DNA from: an uncultured Bdellovibrionales bacterium
GTDB taxonomy: Bacteria; Bdellovibrionota_C; UBA2361; CAIXSY01
DNA: 64,000 nt
Assembly: GCA_964510065.1 (NCBI GenBank)
Contig: CAZEAC010000008.1
Span: 9,007-73,006, forward strand
Direction of reading: 5' to 3'
Position numbers and translations under genes: made by a program. Within the stretch, counting starts at the first letter, position 1. Each line of letters starts with the position of its first letter. The notes below the pieces were generated by a model that made no database searches, was not told where the DNA came from, and worked only from the letters and a program-made list of their open reading frames with translations. Shown piece after piece: positions 1-64,000 of this stretch.

Positions 1-141
1 CTTTCCGAATGAAGTTGAGATGACATTACAATGAAACGTCATGCTATTTGGTTTTATTAGGCAAATCAACATGGATGCGAGGAATCTACATGGCGCCGAA
101 ATTCGTATGATTTTTAAGCAGCTAAGTTTTCGGAGGTTCCT

Positions 142-1473
142 CTACTCTGCGCCTGTTAATTTATTTGGCAGGCGTTCACGAGCTATACGCATACCATTAA
201 ATACTGAGTCTGCAATAAACGACGGAAATCCTCGCGGGATTTGTCGGGATACATTTTCAATTACAGAGTCCATCTTTGCGAGTGACTCATTGATAATTGA
301 GATCATTCCTTTTTTCGGAAATCGACAACGCTCTGCTGTTTCTAGCCAATGGCGTGGAACGATTTCCGACCATCGGTAGTGATTGTTTTTACCGATGACA
401 GCCATGGCCATTTTAAGCTTTTGTCGCTCAAGCTGACGCGATTGGACAAGAGGATGAGCCGAGATGACGTCATAGAGCGGTGTTAAACGAAATCGACCTT
501 CAACTTCAAGGAAGATACTAAAGTTCTTGGCGTGACCATCAATCGCCGCGAGCAGCCAAAATAAAAACTGCGCCGTGAGAAACTTGCGACGATCTTCTAA
601 GCTTTCGGCCGATCCCAAGAGCAGTTGCATTATCGCGCGAGTGCCGGGTCCTCCGTCGGACTCGTATTTAAGACTCGGCGGAATTCTTAGGGCTTGGCAC
701 AAGTCTTCTTGAGGTAAACGAATGAGCCATCTATGTTTTTCCGCCCAGACTCTGTCGAAGCGCTCGACTATGAGCACTTTCTGGTCTTCAAACGCAGCGA
801 TTTCAGAATTTGCAACGGGAAGGCCGTACTCTTTTAAGATCAAATGACAAAGCCATTCATTCTCTACACTCTGTGAAAGATCAATACCATGGTGATCAAT
901 CTTGCCGATTGGCAGCTTGAAAATATGACTTGTTGGTGTGCTACCTTTGGGACGATGCCAACGCTTTTTCATTCGAAGAAGCGCGGTTTTTTCCTGCGCA
1001 CCCGCTATGGAGATTCGAAAATCTTCCGCTTGGTCTTGCATGCCCAGCGGAGCGGTACGATACGAGCGAAGAATTGAAGCGATGTCACTATCTTTTAGGC
1101 ATGTGCTTCTAATTTTTCGTACGTTTGGAATAGACTCGTGGGGTGTGAGTTGCAATGCACCGACGCAGTCGCCGCCTATATAACTAAGGAGATCAAAGCA
1201 GCGGTTTGTGTGCGCCTTAAAGCGCTGCTGAATTCTGTTGCGAATAGCAACGCTATCAGGAAGTAGGTTGTCAAAGAAGTTGTACACAAGATCTCCTGTA
1301 TAACGCTTTGGTGAAAGCGGCATACAGAGCGAGATGGGGCGGCGAATGTCGGTCGCCATCCAATCACCGTGATACGAAAAGGCGAGAGTTCCGCTTGAGC
1401 CCTGAACAAGAGACCCCACACGGTAGCCATTCATAAAAACAAAAAGCTCTCGAGATTTTCTCGGGCGCGCCAC
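142..1473 (-). CDS. hipA: HipA-family serine/threonine kinase toxin (type II TA)
   Basis: 443 aa. The N-terminus FVFMNGYRVGSL matches the E. coli HipA N-terminus. P-loop-like ISIAGAQEKTAL and catalytic loop IDGHAKNFSIF are present. The start abuts the hipB stop. Confidence 0.85.
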   Translation of the reverse strand: MARPRKSRELFVFMNGYRVGSLVQGSSGTLAFSYHGDWMATDIRRPISLCMPLSPKRYTGDLVYNFFDNLLPDSVAIRNRIQQRFKAHTNRCFDLLSYIGGDCVGALQLTPHESIPNVRKIRSTCLKDSDIASILRSYRTAPLGMQDQAEDFRISIAGAQEKTALLRMKKRWHRPKGSTPTSHIFKLPIGKIDHHGIDLSQSVENEWLCHLILKEYGLPVANSEIAAFEDQKVLIVERFDRVWAEKHRWLIRLPQEDLCQALRIPPSLKYESDGGPGTRAIMQLLLGSAESLEDRRKFLTAQFLFWLLAAIDGHAKNFSIFLEVEGRFRLTPLYDVISAHPLVQSRQLERQKLKMAMAVIGKNNHYRWSEIVPRHWLETAERCRFPKKGMISIINESLAKMDSVIENVSRQIPRGFPSFIADSVFNGMRIARERLPNKLTGAE

Positions 1474-1725
1474 TTACCACCTCTCTTTTGTGTTACTCTT
1501 AGGAGCATTGCGAGGTTGAATGACGAGCTCGAGATCAAGAGCGGCAAGAAAATGAAATAGAGTATCAAGTCTGGTGCCTGGATTGCCATTCTCAATGCCA
1601 GATATGGTCGATTGATCAATTCCCACCCTCGTGCCTACTTTCTCTTGCGTCAGGTGCTGCTCTTGCCGTTCCAGACGCAGAGCTTGTCCGAGCATGAGGG
1701 GAGAAGAAATAGTATGTTTTTTCAT
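1474..1725 (-). CDS. hipB: HipB-like XRE-family HTH antitoxin
   Basis: 83 aa with an HTH of the Cro/C1 type (LTQEKVGTRVGIDQSTISGIENG). It lies immediately upstream of hipA and adjoins it. A GAGGA Shine-Dalgarno lies 2-3 nt before the ATG. Confidence 0.7.
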   Translation of the reverse strand: MKKHTISSPLMLGQALRLERQEQHLTQEKVGTRVGIDQSTISGIENGNPGTRLDTLFHFLAALDLELVIQPRNAPKSNTKERW

Positions 1726-1748
1726 AATCCTCGTAACAATGGGACTAT

Positions 1749-1787
1749 TGTCATTAGACTATAATTAACAACTATCGTCTAGTGACA
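1749..1787 (-). promoter_or_regulatory. Imperfect 11-bp inverted repeat (TGTCATTAGAC ... GTCTAGTGACA) overlapping -35/-10-like hexamers; putative hipBA promoter and HipB operator
   Basis: Read on the minus strand the region is TTGTCA-N17-ATTATA(GT), about 25-60 nt upstream of the hipB ATG. The palindrome arms at 1749-1759 and 1777-1787 differ by 1 mismatch. HipB is a known autorepressor that binds palindromic operators. Confidence 0.35.
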
Positions 1788-1958
1788 ATAACTATTAATT
1801 ATGGTGAGAAGACCATAACTCCATGAAACGGCGAAATTAATTTGGGTAGTCTTAGCCTACAAATCTCACCAGGGTTCGTCACGAGATGAGTGAGGTGCCC
1901 GTAAATCCGATGGTTAGGCCATGATATATTGTTGAAGCTCGGGTGTACCCTGGACTTC

Positions 1959-3827
1959 TCACTGATACACAACCTCGTCCCGCTGCATCGCCGACCTAAG
2001 ACTCACCGCGGCCTCGACCAGAGCAGGAGCCTCCTCCACAAGCGTCAGTGGCAGGAGCTTAATTTTTTGAGGGAGATCGAGCGACATTACGGATCGTAAG
2101 ACATGCACCTCCTTCGGGAGTCTAAAGGTTGCCTTGACCGCCTCTCGTAGCGCCTTAAGGGCAAGACGTGCCGGGGATCCATTTCCAGAGATAACTTTCG
2201 TAGCGATTACGAATCCGCTCTTCTTGTCAACGACGAGTGCGGCACAGGCAATCTCCGGGCGATCGGTCGGCCGGGCCTGAATGCATCCAATACTACCTAC
2301 GAAACCAAGCTCCCACTCCTGGTCCGATCGAGCGGCGTTCGACATTGCGCTTTCTAGCTTTCGAAGTGCACCTTTTAGTTCGTCAGATTCTGTTGAAGCG
2401 GTAACCGCTCCAAAACTTGGCCGGACGCGACCTATCGCCTCGCACAGATGTTTCTGAAGCTTCGAATAGCTCGCAAGCTTCGCCACGATTACCGAATCGT
2501 CACGCCGTGGCGTAGTCGTCGCCTGAACCGTAAGTCCATAAAGTCCGACGACTCCAAAGAGAAGCTCCTCGTCGCTCGCAAGCCACGGCGCATACCCTCG
2601 ACGCTTCATCTGCGGGACGGGCAACTTCGCGCGATGCTCATCGACATGGAGTTTCTCTACCTCTCTTCTTAGCTGCGGGGGAAGCGAATGAAGATCCTCA
2701 ACATGGAGCCACAACGCCTCGGACATCCAGCCATACGCTGATCCGGCAATCTCTTGCGAAGCTGTATCACGGCTAATCGACATGTCAGCAACTTCATTAA
2801 TCAGGTCAAATGCTGCCTCGCTAAGAAAGATATTAGCGCCAAACAACTCGCCTAAGCCGCCGCTATGCTGCGCGACCACCGTGCGCTCTTCATCAAGGGG
2901 AATATAAACAGGCTGCTCCTGATAACGGAGCCAGGGCGACCGATCAAAGAGAAATCGAGCCTGTGCCACCAGCAGCGCAAGAATCTTCGGACGCGAGGAG
3001 AGATCAGTTGCCAAAATCTTCTGCGCAAAGGCCTCGATTTCCTGTGGCGGAAGCAGATCGGCACGCGCCCCACCCCGCCCCGAAGTTTTAGAATGCAAAC
3101 GTGGACTCACCGCGCGGAGCCGCAAGAGCGCCTCAGGGATCTCCTTCCAGAAGCGACCGATCCAGAAAGCGTACCACGCTGCTTCAGGAACTGAGCCTGG
3201 TTTAAAACTAAAATCAGCGGCGATTTTGGCAGGAAGCTGCTTCACGCCGAGAAGGTACTTTACAACATGAGGATTTTGCGCGGAGGCGGCTATTGCATGG
3301 ATCTCAAATTCAGGATCGGCGCTCGCGGCATCGACAAGTGCAAGGTTGAAAAGTCCAAGGCCAGAAGTGTCCGCATAGCGCTCAATCAGTTGCCGCGCGT
3401 CATCTATCCGCTTCGACGCCAAAAAAAGCCCTGGTAGCAAATAGCGCGCACCAAGAAAGTCATGTGCCGCAAGTCTATGAACCTCTTCCAAAAGCGCGCA
3501 GGCCTTCTCCAACAAGTCCTGCTTGAAAAATTCCTTCGCCGACGACCATAAAATTTGAAGATGCACTGAAGCCGGTGATTCAGGCATAACCGACTGATCA
3601 GCAGCATTCGAGAGCTCCTCTTCAAATAAACGCCTCGAACCATCACAGGCCTGATTGCAGATCGCAATTCGTGAAGCCGATTCCGTAGTCTTTCGAAGAC
3701 TTGCTACTAATACTTGGCGCAGCATACCCGCTCGCTGAGCGGTATCAAGGGGTGTGGTCTCTAGGAAGTCCACCAGATCGCCAAGAGTGCCTTCTTTCTT
3801 TTTCCCAATCCTCTCTTTCATTAACAA
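1959..3827 (-). CDS. hypothetical protein (622 aa, soluble, no recognisable motif)
   Basis: Long uninterrupted ORF on the same strand as hipBA, separated from hipB by a 233-bp spacer. Composition is gene-like. I recognise no family signature. Confidence 0.5.
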   Translation of the reverse strand: MLMKERIGKKKEGTLGDLVDFLETTPLDTAQRAGMLRQVLVASLRKTTESASRIAICNQACDGSRRLFEEELSNAADQSVMPESPASVHLQILWSSAKEFFKQDLLEKACALLEEVHRLAAHDFLGARYLLPGLFLASKRIDDARQLIERYADTSGLGLFNLALVDAASADPEFEIHAIAASAQNPHVVKYLLGVKQLPAKIAADFSFKPGSVPEAAWYAFWIGRFWKEIPEALLRLRAVSPRLHSKTSGRGGARADLLPPQEIEAFAQKILATDLSSRPKILALLVAQARFLFDRSPWLRYQEQPVYIPLDEERTVVAQHSGGLGELFGANIFLSEAAFDLINEVADMSISRDTASQEIAGSAYGWMSEALWLHVEDLHSLPPQLRREVEKLHVDEHRAKLPVPQMKRRGYAPWLASDEELLFGVVGLYGLTVQATTTPRRDDSVIVAKLASYSKLQKHLCEAIGRVRPSFGAVTASTESDELKGALRKLESAMSNAARSDQEWELGFVGSIGCIQARPTDRPEIACAALVVDKKSGFVIATKVISGNGSPARLALKALREAVKATFRLPKEVHVLRSVMSLDLPQKIKLLPLTLVEEAPALVEAAVSLRSAMQRDEVVYQ

Positions 3828-3890
3828 ATCAGAGCAAGTTTCAAAATAAAAATCAATATTACTATGTGGCTCGAAACCTTCATAAAATCA

Positions 3891-4178
3891 CTATTTGAAT
3901 GCCGTGAAGTCTAGTTTCGAAAGCCAATCACAAAGTAGTCGTACCTTTACACCAAATGGGTAATCGAACGGATCGTGTAATGATTGAACGAGCTGTATAC
4001 ACTCGGCGCTGCTATGATGTTGCGCGAATGTCTTAAAGGCAGGATTAGCCTCAGTCTCGGATCTTTTGACCTCAATCAGGAAACGGGAATTATCGTGAAT
4101 GCGTACCAAGAAGTCGATCTCCCGCCCTTCTTTATTCTTGGCAGCTGAGAGCGTGCTTGAGTCATGTTGACTCCATAA
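3891..4178 (-). pseudogene. N-terminally truncated PD-(D/E)xK nuclease remnant (YraN/UPF0102-like)
   Basis: The open frame ...GREIDFLVRIHDNSRFLIEVKRSE... matches the GEIDLI...VEVKxR core of YraN-type nucleases. Only about 17 codons lie upstream before an in-frame stop, and the only start in the ORF track is a TTG at 4109. Confidence 0.3.
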
Positions 4179-4229
4179 TTAGCGTCAACAAAAGCGCTTT
4201 AAGCTACGCAGGGCAGGATCGCCACCGCT

Positions 4230-5783
4230 CTATCGGACCTCAAATACCGTAGCCACCGCGTCAGCATGGATCAAAAAATAACGGGAGTCCTGCGCCAATT
4301 TTTTGCTTAACGCCGAGCGCGTAGCAAGCATAAGATGCGAAACTTTCATCGCACGAAGAAATGGCTGCATATCAACGTCCCCCTTCAGATAACCAAAATA
4401 TTCCCGGTAATAGCTCTCGCCAAAAAGCACACAGCGGTCATCGATGATTGCCTTAAGCTTTCCTGCGCCAGCGAAAGTTATAAAACCACCCCAATTGGGC
4501 GAGGCAAAAACGACCGGCGCCAAATCTCGCTTCACTGAGAGCATCTGTTCGACTGCGGCATAGGGAAAGCGCTCCTTGGATGGACCAAAGCTGCCATTGA
4601 ATCCAGGAATAGTTCCTGTAGCTCTTGCCGACAGCGCCACCACAATGCTCACCACCGCCAGGGCGCCAAATCGGAGGGCGCTTTTTTCATGACTTTCAAG
4701 GGTGCCGAAAATTCTTGTCACGGGGCGAAGAATACCAAGCGCTCCAAAAACTCGGCTTCGTGAAAAATTAAAGAGGATCTCGGCGACAAACGGTACCATC
4801 GCCATTCCGAAAAAAGGCAGCACTCGCACAACTTTCACGCACCATGCACCAAACACAAGGAAAAGAAGTATCTCGTAGCTACCAACCTTCAACCCCTGCA
4901 CTCCTCCCAAAAGGAGCGACGCGATGGCGAGCCCTACAATAAGAAGCCAAAGATCGCCCTCAGCGCTGGCCATACTCAGAGCACCCCACTCATCATAGAG
5001 CGATTTGAGATAATCACTTCCGACCAGCGAAAAGATGCTCTCATGGAGCGCTACTCCGTAGGGATTTATCAGCGTTCCAAGAAGTGAGACGAAAATCGCA
5101 ACGGCCCCAAAGGCTATCATTCCGTGCTGCACTGATCTTCCAAAAAACATTCGCTCGGAAATAAGCGCCACAACATGCACCAGGAGAAGCGCGAGTCCAA
5201 TCACAAACGAAGGGTGCAGATTCGCCCAAAGCACAAACAGCGCGAAATACGCACATAGGTAGCCAAACGCACTGAGCAGACTTACCCCCGTACCGGCACG
5301 GCGCCAAAGCTTAAGAGAAAGAAGCAGCGCGCAGGCAAAGCACAGATGCCCAAATAGGACAGGACGCAAAATAAAATGCACTGCACCAAGCCGGAGTCCT
5401 AGAAGTGCTGCCACGCTTACCGCAATTGCCGAGCTATATTTACGACCGAGCGGATGGGCAAGCAGTGCTAAGAACGCAAAAAGATACAGCAGCACACCTC
5501 CAGCGTAGAGCAGTGGCCAGGAACCCTGGCGATAGAACACCTGCATAATCAGATCCGAAAGCCACTGATCTGACACCCAGCTTCGCGCTTCTGTTGAATA
5601 AAGAAACGGATCGTGGGTAGGGATGCTTCTTGTATCAAGCATATACGCGCCGCTCTTGAGGTGCCAACCAAGGCCGGGGTCATCGGCGAACGTATCGAGT
5701 TGAAGAGTAATCAGCAGAGTCGCCGCGACGATTACGACGAGGTCGTGGATCGAGATAAGCGATCTGCAGCACCGCGCAACCAT
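4230..5783 (-). CDS. polytopic membrane protein, GT-C-like (DUF2029/GT87-related) putative glycosyltransferase with C-terminal soluble domain
   Basis: 517 aa with more than 10 predicted TM segments. An acidic motif FADDPGLGWHL is followed by ...DPFLY in the first loop. The start abuts the upstream DUF2029 gene (stop 5785, start 5783). Confidence 0.55.
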   Translation of the reverse strand: MVARCCRSLISIHDLVVIVAATLLITLQLDTFADDPGLGWHLKSGAYMLDTRSIPTHDPFLYSTEARSWVSDQWLSDLIMQVFYRQGSWPLLYAGGVLLYLFAFLALLAHPLGRKYSSAIAVSVAALLGLRLGAVHFILRPVLFGHLCFACALLLSLKLWRRAGTGVSLLSAFGYLCAYFALFVLWANLHPSFVIGLALLLVHVVALISERMFFGRSVQHGMIAFGAVAIFVSLLGTLINPYGVALHESIFSLVGSDYLKSLYDEWGALSMASAEGDLWLLIVGLAIASLLLGGVQGLKVGSYEILLFLVFGAWCVKVVRVLPFFGMAMVPFVAEILFNFSRSRVFGALGILRPVTRIFGTLESHEKSALRFGALAVVSIVVALSARATGTIPGFNGSFGPSKERFPYAAVEQMLSVKRDLAPVVFASPNWGGFITFAGAGKLKAIIDDRCVLFGESYYREYFGYLKGDVDMQPFLRAMKVSHLMLATRSALSKKLAQDSRYFLIHADAVATVFEVR

Positions 5784-5784
5784 T

Positions 5785-6783
5785 TTAACGCCGCTCCTGT
5801 AACATTAACCTCCAGCTTAGCAGGGGCAATGCAAGTATTGAAAGTTTAGAAATGCAGAAATTCCACCATTGTGCCTGTGCGCCCGACGAAAGTGACACTA
5901 GATCTTCAGGCGACAGCGACATCAAAATGAGCGCTACAAGGATGCAAATTCTGTCAGATTTTAACATTGGCCGCGATAGCAGCAGACCAATCGGAACGAA
6001 TGTAACGATAAAGACCGCGGAACTTACAAGCGGCGCAAGTAGAGGAATGGCGAGAAGCAGCAGTGCGAACCCATAATCGAGCTCACGCGAGGAACGCATT
6101 GACTTCATGACACTAAGCATTCCCCGCACGAGCAGTGCGAAAAGCGCGGCGAAGACAAACCCACCAAGCCACGGCGCATCAAAGGCCGGCGCAGATTCAC
6201 CGGCTTGAAATACCGACATAATTAGCGCAAATAGCGAGATATTACCCGGGAGCGCTCCCCATGTCTGTAGAAGCTCCGGATTCTCATACAATCGCAGGTC
6301 ATGCAGATTGCGAAGTTCCGGGATAAGCACGAACGAAACGAGCACCGCGCACGCAGCAAGCGCAAACCCAGTGGCGGCTCGCCAACTACGACGAAATATA
6401 AGCCAGATAAGGAGCATCACTGCCGCAGGCTGTAACACAGAGCCTGCCCCAAAGAAGATGCCGGCACTAATCTCTTTACCGCGCCGGTAACTCAACCACC
6501 CAAGCACTATAAGCAATGCGACAAAGCTCCACGGGCTCTTGCTTGTGATAAGTTGAAGAAACGGAAACCAAAGAAGTAGCCCCGGTAACGAGAAGACAAA
6601 AAGACTCCCGATAAGTGAAAACTCTTTAGTAATCAGTATCAGTAGCGACAGATAGGCAAGCAATGAAAGCGCGCCCAGAAGAACGCTATTCGCGGGAAGC
6701 AAAAAACATAAGACCGCTACGGCAAGAAGTGAAAGCGCAGCAATAACGGCGCCATAGAGCCTTCGATATCTCGATGTAATCAC
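5785..6783 (-). CDS. DUF2029/GT87-like membrane protein (paralog family)
   Basis: 332 aa and polytopic. The conserved block RGKEISAGIFFGAGSVLQPAAVMLLIWLIFRRSWRA is nearly identical in pattern to RGRDISAGIFWGSAAALKLFPLLWILMLLIGRRWRA in the 16495-17634 ORF. Confidence 0.55.
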   Translation of the reverse strand: MITSRYRRLYGAVIAALSLLAVAVLCFLLPANSVLLGALSLLAYLSLLILITKEFSLIGSLFVFSLPGLLLWFPFLQLITSKSPWSFVALLIVLGWLSYRRGKEISAGIFFGAGSVLQPAAVMLLIWLIFRRSWRAATGFALAACAVLVSFVLIPELRNLHDLRLYENPELLQTWGALPGNISLFALIMSVFQAGESAPAFDAPWLGGFVFAALFALLVRGMLSVMKSMRSSRELDYGFALLLLAIPLLAPLVSSAVFIVTFVPIGLLLSRPMLKSDRICILVALILMSLSPEDLVSLSSGAQAQWWNFCISKLSILALPLLSWRLMLQERR

Positions 6784-6928
6784 CTTAGAATCTTGCAGTG
6801 CCGTGCCTCAATTGAAAAGCCCCTTCTAGTCGTGTGCGCCACAGACTCGTGGCGCAGGTTCCTCGGGACCGCGACCTCGAACTCATTTTGTCGTCTTTCC
6901 GCGAACGTTCCTTGCGCATATTCTCATA

Positions 6929-8101
6929 ATGGAAAGAATGAATCTCAAAGAATTTATACTGCATCTTTGCCTCGCGGCACTCGTCGTAAGCTGCATTGAA
7001 CTTCCGGCATTAGTAAACACAGATCTCTTTGCCTACTACAGTGCTTCAAAAGTCGTGACCAGTGGTGAGAACCCCTATGTCACAGAACCTCTTCTCACTT
7101 TTCAAAAAGAGCTAAAATCAGGACAGCATGAAGCCTTCCGAGTCTGGAACCCTCCAACGGTATTTGGCCTCTTTATTCCGCTTTCGCTTCTTGGACCTGA
7201 GAACGCTGTAAGAATTTGGTTCGGACTATCGCTGCTCGGTCTCACACTATCAGCGAATATTTGGTGGTGCATGTTGGGGCAAAAGTCGTCTCGGCTATTA
7301 CTAGAAGTAAGCTCGGTGCTGCTCTTTCTGCCCGCGCTACTTGCGCTTAGGCTGTGCCAGTTGAATGCCGTTTTACTGCTATTTTTCGTGCTTGGACTAC
7401 TATTTCTCCAAAAGGAACGCTTCTACTTTTCAGGCTTACTCCTTGGCATACTCTTCATAAAACCTCACGCATTCTGGCTTCCTTGCGTCGTCGCGAGCTT
7501 TCTTGCCGCTCGTGCCTTACGTTGGCAGTTTTTCCTGGGTGCTATCAGCGCCGCCGCAATATTCTCGCTTCCAGCACTACTATTTCGCCAAAGCGTATGG
7601 CTCGACTGGATTCACACTCCACGCCCGCCTGTCGACAACATCGCTTCAAGTTTGGTTGGCATCGCACGGCTTACCCTATCGCGCTCTGGCGAGCTTCCGC
7701 CGCTCTGGCCGGGCTGGCTAATTCCCGGCCTTGCGCTTCTGCTGCTAGGAATCTTTCTCCTTCGCTCAAATGGCGAAGCCTCGTTTGGAAAAGCTATTAG
7801 TATCGCGGCAATTCTAAGCCCGATTGCGATGCCTTACGGCTTTTTTAATGATCAGCTCATCGCCGTGCTTGGCCAGTGCTATCTGCTTCAACGAATCTTC
7901 AACAAGCAACGCTCAGCTATCGACTACATGATGCTTGCTGCTCTTGTACTGCTTCAGATCAGCACTCTTCTGTTTGCAGCCTTCGTAGCGCTTGATCATC
8001 GAACCTTTTGGTATCCGATTGGGCTGCTATGCATTTTTGCTGAATTTGAGCGACGAGAAGCAAGACTAAGGCCTTGTGGCAAGCACTCGGGCAGCGCTTA
8101 A
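6929..8101 (+). CDS. DUF2029/GT87-family membrane glycosyltransferase (GT-C)
   Basis: 390 aa and polytopic. The N-terminal loop motif DLFAYYSASKVVTSGENPY (D-x-YY ... PY) is typical of the PimE-like DUF2029 family. A central K/R-rich loop block is shared with the paralogs. Confidence 0.6.
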   Translation: MERMNLKEFILHLCLAALVVSCIELPALVNTDLFAYYSASKVVTSGENPYVTEPLLTFQKELKSGQHEAFRVWNPPTVFGLFIPLSLLGPENAVRIWFGLSLLGLTLSANIWWCMLGQKSSRLLLEVSSVLLFLPALLALRLCQLNAVLLLFFVLGLLFLQKERFYFSGLLLGILFIKPHAFWLPCVVASFLAARALRWQFFLGAISAAAIFSLPALLFRQSVWLDWIHTPRPPVDNIASSLVGIARLTLSRSGELPPLWPGWLIPGLALLLLGIFLLRSNGEASFGKAISIAAILSPIAMPYGFFNDQLIAVLGQCYLLQRIFNKQRSAIDYMMLAALVLLQISTLLFAAFVALDHRTFWYPIGLLCIFAEFERREARLRPCGKHSGSA

Positions 8102-9136
8102 AAGATTTTCGGCAACGAGATCGGGCGTTACTGCATATTTCTTATCATCGCCGGCGCGGCCGGTTTTTACCAGCACGCCAAACATTCCGGCATTGCGTGC
8201 AAGCTGTATATCAATAGTCATATCGCCGATTACTACGCTTCGTTCGCGAATTATATTGAGCTCACGAATCCCGCGTTCGACCATCCCGGTACTTGGTTTT
8301 CGGCAGCTGCAATTTTCTGCGTCAGAATGCGGACAGTAAAGAATCTTGTCGAATACCACACCAGCTTCCCGCGCAAGCAGCATCATCTTTCGATTAACCC
8401 GATAAAAATCCTCTTTGGTAAAATAGCCCAGACCGATCCCGGGCTGATTAGTTACTATTACAATGCGGTAGCCGTGTTGCCGCAAAAGTTTAATACCCTC
8501 GAAAGCTCCGGGGATGATTTCCAATTTTTCGGGTTCGGCAAGAAAATCAACGTACTCATTAATCGTTCCATCGCGATCGATAAACGCCGCCGGAGCGGGA
8601 GTCGGAGGAGCAATCACGATACTACTCGCCTCCGATTTTGCGCACTGCGATGAGATCTTTTCGATTATTGCGCTCGAAGAGTATCCGGCGAGCACCGGAA
8701 CGAGCAGCACCTTTCCGCCATACGCTTCGACAAGCTTCGCTGAGGAGAGCTCTTCTCTCTTGTAGTCTCCGGCCTTTATGTAAAAATCTGGCTTTAGCGC
8801 TTCAATGTTCGCTGCGTTATTTTTCTCGGAGAAAATAAATACGAAATCGACGGAAGCGAGCGCAGCAATAACCTGGGCGCGCTCTTTTTCACCAACTATA
8901 GGCCGATTGCTTCCCTTGTTCTCCTGTACCGAACTATCTGAATTGATGCCAACCACAAGACAGTCGCACTTTGCGCGGGCTTTCTCGAGGTAGTCAACGT
9001 GGCCAGGGTGTACGATGTCGAACACGCCCGACGTAAAACCAACCTTCTTCTCCGACCTATTCCATCCCGTAAAGAGGCCCGCTATTTCATCGCGGGTCAC
9101 AAGTTTTTGCATATATGCACTCATCAGTAGCGTCAT
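8066..9136 (-). CDS. bifunctional heptose-1-phosphate adenylyltransferase (HldE domain II-like cytidylyltransferase) fused to D,D-heptose-1,7-bisphosphate phosphatase (GmhB-like HAD)
   Basis: N-terminal half: GVFDIVHPGHVDYL (the HxGH nucleotidyltransferase motif of RfaE/HldE domain II). C-terminal half: FIDRDGTINEY...VIVTNQPGI...CPH...CxCRKP (the GmhB HAD and zinc motifs). The start was chosen at the Met preceded by AAAGGTG; the maximal ORF extends to 9154. Confidence 0.7.
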   Translation of the reverse strand: MTLLMSAYMQKLVTRDEIAGLFTGWNRSEKKVGFTSGVFDIVHPGHVDYLEKARAKCDCLVVGINSDSSVQENKGSNRPIVGEKERAQVIAALASVDFVFIFSEKNNAANIEALKPDFYIKAGDYKREELSSAKLVEAYGGKVLLVPVLAGYSSSAIIEKISSQCAKSEASSIVIAPPTPAPAAFIDRDGTINEYVDFLAEPEKLEIIPGAFEGIKLLRQHGYRIVIVTNQPGIGLGYFTKEDFYRVNRKMMLLAREAGVVFDKILYCPHSDAENCSCRKPSTGMVERGIRELNIIRERSVVIGDMTIDIQLARNAGMFGVLVKTGRAGDDKKYAVTPDLVAENLLSAARVLATRP

Positions 9137-9225
9137 TGTAGAGCACCTTTGCATTGAGGTAAATACGACAGAGAAGCACCGTGTTGATTATACAAGTCCG
9201 CGCCTATGGTCACTGCGGCTACGCA

Positions 9226-10446
9226 TTACGTCGATTGCAATTCCAACGATGCACTCTCGATGATTTTCGAGTAGATGTCGCGAGCTTTGTTTCTAATTAA
9301 CGAAAAGGAGAGCCGCCGCTGCGCGAGTTCGGTATTGATGCGCGCCGCCTCATCAACAAGCTTGTCATCGAAGAGCGCTCGACGAAGTTCTCGCTCAATA
9401 ACCTCCGGATCTTCGGGCGGTACGATTGATCCGTTTCGTCCATTTTCCAACCATTCGTCAGCGCACGCGGTCCCCGATTGAATTGGATATGCCCCCATCA
9501 CCAGCGCCTCAAGCATCGAGGTGCAGACTCCGTCGCTTATCGCCAGGCTCATAGAGATTCTTGCGCTCCCGTGTAAAGAGAGCATATCGGTGTGCGAAAT
9601 CGCCTTCTCAAGAACGGTAATTTTGCAGCCGTTCGACTTTCCAAGTAATTCGGCCGACTCCACAACTCCTGATTCAGGGCACACCGAGTAAATAACAATT
9701 TCGTAGTTTCGAATGAGCTCACCACATCGCTTCAACGCCTGCAACGCAACAAGCGCTCGCCCGGCCCAACCCTGATATCCTTTCACCATGATGATCTTTC
9801 GTGACGACGGCGGATCGCGACGCAACGTTTTGGTTTTGTCGAGGTCAAAACCTCCCGCATTTGGAAAGGGTTCAAACATAACGCCCTTGTAACCAAATTC
9901 GCGCGCGAGCGTGCGATCTCTCGAACATTCACAAGAATAGTAATCTATGTTTGCGAGCAGTTCTCTTACCCGATCCCGGTGTTGAGACAAACGTCCGAAT
10001 AGATATATATCATTACCCCAGTTCGTGCCCAGCCATTTAGGAAATGTACGAGCAGAAAGTTTTTTTGCCTCCAGCGTAAGGTATCCGGCACATTGAAAAT
10101 TCATTGAATGAATAAAAGTCGGATTTAGCTTGTGAACGAGATTTCTGAGCTGAACGATGCGATGTCGAGGCAGTGCGGCCGTCAGCATCTTTCGCATTCG
10201 CCAAGCGACCGTATCACTGAACATGGGTAGTCCTTTGAAATTTACCGAGTGATGCGCGTTTTTTCTGCCCGCGTACAAGGAATGATGGACTGTCACGTTG
10301 CGAATGTCAGGATGCAAACGACCCAAATCTATGCTGGGGAAGAGATGTAATTCATAGTCGTCGTCCGCAACATTTTCAATCCAACGAGCCACATGTACGC
10401 TGTTGGACTGAGCAACCATTAAAATTTTCGGCTTATTTAATTTCAT
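9226..10446 (-). CDS. GT4-family (GT-B) glycosyltransferase
   Basis: 406 aa. The C-terminal motif EALVMGAYPIQS...ENGRNG matches the E-x7-E GT4 signature region. Confidence 0.6.
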   Translation of the reverse strand: MKLNKPKILMVAQSNSVHVARWIENVADDDYELHLFPSIDLGRLHPDIRNVTVHHSLYAGRKNAHHSVNFKGLPMFSDTVAWRMRKMLTAALPRHRIVQLRNLVHKLNPTFIHSMNFQCAGYLTLEAKKLSARTFPKWLGTNWGNDIYLFGRLSQHRDRVRELLANIDYYSCECSRDRTLAREFGYKGVMFEPFPNAGGFDLDKTKTLRRDPPSSRKIIMVKGYQGWAGRALVALQALKRCGELIRNYEIVIYSVCPESGVVESAELLGKSNGCKITVLEKAISHTDMLSLHGSARISMSLAISDGVCTSMLEALVMGAYPIQSGTACADEWLENGRNGSIVPPEDPEVIERELRRALFDDKLVDEAARINTELAQRRLSFSLIRNKARDIYSKIIESASLELQST

Positions 10447-10530
10447 GCCATGGCACCAATCGATATAGCGGCATTCAGCACTTCGCTATACGTATACTCA
10501 AGCGTAACTTTCAAGCCTACTGTCGACTAA

Positions 10531-10956
10531 TTAATAGAGAGGATAGTAATCTTCTCGAGGCTTTGTCGAGATGTTCCCATTTTTTTCGTAACTTGCGTGA
10601 AGCACCTTCAATAAATACCAATGTATTAAGAAAGCTTTCCTCCAGAGCAAAGACGAGGGCAATGAGCCACGCATGCTTGGCTCATTAGAATAGAGCGATT
10701 TATCATCACTCCGCAGCTCGGCGTGTTTCCAGCCGGCTACTCGCTGACAAAATAATTTTTCTGTTCTTGCGCGCGCGAGTATCCAGGCCACTCCTAGTAC
10801 GCCGTAGAATAAAATGAAGATACAAAAAGAGAAAAATTTTCGAATAATCAATCGACACATGACTATCAGCGCGTGCAAGGACTTCGCGCGACCCAATCGC
10901 CGAAATCTTCGTTCCCATGCCTCTCTACTCAAGCCACTCATCCAGTGCGTTCTCAA
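10531..10956 (-). CDS. small hypothetical protein with one TM segment (possibly spurious)
   Basis: 141-aa ORF on the operon strand between the carbamoyltransferase stop (10979) and the GT4 start. The region is comparatively AT-rich, so it may instead be a non-coding spacer. Confidence 0.25.
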   Translation of the reverse strand: MRTHWMSGLSREAWERRFRRLGRAKSLHALIVMCRLIIRKFFSFCIFILFYGVLGVAWILARARTEKLFCQRVAGWKHAELRSDDKSLYSNEPSMRGSLPSSLLWRKAFLIHWYLLKVLHASYEKNGNISTKPREDYYPLY

Positions 10957-10978
10957 TCAATGTCTAGTTCGATGCGCG

Positions 10979-12799
10979 CTAATCCAAAGTGCCTTTCGGG
11001 CGCTTCTGCCCCGACCATCGCGGTTGTTGTTGCTTATCAAGCCAAAAGCCGTCGAGATAAAGATAGTCAATCTCGGTACTCATGAAGCAATCATAGGCTT
11101 GAAATGGTGTGCACACAATTGGTTCACCACGAACATTAAAGGAAGTATTTACAAGCACTGAGTAACCAGTCTGTGCTTTAAAGCTTCGCAACACTCTATG
11201 CAGCAGTTTATGGCTTGCGGCCTGCACCGTTTGGACTCTTGCCGAGTAATCCCAATGAGTAACGGCCGGTATGTCACTTCTTATCTGACTTGCCGCATCA
11301 AGCAGATTCGGAGAGTCACCAGAAAGGGCTCCCTGCGCTTTTCGACGCTTCGTCTGAACCGGAACGACGAACGACATGTAGGGACTTTCCCGATCAAACT
11401 CGAAATACTCATTCACATCTTCGTACAGAACGATTGGCGCAAACGGCCTAAATGACTCCCTTCCCTTGATCTTAAGGTTCATTATTTGCTGAGTGCTTGC
11501 GAGACAGGGGTTGCCCAAAATCGACCGGGCTCCAAGCGCGCGCGGACCGAATTCCATTCGGCCATGAAAAAATCCAACAAACTGACCTCGCGCCAAAACG
11601 GTCGCAATCGTATCGGCCGCCGCATGATCGTCAAGTTCCTCGTATTGCAAATTCCGCCCGTCAAGAAACGTACGGATCTCATCTCGGCGATAAGATGGCC
11701 CCAACAAGGATCCTTGCATTCGATCAAAGCCTTGAATCGGCAAGCGCGGGATACCGCAAACATTGTGGGCAATAGCGTACGCCGCGCCAAGGGCGCTTCC
11801 CGCGTCACCCGCGGCAGGCTGAACAAATATATTCTTAAAAAGTCCCGCCTCGTAAAGCTTCCCATTGGCGACACAATTGAGAGCCACACCACCAGCAAGA
11901 CAGAGATTATCCAGCTGAGTCGCGTGCTTCACTGCTTGAGCCATCGCAAGTACGGCCATCTCTGTAAATTTTTGAATCGATGCGGCAAGATCGAGTTCTC
12001 TCGTGGTAATTTGAGATTCAGGCTGACGGGCAGGACCACCAAAAAGTCGCGCGAACTTCTCTTCGATCAATTGAGGCCGATAGTGAAACGAAAAATAATC
12101 TAAATTGAGCCGAACCGCGCCATCAAAATCTATCGATGCAACGTTATCGACGATCGCCTTCAAGAATCGCGGATTTCCATAGGGCGCGAGCCCCATGAGT
12201 TTATACTCACCGAAGTTAACCTTAAAACCGCAAAAATACGTAAATGCCGAATAGAGCAATCCTAGCGAATCCGGAAATAGCAGCTCCTTGATAATTGATA
12301 TATTTTCTTTCGTGCCGACCGCTTGAGCCGCCGATGACCATTCTCCCACACCGTCAATACTCAAAATTCCGGCACTGTCGAAACGCGATGGATAGTATGC
12401 CGCGGCCGCGTGCGCGAGGTGGTGAGGAGTAAAATATATTGGTCCTGAATATGTCTGAAGCGAGCTGCGTATAATTTCCTCGACAAATCGTTTCGTGGTC
12501 GACCACTCTGCCAAAACCGAACTGTAGAGCGACCAGCTCTTCGGCCAGTGCGCGATTACCGATTGCAACAGACGATCAAGAGTTCGCTGTGGTTTGTCAT
12601 AGTAGGCCACACAAGACAAATTTTCCGGAGTAATGTCGGCACTTTCCAAGCAGTACGTGATCGCGTTCATCGGGAAACTTGCATCGCCCTTAATTCTCGT
12701 GAATCGCTCCTCCTGCGCCGCGGCGACAATGTTTCCATCGCGAAGCAACGCCGCCGCTGAATCGTGATAAAATGCGGAGATTCCCAATACGAAAGTCAT
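10979..12799 (-). CDS. NodU/CmcH-family O-carbamoyltransferase
   Basis: The N-terminus MTFVLGISAFYHDSAAAL and HHLAHAAAAYY are diagnostic of carbamoyltransferases. The start was chosen at the internal Met that forms an ATGA overlap with the upstream SGNH gene stop (12796); the maximal ORF extends to 12862. Confidence 0.8.
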   Translation of the reverse strand: MTFVLGISAFYHDSAAALLRDGNIVAAAQEERFTRIKGDASFPMNAITYCLESADITPENLSCVAYYDKPQRTLDRLLQSVIAHWPKSWSLYSSVLAEWSTTKRFVEEIIRSSLQTYSGPIYFTPHHLAHAAAAYYPSRFDSAGILSIDGVGEWSSAAQAVGTKENISIIKELLFPDSLGLLYSAFTYFCGFKVNFGEYKLMGLAPYGNPRFLKAIVDNVASIDFDGAVRLNLDYFSFHYRPQLIEEKFARLFGGPARQPESQITTRELDLAASIQKFTEMAVLAMAQAVKHATQLDNLCLAGGVALNCVANGKLYEAGLFKNIFVQPAAGDAGSALGAAYAIAHNVCGIPRLPIQGFDRMQGSLLGPSYRRDEIRTFLDGRNLQYEELDDHAAADTIATVLARGQFVGFFHGRMEFGPRALGARSILGNPCLASTQQIMNLKIKGRESFRPFAPIVLYEDVNEYFEFDRESPYMSFVVPVQTKRRKAQGALSGDSPNLLDAASQIRSDIPAVTHWDYSARVQTVQAASHKLLHRVLRSFKAQTGYSVLVNTSFNVRGEPIVCTPFQAYDCFMSTEIDYLYLDGFWLDKQQQPRWSGQKRPKGTLD

Positions 12800-13797
12800 G
12801 GCGATTTTCCACGCGGATGATTGAGAAAAGAACAGTGCAACAAAAGCTGCTGGTGAAGCCATTCCGCCAGAAACGCGTGAGCATGCACGGTAAAATGGGG
12901 ATCGTCTTCAAAACGAAACTGCCGTCGATCGCCCATTCGCACACGACGCATGGCCGTTAGAGGGTCAGCGACAAAGATCCCTGGTCTGGCCTCAGTTAAT
13001 TTTTGAAAGGCCTTCTCATAACGCGCGCTTCCGTCTTCCAGGTAGTGATGAGGCAACGGCAACGGCATTACAATGAACGGCAGATCAGCATCGCATCGAA
13101 ACGCACGCGCCATAAGCGCACTCATAAGCTTCCAAGGAAGTCCATCCAGGCGGTCATACAATGAGTCAATCGAACAATTCGCGAAGCTGTTATAGTGCGA
13201 CTCAAGGCGGCACGATTCCCCTCCGGCATGCTCAACTGATTCTCGCGGGACCGGATTGTTTCGCAGGATTAACTCGCCGCTTTCCGACGGCACGAAAACC
13301 GGTTTGGGCCGCAACATCATTCGATGTTCAGCATAGTCCCAGCTTGGACGATGCGTGCACAAATTCCTATAGATATTTTCTACACAGACTCCCCATATAA
13401 CGAGATCCGGCCGATAACGCATGGCGAACTGCTCGAAAATAAGCGCCTGCTGATCCGTTCCGCTCGCATTGAGCCCGAAGTTCATTATCTCGCAGGTCGG
13501 CAAACGCACCTGTAGAAGATCGCTAAATCGCGAGCCGTTATCGACGCCGTCGCCGGCGCTGTAAGAATCTCCTAGCACCACAATGCGCCAGCCTTTAGAA
13601 GGGGCCAGATCAAAATCTCTTTCTTCGCGAATTCCCTCAGAATTCGTGACAAAGCGATGATACGTATTTCCAAGACAAAGCCGAGCCCTATAGTTCGGCA
13701 ATGCCCACCAGCCTATTTCAGGATGATAGGTAAATGGCTGTCGCCGATAATCAGTCTTATAAACTTGAAATGAAGCGCGAGTACGAAACATGGTCAA
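12796..13797 (-). CDS. SGNH/GDSL hydrolase (canonical GDS block)
   Basis: 333 aa with VLGDSYSAGDG as the block I motif. It is translationally coupled to the downstream carbamoyltransferase. Confidence 0.6.
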   Translation of the reverse strand: MTMFRTRASFQVYKTDYRRQPFTYHPEIGWWALPNYRARLCLGNTYHRFVTNSEGIREERDFDLAPSKGWRIVVLGDSYSAGDGVDNGSRFSDLLQVRLPTCEIMNFGLNASGTDQQALIFEQFAMRYRPDLVIWGVCVENIYRNLCTHRPSWDYAEHRMMLRPKPVFVPSESGELILRNNPVPRESVEHAGGESCRLESHYNSFANCSIDSLYDRLDGLPWKLMSALMARAFRCDADLPFIVMPLPLPHHYLEDGSARYEKAFQKLTEARPGIFVADPLTAMRRVRMGDRRQFRFEDDPHFTVHAHAFLAEWLHQQLLLHCSFLNHPRGKSP

Positions 13798-14007
13798 ATT
13801 TTAACTCGGTCACTAATGTGACGGAGAAAGCAAAATCATAATATCTTCCAAGGTATCTAGGCTACAGCTCCAAGATACATTAAAAAAGGGATGACTTAAA
13901 CGCTAGACAAAGTATCGAACCACTAAGATGATAGCGTGGATGCGCGCGACAGCTCTCTATCGGAAATAACCGCGCGCGGAGCTTAATGCTTCCTATTGAA
14001 AGCTGTT

Positions 14008-15213
14008 ATGAAGGGGAGTTTTTTTCACGATCCGGTCCCGCATGCGCCGCGAATCCTGTTTATCGCGAACGCCGCCAGCACGCATACTCACGGTTGGATC
14101 GATCTGCTTGAAAGCCTGCCTTTCAATGTTCGACTATTCGCGTTGCCACAAGGCGTCCCGCCCTCTACTTGGCCGGTGAAGACTTATGTCACGGCGTCAG
14201 CGGATGTTTCAGATTCGTTGTCGCGCTGGAATTGGCGGCGGAGTCCCGGCTTTCGATTGAGAAAGCATATCGATCCTCGTTTCGAAATTAGCCGTGAGCT
14301 GAAGCGACTGCTGCGCGCGCAGATATTGTCATGGAAGCCACAGATAGTTCACACGCTCGGGCTGGAGCCGGCTTCGTTTCTCTTCGATGATCTCGTCACG
14401 ACACTGAGAATGAAGGTCAATTTCCGCTGGATCGTCACCGTTCGAGGCGGTCCGGAACTCAGCCTCGGCCGGCTCGATGCAAATTTGCTGCCGCGAATTA
14501 CCTCGGTTTTTAGGAGCTGCGATTACCTGGTCGCCGACAATCAAAGCAATTACAGGTATGCCATGGAACTTGGCCTGTCTTCGCGCAAAGTTTCAACGTT
14601 AGCTGCGATACCGGGGGGCGGCGGTGTCGACGTGGAAACGTTAAGAAGCCTTAGAAAATCCGCACCATCACAACAGAGATCAATTGTGTGGCCAAAGGCC
14701 TACGATTGTCCCGCGTCAAAGGCAATGCCTGTGATTGAAGCCATTGAAAAGGTTCATACTCAAATTCAACCATTTCAGCTGATAATGACCGCGCTCACGT
14801 CTGAGATTAGGCAACATTGTCAATCTCTCGCGAAATCGCTCCAACAAAAATTGGAGCTTCATGATCGTATTCCTCGCGAGGATTTGTTGAAAAGGCTTGG
14901 TAATGCTCGTGTATGCCTGTTGCCGTCACTCCACGACGGCATTCCGAATACGCTTTTCGAAGCTATGGCGACGGGCGCATTTCCGATCGTATCGCCAATT
15001 GAAACTATTGTTCCGATTGTTTCAGCACCACGCAACGTGCTTTTCGCGCAAAATCTCAGTGTCGATGAAATTGCGGAAGCGATAAAAGCCGCGATGCGCG
15101 ATGATCACATGGTCGATCAGGCCGCCCAACATAATTTAGAACTTGTCTCGTCACTCGCCGATAGAAAGCGTCTTCGCGACAGCGTTACCAAGTTTTATCG
15201 AGAATTACTCTAG
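14008..15213 (+). CDS. GT4-like glycosyltransferase, paralog of 52374-53657
   Basis: The C-terminal LPSLHDGIPNTLFEAMATGAFPIVSP is a GT4 motif. The N-terminal THTHGWIDLLESLPFNVRLFALPQGVPP is shared with the paralog (THTHGWINLLSESRFNVRLFGVPGGVPP). ATG 14008 was chosen by alignment with the paralog; the track start is TTG 13996. Confidence 0.65.
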   Translation: MKGSFFHDPVPHAPRILFIANAASTHTHGWIDLLESLPFNVRLFALPQGVPPSTWPVKTYVTASADVSDSLSRWNWRRSPGFRLRKHIDPRFEISRELKRLLRAQILSWKPQIVHTLGLEPASFLFDDLVTTLRMKVNFRWIVTVRGGPELSLGRLDANLLPRITSVFRSCDYLVADNQSNYRYAMELGLSSRKVSTLAAIPGGGGVDVETLRSLRKSAPSQQRSIVWPKAYDCPASKAMPVIEAIEKVHTQIQPFQLIMTALTSEIRQHCQSLAKSLQQKLELHDRIPREDLLKRLGNARVCLLPSLHDGIPNTLFEAMATGAFPIVSPIETIVPIVSAPRNVLFAQNLSVDEIAEAIKAAMRDDHMVDQAAQHNLELVSSLADRKRLRDSVTKFYRELL

Positions 15214-15284
15214 TCACGCACCTTGCAAGAGTCACAAAGACCTGGATTTCTTGATAGAGACTAATACGATACACTGACCATCAC

Positions 15285-16505
15285 GTGAATAGTCTCCTGC
15301 GGAAAAATAGCTCGTCTGTGCTCGTGAGCGTAGTGATGTTTGGCGCGCTATTTTTCGCACTGTGTGCGATAATCCCCCCTACATTCGGTGCATTTGAGAG
15401 ATTTTCCCAAGCGTCGTACTGGTCGGCCGCGAAAATTTTCGTAACAGGCGGCAATCCCTATGATCCAAAGCAACTTTTTGACGTTTTTTATCAGGCGAAC
15501 GGCAATAATGTTCAATTAGAATTAGTGTGGGGACTACCTCCAATCTTCAGTCTGATATCGCTCTATTCTCATTTCACCTTCGAGCAGTTCTTGATAGTGC
15601 AGTCAAAAATTTCAATTGTTTTCTTTATACTATCGATCGCGGCACTCCATTTTACTTTTCGATCGCGAAACGAAGCTGAGTTTTCAAAATACGCGACACT
15701 GCTGGTCGCGCTCCAATGTATTTTCATTGCTAGTTTTTATCCGTTCTATTTGGCGCTATTGGTTAATCCCGTCGCGGCGATGCTTCTGTTTTCGCTGTCT
15801 CTCTTTTTCTTCATTCTGAAGAAATTTCCCGAGGGGTTCTTCCGGTACTTTTTCGCCGGCGCCGCACTCTCGATTTCCGCGGTAAAACCGCAGGCACTGT
15901 ACCTTCTTTATGTTCTGGTATTGTACGGAGCACTGCTTAGTCGCACACGTCGAATCATCGCCTTTGGACTTATCACCGGCCTTATAATCATTTCGCTGAT
16001 TCCGTTGCACCGAAATGGGATGCTCTACCAGCAATACAGAGACGCCTTACCGACGTTTCCTTTGAATTATTTTACACCGACAATAGGCTCTTGGCTTCGC
16101 GCGCTCCTGTTTCCGTCATGGAATTTCATACTATTCGCGGTTCCTATGATTAGCAGCATTGCCGCGGCGGCATTCCTCTCGCGAAGACATTCCCAAGGGT
16201 CAGCAATATCCTTTGATCCAATCATTATCCCTCTTAGCATGGCGACCACGGCATACATTTGGACTAGTGACTGGATCGTCATTCTTCCGGCCGCCCTATG
16301 GTGTTTTGCGGCGCTGCGCAAGCTTGATTGTTCTGAAACAAGAGTTCGTGTGCGCGCGCTCATTCTCGCCAGCGCGCTTGCACTGTGTAATATTTTTCTG
16401 TTTATGGGACCTACCGATTTTCGCTACACAATCTGGTACCCCTTTGCAATAAGCGTCTGCATGCTGTACGCCAAGTATTTGCTGAGGTCTTCGAATGTAT
16501 CGTAA
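15285..16505 (+). CDS. DUF2029/GT87-family membrane glycosyltransferase (GT-C)
   Basis: 406 aa and polytopic. The first-loop motif YWSAAKIFVTGGNPYDP parallels YYSASKVVTSGENPY in 6929-8101. The start is GTG, and an ATG at 15336 is an alternative. Confidence 0.55.
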   Translation: MNSLLRKNSSSVLVSVVMFGALFFALCAIIPPTFGAFERFSQASYWSAAKIFVTGGNPYDPKQLFDVFYQANGNNVQLELVWGLPPIFSLISLYSHFTFEQFLIVQSKISIVFFILSIAALHFTFRSRNEAEFSKYATLLVALQCIFIASFYPFYLALLVNPVAAMLLFSLSLFFFILKKFPEGFFRYFFAGAALSISAVKPQALYLLYVLVLYGALLSRTRRIIAFGLITGLIIISLIPLHRNGMLYQQYRDALPTFPLNYFTPTIGSWLRALLFPSWNFILFAVPMISSIAAAAFLSRRHSQGSAISFDPIIIPLSMATTAYIWTSDWIVILPAALWCFAALRKLDCSETRVRVRALILASALALCNIFLFMGPTDFRYTIWYPFAISVCMLYAKYLLRSSNVS

Positions 16506-17634
16506 CTGTTTTATCTTAGTGCTCTTTTGTATTGCGAGCATCGGACTGTCGGCGTTATTTATTCGCGAGAGAATTCCCGAAGCACTTGACGGTCGATCGC
16601 CGGCCGATTTCCCGAACTATTATTTTGCCGGCAAAAGATTCTTTGAGGGCCGTCCGATCTATGGAGATCTTTCAATCGAGGTAGCTGAAACGCTCGGTTG
16701 GCAGTATCACACCTACCCGGCGGATCCGCCTTCTGCCCTGCTTCTGCTGAGCCCTCTATCATTGACCGAGTATCATCTCGCGTGGTGGATTCTGTTTTGC
16801 GCGTCTATTCTTTGCATGGGTACCGCAATTTTGCTTATGGCTCGAGAGCTCAGCTTTTCATGGCCGATCACGCTCGTGTGCATTACTCTCTCTCTAGGTT
16901 CAACTCCATTTCTCTTTATGCTGTATCGAAATCACTATGAGGCGCTGATTGTGCTGCTTGCGGTGTGCGGTTGGCGCTCTTTACAGAGAGGTCGCGACAT
17001 TAGTGCCGGAATATTTTGGGGAAGCGCGGCGGCATTAAAATTATTTCCGCTGCTCTGGATCCTCATGTTGTTGATCGGCCGACGTTGGCGGGCATTCAGT
17101 GTATCATTAACAAGTTTTATTGTGCTCGTTGCCATCAGTACGCTAATTGTGGGGCGCGAGAACTCCACTCAATTTATTACCGAAGTAATTCCGGCAAGCA
17201 CTCAGTGGATGGCGACGGCGGGTAATTACTCCCTTCTTTCGGTGTCATGGGCGCTATGTGGCAAACAGCTCGCCTATCTTGTCGTTGTGGCCGGAGCCGC
17301 TCTTCTGTTTATTCGCTGGCGCCGAGCGGCACATTCAGTCAATTCCCATTTCGCTACCGCATTAAGCGCGTCTCTCATTTTCTCGCCTCTTTGCTGGTTC
17401 AACTATCTAGTGCTTATGCATCCGGTGATTCTACTGCATGCCCGATCTATGATAAACGACTCAAAGACTACTCAATATCTCTTTTTGCTTCTCACGCTGC
17501 CATTTTGGATTTTTCCCGAAGCGATCAACTTCGGCGGCTATTGGACGACCGTGATCGTATCATCATTACCGCTTTTCGCGATGATTCTGTGGTCATTACT
17601 TAGCACTGGTAATCTCGCAAGGCACGGTCAGTAG
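16495..17634 (+). CDS. DUF2029/GT87-family membrane glycosyltransferase (GT-C)
   Basis: 379 aa. The motifs DFPNYYFAGKRFFEGRPIY and RGRDISAGIFWGSAAALKLFP are present. GAGGT lies 6 nt upstream of the ATG. The gene overlaps the previous gene by 11 bp. Confidence 0.6.
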   Translation: MYRNCFILVLFCIASIGLSALFIRERIPEALDGRSPADFPNYYFAGKRFFEGRPIYGDLSIEVAETLGWQYHTYPADPPSALLLLSPLSLTEYHLAWWILFCASILCMGTAILLMARELSFSWPITLVCITLSLGSTPFLFMLYRNHYEALIVLLAVCGWRSLQRGRDISAGIFWGSAAALKLFPLLWILMLLIGRRWRAFSVSLTSFIVLVAISTLIVGRENSTQFITEVIPASTQWMATAGNYSLLSVSWALCGKQLAYLVVVAGAALLFIRWRRAAHSVNSHFATALSASLIFSPLCWFNYLVLMHPVILLHARSMINDSKTTQYLFLLLTLPFWIFPEAINFGGYWTTVIVSSLPLFAMILWSLLSTGNLARHGQ

Positions 17635-17647
17635 CAGTGTACCTCTC

Positions 17648-18778
17648 ATGAATTATGTCGCCTCCGAAAGAGCACCGCAACGAAACAGAGCGCTTGATGT
17701 GCTTCGAGCAATTGCGATACTGCTTGTTCTTGGAAGACATGTGCTTGTCATTCCGGAAAGCCTGCCAGGTGGCGTAAAAACCTTCTTTACCTATTGGCAA
17801 ACGATAGGCTGGATCGGCGTCGATCTTTTCTTTGTGCTAAGCGGTTATCTGGTGTCGGGCCTTCTCTTCAGCGAATTTAAGCGCGCCGGACAGGTTAACA
17901 TTACACGATTCTTAATTCGGCGAGGTTTCAAGATTTATCCACCGTTCTATCTCTTTACCGCCCTATCCTTTTTAGGCGCATACTTACATTCATTTCCGTT
18001 ACCATGTAAGCGCCAAGAGTTCCTTGGAGAGCTCCTTTTTCTTCAAAACTACCTCGCGGGATATTGGAACCATACCTGGAGCCTAGCGGTTGAAGAGCAC
18101 TTCTACTTACTGCTTGCATTACTTGTGTTTGTCGTCCTGCGCACCCGCCAAGGAGCGAACAATCCATTTTCCTTCATCCCGTCGTTTACCGTGTTTGCGT
18201 TGATAGCGATTCTTTGCCTGCGCGCCATGACCACATACTCATTCGCACCTGAGCAGATCGACGGTACATTAATATTGAGCCACCTACGTATGGACTCTTT
18301 ACTTTTTGGAGTGCTGTTATCGTATCTACAGCACTTTAAAAAGGATGTTCTCGGTGAAATTTCCTCGCGCTATCGCGAAGGATTAGTCGTCATGGTATTC
18401 CTCGCGGTAATGGTTCCTTCGATTGCACCAATCCTAGAAAGTCGACCAATGCAGATATTCGGGTTATCGTTGCTCATGCTTGGTTTCGGTGCTTTGCTGC
18501 TTATCACGATTTCGGCACGCTCAAGTCCAGCGCCGATCGTGAGCGCACTCCTCACTCCCCTCGCCTACATAGGTCGGCAATCATACTCTATATACCTATG
18601 GCATATGATGATATATTACCTCTCTTTGAAGATCTTTCCCGTGCAGTCTGGTTCGGCTGAGTTATTTTACCTTCAGGTAAGCTGGTACTTCGTCGGAAGC
18701 ATTGCCGGAGGAGCGCTCATGGCGCTTCTCATAGAAACTCCGAGTTTGCGTATACGAAATAGATTTTTTCCAACGTGA
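17648..18778 (+). CDS. acyltransferase family 3 (OafA/OatA-like membrane O-acyltransferase, AT3 domain only)
   Basis: LDVLRAIAILLVLGRH and GVDLFFVLSGYLVSG are AT3 signature blocks. The protein is 376 aa with about 10 TM segments and has no fused SGNH domain. Confidence 0.75.
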   Translation: MNYVASERAPQRNRALDVLRAIAILLVLGRHVLVIPESLPGGVKTFFTYWQTIGWIGVDLFFVLSGYLVSGLLFSEFKRAGQVNITRFLIRRGFKIYPPFYLFTALSFLGAYLHSFPLPCKRQEFLGELLFLQNYLAGYWNHTWSLAVEEHFYLLLALLVFVVLRTRQGANNPFSFIPSFTVFALIAILCLRAMTTYSFAPEQIDGTLILSHLRMDSLLFGVLLSYLQHFKKDVLGEISSRYREGLVVMVFLAVMVPSIAPILESRPMQIFGLSLLMLGFGALLLITISARSSPAPIVSALLTPLAYIGRQSYSIYLWHMMIYYLSLKIFPVQSGSAELFYLQVSWYFVGSIAGGALMALLIETPSLRIRNRFFPT

Positions 18779-18830
18779 CTGACGTTCCCAGAGCTACTGC
18801 AATGTCGCAACACTTTCAATTGAAGCAACA

Positions 18831-20384
18831 ATGACATCAAAAGAACTTCCGACAAAATACCTAACATGGACCTGTCTGGTGGCGGTTCTGATTTTGGCGC
18901 TTACTCTTCGATTTTGGAAACTGGGTCAGACTTTTTGCAGCTCTGACTCCGTACAGCTCGCCACTTTTATTACCTACATGAAAGGCTACGCTTGGATGCC
19001 GGGCCTCCCTTATGGAGTGATGAATGCGCTGATAGTAAAAATATACGTCACGCTGCAGCTCTTGGCGGGAACGACACTGGACGAATTTGTGTGGTATACA
19101 CCAATCGCACTTTTCGGAAGTCTGCAGTGCCTCATTACTTACTTTTTCCTAAGAAAAATTGAGCTTTCCAGTATCAGCGCATTGGTCGGGGCGTTAATTT
19201 CGGCGACAATTCCAATCCATATCGGGCTTTCGCGTTATATGTGGGGGAATGATGTTTTTGGCAATTTCTTTCTACATTTCGCACTGCTCGGACTGATTTC
19301 TTATTTTCGAAGCCCCTCCAAGAAAGGAGGAGTTCTCGCCGGACTGGCGATTTCAATGTACCTCACGTCGCACGTTCTGATAGTACCATTTTTCATGCTG
19401 TCTGCGATCTGCCTCCTCCTTTACACGAACCAAGAGAACCGCACTTCAAGGCTCGAAGCGCTGCGAGACACTCTGCATCGTTGTGTGACAAACCGACTAT
19501 GGCTCTTTCCCGTTCTAAGTATTCCGCTTTTTGTTCAAGCTCTCGCGCATACGTATTCAGAGCCAAAAGTTCCTTTCGTAAATATCCTAAGAAATCTTCA
19601 AGAGCTTCTTCGCGGAGAGGGTTTATTCTACGCACTTTTAATCATGCTGTCTGTGGCCTGGCCTTTTGTACAGCGACGCGCGCGAACTCGCGAACAGTGG
19701 CTTCTTTGGTGGACAGGTGTCGTCTATACAGTACCGCTCATTCTTACCGGCAATGCGGCACACTGCGTTTTCGAATATCTTTACATAGGATCATACTTTT
19801 TCCTGATGCACTTTCTTACGGTCATCGATCGGCTTGGTCGTCGCGCTCGTGTGACAGGAATCGCATTGACCTGTGCCGCGATTTTTCTAACGATGCCGGC
19901 CATTCTCGCTAATTTTTATCGATTTCCTGCATCCTTCAACTTCGCCTATGTCGATGTCCCGCGAGGACAAGAACGTCCTGATTGCGGTGTAAAAGCCGCC
20001 GCGTATATAGTGCGTAGTGAATCAACTCGAAAATATAATATCCAAGCTCTTCACCCCTACGTTGAACCACCAGTAATCGAGTATTACTTTTTACAGCAGG
20101 GGATCGGATACTGGGATATCGATGATGAACGAGCCGTAAAAGCCTATAAGAACAGCGCACACCTTTCAGATCTCTTGCTTCTCTCTCAATGGCAGCGAAA
20201 AGCGATTGACGCCGAGGGACTTTTTTGCCCCTGGATCGGCATTGAAGATATGGGCGCGGTTCAAATGTATCTTTATCGGAACTGTTCGGAAAAACCGATA
20301 TATCGTTCGGTCAATGCACGCGAATACAACATGCTTTTTGATCAAACATTTGCTTTGAAGGCGTGGCTCAACGCGTGGGATTAG
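18831..20384 (+). CDS. GT-C membrane glycosyltransferase (ArnT/PMT-like, GT39/83-type) with C-terminal periplasmic domain
   Basis: 517 aa. The N-terminal LTLRFWKLGQ and multiple TM segments are followed by a soluble C-terminal of about 150 aa. The start coordinate is taken from the ORF track. Confidence 0.5.
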   Translation: MTSKELPTKYLTWTCLVAVLILALTLRFWKLGQTFCSSDSVQLATFITYMKGYAWMPGLPYGVMNALIVKIYVTLQLLAGTTLDEFVWYTPIALFGSLQCLITYFFLRKIELSSISALVGALISATIPIHIGLSRYMWGNDVFGNFFLHFALLGLISYFRSPSKKGGVLAGLAISMYLTSHVLIVPFFMLSAICLLLYTNQENRTSRLEALRDTLHRCVTNRLWLFPVLSIPLFVQALAHTYSEPKVPFVNILRNLQELLRGEGLFYALLIMLSVAWPFVQRRARTREQWLLWWTGVVYTVPLILTGNAAHCVFEYLYIGSYFFLMHFLTVIDRLGRRARVTGIALTCAAIFLTMPAILANFYRFPASFNFAYVDVPRGQERPDCGVKAAAYIVRSESTRKYNIQALHPYVEPPVIEYYFLQQGIGYWDIDDERAVKAYKNSAHLSDLLLLSQWQRKAIDAEGLFCPWIGIEDMGAVQMYLYRNCSEKPIYRSVNAREYNMLFDQTFALKAWLNAWD

Positions 20385-20467
20385 GTAGCCCACCTCGTAT
20401 CCGCGGTGTATAGTGAATGAAGATTTCATTGCTTGTTCACGCATAAGCGTTCTCGGTAGGATTGTAC

Positions 20468-22384
20468 ATGTGCGGAATTGTGGGCGTATGCGCGGCGAAC
20501 CTTTTTTCAATCGGCGCGCACGCGCGCGCTCGCGCAATGTCGGCGCTCAGCCATCGAGGTCCCGACGCCCAGGGGTTATATGCTTACGATGGTAAAGTCT
20601 CGACTTCATCTGATGATGCGGGTCTTAACCCCTGTAAAGTTTTCTTGGGGCACAAACGGCTTTCGATACTCGATCTCTCACCGCGCTCGCATCAACCGAT
20701 GCGCAGCGCGGATAATCTGGCGGTGCTCGCATTCAACGGCGAGATCTACAATTTCAAAGAGCTGCGTGGCGAGCTTCAAACGCTTGGAGTAGCTTTTCAA
20801 ACGACAGGAGATAGCGAAGTCATTGTCGAAGGATATCGTCGATGGGGAACCGGGTTATTTTCAAAACTCGTCGGAATGTTTGCTCTGGCACTCCTCGACC
20901 TTCAAAGGCAATCGCTCTTTCTTGTAAGAGATCATTTTGGAATCAAGCCGCTCTATTATCGACTCGGCAATCACAAGCTCTATTTTGCATCAGAAATTGC
21001 GCCGCTTCTTGCGATTGCGGAACATACTCCGGCCATAAATCAGGCCATGACGTATTCTTATTTAGTATCGGGCATCACTGATAATTCGGCGGAGACATTT
21101 TACGATCAAATTCATCAGCTGTCAGCGGCACACTACGTGGAGCATTCTCTTGTCGCCACTCACCTCTCCAATATCACTCCAATTCGCTACTGGTACCCGC
21201 CGCAATCGATTAATAGTGATATTACGTATGAGGAGGCGAGCGCACAGATACGCGAACTATTTCTTCGTAGCGTCGCGTTGCATCTTCGAAGTGACGTCTC
21301 GGTTGGGGTACTCTTGTCGGGAGGAATCGATTCTTCGGCAATTGCATGCAGCATCAAGCATCTTGTTCCAGAAGCGCCGATCGAGACGTTCAGTTTTATT
21401 TCCGATAATCAATCGATCAATGAAGAGCGCTGGATTGATATTGTAAGTGTCGCCACCGGCTACCGATCGCATAAAGTCTCATTCAATTTTCGGGCAAATA
21501 GCGACGATTTGAACGCCTTTATTCGCGCGCAAGGAGAACCAATTCCCACCTCGACGGTACTCGCACAGTATGCGGTTTTTCAAGCGGTTTCTAAAGCAGG
21601 TTATAAGGTCGTGCTTGACGGGCAAGGGGCGGATGAATTGTTCGCCGGCTATATTCCATTTATTCTTAATCAGCTTATTACCCTATTGCACGACGGCAAC
21701 TTCGGGCGCGGATTCAGTTTGCTCTATTCGCTGCTCGCGGGAAAAACGGCGCTTTCAAATCCATTCGTCAAAATTATCGAGAAGTGCACTAGAGTAATTT
21801 CAAGGAGAATCCACGGACATTCATCAATCAGTTCGATTTTCGATAAGAAACAGCTCTCTTTGCTTGGATGCACGGCGCCCGCATTCGCCTCACCGGCGCT
21901 TCCCCTGCGTCAGGCTCTCAACGCGGCGTTCTACTCGACACGTCTACCCATGCTCCTAAAATGGGAAGATCGTAGCTCAATGGCCCATTCAGTCGAAAGT
22001 CGTGTGCCATTTCTGTTACCTGAGCTGGTCGCCTTTGTACAAACGCTTCCGACAGACTACTTTGTTGACGATCGTGGCACCACAAAGTCGGTGTTCCGAG
22101 ACGCCATGAGAGGCATTTTGCCCGATCAAACTCGCGCCAGACGAGACAAGCTCGGATTTGCCACGCCCGAGGCTCAATGGCTTCGCGCGAATCGGGCTGC
22201 GGTATGCGCAACGCTCAGAAGATTCGATCCACTGCATGCTCCTTTGCTCGAGCCAACACGCCTTGCCTCGTTTATCAGCGAATTTGAACGCGGTGCCACA
22301 CCGTCCAATGAAAGTGTATGGAGACTGTTTTGTTTGGCGGCTTGGGTTGAACAGTGCGTTCTCAGAAAATCGTTGGCTGCTTAG
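20468..22384 (+). CDS. asparagine synthase-like glutamine amidotransferase (AsnB family)
   Basis: MCGIVGV provides the N-terminal nucleophile Cys of a class II GATase. SGGIDSS is the PP-loop. The start is set at the ATG that gives Met-Cys; the track TTG at 20462 was rejected. Confidence 0.85.
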   Translation: MCGIVGVCAANLFSIGAHARARAMSALSHRGPDAQGLYAYDGKVSTSSDDAGLNPCKVFLGHKRLSILDLSPRSHQPMRSADNLAVLAFNGEIYNFKELRGELQTLGVAFQTTGDSEVIVEGYRRWGTGLFSKLVGMFALALLDLQRQSLFLVRDHFGIKPLYYRLGNHKLYFASEIAPLLAIAEHTPAINQAMTYSYLVSGITDNSAETFYDQIHQLSAAHYVEHSLVATHLSNITPIRYWYPPQSINSDITYEEASAQIRELFLRSVALHLRSDVSVGVLLSGGIDSSAIACSIKHLVPEAPIETFSFISDNQSINEERWIDIVSVATGYRSHKVSFNFRANSDDLNAFIRAQGEPIPTSTVLAQYAVFQAVSKAGYKVVLDGQGADELFAGYIPFILNQLITLLHDGNFGRGFSLLYSLLAGKTALSNPFVKIIEKCTRVISRRIHGHSSISSIFDKKQLSLLGCTAPAFASPALPLRQALNAAFYSTRLPMLLKWEDRSSMAHSVESRVPFLLPELVAFVQTLPTDYFVDDRGTTKSVFRDAMRGILPDQTRARRDKLGFATPEAQWLRANRAAVCATLRRFDPLHAPLLEPTRLASFISEFERGATPSNESVWRLFCLAAWVEQCVLRKSLAA

Positions 22385-23547
22385 GCGAGCGAACGATTAT
22401 ACAGCTCATCGATTTTCTCCAAGAATGGTTCGCGGGCGAAGCGTTTCACAATATGGCTTCGAATAGTGTGCGGGTCAAAGTGTAGATCCTCGCGCATAAA
22501 TCGCTTCATTGCGTCGACACACGCGGCGTTATCATTAGGCTCAATCATGATTCCGCAACTCGAATCGACGATGAATTCCGGCCCGCCGCAACGGGTGGTA
22601 ATTACCGGAAGTCCCGTGCTCATGGCCTCTGCGAGGCTTACACCGAACGTCTCAAAGTCACTCAAAGAAATATATACCGAAGCACGATGAAGCTCTTCGC
22701 GTACTTTGCTTCGCGAGCATTGTCCCAAGAGCTCACACCACGAGCCGATATTAAGACGATCTATCTCTTTTACAAGGTGCCCATACTCCGGGCCATCACC
22801 GCCTATTCTCAATTGAAAGTTACGAAACCCCTGCTCTACAAGAGTGGCCGCCGCCTGAAGCATTTGCGGAATATTTTTCTCCTTACTAAGACGTGACATG
22901 CTGAGAAACACTCGTCGTTCAGACGAGGATGAATTCTCTTCAAGTGAAAAAAATTGAGTATCAATAACGTTCCCAAGCACTTCACAGCGCAAGCTGGGAA
23001 TCTGTGATTCAATCTCCTGCTTCAGACTTGGACTTACCGCAATCACACATCGCGCCGAGGTAAGTGCTTGTCGAAATCGTTCAATGCCGGTACTATTCTC
23101 GAAATGTAACAACCGCGGCAACATATGTTCCGTGACGACCACAGGCAGTTTTAGCTTCTCCACGGCCAAAGAGACGGCATACGCAGTAGGGAGAGCGACA
23201 TGAGCATGTATCAATTCCGGCATTCCCCATTTCGCGATAATCTGTTCGATTCCGAGCTGACATCGGGCGACATAATGATTCCACCATGCGCCTATTGGAA
23301 AATGTCTCAGAGGATCAAGCGCTCCGCCCTCAAATACTGGAAAAGGATACACCGATCGATCAGCAGCGCGCTCCGTGGGCCACGTCCTCTTCCAATACCA
23401 ACGCCAATTTCTACCAGGAACAAGTACCGCGACCTCGTGTCGCGTATGCAATGCCTCTGCCTGGTCGGCGATAAAATTTCCCAACGACGATTCAACGCTA
23501 TCCGGCCACCATGGTGAAACAATCAGCAGTTTCCGTTTCTTTGCCAT
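22381..23547 (-). CDS. GT4-family glycosyltransferase
   Basis: EAMSTGLPVITTRCGGPEFIVD is a GT4 motif. The protein is 388 aa. It is convergent with the AsnB gene, overlapping it by 4 bp. Confidence 0.7.
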   Translation of the reverse strand: MAKKRKLLIVSPWWPDSVESSLGNFIADQAEALHTRHEVAVLVPGRNWRWYWKRTWPTERAADRSVYPFPVFEGGALDPLRHFPIGAWWNHYVARCQLGIEQIIAKWGMPELIHAHVALPTAYAVSLAVEKLKLPVVVTEHMLPRLLHFENSTGIERFRQALTSARCVIAVSPSLKQEIESQIPSLRCEVLGNVIDTQFFSLEENSSSSERRVFLSMSRLSKEKNIPQMLQAAATLVEQGFRNFQLRIGGDGPEYGHLVKEIDRLNIGSWCELLGQCSRSKVREELHRASVYISLSDFETFGVSLAEAMSTGLPVITTRCGGPEFIVDSSCGIMIEPNDNAACVDAMKRFMREDLHFDPHTIRSHIVKRFAREPFLEKIDELYNRSLA

Positions 23548-23556
23548 AGCGAAAAT

Positions 23557-24531
23557 CTAAATCGTTACTGACTTCGGATGAACAACCGAGCGAAGCATCA
23601 TCTTCAATTTCTTAGTGACCTGACCAATCACGAAGCGAACGCTTTTTCCAAGATAGCGCAAGACCATCAAAAGAACATCGCTTCGTCGATAACGAATTCC
23701 TTCGCCGAGCGCTCGGACGAATGCCTGAACGCTGAGGAGATAGTGACTCTTCATGAGTAGTCCCAGCGCAGATTTGCAGTATACCAGCGCCAATTCCTGC
23801 TGCCGACTTTCAAAACACGGATGTTGATGAAGGACCGCAATCAGCTCTCCACAAAAAGCCGCGGACTCACTTTTGCAAAGCCTTCGAACTTTCACGCTAT
23901 CCTGCTCCGGATGCTGCCGTCCTCGCACAAGTACTTCACGCATATGATAGAAAGGATAGTGATAGCTGAAACGCAACCACATGTCATAGTCTTGAACCGT
24001 ACGAAGTCGCGGATTGAATAAACCGACTGTATCGAATGCTACTTTCGGCACAAGCACGGTACAGCCGTGAATTGGAGTCGCGGCGAGCAGTGCCGGGGCA
24101 ATCATTTCAGGTTCCGGTGCGTCAACGTGCACCGTGGCAATGATATTCGACAACGCATTTATAAGGTCAAAATCACTATACAGCACGGTCTTCTTGCCAA
24201 CCGTTTCGAGGAATTCAATCTGCTTCTCGATCTTATGGGGATAGTAGACATCATCATGACTAAGCCAAGAAATGTACTCGCCATTTGACGCCTGAATGCC
24301 GTAATTGAGCGCCGTCGCGACACCGCCATTTTCCTTTAGGCGATACACTATACTATTGCCATAGGACTGCGCGATCTTTTCGGTCGCGCCATCGTCACTG
24401 GATCCATCATTAACAACAATTATTTCGCAGTGTTTGTACGTCTGCTCCAACGCGCTATTGATGGCCTCGCGCATGTAGTTTGCCCCGTTGTAAACGGGGA
24501 TGATAATGGAGACAAGAGGCTTATCATTCAT
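23557..24531 (-). CDS. GT2-family glycosyltransferase (soluble, GT-A)
   Basis: LVSIIIPVYNGANYMREAINSALEQTY...IIVVNDGSSD matches the GT2 N-terminal blocks. The start is at the internal Met, which leaves a 7-bp gap to the upstream gene; the maximal ORF extends to 24573. Confidence 0.75.
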   Translation of the reverse strand: MNDKPLVSIIIPVYNGANYMREAINSALEQTYKHCEIIVVNDGSSDDGATEKIAQSYGNSIVYRLKENGGVATALNYGIQASNGEYISWLSHDDVYYPHKIEKQIEFLETVGKKTVLYSDFDLINALSNIIATVHVDAPEPEMIAPALLAATPIHGCTVLVPKVAFDTVGLFNPRLRTVQDYDMWLRFSYHYPFYHMREVLVRGRQHPEQDSVKVRRLCKSESAAFCGELIAVLHQHPCFESRQQELALVYCKSALGLLMKSHYLLSVQAFVRALGEGIRYRRSDVLLMVLRYLGKSVRFVIGQVTKKLKMMLRSVVHPKSVTI

Positions 24532-24538
24532 CGATTGT

Positions 24539-25606
24539 CTAATAGGCGTGTAAAATCTTACACACCGTATCACTTACATTTTCACGCAAATATTCCTCGG
24601 GTACGACCCAATTACCGGAGCGGGCAAGTGCCACCGTAAGGCAGGAATAAATGGAGTCGGGGTCAGAGCCGCTTATAATATTACTTCCGCACTCGACGGT
24701 TTCCGGTCGTTCTGTAACATCACGTAAGGTTACCGTCGGCACAAAGAAGATACAGCATTCCTCCTGGACCGTTCCACTATCGCTCAGAACACAATGTGCA
24801 TTCTTTTGTAGTTTGACAAAATCAAATAGCCCTAACGGCTCGAGTAGTTTAATGTTCTTGGAAACTCGCATCGACTTATTAAGCTTTGATCTCGTTCTCG
24901 GATGAACTGACCAGATGATCGGCAGCTTATATTTCTTTACAAGCAACTCAAAAGCCTTTAGGAAACTCCTTAAGCGCCTAGGCTCGTCGACGTTCTCCGC
25001 GCGGTGTAACGTAATTAGGAAGTAAGAGCCTTTTTTAAGTTTAAGGCGCTTGAGCACGTCACTTTGTTCGATAGGCTCCGCGAAGGTATCGAGCACTTCC
25101 TTGATTGGATTTCCCGTCACATAAATTCGTTGCCCCTCGATTCCCTCCTTGATCAGATTTTGCCGACTTCTCTCGGTATACGGCATAAGTATGGTACTGC
25201 TGTGATCGATAATGCGCCGATTGGTTTCCTCAGGCACACGATCATCATAGCAGCGATTACCCGCTTCCATATGATACACCGGAATTCCCATGCGTTTCGC
25301 GACGACGGCAGCCAGTCCGCTGTTGGTGTCGCCCAGAATAAGGACTCGATCAGGACGTTCTTTCTTAAGCAGCACTTCAGTGTCAACCAAAATTTTGCCG
25401 AACTGCTGCGCGAAAGTCCCTAACGCACCAAAGTGGTAATCCGGTTTCCTTACTCCCAATTGCGAGAAAAATATTTCGTCCAAATTCTTATCGAAATTTT
25501 GACCGGTGTGCACCAGCCGATGTTCGGCAAACTTGTCGAGTTTCTCAATAATTAAAGAAAGCCTGATTATTTCAGGCCGAGTCCCCAGAATGGTTACAAT
25601 TTTCAT
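24539..25606 (-). CDS. UDP-N-acetylglucosamine 2-epimerase (non-hydrolysing), WecB/FnlC/WbvD-like
   Basis: KIVTILGTRPEIIRLSLII...HTGQNFD...LGDTNS...HMEAGNRCYD... shows strong conservation with the UDP-GlcNAc 2-epimerase family. Confidence 0.85.
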   Translation of the reverse strand: MKIVTILGTRPEIIRLSLIIEKLDKFAEHRLVHTGQNFDKNLDEIFFSQLGVRKPDYHFGALGTFAQQFGKILVDTEVLLKKERPDRVLILGDTNSGLAAVVAKRMGIPVYHMEAGNRCYDDRVPEETNRRIIDHSSTILMPYTERSRQNLIKEGIEGQRIYVTGNPIKEVLDTFAEPIEQSDVLKRLKLKKGSYFLITLHRAENVDEPRRLRSFLKAFELLVKKYKLPIIWSVHPRTRSKLNKSMRVSKNIKLLEPLGLFDFVKLQKNAHCVLSDSGTVQEECCIFFVPTVTLRDVTERPETVECGSNIISGSDPDSIYSCLTVALARSGNWVVPEEYLRENVSDTVCKILHAY

Positions 25607-26529
25607 ATCGTTCCTAAATTGACTAGGGCAACTTCTCTAATCATCTCCTCAAGAGTCGGAGAGCTCTGATACCCGGCGACACGCCAAAGCTCCCTGTTAT
25701 AACTCTCATTCTCTGTCGCAAGCGTTCGATCGACTTTGTCATGTTTCGCAGATTTTGCAATGCGTAAGTCACCTCGGCGATAAGCGCGCGCAAACAGCTC
25801 GAGGAGCTCGGCTTTTGACATACTATCGCCAGGTACTATGTGCTGAACTCCAGGTTTAAATTTATCACGAAGTATTATTGATTCGACAAGTTTGGCCCAG
25901 TGCAGCGAAGTAACTCCATTCCATAAATGTTGCGTAAAGCCTGGCACCGTACTTCCCTCGGAATGCCCTAAAAACCATTCAAGCAACGAACGTTTCGTAC
26001 GCATTTCAGGGCCAATAATTGAACAGCGCAAGATTTGAACGTGTGCCGAGTGCGCTTCACCAAGACTTTTTGATTTGCCGTATATGTCAGTAGCATCCTG
26101 CTCATCTGATTCTAAGTAGCGCCCACGAGCGCCAGAAAAGAGGCAGTCAGTCGAAGGATGAATCGCACGAATACCGCGAGCTTCCGCAACTTCCGCGATG
26201 CAATGAGGAAGGAGGCTATTTATAAGAATCGTGCGTTCGATACTGCGAAAATCCTTCTTGTCGATGTAAAACTTCACCATGCCAATTGCATTGACTATCC
26301 ACTCGGCACCTTTGACAATTCTATGAAGCTCGTCAGCACGGTGAATTGCGGCGTCAAAATGCTCAAACGCCACCGCAGGAAAAAATTTTTTCAGTGCCTG
26401 CTCATCACCTTGCCTATAATAGGTGGCAGTTAACGCAACGTTGCTGTTTTTACTAAAGTAATGCAGCAACATTCCGGCCAACATTCCCGTGGAACCAAGA
26501 ATTGCAATATGTACCTTCTTTTGTGGCAT
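25603..26529 (-). CDS. NAD(P)-dependent sugar-nucleotide reductase, RmlD-like (WbvR/FnlB-type C4 reductase candidate)
   Basis: 308 aa with the N-terminal Rossmann motif ILGSTGMLAG. It lies between the 4,6-dehydratase and the 2-epimerase, overlapping its downstream neighbour by 4 bp. Confidence 0.55.
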   Translation of the reverse strand: MPQKKVHIAILGSTGMLAGMLLHYFSKNSNVALTATYYRQGDEQALKKFFPAVAFEHFDAAIHRADELHRIVKGAEWIVNAIGMVKFYIDKKDFRSIERTILINSLLPHCIAEVAEARGIRAIHPSTDCLFSGARGRYLESDEQDATDIYGKSKSLGEAHSAHVQILRCSIIGPEMRTKRSLLEWFLGHSEGSTVPGFTQHLWNGVTSLHWAKLVESIILRDKFKPGVQHIVPGDSMSKAELLELFARAYRRGDLRIAKSAKHDKVDRTLATENESYNRELWRVAGYQSSPTLEEMIREVALVNLGTI

Positions 26530-26554
26530 GAGAGCTTATGTCAGCGTTTCGGAG

Positions 26555-27655
26555 TTACTTTTCATGGGCGGTAGCGCCACTCTTAATCCATCCTTCACGC
26601 TGGAATACCGTAAGCGAGCTATCCAAGGACATCGCCGCGTCACTTTCGAGGAAGTTCTTCGTAAGCCAATTCTCATTATCGAGCATTACTTTAATTTCCT
26701 GCTGGTTCAGCAGACGCGCATTGGCTGAGGTAAATTCTGAAAAAGGGACCGGCTCCAACTTTTTCGCCGCGTAATGCTTCTCTATCGCCTCTATTCTTAT
26801 GGACGGAAGGACAACAAAGAACTTGCCATGGACAAAACATCGCTCCTGTTCATCATTGGTAATAAGCACCTCATGAACCTTCTCACCGGGCCGTTTTCCG
26901 ATGAGGATCTCTCGCGTATCTTTATTGCCAAGCTCGCGACGCATTACTGCCGCAAGTTCTTTAATTTTGAAGGCCGACATATTAATGACGAATATCTCGC
27001 CTCCCACGGCCAGCATCGAAGCTTCAGTTATCTGCGCAATGACCTCATTAAGGTTCATAAAAAAACGGGTCATACCCTCGTCAGTGATGGTCAGGGAATT
27101 TTCACCCAATATCTGTCTACGGAAAAGCGGCACGACACTTCCCGTCGTGCCCAATACGTTGCCCGCTCGAATGCAGAAGAACGCAGTGTCGCTTGAAAGC
27201 GCATTCGCTGAAACAATTAGCTTCTCGCCGACTGACTTTGTCGTACCATAGAGATTAAGCGGGCTCGCCGCTTTGTCACTTGAGATATCAATGACCTTCT
27301 TAACGCCGTGTGCCAGCGCTGCGTCAATCACATTTTGAGTGCCCGTGATATTTGTACGGACAGCCTCATATGGATTTTCCTCGCATACAGGAACGTGCTT
27401 AAGCGCGGCCAGATGAAAAATCACATCAACATTCTTTGCCGCATTGTGGACGCGCTCGTAGTCACGGACATCGCCAATTATGAATCGAAGTCTCGGTTCA
27501 TTGTTAAATCGACGACGCATTTTTACCTGCGCAAACTCACCTCGAGAAAATATCCGCACTTCGCGCGGAGTGTATTTTGTCAGCAGATAGCGAGAGAGCT
27601 CGGTGCCCCAAGACCCCGTACCGCCAGTTATTAGAATTGTTTGACCGTCAAACAT
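26555..27655 (-). CDS. UDP-GlcNAc 4,6-dehydratase (inverting/5-epimerising; PseB/CapE/FnlA/WbvB family)
   Basis: ILITGGTGSWG, FIIGDVRD and ...SSDKAASPLNLYGTTK are the characteristic short-chain dehydratase blocks of this family. Confidence 0.8.
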   Translation of the reverse strand: MFDGQTILITGGTGSWGTELSRYLLTKYTPREVRIFSRGEFAQVKMRRRFNNEPRLRFIIGDVRDYERVHNAAKNVDVIFHLAALKHVPVCEENPYEAVRTNITGTQNVIDAALAHGVKKVIDISSDKAASPLNLYGTTKSVGEKLIVSANALSSDTAFFCIRAGNVLGTTGSVVPLFRRQILGENSLTITDEGMTRFFMNLNEVIAQITEASMLAVGGEIFVINMSAFKIKELAAVMRRELGNKDTREILIGKRPGEKVHEVLITNDEQERCFVHGKFFVVLPSIRIEAIEKHYAAKKLEPVPFSEFTSANARLLNQQEIKVMLDNENWLTKNFLESDAAMSLDSSLTVFQREGWIKSGATAHEK

Positions 27656-27794
27656 AGCCTTTTATAGTCGTAATCCCCTTTCGAATTCAATCAGCAACTA
27701 CACTATCCAAAGTAATCTAATCGCGATACTACAATGTTTAAAAGTAAGGATTGCGAGTGTTTACAACATCTCCAGCTCGACTATATACTTTGCG

Positions 27795-28865
27795 GTGCCT
27801 TTCACTGAAACATATAAAATACTCGGTACTGGCCTACTATTTCGCGGGGACACTTGTTTCTTGATAGTTAAAAATTTGCGCACAAAAGTATCTCGCTGGA
27901 TTGCACGTGCCCTTACAAATCCAATCACCGCACCGTTCTTGCTTTGGCCAAGTGCCTTCATCATGCGCCAGATAGCCATCTCCGGCAAAGGCAGCAATCT
28001 CTGTTTACGCTTGGGATTTTTACCTGTTCCAGTTCATTTTTACAGCCCGATTCCCGATCTCGAAGACCTCAACACGCGCCAAGTTTGGTCAAAAAAAAGT
28101 AGCTTGAGTGGAATTCAGTTTAACGCAAATCAACAGCTCGAATTCCTTAGGGAGCTTGGCACAAGATTCGGCAATGAGTGCAATTGGCCTGATACGGAGC
28201 AGTCCGGCCATCCCGAGCTATTTTTTACGCAGAATCAATCCTTTAGCTTTGGTTGCGCGGCGTCCACCTATTGTATGATTCGCCACGCGAAACCAAGGCG
28301 GGTCATTGAAATCGGTTCAGGCATGTCGACCCGCGTGATTGCCCAAGCTCTTGCGGCCAATGCACTAGAGAGCAAATCGGAATCTCCGCGCCAATATGCG
28401 ATCGATCCATATCCGAGCAGAGCCGTACAAAAAATTCTCGACCCGGAGCACCTGATGATCCAAACAGTTGAACGTATCGATTTGGATTTCTTCAGCCATC
28501 TTGAAAAAAATGATATTCTTTTTATTGATTCAAGTCATTCGGTAAGAATTGGAAGCGATGTCAACTTTCTTCTGTTGGATGTCATTCCATGCCTTAAAGA
28601 CGGTGTCATTGTACACTTTCACGATATCTCACTTCCTTATGATTACGCGAAGGTGTACGCGACTTCCGAAACATTTCGACAATTCTGGACTGAACAGTAT
28701 CTTCTTCAGGCATTTCTCTGTCATAACAAGGATTTCGAAGTGCTCCTCGCGATGAATTGGATTATGGAGGAACATAAAGACAATTTTACCCAAAGCTTCT
28801 TGCATTACGACGCCTCTCGACATCCTCATAATAGCGGGAGCTTTTGGATTAGGCGCGTTCGATAG
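27795..28865 (+). CDS. class I SAM-dependent methyltransferase (sugar O-methyltransferase candidate)
   Basis: VIEIGSGMSTR is the SAM-binding motif I and ILFIDSSH is an acidic post-I block. The motif HFYSPIPD lies upstream. The start is uncertain and the N-terminal ~60 aa may not be translated. Confidence 0.55.
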   Translation: MPFTETYKILGTGLLFRGDTCFLIVKNLRTKVSRWIARALTNPITAPFLLWPSAFIMRQIAISGKGSNLCLRLGFLPVPVHFYSPIPDLEDLNTRQVWSKKSSLSGIQFNANQQLEFLRELGTRFGNECNWPDTEQSGHPELFFTQNQSFSFGCAASTYCMIRHAKPRRVIEIGSGMSTRVIAQALAANALESKSESPRQYAIDPYPSRAVQKILDPEHLMIQTVERIDLDFFSHLEKNDILFIDSSHSVRIGSDVNFLLLDVIPCLKDGVIVHFHDISLPYDYAKVYATSETFRQFWTEQYLLQAFLCHNKDFEVLLAMNWIMEEHKDNFTQSFLHYDASRHPHNSGSFWIRRVR

Positions 28866-28917
28866 CCAACATCCATTGCTGCTGAAGAGGCAAGCTTGAC
28901 AGCCGGCAGTAGAGAAG

Positions 28918-29700
28918 GTGATTGTTGGTCTAAATTTCGAGTTGAATGCGATGCGATGCGTAAAAAGTTTCATACGGAGATTGAGCGGACTGTCCGCGGG
29001 CTGTACAGCATCACCCTACCCCGTCGATCTCGACTCCGAGTTTTTGAGCCTCTACGCTCGCTGCAAAGAATTCACCATGACTTCCGTTGACGCGATGTAT
29101 CAGCTTCATCAGTCAATAAAATATATCATTACAAACGAGATTCCCGGTGATTTCGTCGAATGTGGTGTATGGCGCGGCGGAAGTGTCATGAACATTGCGC
29201 TTACATTGTCGGCGCTCAACGTACGCGATAGAAAGATTTGGCTGTATGATACATTTAGCGGAATGTCGCAACCCGAACATCGCGACATCGGAGTCTTTGG
29301 TGAAGACGCCGTACGCGATCACGCGCGTGCTCAAGTTCAAACTCACAATCAGTGGTGCTACGCGAGCTTAGAAGATGTACAGGCTAATGTGGCGCGCACT
29401 GAATATCCTCCCGAGCAGATTATGTTCATCAAAGGAAAAGTCGAGGATACTATTCCTAAGTCCGGCGTACCTTCGTCGATTGCCTTATTGCGACTGGATA
29501 CCGATTGGTATCAATCAACTTTCCACGAATTGCACCAGCTTTATCCGCTTATTTCGAAGCACGGTGTATTGATTATAGACGACTATGGGCATTGGCAAGG
29601 GGCGCGCGATGCGGTTGACGATTTCCTCAAGACATTGCCCGTACGACCGTTACTTCATCGAATCAATTACTCGGTCAGAAGTACGGTGAAGCCAAGTTAG
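28918..29700 (+). CDS. TylF/MycF-family (macrocin-O-methyltransferase-like) sugar O-methyltransferase
   Basis: GDFVECGVWRGGS...LYDTFSGM...LLRLDTDWY is a TylF-family signature. The track start is GTG 28918, and an in-frame ATG at 28951 is an alternative. Confidence 0.65.
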   Translation: MIVGLNFELNAMRCVKSFIRRLSGLSAGCTASPYPVDLDSEFLSLYARCKEFTMTSVDAMYQLHQSIKYIITNEIPGDFVECGVWRGGSVMNIALTLSALNVRDRKIWLYDTFSGMSQPEHRDIGVFGEDAVRDHARAQVQTHNQWCYASLEDVQANVARTEYPPEQIMFIKGKVEDTIPKSGVPSSIALLRLDTDWYQSTFHELHQLYPLISKHGVLIIDDYGHWQGARDAVDDFLKTLPVRPLLHRINYSVRSTVKPS

Positions 29701-29711
29701 CAAGCACCGAG

Positions 29712-30458
29712 TCAATTGCTCCCACGTTGAGCTACTACTATAAATTCCGGAATGGCAGTAACCGGCTGCGTAGGATCCTTAAGAGATGGAGTCATATAAT
29801 CTATTAGTTCCCCGACACTGTTGAGCAAAAAAGTTGTCGCCCCCCGAAACAATCGTCGAATGCGCGATTGACTTAAGCCGCGATACGCATAGTGCGCCAA
29901 CAGGAAAAATACACCTGAAACTGTCCCTCGTGTCGGAAAAATTTTAATTTCGATGAAGTTTGCGGAGCGGCTAAATTGTAACGGCAACCCGGTCTGCGTC
30001 CAGCGCCAATGATCGTGCGGACTCGGATGCCATGGAAAACACCCATGGGTCGAAAGAATTACTCGCCCTCCTGGACGCAATACTCTATATAGTTCCTTGA
30101 GCACCATATCAGGATTATGAACGTGCTCGAGCACCGAAAAACAGATCACCAAGTCTTGAGATTTATCACGAATCGCGAGCGCTTCCGCGGTACACACTAC
30201 GTCCGTATTCATTCCAGGCGCGCAAATCTCGGTTCCGATGTACCTGCGAGCAAACTTCGCGAGTATCGGATAGAATGGTTTTGAGCCACAGCCGACGTCC
30301 AAGACGTCCAATAAGTTCGACCTATCCGTAATTTCATTTTGCAAAAGGACGCGAAGCGTTCGCACGAAGGCACTCGAACCCAAATAATCGGGGTGAGTTC
30401 GCGAGGGAGCTCGTCGTTCTCTCAATGGCCATGTTACGTCAAGCGCTTCGTCATTCAT
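29712..30458 (-). CDS. class I SAM-dependent methyltransferase, translationally coupled to wzt (candidate chain-terminating methyltransferase)
   Basis: VLDVGCGSKP is motif I and LRPGGRVILS is also present. The start overlaps the wzt stop by 4 bp. Confidence 0.65.
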   Translation of the reverse strand: MNDEALDVTWPLRERRAPSRTHPDYLGSSAFVRTLRVLLQNEITDRSNLLDVLDVGCGSKPFYPILAKFARRYIGTEICAPGMNTDVVCTAEALAIRDKSQDLVICFSVLEHVHNPDMVLKELYRVLRPGGRVILSTHGCFPWHPSPHDHWRWTQTGLPLQFSRSANFIEIKIFPTRGTVSGVFFLLAHYAYRGLSQSRIRRLFRGATTFLLNSVGELIDYMTPSLKDPTQPVTAIPEFIVVAQRGSN

Positions 30459-31696
30459 GCAGTTCTAAAATCAAACTCACACCGATATACACCCGGATAA
30501 TCCACATCGTCGCGCACATCAACTGCTTCGGCGGCACATTGCAGGGTCATCGCCTCTTCAATAAAATCGAGAATCTCACTTCGGTCGATACCAAGATAGA
30601 ATTGAAGTCTGTATAATGAGGGTCTCAAAAGCAGTTTACGCAGACAGATTACATAAGTTCGCGTTTCACCGGCCTTTAGAGACACGGTAACGCCCCGCAT
30701 TCCTGAATTGGCGTCGACTACTCGATTCCAAAAAGCATCGTAAAGCACCAGCGATACGTTAACGTTATCTACATTTTCACGCGCGCGCACCTGAAACGAA
30801 ACTTCAAGCGAATCGCCGGAACGAAACAACTTCGCATTTCCGTCACCGGCTATTCGCAAAGTAGCTTCTTCAAAATACACGCGACCGCTACCGATTCGTT
30901 TTGCCGCGGAAAGATCTTTGTGCCAGGTTGTTTCGCTTAGTGAGGAAGAAAGATAATACTGAATCGCATATTCTATACTATCGTCACACACCACCGCCCC
31001 TTGCTGCAAGACGATTCCACGCGTGCACAGCGATCGCAGCACTCCCAAATTATGGCTTACAAAAATGACCGTTCGACCACCGTGCGCCAGATCATTCATG
31101 TGCCTTAAACACTTCCGTTGAAACTCCGCGTCACCAACCGCGAGCACCTCATCGACAAATATGATCTCAGCTTGTAAGTGCGCGGCAACGGCGAACGCAA
31201 GGCGCACGTACATTCCCGAGGAGTAATGCTTCACCGGAGTATCGATAAAATTGGAAATCCCCGAAAATTCAACAATTTGATCAAACTGCTGAATAATTTC
31301 ATGCCGTTTCATTCCGAGAATAGTTCCACTTAGATATATATTTTCTTTTCCCGTAAGCTCAGGATGAAATCCGGTGCCGACTTCCAACAGGCTCGCGCAG
31401 CGTCCACGCATAATTGCACGACCGGCGGTGGGTTCGGTAATTCGTGACAGTACCTTGAGCAGCGTGCTTTTTCCCGCTCCGTTTGATCCGACCAAACCGA
31501 CTATTTCTCCGGGAAAAATTTCAAAGGAAACATCCTTCAGTGCGTCTATCGTTGCCCGAGGCGCCGCCTGTTCAACTCGGCTCCCTCCCGCCGTCACCAC
31601 CCGCACCAATGAATCTCGCAAAGTACGATAGCGATTATCGTCTATGACATGGCGATACGATTTACAGATATTTTCAACGGAAATGACCGACTCCAC
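30455..31696 (-). CDS. wzt: ABC transporter ATP-binding protein Wzt with C-terminal carbohydrate-binding extension
   Basis: Walker A GSNGAGKST, signature YSSGMYVRLAFA and Walker B IIFVDEVLAVGD are all present. At 413 aa the protein has an extra ~160-aa C-terminal beta-rich domain. Confidence 0.85.
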   Translation of the reverse strand: MESVISVENICKSYRHVIDDNRYRTLRDSLVRVVTAGGSRVEQAAPRATIDALKDVSFEIFPGEIVGLVGSNGAGKSTLLKVLSRITEPTAGRAIMRGRCASLLEVGTGFHPELTGKENIYLSGTILGMKRHEIIQQFDQIVEFSGISNFIDTPVKHYSSGMYVRLAFAVAAHLQAEIIFVDEVLAVGDAEFQRKCLRHMNDLAHGGRTVIFVSHNLGVLRSLCTRGIVLQQGAVVCDDSIEYAIQYYLSSSLSETTWHKDLSAAKRIGSGRVYFEEATLRIAGDGNAKLFRSGDSLEVSFQVRARENVDNVNVSLVLYDAFWNRVVDANSGMRGVTVSLKAGETRTYVICLRKLLLRPSLYRLQFYLGIDRSEILDFIEEAMTLQCAAEAVDVRDDVDYPGVYRCEFDFRTA

Positions 31697-31741
31697 GCGT
31701 TCTCAGTTCCTTTGTTTATTCCTTTTTATGCACCGTATTCG

Positions 31742-32563
31742 CTATGCCAAATCTGCCAAGTGTCTCTCGTTCTGACGAAAATAAGCAATTCCCGCCACGC
31801 ACAGTAGTAGCGAACTCACTCCTGATAGTCCCATCGCAAGGCACGAAGGTTGAGGCATTCCTAAAAGGACCCAACGAGAACTTTCAATGATGGTCACTAG
31901 CGGATTAAGCGCTAAGTAACGTTGAAAGAATCCTGGAAAGAGCGAGCTTGCGTAAAACACAGGCGAGGCAAATAATCCAATTTGTAAAAAAAACGGCACT
32001 ATATGGCGAATGTCTCTATATTGAGCGCTCAATCCCGCGACAAAAGTCGAAATACCGACAGTAGTGAGGAACAACGCACACAACACCAACACAATAAAGA
32101 GCGATCCAACATTAAAGGCAATTCCATAAGACCACGCCATCGCCATAAATAGGACGAATAAAAGTATAAAATCCACGGAACTCGCCAAAATAGCCGCGAG
32201 CGGAATTAGAAGCCGCGGAAAATAAACCTTGGTCATTATTGGCGCATCCGTCACGACTGACTGCATTGCGCCCTGTACCGATGCGGCAAAAAAATTCCAG
32301 ACGATCAACCCAAGCAGCGCAAAGATCGGATACGGCACATTATCTATCCGAAAAGCATCCACTCTACTGAAGGCTGCATTAAGTATGAGAATCATCAGCA
32401 GCGGCTGTACCACGACCCAAGCAATTCCGATAACAGTTTGACGATAGCGAACTTTAAGGTACCGTAAAGTAAGCAGCCATAGAAGATCGCGGAATTCAAA
32501 GAGTTCTCTCAGCCTGAGTGCTTGCCAGCCATTTTTTTTTTCAATAACGATCGGTGTAATCAT
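31742..32563 (-). CDS. wzm: ABC-2 type polysaccharide export permease Wzm
   Basis: 273 aa with 6 TM segments. The N-terminal ...FRDLLWLLTLRYLKVRYRQTVIGIAW is the typical ABC-2 Wzm/KpsM start. It lies immediately upstream of wzt. Confidence 0.8.
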   Translation of the reverse strand: MITPIVIEKKNGWQALRLRELFEFRDLLWLLTLRYLKVRYRQTVIGIAWVVVQPLLMILILNAAFSRVDAFRIDNVPYPIFALLGLIVWNFFAASVQGAMQSVVTDAPIMTKVYFPRLLIPLAAILASSVDFILLFVLFMAMAWSYGIAFNVGSLFIVLVLCALFLTTVGISTFVAGLSAQYRDIRHIVPFFLQIGLFASPVFYASSLFPGFFQRYLALNPLVTIIESSRWVLLGMPQPSCLAMGLSGVSSLLLCVAGIAYFRQNERHLADLA

Positions 32564-33657
32564 CGAGCACTTTGCGTTAGAACGTTTGCCACGAGTAACA
32601 AGTTATACACGGCGTCACTCATTTTATTACTTCCCCGCTCATTAAAATGACAATTATCCTGGAAGTCGTCCACATTAAATAGCGCCGGATCACTAAGTGT
32701 GGAACCGAAAACAAGACCGCGTTCTTCGGCAATATCTTGATTAATTCGATTGTGCTCAACAACGCCCTTCAAGAACTTCCGATCCGTCTCATCACGGGGG
32801 TTAAAGACTTGAGGAAGTAGCACCACTCGATGTCCTTGTTTCGTTAGAAGATCAACCAATAACCGCAAATATTCCGAGTATTCGTGCGCGGAATTGTGCT
32901 TTAACGCAGCCTCCCAGTTTTCTACTTTGCCCCATCCCCGCGAGGTAAGTGAATCGATACCACGTAAAGAATAGGGAGCGATATATCGTCTAAAATAGTA
33001 GTAATGGTACGCTCGAGAATAACTATACCAAGCTCTGCCGAAAGGTGGTGCAATTTCCTGATCAACCCAAGGAATGCGCCAATTTCCATAATCGCTCGTT
33101 ATCGTGCCTGTAAGCCGAGGAAGAATATCATTTATTCCGGTATACAGAATCACAAGATCGGGCGCGAGACGGCTCAGCATCGTGACATAGTGAATTGTAT
33201 TTTCAGCCACCGTATAGCCGCCGACCCCGCCATTGATCACTTCTGCCTGGGGATTGCCAAGCGCTCTTACACGGGTCTCAAGCTGATATACCCAAGTGTC
33301 TTCTTCGCGCGCAATGCCCTCACCGAACGTCGTACTTCCGCCCAGTGCCAGTATTCGCAATGCGGGGCGCGATTCATGAATTGGCTCCTTACGTCGAATG
33401 TAATATTCCCCATTAAACTGCACCGCACCACGATACTGGCTGCTTGGATTGAGGACGTAAGGAAGAAAATGGTGGCGTTTAAAATAAGCTCGATCACCCG
33501 GCGGATAACTATGTTCAGGCCCAATCGCCGCAAGGTACGCCTCGCGAAGCGAAGAATTAATCTTCCCGAGTTCGTAACGAAGTAACAGCCACGATGAGCC
33601 CTCAAGGAGAGTAAAACCTAAGAGTATCGACAATAGAAGCCTTAGCATCGCCACCAA
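32560..33657 (-). CDS. membrane-anchored SGNH-like hydrolase (GGS variant of block I)
   Basis: An N-terminal TM helix is followed by ILALGGSTTFGEG. It is paralogous to 53833-54969 and 58060-59139. The stop overlaps the wzm start by 4 bp. Confidence 0.5.
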   Translation of the reverse strand: MVAMLRLLLSILLGFTLLEGSSWLLLRYELGKINSSLREAYLAAIGPEHSYPPGDRAYFKRHHFLPYVLNPSSQYRGAVQFNGEYYIRRKEPIHESRPALRILALGGSTTFGEGIAREEDTWVYQLETRVRALGNPQAEVINGGVGGYTVAENTIHYVTMLSRLAPDLVILYTGINDILPRLTGTITSDYGNWRIPWVDQEIAPPFGRAWYSYSRAYHYYYFRRYIAPYSLRGIDSLTSRGWGKVENWEAALKHNSAHEYSEYLRLLVDLLTKQGHRVVLLPQVFNPRDETDRKFLKGVVEHNRINQDIAEERGLVFGSTLSDPALFNVDDFQDNCHFNERGSNKMSDAVYNLLLVANVLTQSAR

Positions 33658-33914
33658 TTCCTAGCATTATTCCTCGCGGGAATATTCGAGTCGACGGTCT
33701 CCATGTATGGTCGCAATAACAAGCTCGCAAAGTGCTTATAATCGGCATTTATACACCAGTACTATTCTCACTCGATAGTGACCGAAACGGATTCAATCGC
33801 CAAATTCATACCGTTGAACTAATCCGACATTTATTGTAAAGATTACAGCTACATGTGCAGTCTGTGCGTCGCACCTTCACCATAACCCGATCACACTACC
33901 CACAAAGTTAAAAG

Positions 33915-34898
33915 ATGTTTGTACCAGAATTCCTCCGTGCTCCAATTAATAACGGTCTCCTTATTCCGAAATATGCCTCGAACGGCAGTTTGCTGGAACT
34001 ACGAACGCAGGAAGGCTCGCAAGTGCCGATTAAGAACGGCGTGCCCCGCTTCGTTGATAGTGAGTATTACTGCGGCTCGTTTGGATTGCAGTGGGTGCGC
34101 TATCCGACAATACAATCCGACTCCTACACCGGCACGACAATATTCAAAGATCGATTGCAGCGCTGTCTTGGAATGCCTTTAGAATCTCTGCGAGGAAAAC
34201 TTGTTCTTGAGACCGGCTGCGGTTCTGGAAATTTCACCGAGATTCTTCTCGCACACGGCGCCAAGGTTTTTGCATGTGATCTCTCTCAAGCAATCGACGC
34301 GAATTACCGTCGATTTAATTCTCATCCCTCCTATTTTGCGTGCCAAGCCGACCTGCTTAAGGTACCAGTGGCGGAAAAGAGCTTCGATATTGTGCTATGC
34401 ATGGGCGTCGTTCAATCGACGCCCTCGCCCGAGGCAACTATTAAACGTCTCTGCCAATACGTAAAACCCGGGGGGCTGGTGATCTTTGATCATTATTCGG
34501 ATGGTTATCCACTCACCATTACACGTCGCATTTGGCGCAACCTCCTTTTGAGCTTTTCCCCGCCAGTACGGCTCGCTATGGTGCGAATCGGCTGTGCAAT
34601 CTTGTGGCCGATTCATAAGCTCCTATGGGATATTCGCACGCTCCCCAGGTGCTACAAACTTCGTCAACTGTTATTAAAGATTTCGCCGCTCGTTGATCTG
34701 TTCGATGCTTATCCACAGCTGCGCCTTGATGATCTGAGGATATGGTCCATGCTCATTACACATGACATGGTTACTGACGAGCTGCTGCAACTGCGTACAA
34801 AGGAGCAGATCTGCACCTGTCTGCAAAGTTGTGGGGTCGAGATTCAATACGCCGAGTACGCCGGAAACGGTGTGGAGATCCGGGCAAGAAAAATATAA
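33915..34898 (+). CDS. class I SAM-dependent methyltransferase with N-terminal Trm112-like/zinc-ribbon-like extension
   Basis: LVLETGCGSGNFT is motif I and VKPGGLVIF is also present. The N-terminus reads ...LELRTQEGSQVPIKNGVPRF. Confidence 0.65.
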   Translation: MFVPEFLRAPINNGLLIPKYASNGSLLELRTQEGSQVPIKNGVPRFVDSEYYCGSFGLQWVRYPTIQSDSYTGTTIFKDRLQRCLGMPLESLRGKLVLETGCGSGNFTEILLAHGAKVFACDLSQAIDANYRRFNSHPSYFACQADLLKVPVAEKSFDIVLCMGVVQSTPSPEATIKRLCQYVKPGGLVIFDHYSDGYPLTITRRIWRNLLLSFSPPVRLAMVRIGCAILWPIHKLLWDIRTLPRCYKLRQLLLKISPLVDLFDAYPQLRLDDLRIWSMLITHDMVTDELLQLRTKEQICTCLQSCGVEIQYAEYAGNGVEIRARKI

Positions 34899-34951
34899 AA
34901 TGCACCTCGCGGTACGGAGTGTCTGCGCATTTAAACACAGCACTAAATCGA

Positions 34952-36118
34952 ATGCGTATCTTATTCATTACTCATGAGGATCTCGGCGAACAGGGCGGGC
35001 CGCGTGTTCACGCGCAAGCACTCGTTGCTGGGCTCATAAGGGCGGGCAACTCGGTCAGTGTCGCCGCGCCAATGTCACAAGCCTGGCGTGCCCCGGGGAA
35101 CACGGTCAATCTCAACCAAACTTCATACCGATCTCGCTGGGTGTTGGTAAGCTGTTGGCATCTTGCTCTGACATTTCTCAATATGATCAGATTCCTCAGA
35201 CGCAATCATAAGGAGTTTGATATTATATATTGTAGGGATCATTTTGCCGGCGTTATCGCAAGTCTTTTTTTAGTCCGCTCTCACTGCAAAATAATTCGCG
35301 AAGTAAACGGGTATCCGGCCGAGGAAGGGCAATCGGCTGAAAAATCACTTATCTCAAGATTCTTTAGTAAGATTGTGGGTTGGGCAGACGGTTACAGCTT
35401 TCACCATTCCGATTTCACGATCTTTGTCGCTCCGGCACTGCAGAAAAAATTTCTGGAACGATTTGGTGAACCCTCGAGCCGATATGCCGTCGAACGAAAT
35501 GGTGTTGACTTAGAGCGCTTCTCAGAAAGTGCCAAGTTGCGCGATTTACGAACGGAATGGCAGGCAGAGCACAAGATGATTATCATGCTGGTCGCAAGCC
35601 TCACGTACCGCAATAACATCGAAACGCTCCTCCAGGCAGCGCAGATTCTAAACTTGCAATCAATGCACTTTCTCGTGGTGATTGTCGGCAACGGGCCGAA
35701 ATACGATTCGTTGCTTGAATTGACGGCAGCCTTGAATCTGAATGACTGCGTACGTTTTACCGGTTCAGTGGATATAGAAATGAGTCCACATCTTCTTTAC
35801 AATGCCGACATATGCGTGGCTTGCCACCGAGCCGGCGCGCTCGGAAGCGCACTCAAGACAAATGAATATCTTGCCGCGGGAAAGGCTATTATTCAATCTG
35901 CGATAGAGGACACAGAGTATCTTGAAGAATTCAAAATTGGCCTTCGCTATACACCGTCGGACGCAAGCGACTTGGCGTCAAAAATACGTCAGTTGAGCAA
36001 TCCCACACTGCGCGCTCAGCTTGGGAGAAATGCCCGGAACTACGCCGTGCAGAACCTATCATGGCATTGCATCACTGAACGAATTGGCTCTCACTGCGAA
36101 AAGCTCATGCAACGCTGA
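34952..36118 (+). CDS. GT4-family glycosyltransferase
   Basis: MRILFITHEDLGEQGGPRVHAQAL is a typical GT4 N-terminus. Start ATG 34952 was chosen over the upstream TTG of the maximal ORF, which would overlap the preceding gene. Confidence 0.7.
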   Translation: MRILFITHEDLGEQGGPRVHAQALVAGLIRAGNSVSVAAPMSQAWRAPGNTVNLNQTSYRSRWVLVSCWHLALTFLNMIRFLRRNHKEFDIIYCRDHFAGVIASLFLVRSHCKIIREVNGYPAEEGQSAEKSLISRFFSKIVGWADGYSFHHSDFTIFVAPALQKKFLERFGEPSSRYAVERNGVDLERFSESAKLRDLRTEWQAEHKMIIMLVASLTYRNNIETLLQAAQILNLQSMHFLVVIVGNGPKYDSLLELTAALNLNDCVRFTGSVDIEMSPHLLYNADICVACHRAGALGSALKTNEYLAAGKAIIQSAIEDTEYLEEFKIGLRYTPSDASDLASKIRQLSNPTLRAQLGRNARNYAVQNLSWHCITERIGSHCEKLMQR

Positions 36119-36182
36119 CGGGCAAACTCTTTGACTTGCGGCATCTATCGTGCGGCGAAAAGCTGGTTTACAGTAGTTCTCA

Positions 36183-37949
36183 GTGTATTCGATTGGCATA
36201 AATGAAGGAATCAACGGCTCAGTCGTCGTCACCAAAGACGAACAGACCATATTTGCGCTTCAAGAAGAACGCATAAACCGCTTGAAGGAATTTCATGGTT
36301 TTCCCGTGAAAGCACTGAGCTTTGCGCTGCAGTATTTAAACCTAGATCCAAGCCAAGTTGAGTTTGTATGCCTCTCTAACTTATCGAGCTCCGTGCGCGA
36401 CCGAGCCACGTTTCAAAGACAATATGCTCAACGCGCGCGATCTTTCTCTCAGCGACTTCTTTCGGGAGATTTCACCCTCTACCGTGATTACGTGTGGCCG
36501 TTTCTCCCGCCGCTATTAGTCGAGTATGCTCGAAAGGTCGGCTCACATCGAGCGAACAGGATCGTTGAAAACACGGTTCGTGAGCATGGCTTCGCAGCTT
36601 CGCGAATCAAGCGCTGCCATCATCACCTCGCCCATGCGTCAGCCGCCTATTTCGCCTGCAGAAAAGATCCGATAACGCCGCACCTTGTACTTACCTTGGA
36701 TGGCGGCGGTGATTCGGATTGCGCGCATGTGTACCTCGCGTCAAAGGGTACTCTGAAATTGCTCGACTCAACACCCGCCGGCAATTCTATTGGAAACATC
36801 TATTCATGTGTCACTCAGGCATTAGGAATGATTCCACATGAGCATGAATACAAGCTTATGGGACTCGCAGGCTATGTCGACCCACGACATGCCACAACAT
36901 TACGCGCACATTTCGAGCGTTATCTCGAAATTGACCGTGCTCGTCCCGCGCGCTTCAAACGTAAGACATGGAGACTCACCTCACATTTACAACCTGTTTT
37001 GTTCAAGCAGGTATATTCGCAACGCTTTGATAATATATGCGGAGGATTGCAAGCGTTTACCGAAGCGCTTCTCCACGATTGGGTCACGGGGCTGATCGCG
37101 CACACCGGCGTAAGGAATGTTGTGGCCGCGGGGGGAGTCTTCATGAATGTCAAAGCGAACAAAATAATCGCCGAACTCCCCGAAATTGAACATTTTGACG
37201 TCTTTCCCTCGTGTGGCGATGAAAGTCTTGCGTTCGGATCGAATTGGTATCAACTTTCAACCGCGAAGCCCGATCTCCAGGATCGGATCAAGCTGCCAAG
37301 CCTTTATCTTGGGCCGGATGCATCTTTTGATATCGCCACAGCGCTCGAGCTTGCTCGCGCGGCAAACTTCCACATTGAGCCGCTGCACGACACCAACGAA
37401 GTCGTCGCGGCACTCCTTGACCAGGGGCAAATAGTAGCTCGTTGCTGCGGCAGAATGGAATTTGGCGCTCGCGCGCTTGGAAATCGATCAATTTTGGCCG
37501 ATCCCTCCAACACCGGCGTCATTTCCCGAATTAATCGAATGATCAAATGTCGTGACTTCTGGATGCCGTTTGCTCCCGCAGTTCTTTATGAATGCGTGAA
37601 TGATTACATACGGATTCCCAAATCACTGCCGCAAAAGATGCTGTCGCCCTACATGATGCATGCTTTTGATACAACAAGACAAAAGAACGACCTCTGTGCC
37701 GCACTTCATCCCTATGACAATACTGCCCGCGCACAAATAGTGGTAAAGGAACAGAATCCAAAATTTCACGATCTGATTGAACGTTTTCGGCGAAAGAGAG
37801 GAATCGGAGCACTCCTTAACACGTCATTTAATATTCATGGCTCTCCGATTGTCATGGGAGCGGTCGACGCGATGGATGTATTTATTCGATCGGACCTAAA
37901 CTATTTGCTCATCGACGATGTCTTAATTAGCAAAAGCACGACGCATTAG
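36183..37949 (+). CDS. NodU/CmcH-family O-carbamoyltransferase (second copy)
   Basis: The N-terminal YSIGINEGINGSVV, HHLAHASAAYF and the C-terminal ...LNTSFNIHGSPIV block are all present. The start is GTG. Confidence 0.8.
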   Translation: MYSIGINEGINGSVVVTKDEQTIFALQEERINRLKEFHGFPVKALSFALQYLNLDPSQVEFVCLSNLSSSVRDRATFQRQYAQRARSFSQRLLSGDFTLYRDYVWPFLPPLLVEYARKVGSHRANRIVENTVREHGFAASRIKRCHHHLAHASAAYFACRKDPITPHLVLTLDGGGDSDCAHVYLASKGTLKLLDSTPAGNSIGNIYSCVTQALGMIPHEHEYKLMGLAGYVDPRHATTLRAHFERYLEIDRARPARFKRKTWRLTSHLQPVLFKQVYSQRFDNICGGLQAFTEALLHDWVTGLIAHTGVRNVVAAGGVFMNVKANKIIAELPEIEHFDVFPSCGDESLAFGSNWYQLSTAKPDLQDRIKLPSLYLGPDASFDIATALELARAANFHIEPLHDTNEVVAALLDQGQIVARCCGRMEFGARALGNRSILADPSNTGVISRINRMIKCRDFWMPFAPAVLYECVNDYIRIPKSLPQKMLSPYMMHAFDTTRQKNDLCAALHPYDNTARAQIVVKEQNPKFHDLIERFRRKRGIGALLNTSFNIHGSPIVMGAVDAMDVFIRSDLNYLLIDDVLISKSTTH

Positions 37950-37957
37950 CGCGTAAT

Positions 37958-38713
37958 TTACCTTTTCGCGACAAAGACCATTTGATGACAATGATACGGA
38001 TCAAATCGCTCTGCGATTGGCTGAAGCCATTGGGGAAGCGGATAAAGCCCAAATCCTCGGCCACGCACCTGTGAAAATCCGACTATTCGAAGATAGCTGC
38101 GAAGTGCCTTAAAGCTAAAGACAACCAGATGCCGATGTGCCGGTGTTTCTGATTCAATATCGACTTTTTCCAATGTAGATGGCGATGAAGGCCTCTGCAG
38201 CGAGAGCAACTCTGATGAATCGGGATGAGGCCCGGTCGACGGCATTCGACCAAGCAGTAAATTCGCCACGGTGAAATAGGTGCTAATATTCGGAGTAAGC
38301 AAAATCAGCGTCCCCCCCGGCGCGAGAACTCGATGACATTCCCGGAGAAAGCGGCAACCATTCAGTAAATGCTCCAACACTGAAAACGCGAACACACACC
38401 GGAAGCTTTCGTTGGGATAAGGGAGCGGTTGATTCAGATCTCCTTGTACAACTTGCAAGCCTTTTGCGGCTGCACGCGAGACCTCGCCCGCACTCCACTC
38501 AATGCCGTAGTATTGCCGGCAATCAATAGTTGTCTTTGCGGCTATCTGCCCAAACCATTGCCCTTCGCCTGCCCCGCAGTCAAGGCAGGCCCCCCCGGAT
38601 TTCAGCACCTCACATGCTTGATCGATCGCTGCCTCATACGCTCGGCGCATCGTACTTTGATACAGCTCGCTCAAATAATCCGATAAAAACATATACCTAT
38701 GCAGCAGAGTCAC
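37958..38713 (-). CDS. class I SAM-dependent methyltransferase
   Basis: LDCGAGEGQW is motif I. VLAPGGTLILLTPN is also present. Confidence 0.65.
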   Translation of the reverse strand: MTLLHRYMFLSDYLSELYQSTMRRAYEAAIDQACEVLKSGGACLDCGAGEGQWFGQIAAKTTIDCRQYYGIEWSAGEVSRAAAKGLQVVQGDLNQPLPYPNESFRCVFAFSVLEHLLNGCRFLRECHRVLAPGGTLILLTPNISTYFTVANLLLGRMPSTGPHPDSSELLSLQRPSSPSTLEKVDIESETPAHRHLVVFSFKALRSYLRIVGFSQVRGRGFGLYPLPQWLQPIAERFDPYHCHQMVFVAKR

Positions 38714-39923
38714 TATGTTGGATTACATATATTCGCTTGAGCTCTCGCAACTGCATTACAAGCCAGGCAACTAACAATCCCTGCAACAATAACGAGAAGA
38801 ACTCGCGCTGCCGGAACGGTTGTAGCAATTCCGGAATCGGAATTAGTCCGGGCACACTTCCTACATTTGAGTAGGAAATTAACAGGTAAAAAATAGTGAG
38901 TATCGAGTAAAGCCACGCCATACCCTTGGTTCGCCAAAATACCACCGAAATCACAGGAATCACCAAATATTGATCCGCAAGCGTGGGCGATAATGCCACC
39001 AGAGCAACTGCATAGTAAAAAATTATATCTCGCACGGGCACAACATCTTCTTTCAGCCTTCCAAGGAGCAAGCAAAGACCGATTACCACGGATGCCCACA
39101 GCAGTTTCGCAAGCATCGCGCATGTGCCTCCACCAAGATCCGAAAATAGACCGGCGATAATTGTCCCTAGCAGTCCATCAGGATAGCCGGTGGCATTCAC
39201 GAAGCGAATCGGATCATACTGCACAACGTCATAAATAAATGCCGCTCGTAGCGTTGGGTCGGTCAACCAGGGAAGTAGTCCAATGACGACCAAAGAATAT
39301 GTCACTGTCACGTATAGAAGTCGCCTCTGCAAACTTCCGCACGAGCGCACGCTGAGAATACATAGCGGCCAGAATAAGAAAACGTGCTTTGTAAGTATCG
39401 ACATCGAAAGCAACACAATACTGATGCCATAAAACAAATTTCTTTTACGCGATTGTTTTCGGGTCAGCACAATCCAACTTGCCAGCGCTAGAAATATCGC
39501 CACGTTCTCTATCTGTGAATGGAATCCAGTAATGAGAAATGAAATTGGATGTACCAGGTAGAGCAGTCCGGCGCCGATCCCTAGCAAGCGCCAAAGCACT
39601 ACCGCAATTCCCACATCAGCTAAGGAAAGAAAAGCCGCCCATACTATATGAAATGCCTCACGATTTCCTGGAATCCACTCAAGTCCAAGTTGGTAACACC
39701 AGACCAGCGGCGTCCATAGAAGCGGTCCATATGGCCAGCGTGTAGTCACTGGATACGGATCTTTTCCATCAAGTAGCGTACGAGCAACGAGCGCAAATGA
39801 GTCGATGTCGTAGTTGTGTCCTAACGATGCAAGCCAAATCCGCAGCACTAGTGCCGCGATCGCTACAATGACAAAGACTGCAAGCGAACGAAATGATAAG
39901 GCGCACATTTTATTATCAGTCAT
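38697..39923 (-). CDS. DUF2029/GT87-like membrane glycosyltransferase (GT-C)
   Basis: 408 aa and polytopic. The first loop reads DIDSFALVARTLLDGKDPYPV (D ... PY). It overlaps both neighbours, suggesting operonic coupling. Confidence 0.5.
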   Translation of the reverse strand: MTDNKMCALSFRSLAVFVIVAIAALVLRIWLASLGHNYDIDSFALVARTLLDGKDPYPVTTRWPYGPLLWTPLVWCYQLGLEWIPGNREAFHIVWAAFLSLADVGIAVVLWRLLGIGAGLLYLVHPISFLITGFHSQIENVAIFLALASWIVLTRKQSRKRNLFYGISIVLLSMSILTKHVFLFWPLCILSVRSCGSLQRRLLYVTVTYSLVVIGLLPWLTDPTLRAAFIYDVVQYDPIRFVNATGYPDGLLGTIIAGLFSDLGGGTCAMLAKLLWASVVIGLCLLLGRLKEDVVPVRDIIFYYAVALVALSPTLADQYLVIPVISVVFWRTKGMAWLYSILTIFYLLISYSNVGSVPGLIPIPELLQPFRQREFFSLLLQGLLVAWLVMQLRELKRIYVIQHSDSAA

Positions 39924-41565
39924 GGTAACTCGAAGATATTCCGAGGAGAGTTTTTATGCCTTTTGAAAGCTCCACAATTCCTATCATTGTTGTGACGCAA
40001 ATAAACGGCATGACTAAAATCATCTCTTTATGCCAACGGAAACTAAGAATTGCTTCAGAGAAAACAATAAATCCAAGTATAACTATAGACCCTATGCACG
40101 TCACCCGGGAACTATACATGGGCGATTGTCTTACGCTGCGAACTAGTGACGTCGCAAAGCTCACCAAGAAAAGAAATGAAATGACCATCGTGGGAAGTAC
40201 CTGAGTACCGCTTATGAGCGCCTGGAATATCACAAATCCCGGACGCCAAACCCAGTATTGGTTGGTTGGATTGAAGAACGCACGGGTAGGAGGGCCTTGA
40301 TATGAATAAAAACCGAATCCTTTGGGAACAAACCCCGCGCTAGAATCTACTTGACTTGGAACCATCATTTCTACTGCAAGGCCTCGTGCGGTGACCACAA
40401 CGCCATTAATGATTGATTTTAGGTATCGCCATCGATAATGCCACGCGGCTTCAAGGAACACGCGCACACCCAAGGTATCACCTTCAGCCAGTCCAAGATA
40501 ATAGGTGGTTGGACTAAAGGCTTCAAACCAGGACCATTGAACAGGCGGCAAATTCTCGATCAACTTGTCCAGAACGTCGCTCTCTGCTTTCAAGATATAC
40601 AGATACTTCGCGCGATATCGTTGGATATCGGGCGAGATCCAATTGATATTATTGATACCACCAACATTCTTGTTGTCCCAAGGTAACAACGAATTAAGGA
40701 CCATGAGCCGTTTACCGTTGACTCCGATCTCGGCGAGGTGCCGGTAGTCCTCGTCAGGAAGAATAGATCTCGTTCGGTAAAGCAGTACCCACGCGTGATC
40801 ATAACTAAGCACAGTTGTTCCCGTGGTTATTCGATGCGGCACTACCTTAAACAGCCACACTACTGCAAAGAAGCTCATGACAAAGCACGTTGCATTGGCG
40901 CATCGCATTGTCCGGGAGCGCGGCATGACAATAATTATTCCAATTGGAACAAGTACGAAATAGAGCACATTGAATTTACAAAGATAGGAAAGCGCGAATA
41001 GTGCTCCTGACAATGAGAAGCAGACGAGTGCTTTTTTATCTGATTTCAAATTCACGCCGTACCAACATAGGCACACGCACAGAATAAGAAATGTTACTTG
41101 CATCCATTCAGGATAAAATAAGGACGTCAAGCCTAGAATTCCCCAATGAAATCCAAAAAGGAGAATGGCACCATCAGCGACGATACGGCCATATATCGCC
41201 CTTAGTACGTGGCAAAACGGGATCAGCGCAAGCACGACGAGCGTATGCTGAATTGCAATGAGAAAATATAGACGTGCATGTGGAAAGTGCTTACCTACCG
41301 AATCGAGTCCTAAAAGCCCAAACAGTCCCATGACAAAGGGGTATCCTCCAGCATGAACTAGGTTGGAATGGTGATTAATTATCATGTCAAGATAATTGCC
41401 TGCATCAAAAGCAGTATTGGGTCCGAAAGTGATTACAAATAGCGCATGAATAGCGGCAACATACCAAATTACCGCTGGAACCATACGAATCACCGCGCCG
41501 ATAGAACGAGGCGCAGTACAATCAACTAACTCAGTCGGGTGTGGCGCTATCACTCTTTTTACCAA
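39916..41565 (-). CDS. large polytopic membrane protein with central periplasmic domain (GT-C-like, uncharacterised)
   Basis: 549 aa with TM bundles at both ends and a hydrophilic segment of about 200 aa in the middle. No family motif recognised. The start is uncertain; an alternative Met lies at 41484. Confidence 0.5.
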   Translation of the reverse strand: MVKRVIAPHPTELVDCTAPRSIGAVIRMVPAVIWYVAAIHALFVITFGPNTAFDAGNYLDMIINHHSNLVHAGGYPFVMGLFGLLGLDSVGKHFPHARLYFLIAIQHTLVVLALIPFCHVLRAIYGRIVADGAILLFGFHWGILGLTSLFYPEWMQVTFLILCVCLCWYGVNLKSDKKALVCFSLSGALFALSYLCKFNVLYFVLVPIGIIIVMPRSRTMRCANATCFVMSFFAVVWLFKVVPHRITTGTTVLSYDHAWVLLYRTRSILPDEDYRHLAEIGVNGKRLMVLNSLLPWDNKNVGGINNINWISPDIQRYRAKYLYILKAESDVLDKLIENLPPVQWSWFEAFSPTTYYLGLAEGDTLGVRVFLEAAWHYRWRYLKSIINGVVVTARGLAVEMMVPSQVDSSAGFVPKGFGFYSYQGPPTRAFFNPTNQYWVWRPGFVIFQALISGTQVLPTMVISFLFLVSFATSLVRSVRQSPMYSSRVTCIGSIVILGFIVFSEAILSFRWHKEMILVMPFICVTTMIGIVELSKGIKTLLGISSSYHD

Positions 41566-42196
41566 TTACTAAAAACTGCCGTCCGAAGAAGGGCCATACA
41601 AACGGCATCGCTAGATACAGTCGAGTGAGCAACGATGACGCCGGCAATCGCCCGCGAAAAGAGAATGGCAAAAACTTTCTGATTGTTCGTTCAATGCTAT
41701 ATCCGGCGGCGTAGAGATGTTCGCCAATCGAGACATCTGTCAAAACAAGCCGGTGATCCGCACAATCGAAGTACTCTCGGGAACAGTACTTAAAATTGGG
41801 TCCCATGATCGCGATACGTCCTTGCGGCTTGAGGCAACGATACATTTTTTGCAAAAGCGCGCTAATCTCTTCGGGCGAATGCAAATGTTCGAGAAAATTC
41901 GAAATATAAATTAAATCAAAACGTGCATCAGGCAAATCAAGCTCTAGTGTGTTGCCTTTTAGAAAATGAACTTTTGAATCCATGTGCGCCGGCTCCCGCA
42001 AATCGACTCCCCATTTATCAGGACTGGGCATGGCTTTGATAAATTCCATGTCGCCACATGCGGGATCAAGCACCGAGTGTGGAGCACCCATGCTGCGATA
42101 AAACCACCGCGCAATCTCTCCCCACACGACTTCCTTTGAGGCGCGGCTTACACCGGCAAATCGATATTCATAAATACGGTCGTAGTTCACCGACAT
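41531..42196 (-). CDS. class I SAM-dependent methyltransferase
   Basis: VLDPACGDMEF is motif I. LKPQGRIAIMGPN is also present. It overlaps the upstream GT2 stop. Confidence 0.6.
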   Translation of the reverse strand: MSVNYDRIYEYRFAGVSRASKEVVWGEIARWFYRSMGAPHSVLDPACGDMEFIKAMPSPDKWGVDLREPAHMDSKVHFLKGNTLELDLPDARFDLIYISNFLEHLHSPEEISALLQKMYRCLKPQGRIAIMGPNFKYCSREYFDCADHRLVLTDVSIGEHLYAAGYSIERTIRKFLPFSFRGRLPASSLLTRLYLAMPFVWPFFGRQFLVIGKKSDSATPD

Positions 42197-42894
42197 TTCC
42201 TATAGAGTGCGTACCAATACCAATAAAGATAACGCGGGAGCCATTTCATCAAACGAAAGCGCGATTGGCCCGCCGTGCGATCGCGCCAACAGGTCGCGAC
42301 TTCCGAAATCTTATAACCTTGGAAATGTCCTTTAATCACCAATTCCATTCCGAGTTCAAAACCGCCTTTGCTCTCAATTACAATCGCATCAAGCACCCGT
42401 CGCCGATACAGCTTAAAATTATTGGTAATATCATGCGTGGGTATCCGTATTAGATGGTACAAACTCACACCCGCGAGACGCGAAAGTGTGCGCTTTATCA
42501 GCGGTCCTCCGATTTGTCGCCCTCCGCTCATGTAGCGTGAAGCACATACAATATCAGATCCCTCACGCGCCTTTTGCATCATCGCATTAATTACCGAGGG
42601 AGGATCGGAAAGATCGGCCATCGTTACCACCACATATTCCGCAGTGGTCTCCTCAAAGCCAGTTTTCATCGCATTCAGCACACCACGGCCGTATTTATTG
42701 CGAAGATAACGAATTGGAAGTCCGAGACGCGTCTGCGCTTTTCTCGCGGGTACAAGAGTTGAATCTTCCTCAAAATCATAGACTAGACAAATCTCATAAT
42801 CCTGCCCTACTTGCTTCGAAATCTCCTCGAGAGCCTCAGTAATATTTTCACCCTCGTTGTAGACAGGAAGCACAAGCGACAGCTGCGCGGACAC
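42187..42894 (-). CDS. GT2 polyprenyl-phosphate sugar synthase (DPM1/GtrB-like, soluble form)
   Basis: LSLVLPVYNEGENI...DYEICLVYDFEEDST...VVVTMADLSDPP matches the DPM1-like GT2 blocks. It is 235 aa with no TM tail. Confidence 0.7.
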   Translation of the reverse strand: MSAQLSLVLPVYNEGENITEALEEISKQVGQDYEICLVYDFEEDSTLVPARKAQTRLGLPIRYLRNKYGRGVLNAMKTGFEETTAEYVVVTMADLSDPPSVINAMMQKAREGSDIVCASRYMSGGRQIGGPLIKRTLSRLAGVSLYHLIRIPTHDITNNFKLYRRRVLDAIVIESKGGFELGMELVIKGHFQGYKISEVATCWRDRTAGQSRFRLMKWLPRYLYWYWYALYRKCR

Positions 42895-42897
42895 GTG

Positions 42898-43917
42898 TTA
42901 AATTCCTCCAATTTTCACCTGGTGCTCAATCCAGGGCACCACTTCATCGAGGATCGTATTTAGATCAGTATTTGCCTCATACCCTAGAAGCGATCGCGCC
43001 TTCTCCACATCAGGCACACGTTTCTGGACATCATATTGAAACGGCTCGTCAAAAACGTAATGAAACGGCTTCGATGGATTGAGCCGCTTCCAGATACGCT
43101 CCGCGAGCTCAAGCACGGTCGTTGACGTGGCCGTCGAAATGTTAAAATCATTGTTGATTGCCCGCTCATGTTCTATGCAAAGACGGATGCCACGGGCCAG
43201 ATCACCCGCATAGGTATAGTGACGAATCTGGCCTCCGTTCCCCAAGATGCGCAAAGGATCCTGCCCTTTGAGAACCTTCTGAACAAGATCAGGAACTACA
43301 TGACTCATCGCCAACTTGACGTTTCCCGAAAGAATTTCACGGTCGGAAAGCGCCCGTTTTTCGCCGGTGCCTACACAATTGAACGGTCGAATAATTGTAA
43401 AAGGCAACTTATATTGCTCGTAGGCGCCCTTTGCAAAATATTCGCACGCAAGCTTCTGAAATCCATAGGTACTCCGCGGCGGCGGACTGGTGAACTGCGC
43501 CCCCTCTTTCGAGGGAAATTCGCGCACTGACTCGTACACCATACTCGAGCTCAATATATTAATCTTCTTCAGAGCACGATTTTTAAAAGCCCACAATGCC
43601 GCGTCAAAAGTTGAGGCGGTAATCCTTTCATTCTCCGCAAGTAAGTCGTACGCGAACTCATGAAAGTAGGAGATCCCTCCAATCATCGCGGCAGCTGCCA
43701 CTACTTGATCACAATCGCCGATCAGCTCGCGCATTAATTTTTGATCTTTCGCATCGCCCTCGACGAAATGGTAATTGGCGTGCTGATCGTACGATTTCTG
43801 TACTTTGCCGTACTTAGAAAAATTATCTATTCCAACAACGGTATGACCGTACCTAAGAAGTTCGTCAACAAGATAGCCGCAAATGAATCCCGCCGAGCCG
43901 GTCACGAGAATCTTCAT
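42898..43917 (-). CDS. NAD-dependent epimerase/dehydratase, UDP-glucuronate 4-epimerase-like
   Basis: MKILVTGSAGFICGYL...VVGIDNFS matches the family N-terminus. The start ATG overlaps the stop of the upstream dehydrogenase (ATGA). Confidence 0.7.
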   Translation of the reverse strand: MKILVTGSAGFICGYLVDELLRYGHTVVGIDNFSKYGKVQKSYDQHANYHFVEGDAKDQKLMRELIGDCDQVVAAAAMIGGISYFHEFAYDLLAENERITASTFDAALWAFKNRALKKINILSSSMVYESVREFPSKEGAQFTSPPPRSTYGFQKLACEYFAKGAYEQYKLPFTIIRPFNCVGTGEKRALSDREILSGNVKLAMSHVVPDLVQKVLKGQDPLRILGNGGQIRHYTYAGDLARGIRLCIEHERAINNDFNISTATSTTVLELAERIWKRLNPSKPFHYVFDEPFQYDVQKRVPDVEKARSLLGYEANTDLNTILDEVVPWIEHQVKIGGI

Positions 43918-45104
43918 GCGACGTTCCGATCCCAAATTCCCCAACAATCGACGTAAGGTTTATCAACCTTAATCGTACGATATTCACGATGAGGCTGCGC
44001 CAAAATTACCCCGTCGGATCGAGCAATTGCCTCTTGTGCCGACGGAAGCTCCGCGAAGTAGCAATCGCAGGTAATAACATGCGCCAGTTTCATTTCTAAT
44101 ATCTTCTTTATCTTGAATGATAAACTATCACGACAGTCATCATTATCAGCTTTAAAAGTCATACCAAGAATTGCAACTGTCTTACCCTCTAAAGAGTTAA
44201 GCTGCTTCTCCAATTGCTCAACTAAGAATACCGGCAAGCCCTCGTTTATCAGCATTGCGGACTGTCCCAAAGAAAAATTACTTTTATAAAATGCCGCAAG
44301 TTGCATCGTGTCTTTGAGTAAGCAGGGTCCGGCGGTAAGACCCGGCTGAGTATAATGAGCAGCACGCGGATACTCGTCACGCAAAGCATTATAAATTTTG
44401 TAAAAATCGAGCCCCAATGACTCGACCATCATATAAAACTGATTTGCAATCGCGAATTCAAGATAACGCCAAGAGTTGGTGATAAGTTTGGCAACTTCTG
44501 CTTCCACAGGATTCAAGATGACAGTCTTTGGGGCGATGGTACGAAATAGGGCAACTGCTTGCTTCTCGGCTTCGGGTGACGTCGCTGACACAAGCTGTGG
44601 AAGTTTGAATATCTCATCAATCCCTTTTCCTTGCACAATTCGTTCCGGACAGAACGCGAGGAGACTTTGTGAAAATTTCTTATGAAGCAGTTTATCAAGA
44701 ATCTGGACAATACTTGGATAGACCGTACTTCGCATCACCAGCAGCATGTCTTCGTGCATCAGTGGAAGGTACTGCTCGACAACATCAACAACGTCATGAA
44801 TCCGTGGATTAAAATGTTCATCGATCGGCGTGCCAGTTACAAAACATAGCACATCACAGTGCGCGGCAAGTTTCTTATCGGTACTTGCAATCAGATTTTT
44901 TTCTCGCACCTCTCGCAAAATAACTTCAGCCCCTTCCTCGAGAAACGGCGGCTCTCCGCGATTAATTTTCTCCACGGCTTCCACATTGATGTCGATCAGT
45001 ACTACCGAGTGACCTACCGAAGCAAAGGCAAGGCCGAGTGGAAATCCAACATGGCCGCATCCCCCTATAATCGCAATTTTTCTAAAGCCGTTCTTGGTGC
45101 TCAT
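43914..45104 (-). CDS. UDP-sugar 6-dehydrogenase (Ugd/WecC family nucleotide-sugar dehydrogenase)
   Basis: KIAIIGGCGHVGFPLGLAFA is the N-terminal Rossmann motif. At 396 aa the length fits the family. Confidence 0.75.
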   Translation of the reverse strand: MSTKNGFRKIAIIGGCGHVGFPLGLAFASVGHSVVLIDINVEAVEKINRGEPPFLEEGAEVILREVREKNLIASTDKKLAAHCDVLCFVTGTPIDEHFNPRIHDVVDVVEQYLPLMHEDMLLVMRSTVYPSIVQILDKLLHKKFSQSLLAFCPERIVQGKGIDEIFKLPQLVSATSPEAEKQAVALFRTIAPKTVILNPVEAEVAKLITNSWRYLEFAIANQFYMMVESLGLDFYKIYNALRDEYPRAAHYTQPGLTAGPCLLKDTMQLAAFYKSNFSLGQSAMLINEGLPVFLVEQLEKQLNSLEGKTVAILGMTFKADNDDCRDSLSFKIKKILEMKLAHVITCDCYFAELPSAQEAIARSDGVILAQPHREYRTIKVDKPYVDCWGIWDRNVA

Positions 45105-45299
45105 TTTCTATCTGTCGCAGTGATGTAATCATCCCAGAAAAATACCAGCAGTTCAATGATTTAAGATTTAACGCATGGACGATTTTCAAGCTGTTGCCTG
45201 CCCACGCGCAATGCGACAAGCTAGAACTTCGGGTAACTATTCGTACGGAATGTATCACATGTTCTCATTTTTCAACTACATGACCGCGGCGAGAAAGTA

Positions 45300-46046
45300 G
45301 TGAGCACGCCGACGACGCCGTTAATTCAGCAGCTACTGCAGCAGTATCTGCCTCGCGAGATATCGACACAATGTAGCGCCAGCGAGCAGCTAAAAAAAAT
45401 TACCGCACATTGCCGAAACCCTTCGGCGATACTTGATCTGGGTTGCGGCCGCGGTGATTCGCAACATCTCTTTACTGCTCTAGTTCCCGCAACACACTGG
45501 ATTGGTCTCGATATCAGAGATTCACCGGAGGTCCGGACGCGCACCACGACGTCGGGACCACGTGCCATTTGTAGTTTTGATGGGATTCGTGTTCCATTCC
45601 AGGATAACAGCTTTGATCTAGTGTATAGCTCTCAAGTTTTCGAGCACGTACGTCACCCAGAGCCGCTATTACATGAAGTGCGTCGAGTACTCCGCCCAGG
45701 TGGTCTTTTTTTCGGCTCAACTTCGAGTCTTGAGCCGTTTCACTCGTATAGCTATTGGAACTACTCACCCTTCGGTTTCATTGAGATATTGAAGAGTAGC
45801 GGCCTCACTCCCCTCGAGATCCGTCCGGGAATTGACGCGCTTACCCTCATTTGCAGGCAAATTTTAAAGCGTCCGCGCTTCATGGAACGCTATTTTCGCA
45901 GTGAGTCGCCACTCCATCGCCTTATCAATTTGTACAGCCTGATTAAACGTTTGCAGCACGATCAAATAAATGCGTTAAAATTACAATTTGCGGGCACCTT
46001 CTTCTTTATTGCTCAGGTCGACAACAGTTCGTTAAAGACATCGTGA
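45300..46046 (+). CDS. class I SAM-dependent methyltransferase
   Basis: ILDLGCGRGDS is motif I. VLRPGGLFFGST is also present. The start is GTG. Confidence 0.6.
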   Translation: MSTPTTPLIQQLLQQYLPREISTQCSASEQLKKITAHCRNPSAILDLGCGRGDSQHLFTALVPATHWIGLDIRDSPEVRTRTTTSGPRAICSFDGIRVPFQDNSFDLVYSSQVFEHVRHPEPLLHEVRRVLRPGGLFFGSTSSLEPFHSYSYWNYSPFGFIEILKSSGLTPLEIRPGIDALTLICRQILKRPRFMERYFRSESPLHRLINLYSLIKRLQHDQINALKLQFAGTFFFIAQVDNSSLKTS

Positions 46047-47167
46047 TAACGCGTGGCGATTTTTGACCAGCCGAATTCCTCCAAAGTTCGCAATTTCACC
46101 TCCGGCGCAAGCGCCGTATCATCCCGTAAGGAACGAGTAATGGCGGAACGCAATGACTCGGGCGTGAGCTCACGCACCGACTGGACGGCGCTGTCCCACG
46201 GCGCGCGTTCGGCAATCATCTCGATAACGCCGGTGTGTGTTCCAACCACACGAGCTCCCGCTATAAGCGCTTCCAAAACAACCATCCCAAAGGCCTCGAT
46301 TCGCGAAGGAACAATTAAGGAGTGAATAGTTCGGTATATCTCCTGTACCTTTGGCGGAGCAAGCGCTCCGTGCCATACAATATTATTTAGGCCCTTTTGA
46401 AGGGCAAACGTTTTAAGCGGCTCAAGTTCGATTCCCGCGCCGACCACATGGAGTGTGCGCGCCCGCAAGTCGGCCGAACCGTTAATCGCCTCGAGAAGAA
46501 GTGCGTGTCCTTTCCGTGCAATTAAGTCGCCTACAATCAGTAGATCCTTACGCGCGGGAGTACTCGCCGCGGCCGTCTTAACATCCTCAATTCCCATCGG
46601 GATGGAGCAAAGCCGCGCAGAAGAAAGTTTCGACAACACCGCACGCGCGACAACGGGAGTCGTCGCGACAACTCGTGCCGCTCGTCGCAGCACCCAATTC
46701 CGGGCCCAGGACAAAGGACCTCGGGACGGGATAGAGTATCCTGGAATATCAATGTCAAGCACATCACGGCCATGACAGGTCACAACGTACGGCACGCCGG
46801 TTCCAATAGTCGCGAACATTGCGACTAGCCCGGAAGGAACAGCCCAATGCGCATGTACAATATCGATCTTATTTTTTTTCAGTATATTATTTGCCGCGGC
46901 TACCCCAGCAAAAAGAAAGCGAAGTTGCTCGCGTGTGCCCACCGTCCGCGCGTCCGCGCCGATGCCCTTATGCGCAATTCGATCTCCTGAAGCACGGAAG
47001 GTATGAACGGTTACCGAGGAAGGCGCGGTAATTTCCGCTTCAGGAATTAAGAGGTGAAGGTCAATATCTCGGTTGCCCGCAAGCGCTTCACAAAAAGAGC
47101 TGATGAAGGGAGTAACATACTCTCTTGAGCGTGAGGGAAAGCTGTGTGAGATGGATAAAACTCGCAT
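46013..47167 (-). CDS. GT4-family glycosyltransferase
   Basis: EAFGMVVLEALIAGARVVGTHTGVIEMI is a GT4 E-x7-E region. The protein is 384 aa. Confidence 0.7.
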   Translation of the reverse strand: MRVLSISHSFPSRSREYVTPFISSFCEALAGNRDIDLHLLIPEAEITAPSSVTVHTFRASGDRIAHKGIGADARTVGTREQLRFLFAGVAAANNILKKNKIDIVHAHWAVPSGLVAMFATIGTGVPYVVTCHGRDVLDIDIPGYSIPSRGPLSWARNWVLRRAARVVATTPVVARAVLSKLSSARLCSIPMGIEDVKTAAASTPARKDLLIVGDLIARKGHALLLEAINGSADLRARTLHVVGAGIELEPLKTFALQKGLNNIVWHGALAPPKVQEIYRTIHSLIVPSRIEAFGMVVLEALIAGARVVGTHTGVIEMIAERAPWDSAVQSVRELTPESLRSAITRSLRDDTALAPEVKLRTLEEFGWSKIATRYHDVFNELLST

Positions 47168-47179
47168 AAGTATCGGCTA

Positions 47180-49012
47180 TTACGGCGCTGAATCCCGCAT
47201 CAGGCACTCTGGGGCGAGAACCTGTAGCGATTTCTCACCAAGTTTTATCACTTCATAACGGCCCGACGCACTCCGCCAAATCACGCCATCGCCGTTCTGC
47301 AGCACGGCACTTTTCGGCAGACTATATCGGGGCTCCCACACCACAAGAGACTGCAGCAACATCAGCGCTTCAGCACAATCGAGCGGCCGCTGGCGAATTA
47401 ACGTGGAGTATTCGCAGTCTATGACCCTCTGCGCCGATAAATAGGAAAGCGCGCCAGTAAGAATATCACCACGATCAGTTTTGCAATTATCCACGCAGCA
47501 AGGCGCAATCATAGTTCGTGATCCTAAATAAAGCTGCCCAAGCAAAAGCTCTTTGCTCACGAAATTTTCCCGATCGGATTCGAAGCCCATAAATGTTGAA
47601 TATGAGGGCATCATTGAAAGAGCCTTAATATTATATGGCAATAAAAAATAATCCGGCGCGACGCGGTCACCCTGCCGAGCCAATTCAAACGGAATCGAAA
47701 TAACTGGGCGTCTTTCACGATTTTCCTCGGCTAGATATCGGTAAAGAGCGACTTCTTCGCTGTGCGCGGAATCCGGCGACATTACCGCAAAAGTCGCGCG
47801 GGCGACCACGACCGCGCTTCCTGCTAGCAGCACCATGAGTGCGCATATGCCAAAGCTTCGAACTTTCGACAGTCTCGTCACGAGCAAAAAACAGACCAGC
47901 GAAGAGAGTATCGGATGAAGATAAAACAGTGAAAAGTGGTAGGGCCCAATCCAGCGACGGGTGATTGGCTGGCTGTTCATCAGTAAAAATTCGGCGATAT
48001 AGATCGCGGCGATGGTGAGTATCGCCAGTTTCCATCGATCAATGCGCGAATCACGCTTCCAAAGCACGATCAATAAAACACCCACGATGGTCATGGTCAG
48101 TGGCGAAATGAACCAATAGTCCTCGAAATGAAGAAGATCCGCGGCGGAATGCGTCGCGAGCGCCGCACCCGGTTGGTAGAGCAGACCATCGCCGAACAGC
48201 AGTAGTAAACCCGGCACGGAGAATAGCAACGCGGCGCAATAGAAGGCCGTAAGCCAGCGCACGAGCGCGATACGTTCATCAATCACGAATGCGAGGTGCA
48301 GCATCGACAGTACGCCGACAAGCACCATAAGCGCTCCCCACGCAAAAAAATATGCGTACAAGGAAAGTCCCGCAACCGCTCCTAGGAAACTCGCCTGCAG
48401 CAGCGAATACTTTCGCCTTGAAAGCACGATGAGAAAAGGCACTAACACACCTAAAAAGAAAACAAATCCAACCTGGGTGTACAGCGCGCGAAGTACCGGA
48501 ACACTCGGAAAGAACTGATGACTCTGAGTTGCGAGCGATTTCAAGGAAGGAATGGAAACATGCAGAAGTTCGCCGAGAGATCCAATCCAAGGAAACTGAA
48601 TAGCAACAATTGCACCGACCTCCGACGGCAGCACTCCCGCCCCAAATGCACGACGGAACAGGGTACTCATCAATAAATATGCGCTCAAACAGCAGAACAA
48701 GTCGACGATGAGAGCCGCTTGGACCGGCGTGGCGCCGATTGCGCTAAAGAAATGCCCCATAATAATATCAAGGAGCCCGTGCGGAATTCGACTGCCCAAT
48801 TGCTGGAAGGCCTCAAGCATTCCCGCGCGCATCGTATAGATCGAGGAAAACGGTATACGTCCCGCGTCAAAGGCCTGAGCGACATAGAGTGCTTCGTCCC
48901 AATCGGAGAATGACCTGGGGGAATATCCGTCATACGTTATCAGCGCCGCGATTGCGGGCACGTTGATAAAAATAGCGAAAGATAGAGCACGCGTAAGAAG
49001 TCCGAAATTCAC
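47180..49012 (-). CDS. large polytopic membrane protein with C-terminal periplasmic domain (GT-C-like/polymerase-like)
   Basis: 610 aa with 12 or more TM segments followed by a hydrophilic tail of about 170 aa containing several Cys residues. Confidence 0.5.
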   Translation of the reverse strand: MNFGLLTRALSFAIFINVPAIAALITYDGYSPRSFSDWDEALYVAQAFDAGRIPFSSIYTMRAGMLEAFQQLGSRIPHGLLDIIMGHFFSAIGATPVQAALIVDLFCCLSAYLLMSTLFRRAFGAGVLPSEVGAIVAIQFPWIGSLGELLHVSIPSLKSLATQSHQFFPSVPVLRALYTQVGFVFFLGVLVPFLIVLSRRKYSLLQASFLGAVAGLSLYAYFFAWGALMVLVGVLSMLHLAFVIDERIALVRWLTAFYCAALLFSVPGLLLLFGDGLLYQPGAALATHSAADLLHFEDYWFISPLTMTIVGVLLIVLWKRDSRIDRWKLAILTIAAIYIAEFLLMNSQPITRRWIGPYHFSLFYLHPILSSLVCFLLVTRLSKVRSFGICALMVLLAGSAVVVARATFAVMSPDSAHSEEVALYRYLAEENRERRPVISIPFELARQGDRVAPDYFLLPYNIKALSMMPSYSTFMGFESDRENFVSKELLLGQLYLGSRTMIAPCCVDNCKTDRGDILTGALSYLSAQRVIDCEYSTLIRQRPLDCAEALMLLQSLVVWEPRYSLPKSAVLQNGDGVIWRSASGRYEVIKLGEKSLQVLAPECLMRDSAP

Positions 49013-49131
49013 GGCATTACCATACGATTCTCATCGAGACGAAGGCAACCTGTCACCCACCAGACTCATGCGACGAACAGCCAACTTTTATGAACTTGAT
49101 GAGTATTTAAACAACACGCTACTGTGATTGT

Positions 49132-50361
49132 ATGTCCGCACCCTTGAAGGCAACTATCTCTGTTATCATTATAGCTACCGCGTTGTGCTGTTCGCCACTG
49201 CGAATTTTATTTGAAACAAACTCACCGAATATCGCGCTTAATTACCCCGACAGCACGCAATATCTCGAAATGGCCGCGCAAACATTGTCCTACGACCCGA
49301 CACCCTACACACAGCACAATCCAATTCCGGGCTCGCTCTTACGTCCGCCACTTTACCCCGGCTTACTGAGCGCGACGTTTGCATTGTGGGGGGTCAATCC
49401 AACGGCGATACTCATCCTTCATGCACTTGTTGCAATAATTTGTATCGGTTGCAGTGCTTATCTTCTTAGAAAGACAGCTCCCCTCGCATTATGGGTCGTC
49501 ATCGAGCTCCTTTCACTGCGATTCATTAGTGCATTCTACTCGTACGTCGGCCCTGAATGGATTGCCACCTGCGTGACAATTGTTTTAGTGAGCGTGATTG
49601 CGCGTTATCTTTTTGAGCCGACACTTCATTGGCTGATTGTCGCGAACCTCCTTGTTGTACTACTCGCGATTAGCCGTTTTGAGCTTATTTGGCTTTTCTT
49701 TCTGGTGGCGGCAATTGCGATGATTGCTCAACATACGCACGCACGATGGTGGGGAGCCGCCGGCGCGCTGCTGTCAATTGCCGCTGTTGTAATCATCAAG
49801 ACGATGACGCTTCCTTCGCAGCATGGACTGCTCGGCGCACTTTCACTGCTGCAAAGCACCAAAGACCTGCCGCCTTTCAATTATCCGCACGCGGCCACCT
49901 GTGTAGAAACGCAGGCCCTTTCAATTTTGAACAGTCGCGGGGACGCGGTTACCTGCTTCGAGGACATTGCGACGCTGCATGCACATTGTAAGGCGAGCTG
50001 GAAAGAAGTAAGTCATGTCCTCATCTATACGTCGATGCTTAGAATCCTGCAGTTTCCGGTTGAGTTTTTCAGTAACATTGTAAATCGTTCCTGGCCTTTG
50101 ATTATCGGGCTGCCTTTTCTTGCAATTTTTACGGTGGGAATAAAGCGATTTACTGGGCATTCCGTGGCCGCCTATATCGCGCTTATCGCGTCGCTTATTT
50201 TTTGCTTCCAAATTCTCCTCATCGCCACTATCAACGTGATGGTCGATCGCTACTATCTTCCGCAACTCTCGCTGCTCGCCTTTGGACTAATGAGCTTCTT
50301 CGTCCACCTCGGATCTACTCGATCGAAAGCGATAGCGGGCGCACGGAGAGTCTTCACTTAG
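49132..50361 (+). CDS. GT-C membrane glycosyltransferase (ArnT/PMT-like)
   Basis: 409 aa and polytopic. The first loop reads ...LRPPLYPGLL (the PPLYP-type motif seen in GT39/83 enzymes). Confidence 0.5.
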   Translation: MSAPLKATISVIIIATALCCSPLRILFETNSPNIALNYPDSTQYLEMAAQTLSYDPTPYTQHNPIPGSLLRPPLYPGLLSATFALWGVNPTAILILHALVAIICIGCSAYLLRKTAPLALWVVIELLSLRFISAFYSYVGPEWIATCVTIVLVSVIARYLFEPTLHWLIVANLLVVLLAISRFELIWLFFLVAAIAMIAQHTHARWWGAAGALLSIAAVVIIKTMTLPSQHGLLGALSLLQSTKDLPPFNYPHAATCVETQALSILNSRGDAVTCFEDIATLHAHCKASWKEVSHVLIYTSMLRILQFPVEFFSNIVNRSWPLIIGLPFLAIFTVGIKRFTGHSVAAYIALIASLIFCFQILLIATINVMVDRYYLPQLSLLAFGLMSFFVHLGSTRSKAIAGARRVFT

Positions 50362-50419
50362 CGCCCCTTCTGCAATAGGATTGCCCTAACGTTTAATCTG
50401 CAAATAGAATCGTTGCACC

Positions 50420-52369
50420 ATGTGCGGAATCTGCGGAATATTCGGCCGCTCTCACGAAGCAGCCGTGCAATCAATGAAGAACGCCCTTCATCATCGCGGC
50501 CCCGATGATAGCGGCCACTATTCGGATGAAAAAGTCAGCCTAGGCTTTGCGCGACTTGCCATAATCGATCTTAGTCCTCACGCTCATCAACCGCTGTTCA
50601 GCGCGGGTCGGGATATCATTATCGTGTATAATGGTGAGCTATATAATTATCAAAGCGAACGTAAAATCCTTGAGGCACGCGGACATACATTTACTTCAAC
50701 GTCCGATACTGAAGTTGTTTTGCGGCTTTACGAAGAGTATGGCGATGAGTTTCTTAAACGGCTTCGCGGCATGTTCGCGCTTGCGATCTACGATCGGCGC
50801 GGCGGACGCGGCCATGAACGGCTACTTCTCGCGCGCGATCCGCTCGGCATCAAGCCGCTTCTCTATTCTCGACTTTCCGGGGCAGTGGTATTTGCTTCAG
50901 AGATAAAAGCATTACTGGCGAGTGGTCTGGTAGCACGAGAGCTCGACGCCAACGCATTGCGGCTTCTCCTCACCTTCGGATCGGTGCAGCAACCCGCCAC
51001 CATCATTAAGAATGTTGCGATGCTCCCGCCCGGGCATGTTTTGGTCGCGACTTCCGGAGACGAATTTACGATTAAACCCTACTGGCATCTTCGCGAAGCA
51101 TACGACAGCACCATCGCCGGCCTCGACTATCAAGAACAGGTTCAGTATCTCAAAAGCGCACTCGAGGAATCAGTACGATTACATCTTATTGGAGATAGGC
51201 CGACCGGAGCTTTCTTGAGCGGCGGCGTCGATTCTTCACTGCTCGTTGCAATCATGTCAAAGTTGTCATCTCGTAAAGTTTCAACGTTTTCGGTTGGATT
51301 TTCGGATGAGGAGCCCACACTCGACGAAAGTGGCGATGCTGCCCGCACCGCGAATTTTATCGGCACTGATCATTCACATGTAGTGGTAACAGCCGATCAA
51401 GTTCGAGATAGATTTTCGCACGTCGTGTCCGCACTTGACCAACCTTCAGTTGATGGAGTCAATTCATATTTTGTATCTCAAGCCGCAAGCTCAAAAGTTA
51501 CCGTCGCTCTCTCGGGTACGGGGAGCGACGAACTCTTTGCGGGCTATCCTTGGTTCCTCGACATGCTGCACTTTAATGAGAACAGATTACGCCGTTATAG
51601 TGCATACTTATTAAGCAAGGCATTCGCATTTGGAGAGGACTTGAAAGGCACGATATTTCGTGCGAAGGCACGTGATTCCGCGTTATTACGCTCACTGCGA
51701 CGGCAAAGTGACTTCCTCAGCCGATTTGCAAGTAACTATTTGATATTTGGCGCGCAAGGCACCGCGACAATACTTGCACCGCGCTTTGCTCGGAAAGTAA
51801 TCGAAGAGAGGGACGACCTGATCCCGAACGATCTCCTCGCCGAGCGAAGCACTGTTTCTCGAGTGAGCGGTTTGTGTCTCGGTGGATATCTTCGAAATCA
51901 GCTGCTTCGAGATATTGACGCCGCCTCGATGGCGCATTCGCTCGAAGTAAGGGTTCCTTATCTTGATATTCGAGTGGTAAGCGCCGCGCTTTCGTTACCC
52001 GACGACTCAAAGATTTCACGCTTTACCGAACATGCGGCACGCTTTGGGAGCTATGCGGAAACGGGCACGAAGCGAATTCTATTTGATGTCGGCAAGGGAT
52101 TGCTCCCTCAATGGCTCGAGACCGCACCGAAGAGAGGATTTAGCATGCCGATCGGCACGTGGCTTCGTAGATCGCTCAAGACATTTATGCGCGACGTACT
52201 TTCGGTGGATTCCATTCGAGCTAGCGGAATCTTCAATGTTGAAGAGACGCAGCGGGTACTCGACGGATTCCTTGCGGGGTCGGCACATTGGACAAGGCCT
52301 TGGCTACTGCTTATGGTTGAATGCTGGGCACGCGAAGTATTGGCTCCAACGAAGACTTCTATTCAATAG
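50420..52369 (+). CDS. asparagine synthase-like glutamine amidotransferase (AsnB family, second copy)
   Basis: MCGICGIF provides the N-terminal Cys. SGGVDSS is the PP-loop. The protein is 649 aa. Confidence 0.85.
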   Translation: MCGICGIFGRSHEAAVQSMKNALHHRGPDDSGHYSDEKVSLGFARLAIIDLSPHAHQPLFSAGRDIIIVYNGELYNYQSERKILEARGHTFTSTSDTEVVLRLYEEYGDEFLKRLRGMFALAIYDRRGGRGHERLLLARDPLGIKPLLYSRLSGAVVFASEIKALLASGLVARELDANALRLLLTFGSVQQPATIIKNVAMLPPGHVLVATSGDEFTIKPYWHLREAYDSTIAGLDYQEQVQYLKSALEESVRLHLIGDRPTGAFLSGGVDSSLLVAIMSKLSSRKVSTFSVGFSDEEPTLDESGDAARTANFIGTDHSHVVVTADQVRDRFSHVVSALDQPSVDGVNSYFVSQAASSKVTVALSGTGSDELFAGYPWFLDMLHFNENRLRRYSAYLLSKAFAFGEDLKGTIFRAKARDSALLRSLRRQSDFLSRFASNYLIFGAQGTATILAPRFARKVIEERDDLIPNDLLAERSTVSRVSGLCLGGYLRNQLLRDIDAASMAHSLEVRVPYLDIRVVSAALSLPDDSKISRFTEHAARFGSYAETGTKRILFDVGKGLLPQWLETAPKRGFSMPIGTWLRRSLKTFMRDVLSVDSIRASGIFNVEETQRVLDGFLAGSAHWTRPWLLLMVECWAREVLAPTKTSIQ

Positions 52370-52373
52370 TAAC

Positions 52374-53657
52374 ATGATAGCCGACCAATTCCAGGATCTT
52401 TACGAAGGCGCCCCGAAAATTCTCTTTATCGGATTGCCGCAGAGCAGTCACACACATGGGTGGATAAATCTTTTGAGTGAAAGCCGATTCAATGTACGGC
52501 TATTCGGAGTTCCGGGCGGAGTGCCACCTAGAGATTGGTGGGTGCCCAGTTATGTATCCCGTTGCGCGCCATGGAAATTACGTTCCTCGACGCATGTCCA
52601 CTATCTCTATAAGGGCGTTTCTGGCGTTACGCGCTATTGTTTCGAGCGAGTGATTAAACGCCTCTCAAAGTCAGCGGCATTTCCCGTTTCTGCGATAGCT
52701 CCTTTCCACGCCGAGCGACTCTTTGAAAGCGCACTTTTGGAGCTGATTGAGAGATGGCGTCCAGATATTGTGCACACACTCGGAGTCTTTGACGGTCAGG
52801 GTGGTGAACTCTTTTATCGCTTGCGCGAACGTTACCCGGTTCTCCGTGAACCAATTTGGGTTGCGCAGGTGCGAGGTGGTTCGGACGTTGTTTCTCGCAT
52901 GGAAACGGGTTCGACGGCGCCGCTTACACAGATACTCTTGGCCAGCGATCAAATATTGACCGACAATGTGGCCAACATCGAGCTATTCAAAAGGCAAGGA
53001 ATAAGCGCTCAGAAGATTGCTTCGGTCTGCCCTGTGCCAGGCTCAGGCGGCCTTGAGCTTGATGACGCCTCGTCTCGAATGCCCGCGTCAAAGCGCGAAC
53101 GACTAATACTTTATCCAAGAGCATATGAATCTCGCTGGTCAAGCTCCGCCCCGGTAATTGAAGCGCTGCGCCTGGCGTGGTCGCGGATCAAGCCTTGCAA
53201 AATTGTAATGACCGCGATCGATGCGACAACGAAAGGCCACATCGCAAAACTGCCGCATGAAATTCGATCTTCTCTCGAGTTGCATAGTCGGTTACCGCGG
53301 ACCCAGCTACTCGAACTATTTTCTCGTGCCCGCGTGGCGCTTCTTCCCTCAAAAGTCGATGGTGTCCCGAATGCGCTTTACGAATCTATGGCACATGGTG
53401 CATTTCCGATTGTATCTCCACTCGAGACGATAGCTACCGTGGTTAAAGAGCAGCACAATGTACTATATGCGAATAATTGCGATCATCAGGCCCTCGCGGA
53501 CGCGCTCGCTATCGCTATGCAGAACGATTTACTGGTTGATCAGGCCACGTTGGGCAATTTCCAATTAGTTTCTCGAATAGCTAATCGTAAAACGATCAAA
53601 ACTGATATCGTCGCTTTTTATCAACGCCTGAGCGCATCGAAGCGCGGCAAGCCCTAG
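52374..53657 (+). CDS. GT4-like glycosyltransferase, paralog of 14008-15213
   Basis: The start ATG lies 4 bp after the AsnB stop and is in frame with the longer track ORF 52032-53657, whose 5' extension overlaps asnB and was rejected. The shared N-terminal THTHGWINLL and C-terminal GT4 motif LPSKVDGVPNALYESMAHGAFPIVSP are present. Confidence 0.65.
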   Translation: MIADQFQDLYEGAPKILFIGLPQSSHTHGWINLLSESRFNVRLFGVPGGVPPRDWWVPSYVSRCAPWKLRSSTHVHYLYKGVSGVTRYCFERVIKRLSKSAAFPVSAIAPFHAERLFESALLELIERWRPDIVHTLGVFDGQGGELFYRLRERYPVLREPIWVAQVRGGSDVVSRMETGSTAPLTQILLASDQILTDNVANIELFKRQGISAQKIASVCPVPGSGGLELDDASSRMPASKRERLILYPRAYESRWSSSAPVIEALRLAWSRIKPCKIVMTAIDATTKGHIAKLPHEIRSSLELHSRLPRTQLLELFSRARVALLPSKVDGVPNALYESMAHGAFPIVSPLETIATVVKEQHNVLYANNCDHQALADALAIAMQNDLLVDQATLGNFQLVSRIANRKTIKTDIVAFYQRLSASKRGKP

Positions 53658-53835
53658 AGCGTGTTCTGAACTTTTGTCCTGCTGCGAGCCCCAATTCGCA
53701 TTAAACTGCTTCGTTGGCCTAGTCGCGAGTACTCGCAAGCCTGATAGGCTTGCTCCGCGCTCGCTCCGGCGGCCGCCTCGCATTTTAACGCGACTTGGTG
53801 CTCTCGCGACGGACAAAAGTTCAGAACACGCTCTA
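53655..53835. repeat. MITE-like element / structured intergenic module bounded by 25-bp perfect terminal inverted repeats
   Basis: TAGAGCGTGTTCTGAACTTTTGTCC at 53655-53679 and its exact reverse complement at 53811-53835. The interior contains the palindrome GCGAGTACTCGC and the hairpin GCAAGCC-tgata-GGCTTGC. The terminal TA of each repeat forms part of the stop codon of the flanking convergent gene. Confidence 0.5.
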
Positions 53836-54969
53836 ATGTTTGCCAATCATTTTTTCAATCACGGGCACAAGTTCACGCCCAATTCGCTCGGCAAGTAGCT
53901 GATTGCCTTTATCGCCCACATGAACCGAATCGATAAAGAGCTCGTAATCTTTCGGAAGTGAATCGAATACATCACTTATATTACGATAGTAGAAGTTTTC
54001 GCCCCGGACGGCGCGCAAGGCTTGGTCAATTGCATGATACGCCTGCATGGCCGGAGAGTTGGCTTCTCTTTTTATAAATTTTGATTCACGCACCGTCAGC
54101 GGCTTGTTTCCGACCTGTCCGTGAGGCTGAAGAAAAAAGAAGTAAGGGACATCTTTCTCCGCAAGAGCGGATATCGCCAGCTTTACATTTTTTGCCAAAC
54201 GATACCCGATCGTTTCGGGGGTAATTGATGCTTCAGCCGGAGCGAGATCCCTCGGCTCGGGAAATCCAAGCGCAAGATAGAGTTGCCTCAGCAGTTCCAA
54301 ATAGTAGTCATCGTAGAAGGCACGAAACCAAAGCACATTTCGACGTTGATGCCCCCAATACACGTCATTACACCCCGACAACGATACAATCAGATCAGGA
54401 TTTCTCTCGGATAGATAATTTTCAATAAGTATTCTTTCTTGAGTCGAAGCCCATGCCGGGTTGGCAATGGTAAACACATTGAGCAACACCTCAGAACTTC
54501 GCACGCTGACTCTTTCTCTCAAATAGCGCTCAAGAAATGCTCCGACAGTTTGCTCATTTCCGGGAGCGCCGGAGCCGTATGCGACAGAGCCGCCAACCAG
54601 GAAAACACGAAATTCGTTCGCCTGCTTCCTTTCGGTAAATTCCCTGGTATCTCTCGCCATTGATGAGTTAATAGTGGCATTTGCATGCACTCCCGGCTCG
54701 GGCGCGCTTCCAACAAATGGCGCGGGCACATTAGGGACCGCCCACGAGATCGTTGCTATATCAGGAGGCGTGCGATATGCCGGTGTCACATTATGAAAAT
54801 TTTCATTGAGCGTCGGAAGCAAGCTGCCAAGCGTTTGATGCACCTGGGCCGAGGTAATGAATGACCGCGATTCAACGAGTACGGAACGCTGCCCTACATA
54901 AAAGGCCAGGGCCATCGCTCCTCCCTGGAGCAACAGAAACAACAGCGCGCCAAACATGCGAGATTTCAT
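53833..54969 (-). CDS. membrane-anchored SGNH-like hydrolase (GGS variant), paralog family
   Basis: An N-terminal signal/TM segment is followed by FLVGGSVAYGSG. It is 378 aa. Confidence 0.5.
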   Translation of the reverse strand: MKSRMFGALLFLLLQGGAMALAFYVGQRSVLVESRSFITSAQVHQTLGSLLPTLNENFHNVTPAYRTPPDIATISWAVPNVPAPFVGSAPEPGVHANATINSSMARDTREFTERKQANEFRVFLVGGSVAYGSGAPGNEQTVGAFLERYLRERVSVRSSEVLLNVFTIANPAWASTQERILIENYLSERNPDLIVSLSGCNDVYWGHQRRNVLWFRAFYDDYYLELLRQLYLALGFPEPRDLAPAEASITPETIGYRLAKNVKLAISALAEKDVPYFFFLQPHGQVGNKPLTVRESKFIKREANSPAMQAYHAIDQALRAVRGENFYYRNISDVFDSLPKDYELFIDSVHVGDKGNQLLAERIGRELVPVIEKMIGKH

Positions 54970-55134
54970 CGCTTAAAAGAGTACACAAGTAAATGTCGGC
55001 AGAAAAGCTGGCTTTATACTTATCTACCTTTGTCATACAGTATGTATGGACTTTTGCTTGAAATAGCTCACGGCGAAGAAGTGCCTCGACAATGAATTGG
55101 TTGATCAAGAGAAAGCTGTAACGGCATCGGCATA

Positions 55135-56079
55135 ATGGCGCACAACACTACGGAAACAATTTGGTGTATTTCACCGGTATACTTTGACTTCAAGTCATTT
55201 TCACGCCTTCGCTCGACTATTCAGTCGGTGCTTCGCGAATCGCATCCTCATTCAACTGTAAAGTTCATCATTGTCGACGATTCCGCCGGCAATGATCACG
55301 AACTCGGAGAAATGAGCAATAAGCCCGACATCGTGATGGTCGTGCCGCCGTACAATCTTGGACATCAACGTGCGCTCGTCTTCGGAATTCGCAAGACGAA
55401 ACATCTCTTTGCCGAAAACGACGTGATTATAACTCTTGATGCCGATGGCGAAGATCGCCCGGAAGATCTGCCAAGCCTTTTGCAGGCATTGCCGCCTTCC
55501 TCCGCTTCGGAAGCCAAAAACTCGATCGTACTCGCACGGCGTACATCGCGAAAAACATCCTATTTCTTTAAAATTCTGTACTTCTTCTTTCAAATTTTCT
55601 TTCGATTATTAACCGGCATTGTAGTGCGCACCGGAAACATGGCCTGTTATCGCGCGCAAGCAATCATGCTTGCTATTGGCCATCCTTTCTTTGATCAATG
55701 CTACTCTTCAACACTCATCGCACTTCGTTTTCGAAGGATATTCGTTCCATGTCCACGCGGCCGACGCTACTTTGGGTCCTCGAAAATGAACTTCTGGAGT
55801 CTGCTTGTGCACGGACACAGAATGCTCATGCCATTTATTGATCGCATAGCGATTCGGCTGCTGTTTTTCATTGCCGCGTTGTTCCTTGCCACACTCGTGC
55901 TGCTCGGTACCGGACTTGTTGCCGCGCTCTTTTTCAACCAGGCAACTTTGGGCGCATTCTCTTGGATTGCATTGGGATTGTCAGGACTTTGCATGGTACT
56001 GCTCGTCAACTTCTTGGTACTCTTTACTGTGGTTGCTCAATCACAGGCTATTTCGTTGCGGGGCATTGAAGAAAAGTGA
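55135..56079 (+). CDS. GtrB-like GT2 polyprenyl-phosphate glycosyltransferase with C-terminal TM hairpin
   Basis: FIIVDDSAGND...ITLDADGEDRPEDL are the GT2 DxD blocks. The C-terminal ~100 aa contains 2 hydrophobic helices, as in GtrB/ArnC. Confidence 0.75.
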   Translation: MAHNTTETIWCISPVYFDFKSFSRLRSTIQSVLRESHPHSTVKFIIVDDSAGNDHELGEMSNKPDIVMVVPPYNLGHQRALVFGIRKTKHLFAENDVIITLDADGEDRPEDLPSLLQALPPSSASEAKNSIVLARRTSRKTSYFFKILYFFFQIFFRLLTGIVVRTGNMACYRAQAIMLAIGHPFFDQCYSSTLIALRFRRIFVPCPRGRRYFGSSKMNFWSLLVHGHRMLMPFIDRIAIRLLFFIAALFLATLVLLGTGLVAALFFNQATLGAFSWIALGLSGLCMVLLVNFLVLFTVVAQSQAISLRGIEEK

Positions 56080-56792
56080 ACACGCCGAACGACCGCTATC
56101 AGGGAAAAGAGCTCGATCTTTTCGAACAGGCCGTACGCTGGAAGCGCTACTTCGGTGCGAAGATCGCTCCGCATCTCCGTGGATCGGTCTTGGAGGTTGG
56201 AGCCGGTCAAGGTGGAACAACTGTCGCGCTCGCACCGCTTGTGTCTACTTCATGGACCTGCCTCGAGCCCGACGAGCAGCTACTTGCCTGCATCGAAAAA
56301 AAGATAAACACCGGAATACTTCCTGGTCATTGCACATTGGTTCAGGGCACGATCAATTCAATGTCCGCGTCGGATCAATTTGGTTCGATCTTGTACATTG
56401 ATGTGCTCGAGCACATAGGTGACGATCGCGCTGAACTTTCAAATGCCGCGAGCCACCTCGAAAAAGGCGGCAGAATCGTGGTTCTTTCTCCCGCGTTCAA
56501 CCTTTTGTTTTCACCTTTTGATAAAGCCGTGGGGCACCATCGCCGCTACACCAAGAAATCACTTGAAGCGGCGATCCCTTCGAACTTTACATGCATTACC
56601 ACATGTTATCTCGATAGCGTTGGCGCGGCGTTATCGCTTAGCAACCGGATCCTCCTTCGTCAGCGCACGCCAAGCACTCAGCAAATCCACTTTTGGGACA
56701 ATATAGTCGTCCCCTGCTCGATGATTATCGATCGCGTACTCGGTCATAGCTTCGGTCGATCCATTCTCGGAATTTGGGAAAAAAATGCCTAA
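56076..56792 (+). CDS. class I SAM-dependent methyltransferase
   Basis: VLEVGAGQGGTT is motif I. LEKGGRIVVLSP is also present. The GTG start overlaps the GtrB-like stop (GTGA). Confidence 0.65.
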   Translation: MNTPNDRYQGKELDLFEQAVRWKRYFGAKIAPHLRGSVLEVGAGQGGTTVALAPLVSTSWTCLEPDEQLLACIEKKINTGILPGHCTLVQGTINSMSASDQFGSILYIDVLEHIGDDRAELSNAASHLEKGGRIVVLSPAFNLLFSPFDKAVGHHRRYTKKSLEAAIPSNFTCITTCYLDSVGAALSLSNRILLRQRTPSTQQIHFWDNIVVPCSMIIDRVLGHSFGRSILGIWEKNA

Positions 56793-58068
56793 GAGCGACT
56801 TCCCCTCAAAGACATCCGACGCTAATAAACGACTGAGCGGCAAAAAATTGATCCTGGCCACACTTGCGGGAATCATTGGCATAATGATCGGCAGTTGGTT
56901 ATTATCGAATACTCCGCTCTACGCTCATCAAGGCACACGAATTCAAATTTTTGATTTTGCCTACTACGTTTCGATGATCTCGTTGTTTTGGAGCCGCCCA
57001 AGTGTCGACATATATTCGTTCAGCGACAATCAGCTGATGTTGCAGCAGCTCTTTGATTTTGTTCCCGCGACTGTCATGCCTTTCGGTATAAGTCCCTCAA
57101 GTGTTTTGATCTTGGCGCCCTGGGCTGGTCTTGCCCGCTGGAGCCTTGATTTCAGCTTTCTCATGTGGCTTGGACTATCTTGTGCGGCACTCGCGACAGC
57201 AATTCTCATTGTGATAGACACCTGGCCGCGGCAATTTCTTCGCGATATTCCGGCGATCACACTTCTCGTGGTGGTCCTTGCTTCAGACTCCTTTTTAGGA
57301 GCTCTGCTTCGAGGGCAAACCTCCGCTCTTGCCCTCGCGGGACTTCTCTATCTTACCTATTCTTGCTTCAGCGGGGGCACAAAGCCAAGCGGCTGGATTC
57401 GCGACGCGGGTATACTTGCCTTGCTCTCGATAAAGCTGCCCTATTTTATCATAGCGAGTCTCACTCTGCTCATCTTTCGACGCCATAGAGCCGCCCTTAC
57501 CGGCACTGCCATCGCTGCATGCGCAGTAGCGTTCGCCCTCGCGCTATCGCCCCCCGGAACATTTCGGCATTTTATCGGGACACTCAGCCTCTTCTCAAGT
57601 CAACAGATTCCACCGCACTATGCAGGCGCTTTCTCTTTCTCGGAGATTAGCACTTTAGCAACCGCGCTCCCCGACTCACTTTCACGCGCGCTTCGAGCCA
57701 CCCTTTCGCTTGTCCTGGCCGCAGTCTGTTTGGGCGCGGTAGTGATTCGAAAGTTCAAAGCTACACCAATCGGGCCGAGCGAAATAATTTTGATCGTTGG
57801 CAGTTATTTGCTTTTCTCGCCGTACGTCGGGGCCTATGAGGACATTTTACTTCTTCTACCGGCGCTTTTCATTTTTCGTGAACGCGATCGTACGTGGAAT
57901 ATCAAAGTAATCGTGACATTGATTCTCAGTGCGATCTATTTAAATCGCGGCATATTAGATCTCGGCACGCTCCAGTGGACCATGTGCCCGGTCAAATTCG
58001 CGATATTTGCCTGTCTCTTGCTTGTCGCGCGCGGCACTTCACGAGCCTCCGTGACCAGGCTAGCGTAA
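56785..58068 (+). CDS. DUF2029/GT87-family membrane glycosyltransferase (GT-C)
   Basis: 427 aa. The first loop reads FDFAYYVSMISLFWSRPSVDIY. The central block ...SGGTKPSGWIRDAGILALLSIKLPYFI is shared with the paralogs. Confidence 0.55.
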   Translation: MPKSDFPSKTSDANKRLSGKKLILATLAGIIGIMIGSWLLSNTPLYAHQGTRIQIFDFAYYVSMISLFWSRPSVDIYSFSDNQLMLQQLFDFVPATVMPFGISPSSVLILAPWAGLARWSLDFSFLMWLGLSCAALATAILIVIDTWPRQFLRDIPAITLLVVVLASDSFLGALLRGQTSALALAGLLYLTYSCFSGGTKPSGWIRDAGILALLSIKLPYFIIASLTLLIFRRHRAALTGTAIAACAVAFALALSPPGTFRHFIGTLSLFSSQQIPPHYAGAFSFSEISTLATALPDSLSRALRATLSLVLAAVCLGAVVIRKFKATPIGPSEIILIVGSYLLFSPYVGAYEDILLLLPALFIFRERDRTWNIKVIVTLILSAIYLNRGILDLGTLQWTMCPVKFAIFACLLLVARGTSRASVTRLA

Positions 58069-59139
58069 CGTCACCACGAACTGCTCGCCAATCTCACCAC
58101 CGAACTTTTCCGATCCTGCGCGAGTAAGATGCACGTGATCATAGAAGAATTCGGCGTGCCCATTAATGTCTTCAACGCGATCAAACACATTCACCTGATG
58201 AGTTCGCGCCACTTCGTAAATAGTTCTCTTGATTGCTTCGTACGCAGCGACTAGCCCACGATGAGAGAAAGAAGTGTACCCATACTCGATTCGCTCCTTG
58301 TCACTTTGTTCATTGCGCTCTGAAACAAGAGTCGGTTCAATAAGAAGTACCGGATCCGCCCCGCATTCTCGCACTAACACAATAAAAGAGCGAAGCGTCT
58401 GCGAAAGCTGCGCGAGAGCCTGTGAGTCTGGAGTATCGATTCCTTGAGCGGCAATTATTCGCCCCTCCGAACCAGGGTTAAGCACAATTGAAAAATACGA
58501 GTTCCGCGCGGTCATATAGATTTGTGATAGCGAGCCCAAGAATCTATCAATACGGCCCTGATAAAAGCGAAAGGGATCGCCGTCTTCATTATACGGTGCG
58601 CGAATTCTTATGAGCGGACGCGCGTCGGCGAGGTCTTTGATATCATTCCATCCGACGGCGAGCACGATATGCGAGGGACGTAATCGATAAATCTCAGCGA
58701 AAATTCGACCCACCGCATCCGAAGCCGAATGCCCTGGAATTCCCGCGTTAATAATTTCAATCTGCTCGGATCGGGTATGTTCCAGAACTTTTTTTACCTT
58801 GTCCAGCCAAGTCTCGCCGTCATTATTGTATATATCAAACACAAACGAGCCGCCCATGACCACAATCTTATGGCGAGCGCTCTCCGCGGAGTCATCGAAT
58901 TCCGCTCCTCGATACCCGCGGGAGTTCACATATGCGCGAGTGCGGCTACTTTCATTAACGGCATTCTGAGTATGCTCCGGAAACATCGAACGCGCAAAAA
59001 CCGCCGGCGTATATTCAAGATATTTGCTTCGATACTCATCAGGGGTCGCCACATGCCCAAGAAAAAGCCTGGTGAGCAACTCAGTAACCGCGAGCCCCAG
59101 CACAATTCCACCAAGCAGTCTAACAAATTCTCGTTTCAC
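58060..59139 (-). CDS. membrane-anchored SGNH-like hydrolase (GGS variant), paralog family
   Basis: An N-terminal TM segment is followed by IVVMGGSFVFD. ...HIVLAVGWNDI resembles SGNH block III. Confidence 0.5.
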   Translation of the reverse strand: MKREFVRLLGGIVLGLAVTELLTRLFLGHVATPDEYRSKYLEYTPAVFARSMFPEHTQNAVNESSRTRAYVNSRGYRGAEFDDSAESARHKIVVMGGSFVFDIYNNDGETWLDKVKKVLEHTRSEQIEIINAGIPGHSASDAVGRIFAEIYRLRPSHIVLAVGWNDIKDLADARPLIRIRAPYNEDGDPFRFYQGRIDRFLGSLSQIYMTARNSYFSIVLNPGSEGRIIAAQGIDTPDSQALAQLSQTLRSFIVLVRECGADPVLLIEPTLVSERNEQSDKERIEYGYTSFSHRGLVAAYEAIKRTIYEVARTHQVNVFDRVEDINGHAEFFYDHVHLTRAGSEKFGGEIGEQFVVTLR

Positions 59140-59151
59140 TCTCTCACACGA

Positions 59152-60348
59152 TTAAAAGAATCCACACAATACCGTGCTCCCTTGAACCTGATCACAGCGT
59201 AACGCAAAGACATACAGCGCTTGAAGACCAATTGATATGAGCGCGGCAACGCACAACGCAGCCCGTAAAACTTTACGAGGACGCGCCAACGCACTCGCGC
59301 GAAAAAGTATTGGAGCCATCAACGTTAAGCTCTCCAGTGGATAGCGGTAATTGAAGGCGAGTCCGCCCGATACCTGTCCCATCCGTACGTGCACAATCAG
59401 ATATACAATTGCCCCGACAAAGAGGCTCTTTTCAAACAATTCTGAACCTTTCCAAGCGCCAGGTAGGGTTACCATTAGCACCAAGAGCATCGGCGACCAG
59501 ATAAAAAGTCCGTTACTACCGATCAGCGCGTCCGTGAATCGGGAGAAATTACTCACGACCGGCGTCGAAAGGAGATGCTCCTTAAAAACAGGAGAATAGC
59601 CGCCCGTGACACTTGGAGCGCTAAATACCAGATCATTATAGAGCACGAGTCCAATGACACCGATTGAGATACCGAGAATCCAAGGTCCAAATACTTTCAA
59701 TTTTCCGGACATTGCGAAAAATGGAAACATAAAAAAAATCGCCGCAACCGCCAGCGGCGCGCGCGCCATAATTGCAAAGCCAAGGGCGAGCCCCGATAAA
59801 AACATTCGTTCATGAAAAAACGCCAGCATTGCAAGCGCGAGCATGAGCTGCGTCACCGAATGCGGCCAGAGCTGATTAGCAGATATCGCCCAGGTTGCCG
59901 TGCCGAATGCAAACGCCAAAGCAGCAATCATGGCATCAGCAGCGGAGCCGAAACGGCAAAGTATCAGATACACTAAAAGCACTGCGAAAAGCGCGCACAC
60001 CACCGCGCATATAGTGCCGGGCCCGGGAGTAAAGCTCGCGGTACTCGAAAAAAAATAAAACGGTACCGCCAAAAGAAAAGTTCCAAGCGGTCGATTGCTC
60101 ACCGGGCCGATCTTACTCTCCACAATCCAGGGGTTACCGCGAAACTCAGGCACCGCGACAGTTCCACGCTTGGCAATACTCCATGCCGCGAGCGCGCTCG
60201 CTTCCGCATCAACATTAATCTCAGGTCCGTAATTCGCGCTCAGCGCATAAATCGCACCCACAATAATGGCGAGCACGATTCCGTAGCGAACCTTCCCGCG
60301 AAAAGGAGATGCCTGTGAATTAGCGTCGGTCACGGGACTCAAGTTCAA
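59152..60348 (-). CDS. polytopic membrane protein, GT87/DUF2029-related GT-C candidate
   Basis: 398 aa with about 10 TM segments. It contains the block ERMFLSGLALGFAIMARAPLAVAAIFFMFPFF similar to the paralog family. The 5' end overlaps the upstream GT2 gene by 29 bp, so the start is uncertain. Confidence 0.5.
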   Translation of the reverse strand: MNLSPVTDANSQASPFRGKVRYGIVLAIIVGAIYALSANYGPEINVDAEASALAAWSIAKRGTVAVPEFRGNPWIVESKIGPVSNRPLGTFLLAVPFYFFSSTASFTPGPGTICAVVCALFAVLLVYLILCRFGSAADAMIAALAFAFGTATWAISANQLWPHSVTQLMLALAMLAFFHERMFLSGLALGFAIMARAPLAVAAIFFMFPFFAMSGKLKVFGPWILGISIGVIGLVLYNDLVFSAPSVTGGYSPVFKEHLLSTPVVSNFSRFTDALIGSNGLFIWSPMLLVLMVTLPGAWKGSELFEKSLFVGAIVYLIVHVRMGQVSGGLAFNYRYPLESLTLMAPILFRASALARPRKVLRAALCVAALISIGLQALYVFALRCDQVQGSTVLCGFF

Positions 60349-61273
60349 GTCTCTTTATTCGCGCGAGTGCGTCTTCCAAAAGCCGGCGATTAAATTGAAT
60401 AATGTCGGCGACAAGACCAATAAGTATCAACATGACGCCAGCGAGAAGGAATACCGCGGCGAAGATCAGCGATTGAATCTTCCCCTGACTGTTCGCAAAA
60501 AAGAAAAAATACGCAAAGCGCCCCGCCAATGCGCCACCGACCAATATTGAAAGTACACCCGCTTCGATAAAAAGCCTCAGCGGATTATACATCGTAAACA
60601 CTCGAATAATCGTCGCCATGGAGAAAATGATATAGGTCCTGATGCTGCTCATCAGTCTGGAGTTGCGGGTACTCTTATTCGTGCGGATCCGTACATCCCG
60701 AATCACAAGCCCCTTTGCTCGAGCCTGGAGAATTACCTCGTGTGTGTAGGTAAAATTACTGAGTATGGTGAGGCGAAGCGCGGCCTCGCGCGAAAACGCA
60801 CGAAAGCCGCTGGCTGCGTCTCGCACCGTCGTAGAGGAAAGTTTTCGCACCACCGCGCTGCCGAGCCACTGCAAAAACTTTTTGACGGCGGAAAATTCCT
60901 CGATATTGTTCGTGCCACGATCGCCCACGACGATATCTGCCTCCCCTTTCAGGATAGGTGCGATCAACTTCTCAATTTCACTTCCCGGATATTGATTATC
61001 GCCATCCATGTTGACGATGATATCGGCTCCGCGCGCAAGGGCTGCGTCGATGCCGGTACGAAAGGCGAAAGCCAGGCCGAGGTTTCCAGTATGGCGAACA
61101 ACTTCGTGTACACCGTTTTTCTTGGCGACCTCAATTGTTCGATCGGTCGAGCCATCGTCAACGATAAGTGTCTCGATGCTGTCGATCCCTGGAATACTTC
61201 GAGGTATCCCAGCAAGGGTATCAGGAAGGGTGTGTTCCTCGTTGTAACATGGGATCTGTATGACAAGTCTCAT
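60320..61273 (-). CDS. ArnC/GtrB/DPM1-like GT2 polyprenyl-phosphate glycosyltransferase with C-terminal TM segments
   Basis: RLVIQIPCYNEE...LIVDDGSTDRT...IVNMDGDNQYP matches the GT2 blocks. The C-terminus holds two hydrophobic helices. Confidence 0.75.
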   Translation of the reverse strand: MRLVIQIPCYNEEHTLPDTLAGIPRSIPGIDSIETLIVDDGSTDRTIEVAKKNGVHEVVRHTGNLGLAFAFRTGIDAALARGADIIVNMDGDNQYPGSEIEKLIAPILKGEADIVVGDRGTNNIEEFSAVKKFLQWLGSAVVRKLSSTTVRDAASGFRAFSREAALRLTILSNFTYTHEVILQARAKGLVIRDVRIRTNKSTRNSRLMSSIRTYIIFSMATIIRVFTMYNPLRLFIEAGVLSILVGGALAGRFAYFFFFANSQGKIQSLIFAAVFLLAGVMLILIGLVADIIQFNRRLLEDALARIKRLELESRDRR

Positions 61274-61369
61274 TGGATTCCGATGAAATGGACTCTAATA
61301 CAGTTTTAAGCGAATCCCAAGTGCAGTCCCTTTTGCCATCCTACACTTAATTCGTTATAGTGCCCCCTC

Positions 61370-62248
61370 ATGAGCGCTCAAAACGCCCCAATTCGAAAAG
61401 CTGTTATTCCCGCTGCCGGTCTTGGTACCCGCTTTCTTCCAGCAACCAAGGCAGTGCCCAAAGAGCTGCTGCCGATTGTCGACACGCCGACAATCCAAAT
61501 TATCGCCGAGGAGGTCGCAAACGCCGGTATTGATACGGTCGTGCTTATCGCTGGTCGCGGCAAAGATGCGATTGAAGATCATTTTGACCAGTACCCCGAA
61601 CTCGAAGAGAAGCTCGAAAGCGAGGGAAAGTCGGAGCTTGCGGCATGCCTCAAAAAAGTCCGTTCACTTATTCAGGTGGTAAGCGTTCGCCAGGGCACAC
61701 CGCGCGGCCTCGGTCATGCCGTGCTCTGCGCCCAGCATGTCGTGGGCAATGAACCTTTTATCGTGCTTCTCGGTGACGACTTAGTCGATGCACAGGTTCC
61801 CTGCACAAAGCAGATGATTGACGTGTACCTGAAATATCGAAAGTCCGTCGTGGCACTCATGGAGATTGCCGAAGAAGATGTTTCGAAATTCGGAATCTGT
61901 GGTGGTAAGAAGATAGCACCGCGAGTCACCGAGATCGACAGCATGGTCGAAAAGCCGAAAGCCTCGGAAGCCCCGTCGCGAATGGCTATCGTTGGGCGCT
62001 ACATTCTTACCCCGCGAATATTTGAAATATTAGAGAGCCAAACCCCGGGCAAGAACGGCGAAATTCAACTGACTGACGCGATGTCGAAACTAATGAAAGA
62101 AGAAGGCTTCATTGGTTATGAGTTCGAAGGTCAACGTTATGACGCCGGCGATAAGTTCGGATTTTTGCAAGCTAATATTGCCTATGCATTGAAGCGTCCC
62201 GACATTGCTCCAAAGCTGTTGAAATACATGTCACAGTTACTAAAGTAG
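61370..62248 (+). CDS. galU: UTP--glucose-1-phosphate uridylyltransferase
   Basis: KAVIPAAGLGTRFLPATKAVPKELLPIVD is the canonical GalU N-terminus. The protein is 292 aa. Confidence 0.9.
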   Translation: MSAQNAPIRKAVIPAAGLGTRFLPATKAVPKELLPIVDTPTIQIIAEEVANAGIDTVVLIAGRGKDAIEDHFDQYPELEEKLESEGKSELAACLKKVRSLIQVVSVRQGTPRGLGHAVLCAQHVVGNEPFIVLLGDDLVDAQVPCTKQMIDVYLKYRKSVVALMEIAEEDVSKFGICGGKKIAPRVTEIDSMVEKPKASEAPSRMAIVGRYILTPRIFEILESQTPGKNGEIQLTDAMSKLMKEEGFIGYEFEGQRYDAGDKFGFLQANIAYALKRPDIAPKLLKYMSQLLK

Positions 62249-62252
62249 CAGC

Positions 62253-62528
62253 ATGCGCGAAAAACCAATTTACAAGCAATTAACCTATTGGGCGCAAAAT
62301 TACGGCAACTCCAGCGTGCCTGACCAAAGAGCCGTGGAAACTTTCATGGACTGCGAAACTCGCGAAGGCGTCAGCGGCCTCCGCAATGAGCTGATGGGCG
62401 TTGCCGGCGGCAATTTCGACGAAACCGTTTTTGATAAGATCTTGGGGGCTAACCGCAAGTTCCGTCACGGTTCCTACATTGAATGGGCACGAATGATGCT
62501 GCTTTGGATGGCGTCGTATAAGGCCTAG
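62253..62528 (+). CDS. hypothetical small protein (91 aa)
   Basis: The ORF starts 4 bp after the galU stop on the same strand. No recognisable motif. Confidence 0.35.
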   Translation: MREKPIYKQLTYWAQNYGNSSVPDQRAVETFMDCETREGVSGLRNELMGVAGGNFDETVFDKILGANRKFRHGSYIEWARMMLLWMASYKA

Positions 62529-63346
62529 CTCGGACGGTTCTTACGCAATTTTAAGAACTGCTGATGGTGCTTCGATATAATCTTCACTGCCTCTTCGGGA
62601 GAATTAACAATCGAGATCGAATCAAAATCCTTTTCGCTAATCAGCCCCTGCTTTGTCGGCACATTTTTCATCCATTGGATAAGCGGCGTCCAAAATTTAG
62701 TACCGAGCAATACTATCGGACGCGGTGATATATGTTTCACCTGGATAAGCTGCCAAGAGAAGTAAAGCTCGAGAAGCGTACCAATACCACCCGGCGTCAC
62801 CACCACTGAGTGCGAAAGCCGCATAAAATCATCGAGCCTTGATGAAAACTTATGGTGGTGCCGCTTCACATCAAGATGGCTATTCGGCGTGGGTTCAAAA
62901 TCAAGCTGTATTGAGATCCCAAACGAGAGGCTCTTGCTTTTTTTCTCGTTGGTGCCAAGCCGAGCGCCCTTGTTTGCCGCTTCCATAAGCCCTGGTCCGC
63001 CCCCAGTGAGCACATCAATACTCTCCCAGGCCAACATGCGCGCCAACATAAATACCTCTTGGTACGCGCTGGTATCGGGCTTAATTCGAGCACTCCCGAA
63101 GATGCAGGTTCGGTAAAATCGGTTATCCTCAAGCTCTATCAGCGCCTTCTCGATTACCATCGCGCGCTGATACAGAAGCTTCAGCCGCTCATCAAGATGA
63201 CGACGTCGCACACTCCGCGCTACATACGGCCTTGAAATGGTGGTTAAAGAAGTTGCACCGCTTTTCTTAGCTAGGCTCTTTGATTTTCGAGACTTTGTAT
63301 TGCCTGTCATAACAAATGCTTTTTTTGCACCTTCGTCGCGCTTCAT
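62525..63346 (-). CDS. LOG-family (cytokinin riboside 5'-monophosphate phosphoribohydrolase-like) protein with basic N-terminal extension
   Basis: TGGGPGLMEAANKGA and VVVTPGGIGTLLEL are the two LOG/TIGR00730 signature motifs. The ~80-aa N-terminal extension is Lys/Arg-rich. Confidence 0.75.
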   Translation of the reverse strand: MKRDEGAKKAFVMTGNTKSRKSKSLAKKSGATSLTTISRPYVARSVRRRHLDERLKLLYQRAMVIEKALIELEDNRFYRTCIFGSARIKPDTSAYQEVFMLARMLAWESIDVLTGGGPGLMEAANKGARLGTNEKKSKSLSFGISIQLDFEPTPNSHLDVKRHHHKFSSRLDDFMRLSHSVVVTPGGIGTLLELYFSWQLIQVKHISPRPIVLLGTKFWTPLIQWMKNVPTKQGLISEKDFDSISIVNSPEEAVKIISKHHQQFLKLRKNRPS

Positions 63347-63386
63347 TTCAATACATCAGATGCTCCAAGGCACCAAGAGAGTCGGG

Positions 63387-63818
63387 CTAGGCTGCCATCT
63401 CTTTCTTAATCTGTGTTTTTTTCTCGTTATGTTCCTCAGCGCCGTCTAAAACATGAAACGGCTGCAACTCAGGTGCTTTTGATACCTGCTCGCGAAGCAG
63501 TGACGTCCAAGCCTCCCATCCCGTAAATTCATTTCGCTCATTAATTAGCTCGCGCATGTCCTCATGGCTGTCTCCAGGATGTGCATCACAGAGCATTTGC
63601 AGAGAAGATTCAACAAATTTCATCGCCTTTATAATATCAGTGAAGTGCTCTGAAAAGAGCGGTGCTATTGCCCGTCGCTGAGTCCGCTGCTTAGCTCGTT
63701 CGAGAGCTTTCCTTAGCTCGGATGCCGCCTGCTCAAGCTCACTAATCTCTTGCTGCCTAAGCGGCGTGTTGTGTAATCTTGGGTTGTGATGCGGGTGAAA
63801 GAAGCGATAAATATCCAT
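63387..63818 (-). CDS. hypothetical protein (143 aa, helical/charged)
   Basis: Clean ORF with gene-like composition. No family assignment is possible from the sequence alone. Confidence 0.4.
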   Translation of the reverse strand: MDIYRFFHPHHNPRLHNTPLRQQEISELEQAASELRKALERAKQRTQRRAIAPLFSEHFTDIIKAMKFVESSLQMLCDAHPGDSHEDMRELINERNEFTGWEAWTSLLREQVSKAPELQPFHVLDGAEEHNEKKTQIKKEMAA

Positions 63819-63882
63819 CCGTAAGGCTAGAATAGCGTTCGCCGATCACATTCCACAAGAGGGGTATTCAGAGGGTTATTCA

Positions 63883-64000
63883 ATGCGCACGTTCATATAC
63901 GGAGTCTGGGCTCTGCTACCGCTTTTCTTTTTTCTGATGGCGCTTTGGGCCAAGCTCGAACAGATCAGCGATAAGCAGCGCAAACAGAATCCTGGGGATC
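63883..64000 (+). CDS. 5' partial ORF encoding an N-terminal hydrophobic (signal/TM) segment; continues beyond the window
   Basis: ATG at 63883 is preceded by GAGGG 6 nt upstream. The translation MRTFIYGVWALLPLFFFLMALWAKLEQ... is cut by the window end. Confidence 0.25.
   Translation, partial: MRTFIYGVWALLPLFFFLMALWAKLEQISDKQRKQNPGD

Follow-up and report, generated by a model that had tools for sequence, protein, structure and literature searches.

[quoted passage not shown] The label IS427-like for the parent rests upon size, duplication and ends. The element conforms to the working definition of a bacterial MITE, in that it is small, possesses terminal inverted repeats (TIRs) and a target-site duplication, lacks a transposase, occurs in dispersed copies and has IS-related ends. 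It represents a new MITE family within a well-known kind of element. The features of the locus are as follows:

52032 to 53657, plus strand: family-1 glycosyltransferase gene (upstream flank), open reading frame (ORF) as listed, with the stop TAG at 53655–53657
53655 to 53656, no strand: left TA target-site copy, the first two bases of the TAG stop of the GT gene
53657 to 53833, no strand: MITE body of 177 bp, without a transposase, an imperfect palindrome over its full length with one stop-free frame per strand
53657 to 53679, plus strand: left terminal inverted repeat, GAGCGTGTTCTGAACTTTTGTCC, 23 nt
53725 to 53736, no strand: 12-bp palindrome GCGAGTACTCGC, read from the sequence and probably specific to this copy
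53735 to 53753, no strand: apical hairpin, GCAAGCCT (53735–53742) and AGGCTTGC (53746–53753), with an 8-bp stem and a 3-nt loop
53811 to 53833, minus strand: right terminal inverted repeat, the exact complement of the left one
53834 to 53835, no strand: right TA target-site copy, its complement being the first two bases of the TAG stop of the SGNH gene
53833 to 54969, minus strand: SGNH/GDSL hydrolase gene (convergent flank), with the stop TAG at 53833–53835

Since the GT ORF overlaps an asparagine synthase gene, its true start probably lies further downstream; the SGNH product is on record with 360 amino acids, which would put its start at about 54915.

The most conspicuous part of the element is a pair of perfect 25-nt inverted repeats, TAGAGCGTGTTCTGAACTTTTGTCC at 53655–53679 and its exact reverse complement at 53811–53835, with 131 nt between the arms. 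The sequence confirmed these repeats, which the earlier note had described as exact over 25 bp and separated by about 131 bp, as well as the 12-bp palindrome that it placed between them. Among the local inverted repeats of the window this pair is the longest; from shuffles of the window 0 matches to the 25-nt motif are expected, the shuffled versions never containing it. Because TA is itself palindromic, the target-site duplication is inseparable from the inverted repeat in this copy, and the TIRs are perfect over 23 nt, or 25 nt counting the TA. The inverted repeat extends imperfectly to 34 nt (53646–53844, 91%). The nine nucleotides outside each TA are partly complementary (6/9, p about 0.01), which the MITE reading does not account for.

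The interior is itself an imperfect palindrome, and alignment of the element with its own reverse complement shows 70% identity across 179 nt. As both arms and interior are palindromic, the whole segment folds into one long hairpin. For the 199-nt segment a single hairpin is predicted with a dG of -111.9 kcal/mol on the plus strand and -119.9 on the minus strand, compared with about -62 and -67, respectively, for dinucleotide shuffles (z = -12.3 and -12.8). A z of about -12 on both strands bears out the structured nature that had been ascribed to the segment. Its apex coincides with the symmetry centre of the element and is the hairpin at 53735–53753 noticed earlier, the stem of which measures 8 bp rather than the 7 bp first given. 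At 177 bp the element lies below the size of about 300 bp used for MITEs. Its open frames comprise only 59–60 codons and gave no family match.

Each of the two flanking TAG stops consists of TA from the duplicated target and the terminal G of the element. The earlier suggestion that the repeat termini supply both stop codons is thus correct in that the outer triplets are the stops; it does not hold that the element carries them, the TA being duplicated target. Excision of 53657–53833 plus one TA (read as TA/GAGCG...CGCTC/TA) leaves GGCAAGCCCTAATGTTTGCC, in which the plus strand gene ends ...Gly-Lys-Pro-TAA and the minus strand gene ...Gly-Lys-His-TAG, that is, with the same residues as now. 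A target-site duplication, which had been proposed as a check, is therefore present: TA stands on both sides, an empty site can be reconstructed, both ORFs are restored upon excision, and the IS relatives are likewise flanked by TA. The C-terminus of the SGNH protein falls in the same alignment column as that of many of 15 aligned homologues; therefore, the last codons are native and the element replaced no coding sequence.

At the remaining six convergent junctions of the window the spacers measure -36, -4, +11, +8, -34 and -9 nt. The 175-nt spacer is therefore exceptional, and the reconstructed empty site represents the local norm. At one of the six (22381–22384) the genes share 4 nt, TTAG, which mirrors the reconstructed CTAA. 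Among the nearest SGNH homologues (44–49% identity), all in unrelated gene contexts, no orthologous empty site was located. The closest homologues in the collections are 45% identical for the SGNH protein and about 76% for a LOG-family protein; the few named LOG-family homologues include Bdellovibrionota MAGs. The neighbourhood as a whole is a large, tightly packed polysaccharide-synthesis island, with genes for a Wzm/Wzt ABC transporter, GT1, GT2 and GT87 transferases, SGNH hydrolases, carbamoyltransferases, methyltransferases and two AsnB paralogues.

The ends of the element indicate its probable parentage. The terminal 18 nt, GAGCGTGTTCTGAACTTT, are identical at 17 of 18 positions, in register, to the ends of IS5-family (IS427-like) ISs of about 850 bp in Xanthomonas, Burkholderia, Ralstonia and Mycetohabitans. 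The probability of at least 17/18 in-register identity by chance is 8e-10 per comparison, and every IS copy inspected is flanked by TA. A BLAST search of plasmids and phages with the 199-nt query returned marginal matches only, of which the one in Mycetohabitans led to the IS ends: the match in the megaplasmid of Mycetohabitans endofungorum falls precisely on the terminus of an 848-bp element that has no annotation, its ends being CTAGAGCGTGTTATGCACTTTTCAT and ATCAAAAGTGCCTAACACGCTCTAG. What remains there is a decayed copy; intact relatives of this IS bear the annotation IS5-family transposase. The right end of the 848-bp element is identical to the left TIR at 18 of 23 positions in register. 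When the TIR alone was used against plasmids, 42 records were obtained; among the 40 listed, most lie under annotated IS5-family transposase genes, and the four TIR-matched plasmid loci inspected are all at IS ends.

The IS of Xanthomonas hortorum (pICMP7383.2) is 857 bp in length and has TA followed by GAGCGTGTTATGAACTTT at both ends, 17/18 identical to the TIR of the element. That of B. cenocepacia, on a replicon annotated as a plasmid, is also 857 bp and has the target CTAA, as does the element; the target of the X. hortorum and Mycetohabitans copies is CTAG. The IS of B. glumae is similar, as is the 848-bp element of Mycetohabitans. Transposases of ISs with these ends match NF033580 and possess DDE_Tnp_1 (PF01609) and DUF4096 (PF13340) domains. 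The TA duplication, the lengths of 848 and 857 bp and the DDE_Tnp_1 plus DUF4096 transposase place the ISs with these ends in the IS427-like group; size, duplication and ends together thus indicate an IS427-like parent for the element. The IS5/IS427-group elements captured in Paracoccus measure 832–865 bp, with 2-bp direct repeats in all but one of those listed (PMC3281130, Table 2), and IS1248 and ISPpa2 of Paracoccus belong to the same IS427-like group (PMC3281130, Table 2). A scan with the consensus TAGAGCGTGTTNTGAACTTT located six such IS ends in IMG/VR contigs, position 10 being variable.

What the element and the IS427-like ISs have in common is the terminal TA followed by GAGCGTGTTnTGAACTTT (17/18), the 2-bp TA duplication and a target of the CTAA/CTAG type. 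They differ in length, 177 bp for the element compared with about 850 bp, and the element has no transposase gene and a symmetric foldback as its interior. The interior of the element appears to be unrelated, or only marginally related, to that of the IS relatives found, the best match, to a Ralstonia IS end, showing 71% identity along 56 nt (E = 0.001, database of 22 kb). No cognate transposase was located within the 64-kb window. The mobilising partner would be an IS5/IS427-type transposase bounded by GAGCGTGTT... ends.

Further copies were discovered with a translation of the element as query. An exhaustive phmmer search with its 60-amino acid minus-strand frame against 1.84 billion representative proteins gave two matches, P0242 (161 amino acids, 98% identical over residues 44–103) and P0243 (162 amino acids, 91% identical over residues 107–162). 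The NCBI contigs that encode them measure 19,443 and 89,657 nt, the proteins of the window being from one of 89,278 nt. The flanks of P0242 and P0243 are unrelated to each other, and their tblastn matches to the window lie only inside 53655–53834. At the protein level there are therefore three copies on three contigs, possibly of different genomes. As read from encoded proteins and not from their DNA, at least three copies of the element appear to exist. The check for dispersed copies that had been suggested thus found none in the window and two on other NCBI contigs. This is the opposite of a single copy conserved at the same position, the observation that the earlier note had named as speaking against a mobile element. 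That note had proposed a MITE or other mobile module, and this is upheld by the other copies, the IS5-family ends and the TA; its size of 181 bp has to be corrected to a mobile unit of 177 bp with 23-nt TIRs.

The 177-bp boundaries are those at which similarity to P0242 and P0243 stops, together with the IS termini. Similarity starts at an Arg codon (A/GA, with A the second base of TA) and, in P0242, stops at a Leu codon (C/TA). The codon before the element specifies Ile here, Ala in P0242 (GCT possible) and Phe in P0243 (TTT possible), all of which can end in T. These limits and the T-ending codons show that the protein-level boundaries agree with a 177-bp unit flanked by TA. The codons at the edges of the other two copies are compatible with TA, and both would be TA-flanked as well. 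A 199-bp element donating the last three codons (Gly-Lys-x) of both genes was rejected, since the other copies cease to be similar at the TA; the alignment of the SGNH C-terminus with its homologues also speaks against it. Inclusion of the nine partly complementary bases outside each TA is excluded by the protein-level boundaries.

Back-translation of the few differences is informative. In P0243 a Ser to Tyr replacement, probably C to A at TIR position 10, would be accompanied by a change of the paired base, where the ORF ends by GAA to TAA, and a Leu to Phe replacement (position 20) would be paired with Asp to Glu at the partner, so that both TIR differences would fall at paired positions. 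The variant with A at position 10 that P0243 suggests, GTTATGAAC, is the one present in the IS ends. Both P0242 and P0243 have Ala where this copy has Val (GTA); the Ala codon points to GCGAGCACTCGC in the other copies instead of GCGAGTACTCGC, and because of this residue the 12-bp palindrome is probably peculiar to the present copy. The ORF of P0242 reads through the stop-free frame of the element. The paired TIR changes of P0243 and the stop-free frame on each strand would fit the unlikely case of selection on fold or coding capacity, as in RPE or YPAL elements.

No second copy was located within the 64-kb window by a search for the TIR with up to 3 mismatches, by sensitive blastn or by nhmmer. 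The exact TIR 21-mer had 0 matches in 185,579 GTDB species genomes, and the 18 matches of a TIR 18-mer in JGI metagenome contigs were all single-arm chance matches without extension. No copies of the element were found in GTDB representative genomes, JGI metagenome contigs and IMG/VR, and peptide-pattern scans of genome and viral contigs with the three-copy alignment as query gave no relatives. From the lack of matches in public DNA collections little can be concluded as to how many copies the source organism has. A word-index protein search with both frames of the element gave one chance match only (E = 7.6); this negative weighs little, since the same search missed P0242 and P0243, which phmmer found.

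The arrangement suggests how the insertion might have taken place. A cognate, IS427-like IS would provide a DDE transposase in trans; this would recognise the 23-nt terminal repeats and insert the element at a YTAR-type target, with duplication of the central TA. Here the target would have been CTAA, the four bases at which the TAA stop of the GT gene and the TAG stop of the SGNH gene overlapped. With a G at either end of the element, beside the duplicated TA, both genes would have regained TAG at the same codon; neither protein would have been altered, and hence the insertion would have been tolerated. Regeneration of TAG on both strands at overlapping convergent stops would also explain why the repeat termini seem to supply both stops. 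A YTAR-type target would cover most TAA and TAG stops that are preceded by a pyrimidine.

Each of the two mRNAs would now possess a 3' extension able to form a hairpin about 180 nt long, the base of which would be perfectly paired over 25 bp. A perfect basal stem of 25 bp is long enough for RNase III. The hairpin may impede read-through, affect the stability of the 3' end or be cut by double-strand-specific RNases such as RNase III, the analogues being the Correia and ERIC elements (PMC2229807) and MITEPye1 (PMC11578231). The element may equally be a neutral passenger. It is also conceivable, although we think it unlikely, that the element is a stop-codon-seeking insertion which always regenerates TAG and which has been kept here to separate formerly overlapping convergent genes, be it as a bidirectional insulator or as an RNA-processing hairpin.

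The earlier note had also suggested a bidirectional terminator or RNA-stability element, a role which the element may have. A non-mobile hairpin evolved in place, as a bidirectional terminator or an mRNA-stabilising 3' structure for both convergent genes, would agree with the position exactly between these genes and with the very stable structure predicted on both strands. However, this reading is already largely refuted by the other copies, which place near-identical sequence in two other contexts, and it leaves the termini equal to IS5-family IS ends. The six other convergent junctions manage without such a structure and essentially without a spacer. Perfect Watson-Crick symmetry without G-U pairs, moreover, indicates a DNA-level repeat. 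A consensus scan discovered no canonical intrinsic terminator on either strand of 53655–53835, and no U-tract follows the stem, the nearest T-run beginning about 20 nt past it on the plus strand. The class of intrinsic (rho-independent) terminators, defined by a short GC-rich stem and then a U-tract, was rejected for this reason. An origin in place is, in our opinion, highly improbable. No promoter-like site was found inside the element.

MITEs are generally thought to arise by internal deletion of a full-length IS, and the TIRs and TA flanks observed are those of ISs of about 850 bp. A relic specific to this locus, left by a full-length IS5-family IS which inserted here and then lost its interior in situ, would be in keeping with these ends. 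Yet a 60-codon interior, 91–98% identical, occurs at two other loci with different flanks, from which it follows that the short form itself has spread; in addition, the interior is a symmetric foldback and not IS left-end plus right-end sequence. Deletion at this site is consequently very unlikely. It could further be argued that the likeness to IS5 is coincidental and that we are dealing with another class of dispersed structured repeat, either REP/BIME-like and dependent upon a RAYT-type tyrosine transposase or a family of small RNA genes, since the element is palindromic throughout and either strand can fold. There is also, as an impression, a vague likeness between the N-terminal flank of P0242 (..YFITSRT..) and the N-termini of Y1 transposases; nothing was found for this flank in Pfam. 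REPs, though, are 20–40 nt in length and have neither flanking duplications nor 23-nt TIRs, which counts against them here, as does the 17/18 in-register identity with IS termini plus the TA flank. An Rfam 15 scan of 53000–54500 at permissive thresholds yielded a single match, a chance one to a snoRNA (E = 5.3) at another place in the region, so that no Rfam match lends weight to an RNA gene. We regard this last possibility as extremely improbable. An integron attC, a dif-like site and an assembly artefact were rejected upon finding arms 131 nt apart, no core-site motif, unique flanks and an imperfect interior.

If the element is accepted as an IS427-derived MITE, several known systems invite comparison. 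The Correia elements are not known to have a parent IS with matching ends, whereas the ends of the present element match the IS5 family. Correia ends presumably have no sequence similarity to those of the element. The likeness to them is architectural and the host lineage different: Correia/NEMIS elements of Neisseria are about 100–160 bp in length, compared with 177 bp, and have TIRs of 24 bp, compared with 23 bp (PMC2229807, Table 1). They have TA at the termini with a target-site duplication, as here (PMC2229807), and their transcripts fold into long stem-loops which are proposed substrates of RNase III (PMC2229807); the RNA of our element is likewise predicted to fold back. The resemblance is again architectural for ERIC/IRU and YPAL of enterobacteria and Yersinia, which are imperfect palindromes of 127–168 bp with TA termini (PMC2229807). 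With the RUP family, too, the likeness is one of architecture. ERIC TIRs are short, with about 7 bp of contiguous pairing in contrast to 23 nt in the element, and ERIC/IRU and YPAL occur in tens to hundreds of copies, where at least 3 are known for the element. MITEPye1 of Paracoccus yeei was defined by the same criteria as the element (PMC11578231), namely small size, IS-like TIRs, direct repeats, no transposase, 1–3 copies, intergenic location and a long RNA stem-loop (PMC11578231). The ends which its TIRs resemble are those of the IS1182 family and not of IS5/IS427, and its sequence is unrelated to that of the element.

These results add a previously undescribed MITE family with IS5/IS427-type ends, from an uncultivated lineage that is poorly sampled, its nearest relatives showing only 45–76% protein identity. 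No new biological question is opened by the finding, and the element is of interest mainly as a clean example of a stop-codon-neutral insertion between overlapping convergent genes. It illustrates the rule that YTAR-targeting elements ending in G can enter TAA and TAG stops without altering the proteins, even where convergent stops overlap. With the source genome in hand, strains could be told apart by means of the family, and the effects of MITEs upon the 3' ends of mRNAs could be studied in it. The long palindromes of such elements can also disturb assemblies and confuse gene callers, P0242 and P0243 being the spurious ORFs in the present case.

On each strand a single reading frame free of stop codons crosses the element from end to end (53656-53835; 59-60 codons). 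A profile of both frames was submitted to a word-index homology search, which returned a single chance match (E = 7.6). Exhaustive phmmer analysis of the same collection revealed two proteins, P0242 and P0243, encoded on other contigs and 91-98% identical to one of the element frames; negatives from the word index are therefore not to be trusted for short, unusual peptides. In P0242 the called ORF runs straight through the element copy, with an N-terminal flank of 43 amino acids (MPIPLKYFEYGSLYFITSRTEEGLPF...) and a C-terminal flank of 58, and a Pfam search of this ORF found no domain. The read-through ORF may be an artefact of gene calling, or the element may have inserted into a real gene.

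The nine nucleotides outside each TA, GGCAAGCCC (53646-53654) and ATGTTTGCC (53836-53844), are complementary at six of nine positions (p about 0.01), and the reconstructed empty site is therefore a 20-bp imperfect palindrome. Both flanking genes end in codons for a C-terminal Gly-Lys-x. The target of the IS5-family insertion sequence of X. hortorum is a perfect palindrome, GGCC-TA-GGCC. The palindromic character of the empty site could be due to chance, or could reflect a preference of the transposase for palindromic targets.

In the Ralstonia solanacearum Po82 megaplasmid (locus L026, 1503-1555), similarity between the MITE and an IS427-like IS extends past the TIR, taking in the left end of the IS and its 5' leader: 71% identity across 56 nt, with E = 0.001 for a 22-kb database. 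There is here a weak hint that the halves of the MITE derive from an IRL-side leader. A second IS, nested on the opposite strand, appears to interrupt the Ralstonia IS.

Nearly all of the window (4230-61273) is filled by a single, very large island of the polysaccharide or O-antigen type. Among its products are a Wzm/Wzt ABC exporter (30455-32563), WecB/FnlA-like sugar-nucleotide enzymes, at least four GT87-family transferases, four SGNH/GDSL hydrolases, two carbamoyltransferases, two asparagine-synthase paralogues and many methyltransferases. The window has seven convergent gene pairs; in four of them the 3' ends overlap (4 to 36 nt), and in another two the genes lie just 8-11 nt apart. The overlaps are:

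8066-8101
22381-22384
46013-46046
58060-58068

Evidently, transcription termination in the island does not depend on intergenic hairpins.

A 58-nt inverted repeat (78% identity), its arms 26 kb apart, does not mark the boundary of a mobile element, since each arm is internal to a carbamoyltransferase gene:

10979-12862, minus strand, carbamoyltransferase gene holding the arm at 11506-11563
36183-37949, plus strand, carbamoyltransferase gene holding the arm at 37449-37506

The repeat is thus paralogous coding sequence in opposite orientation.

At the start of the window (142-1790) lies a toxin-antitoxin pair of the hipBA type:

142-1473, minus strand, HipA with HipA_C and Couple_hipA domains
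1474-1725, minus strand, HTH protein of 83 amino acids, preceding HipA
1746-1766 and 1770-1790, inverted repeat upstream of the pair, with 21-nt arms (TATTGTCATTAGACTATAATT and AACTATCGTCTAGTGACAATA) and a 3-nt spacer

This repeat (1746-1790) looks like the operator-promoter.
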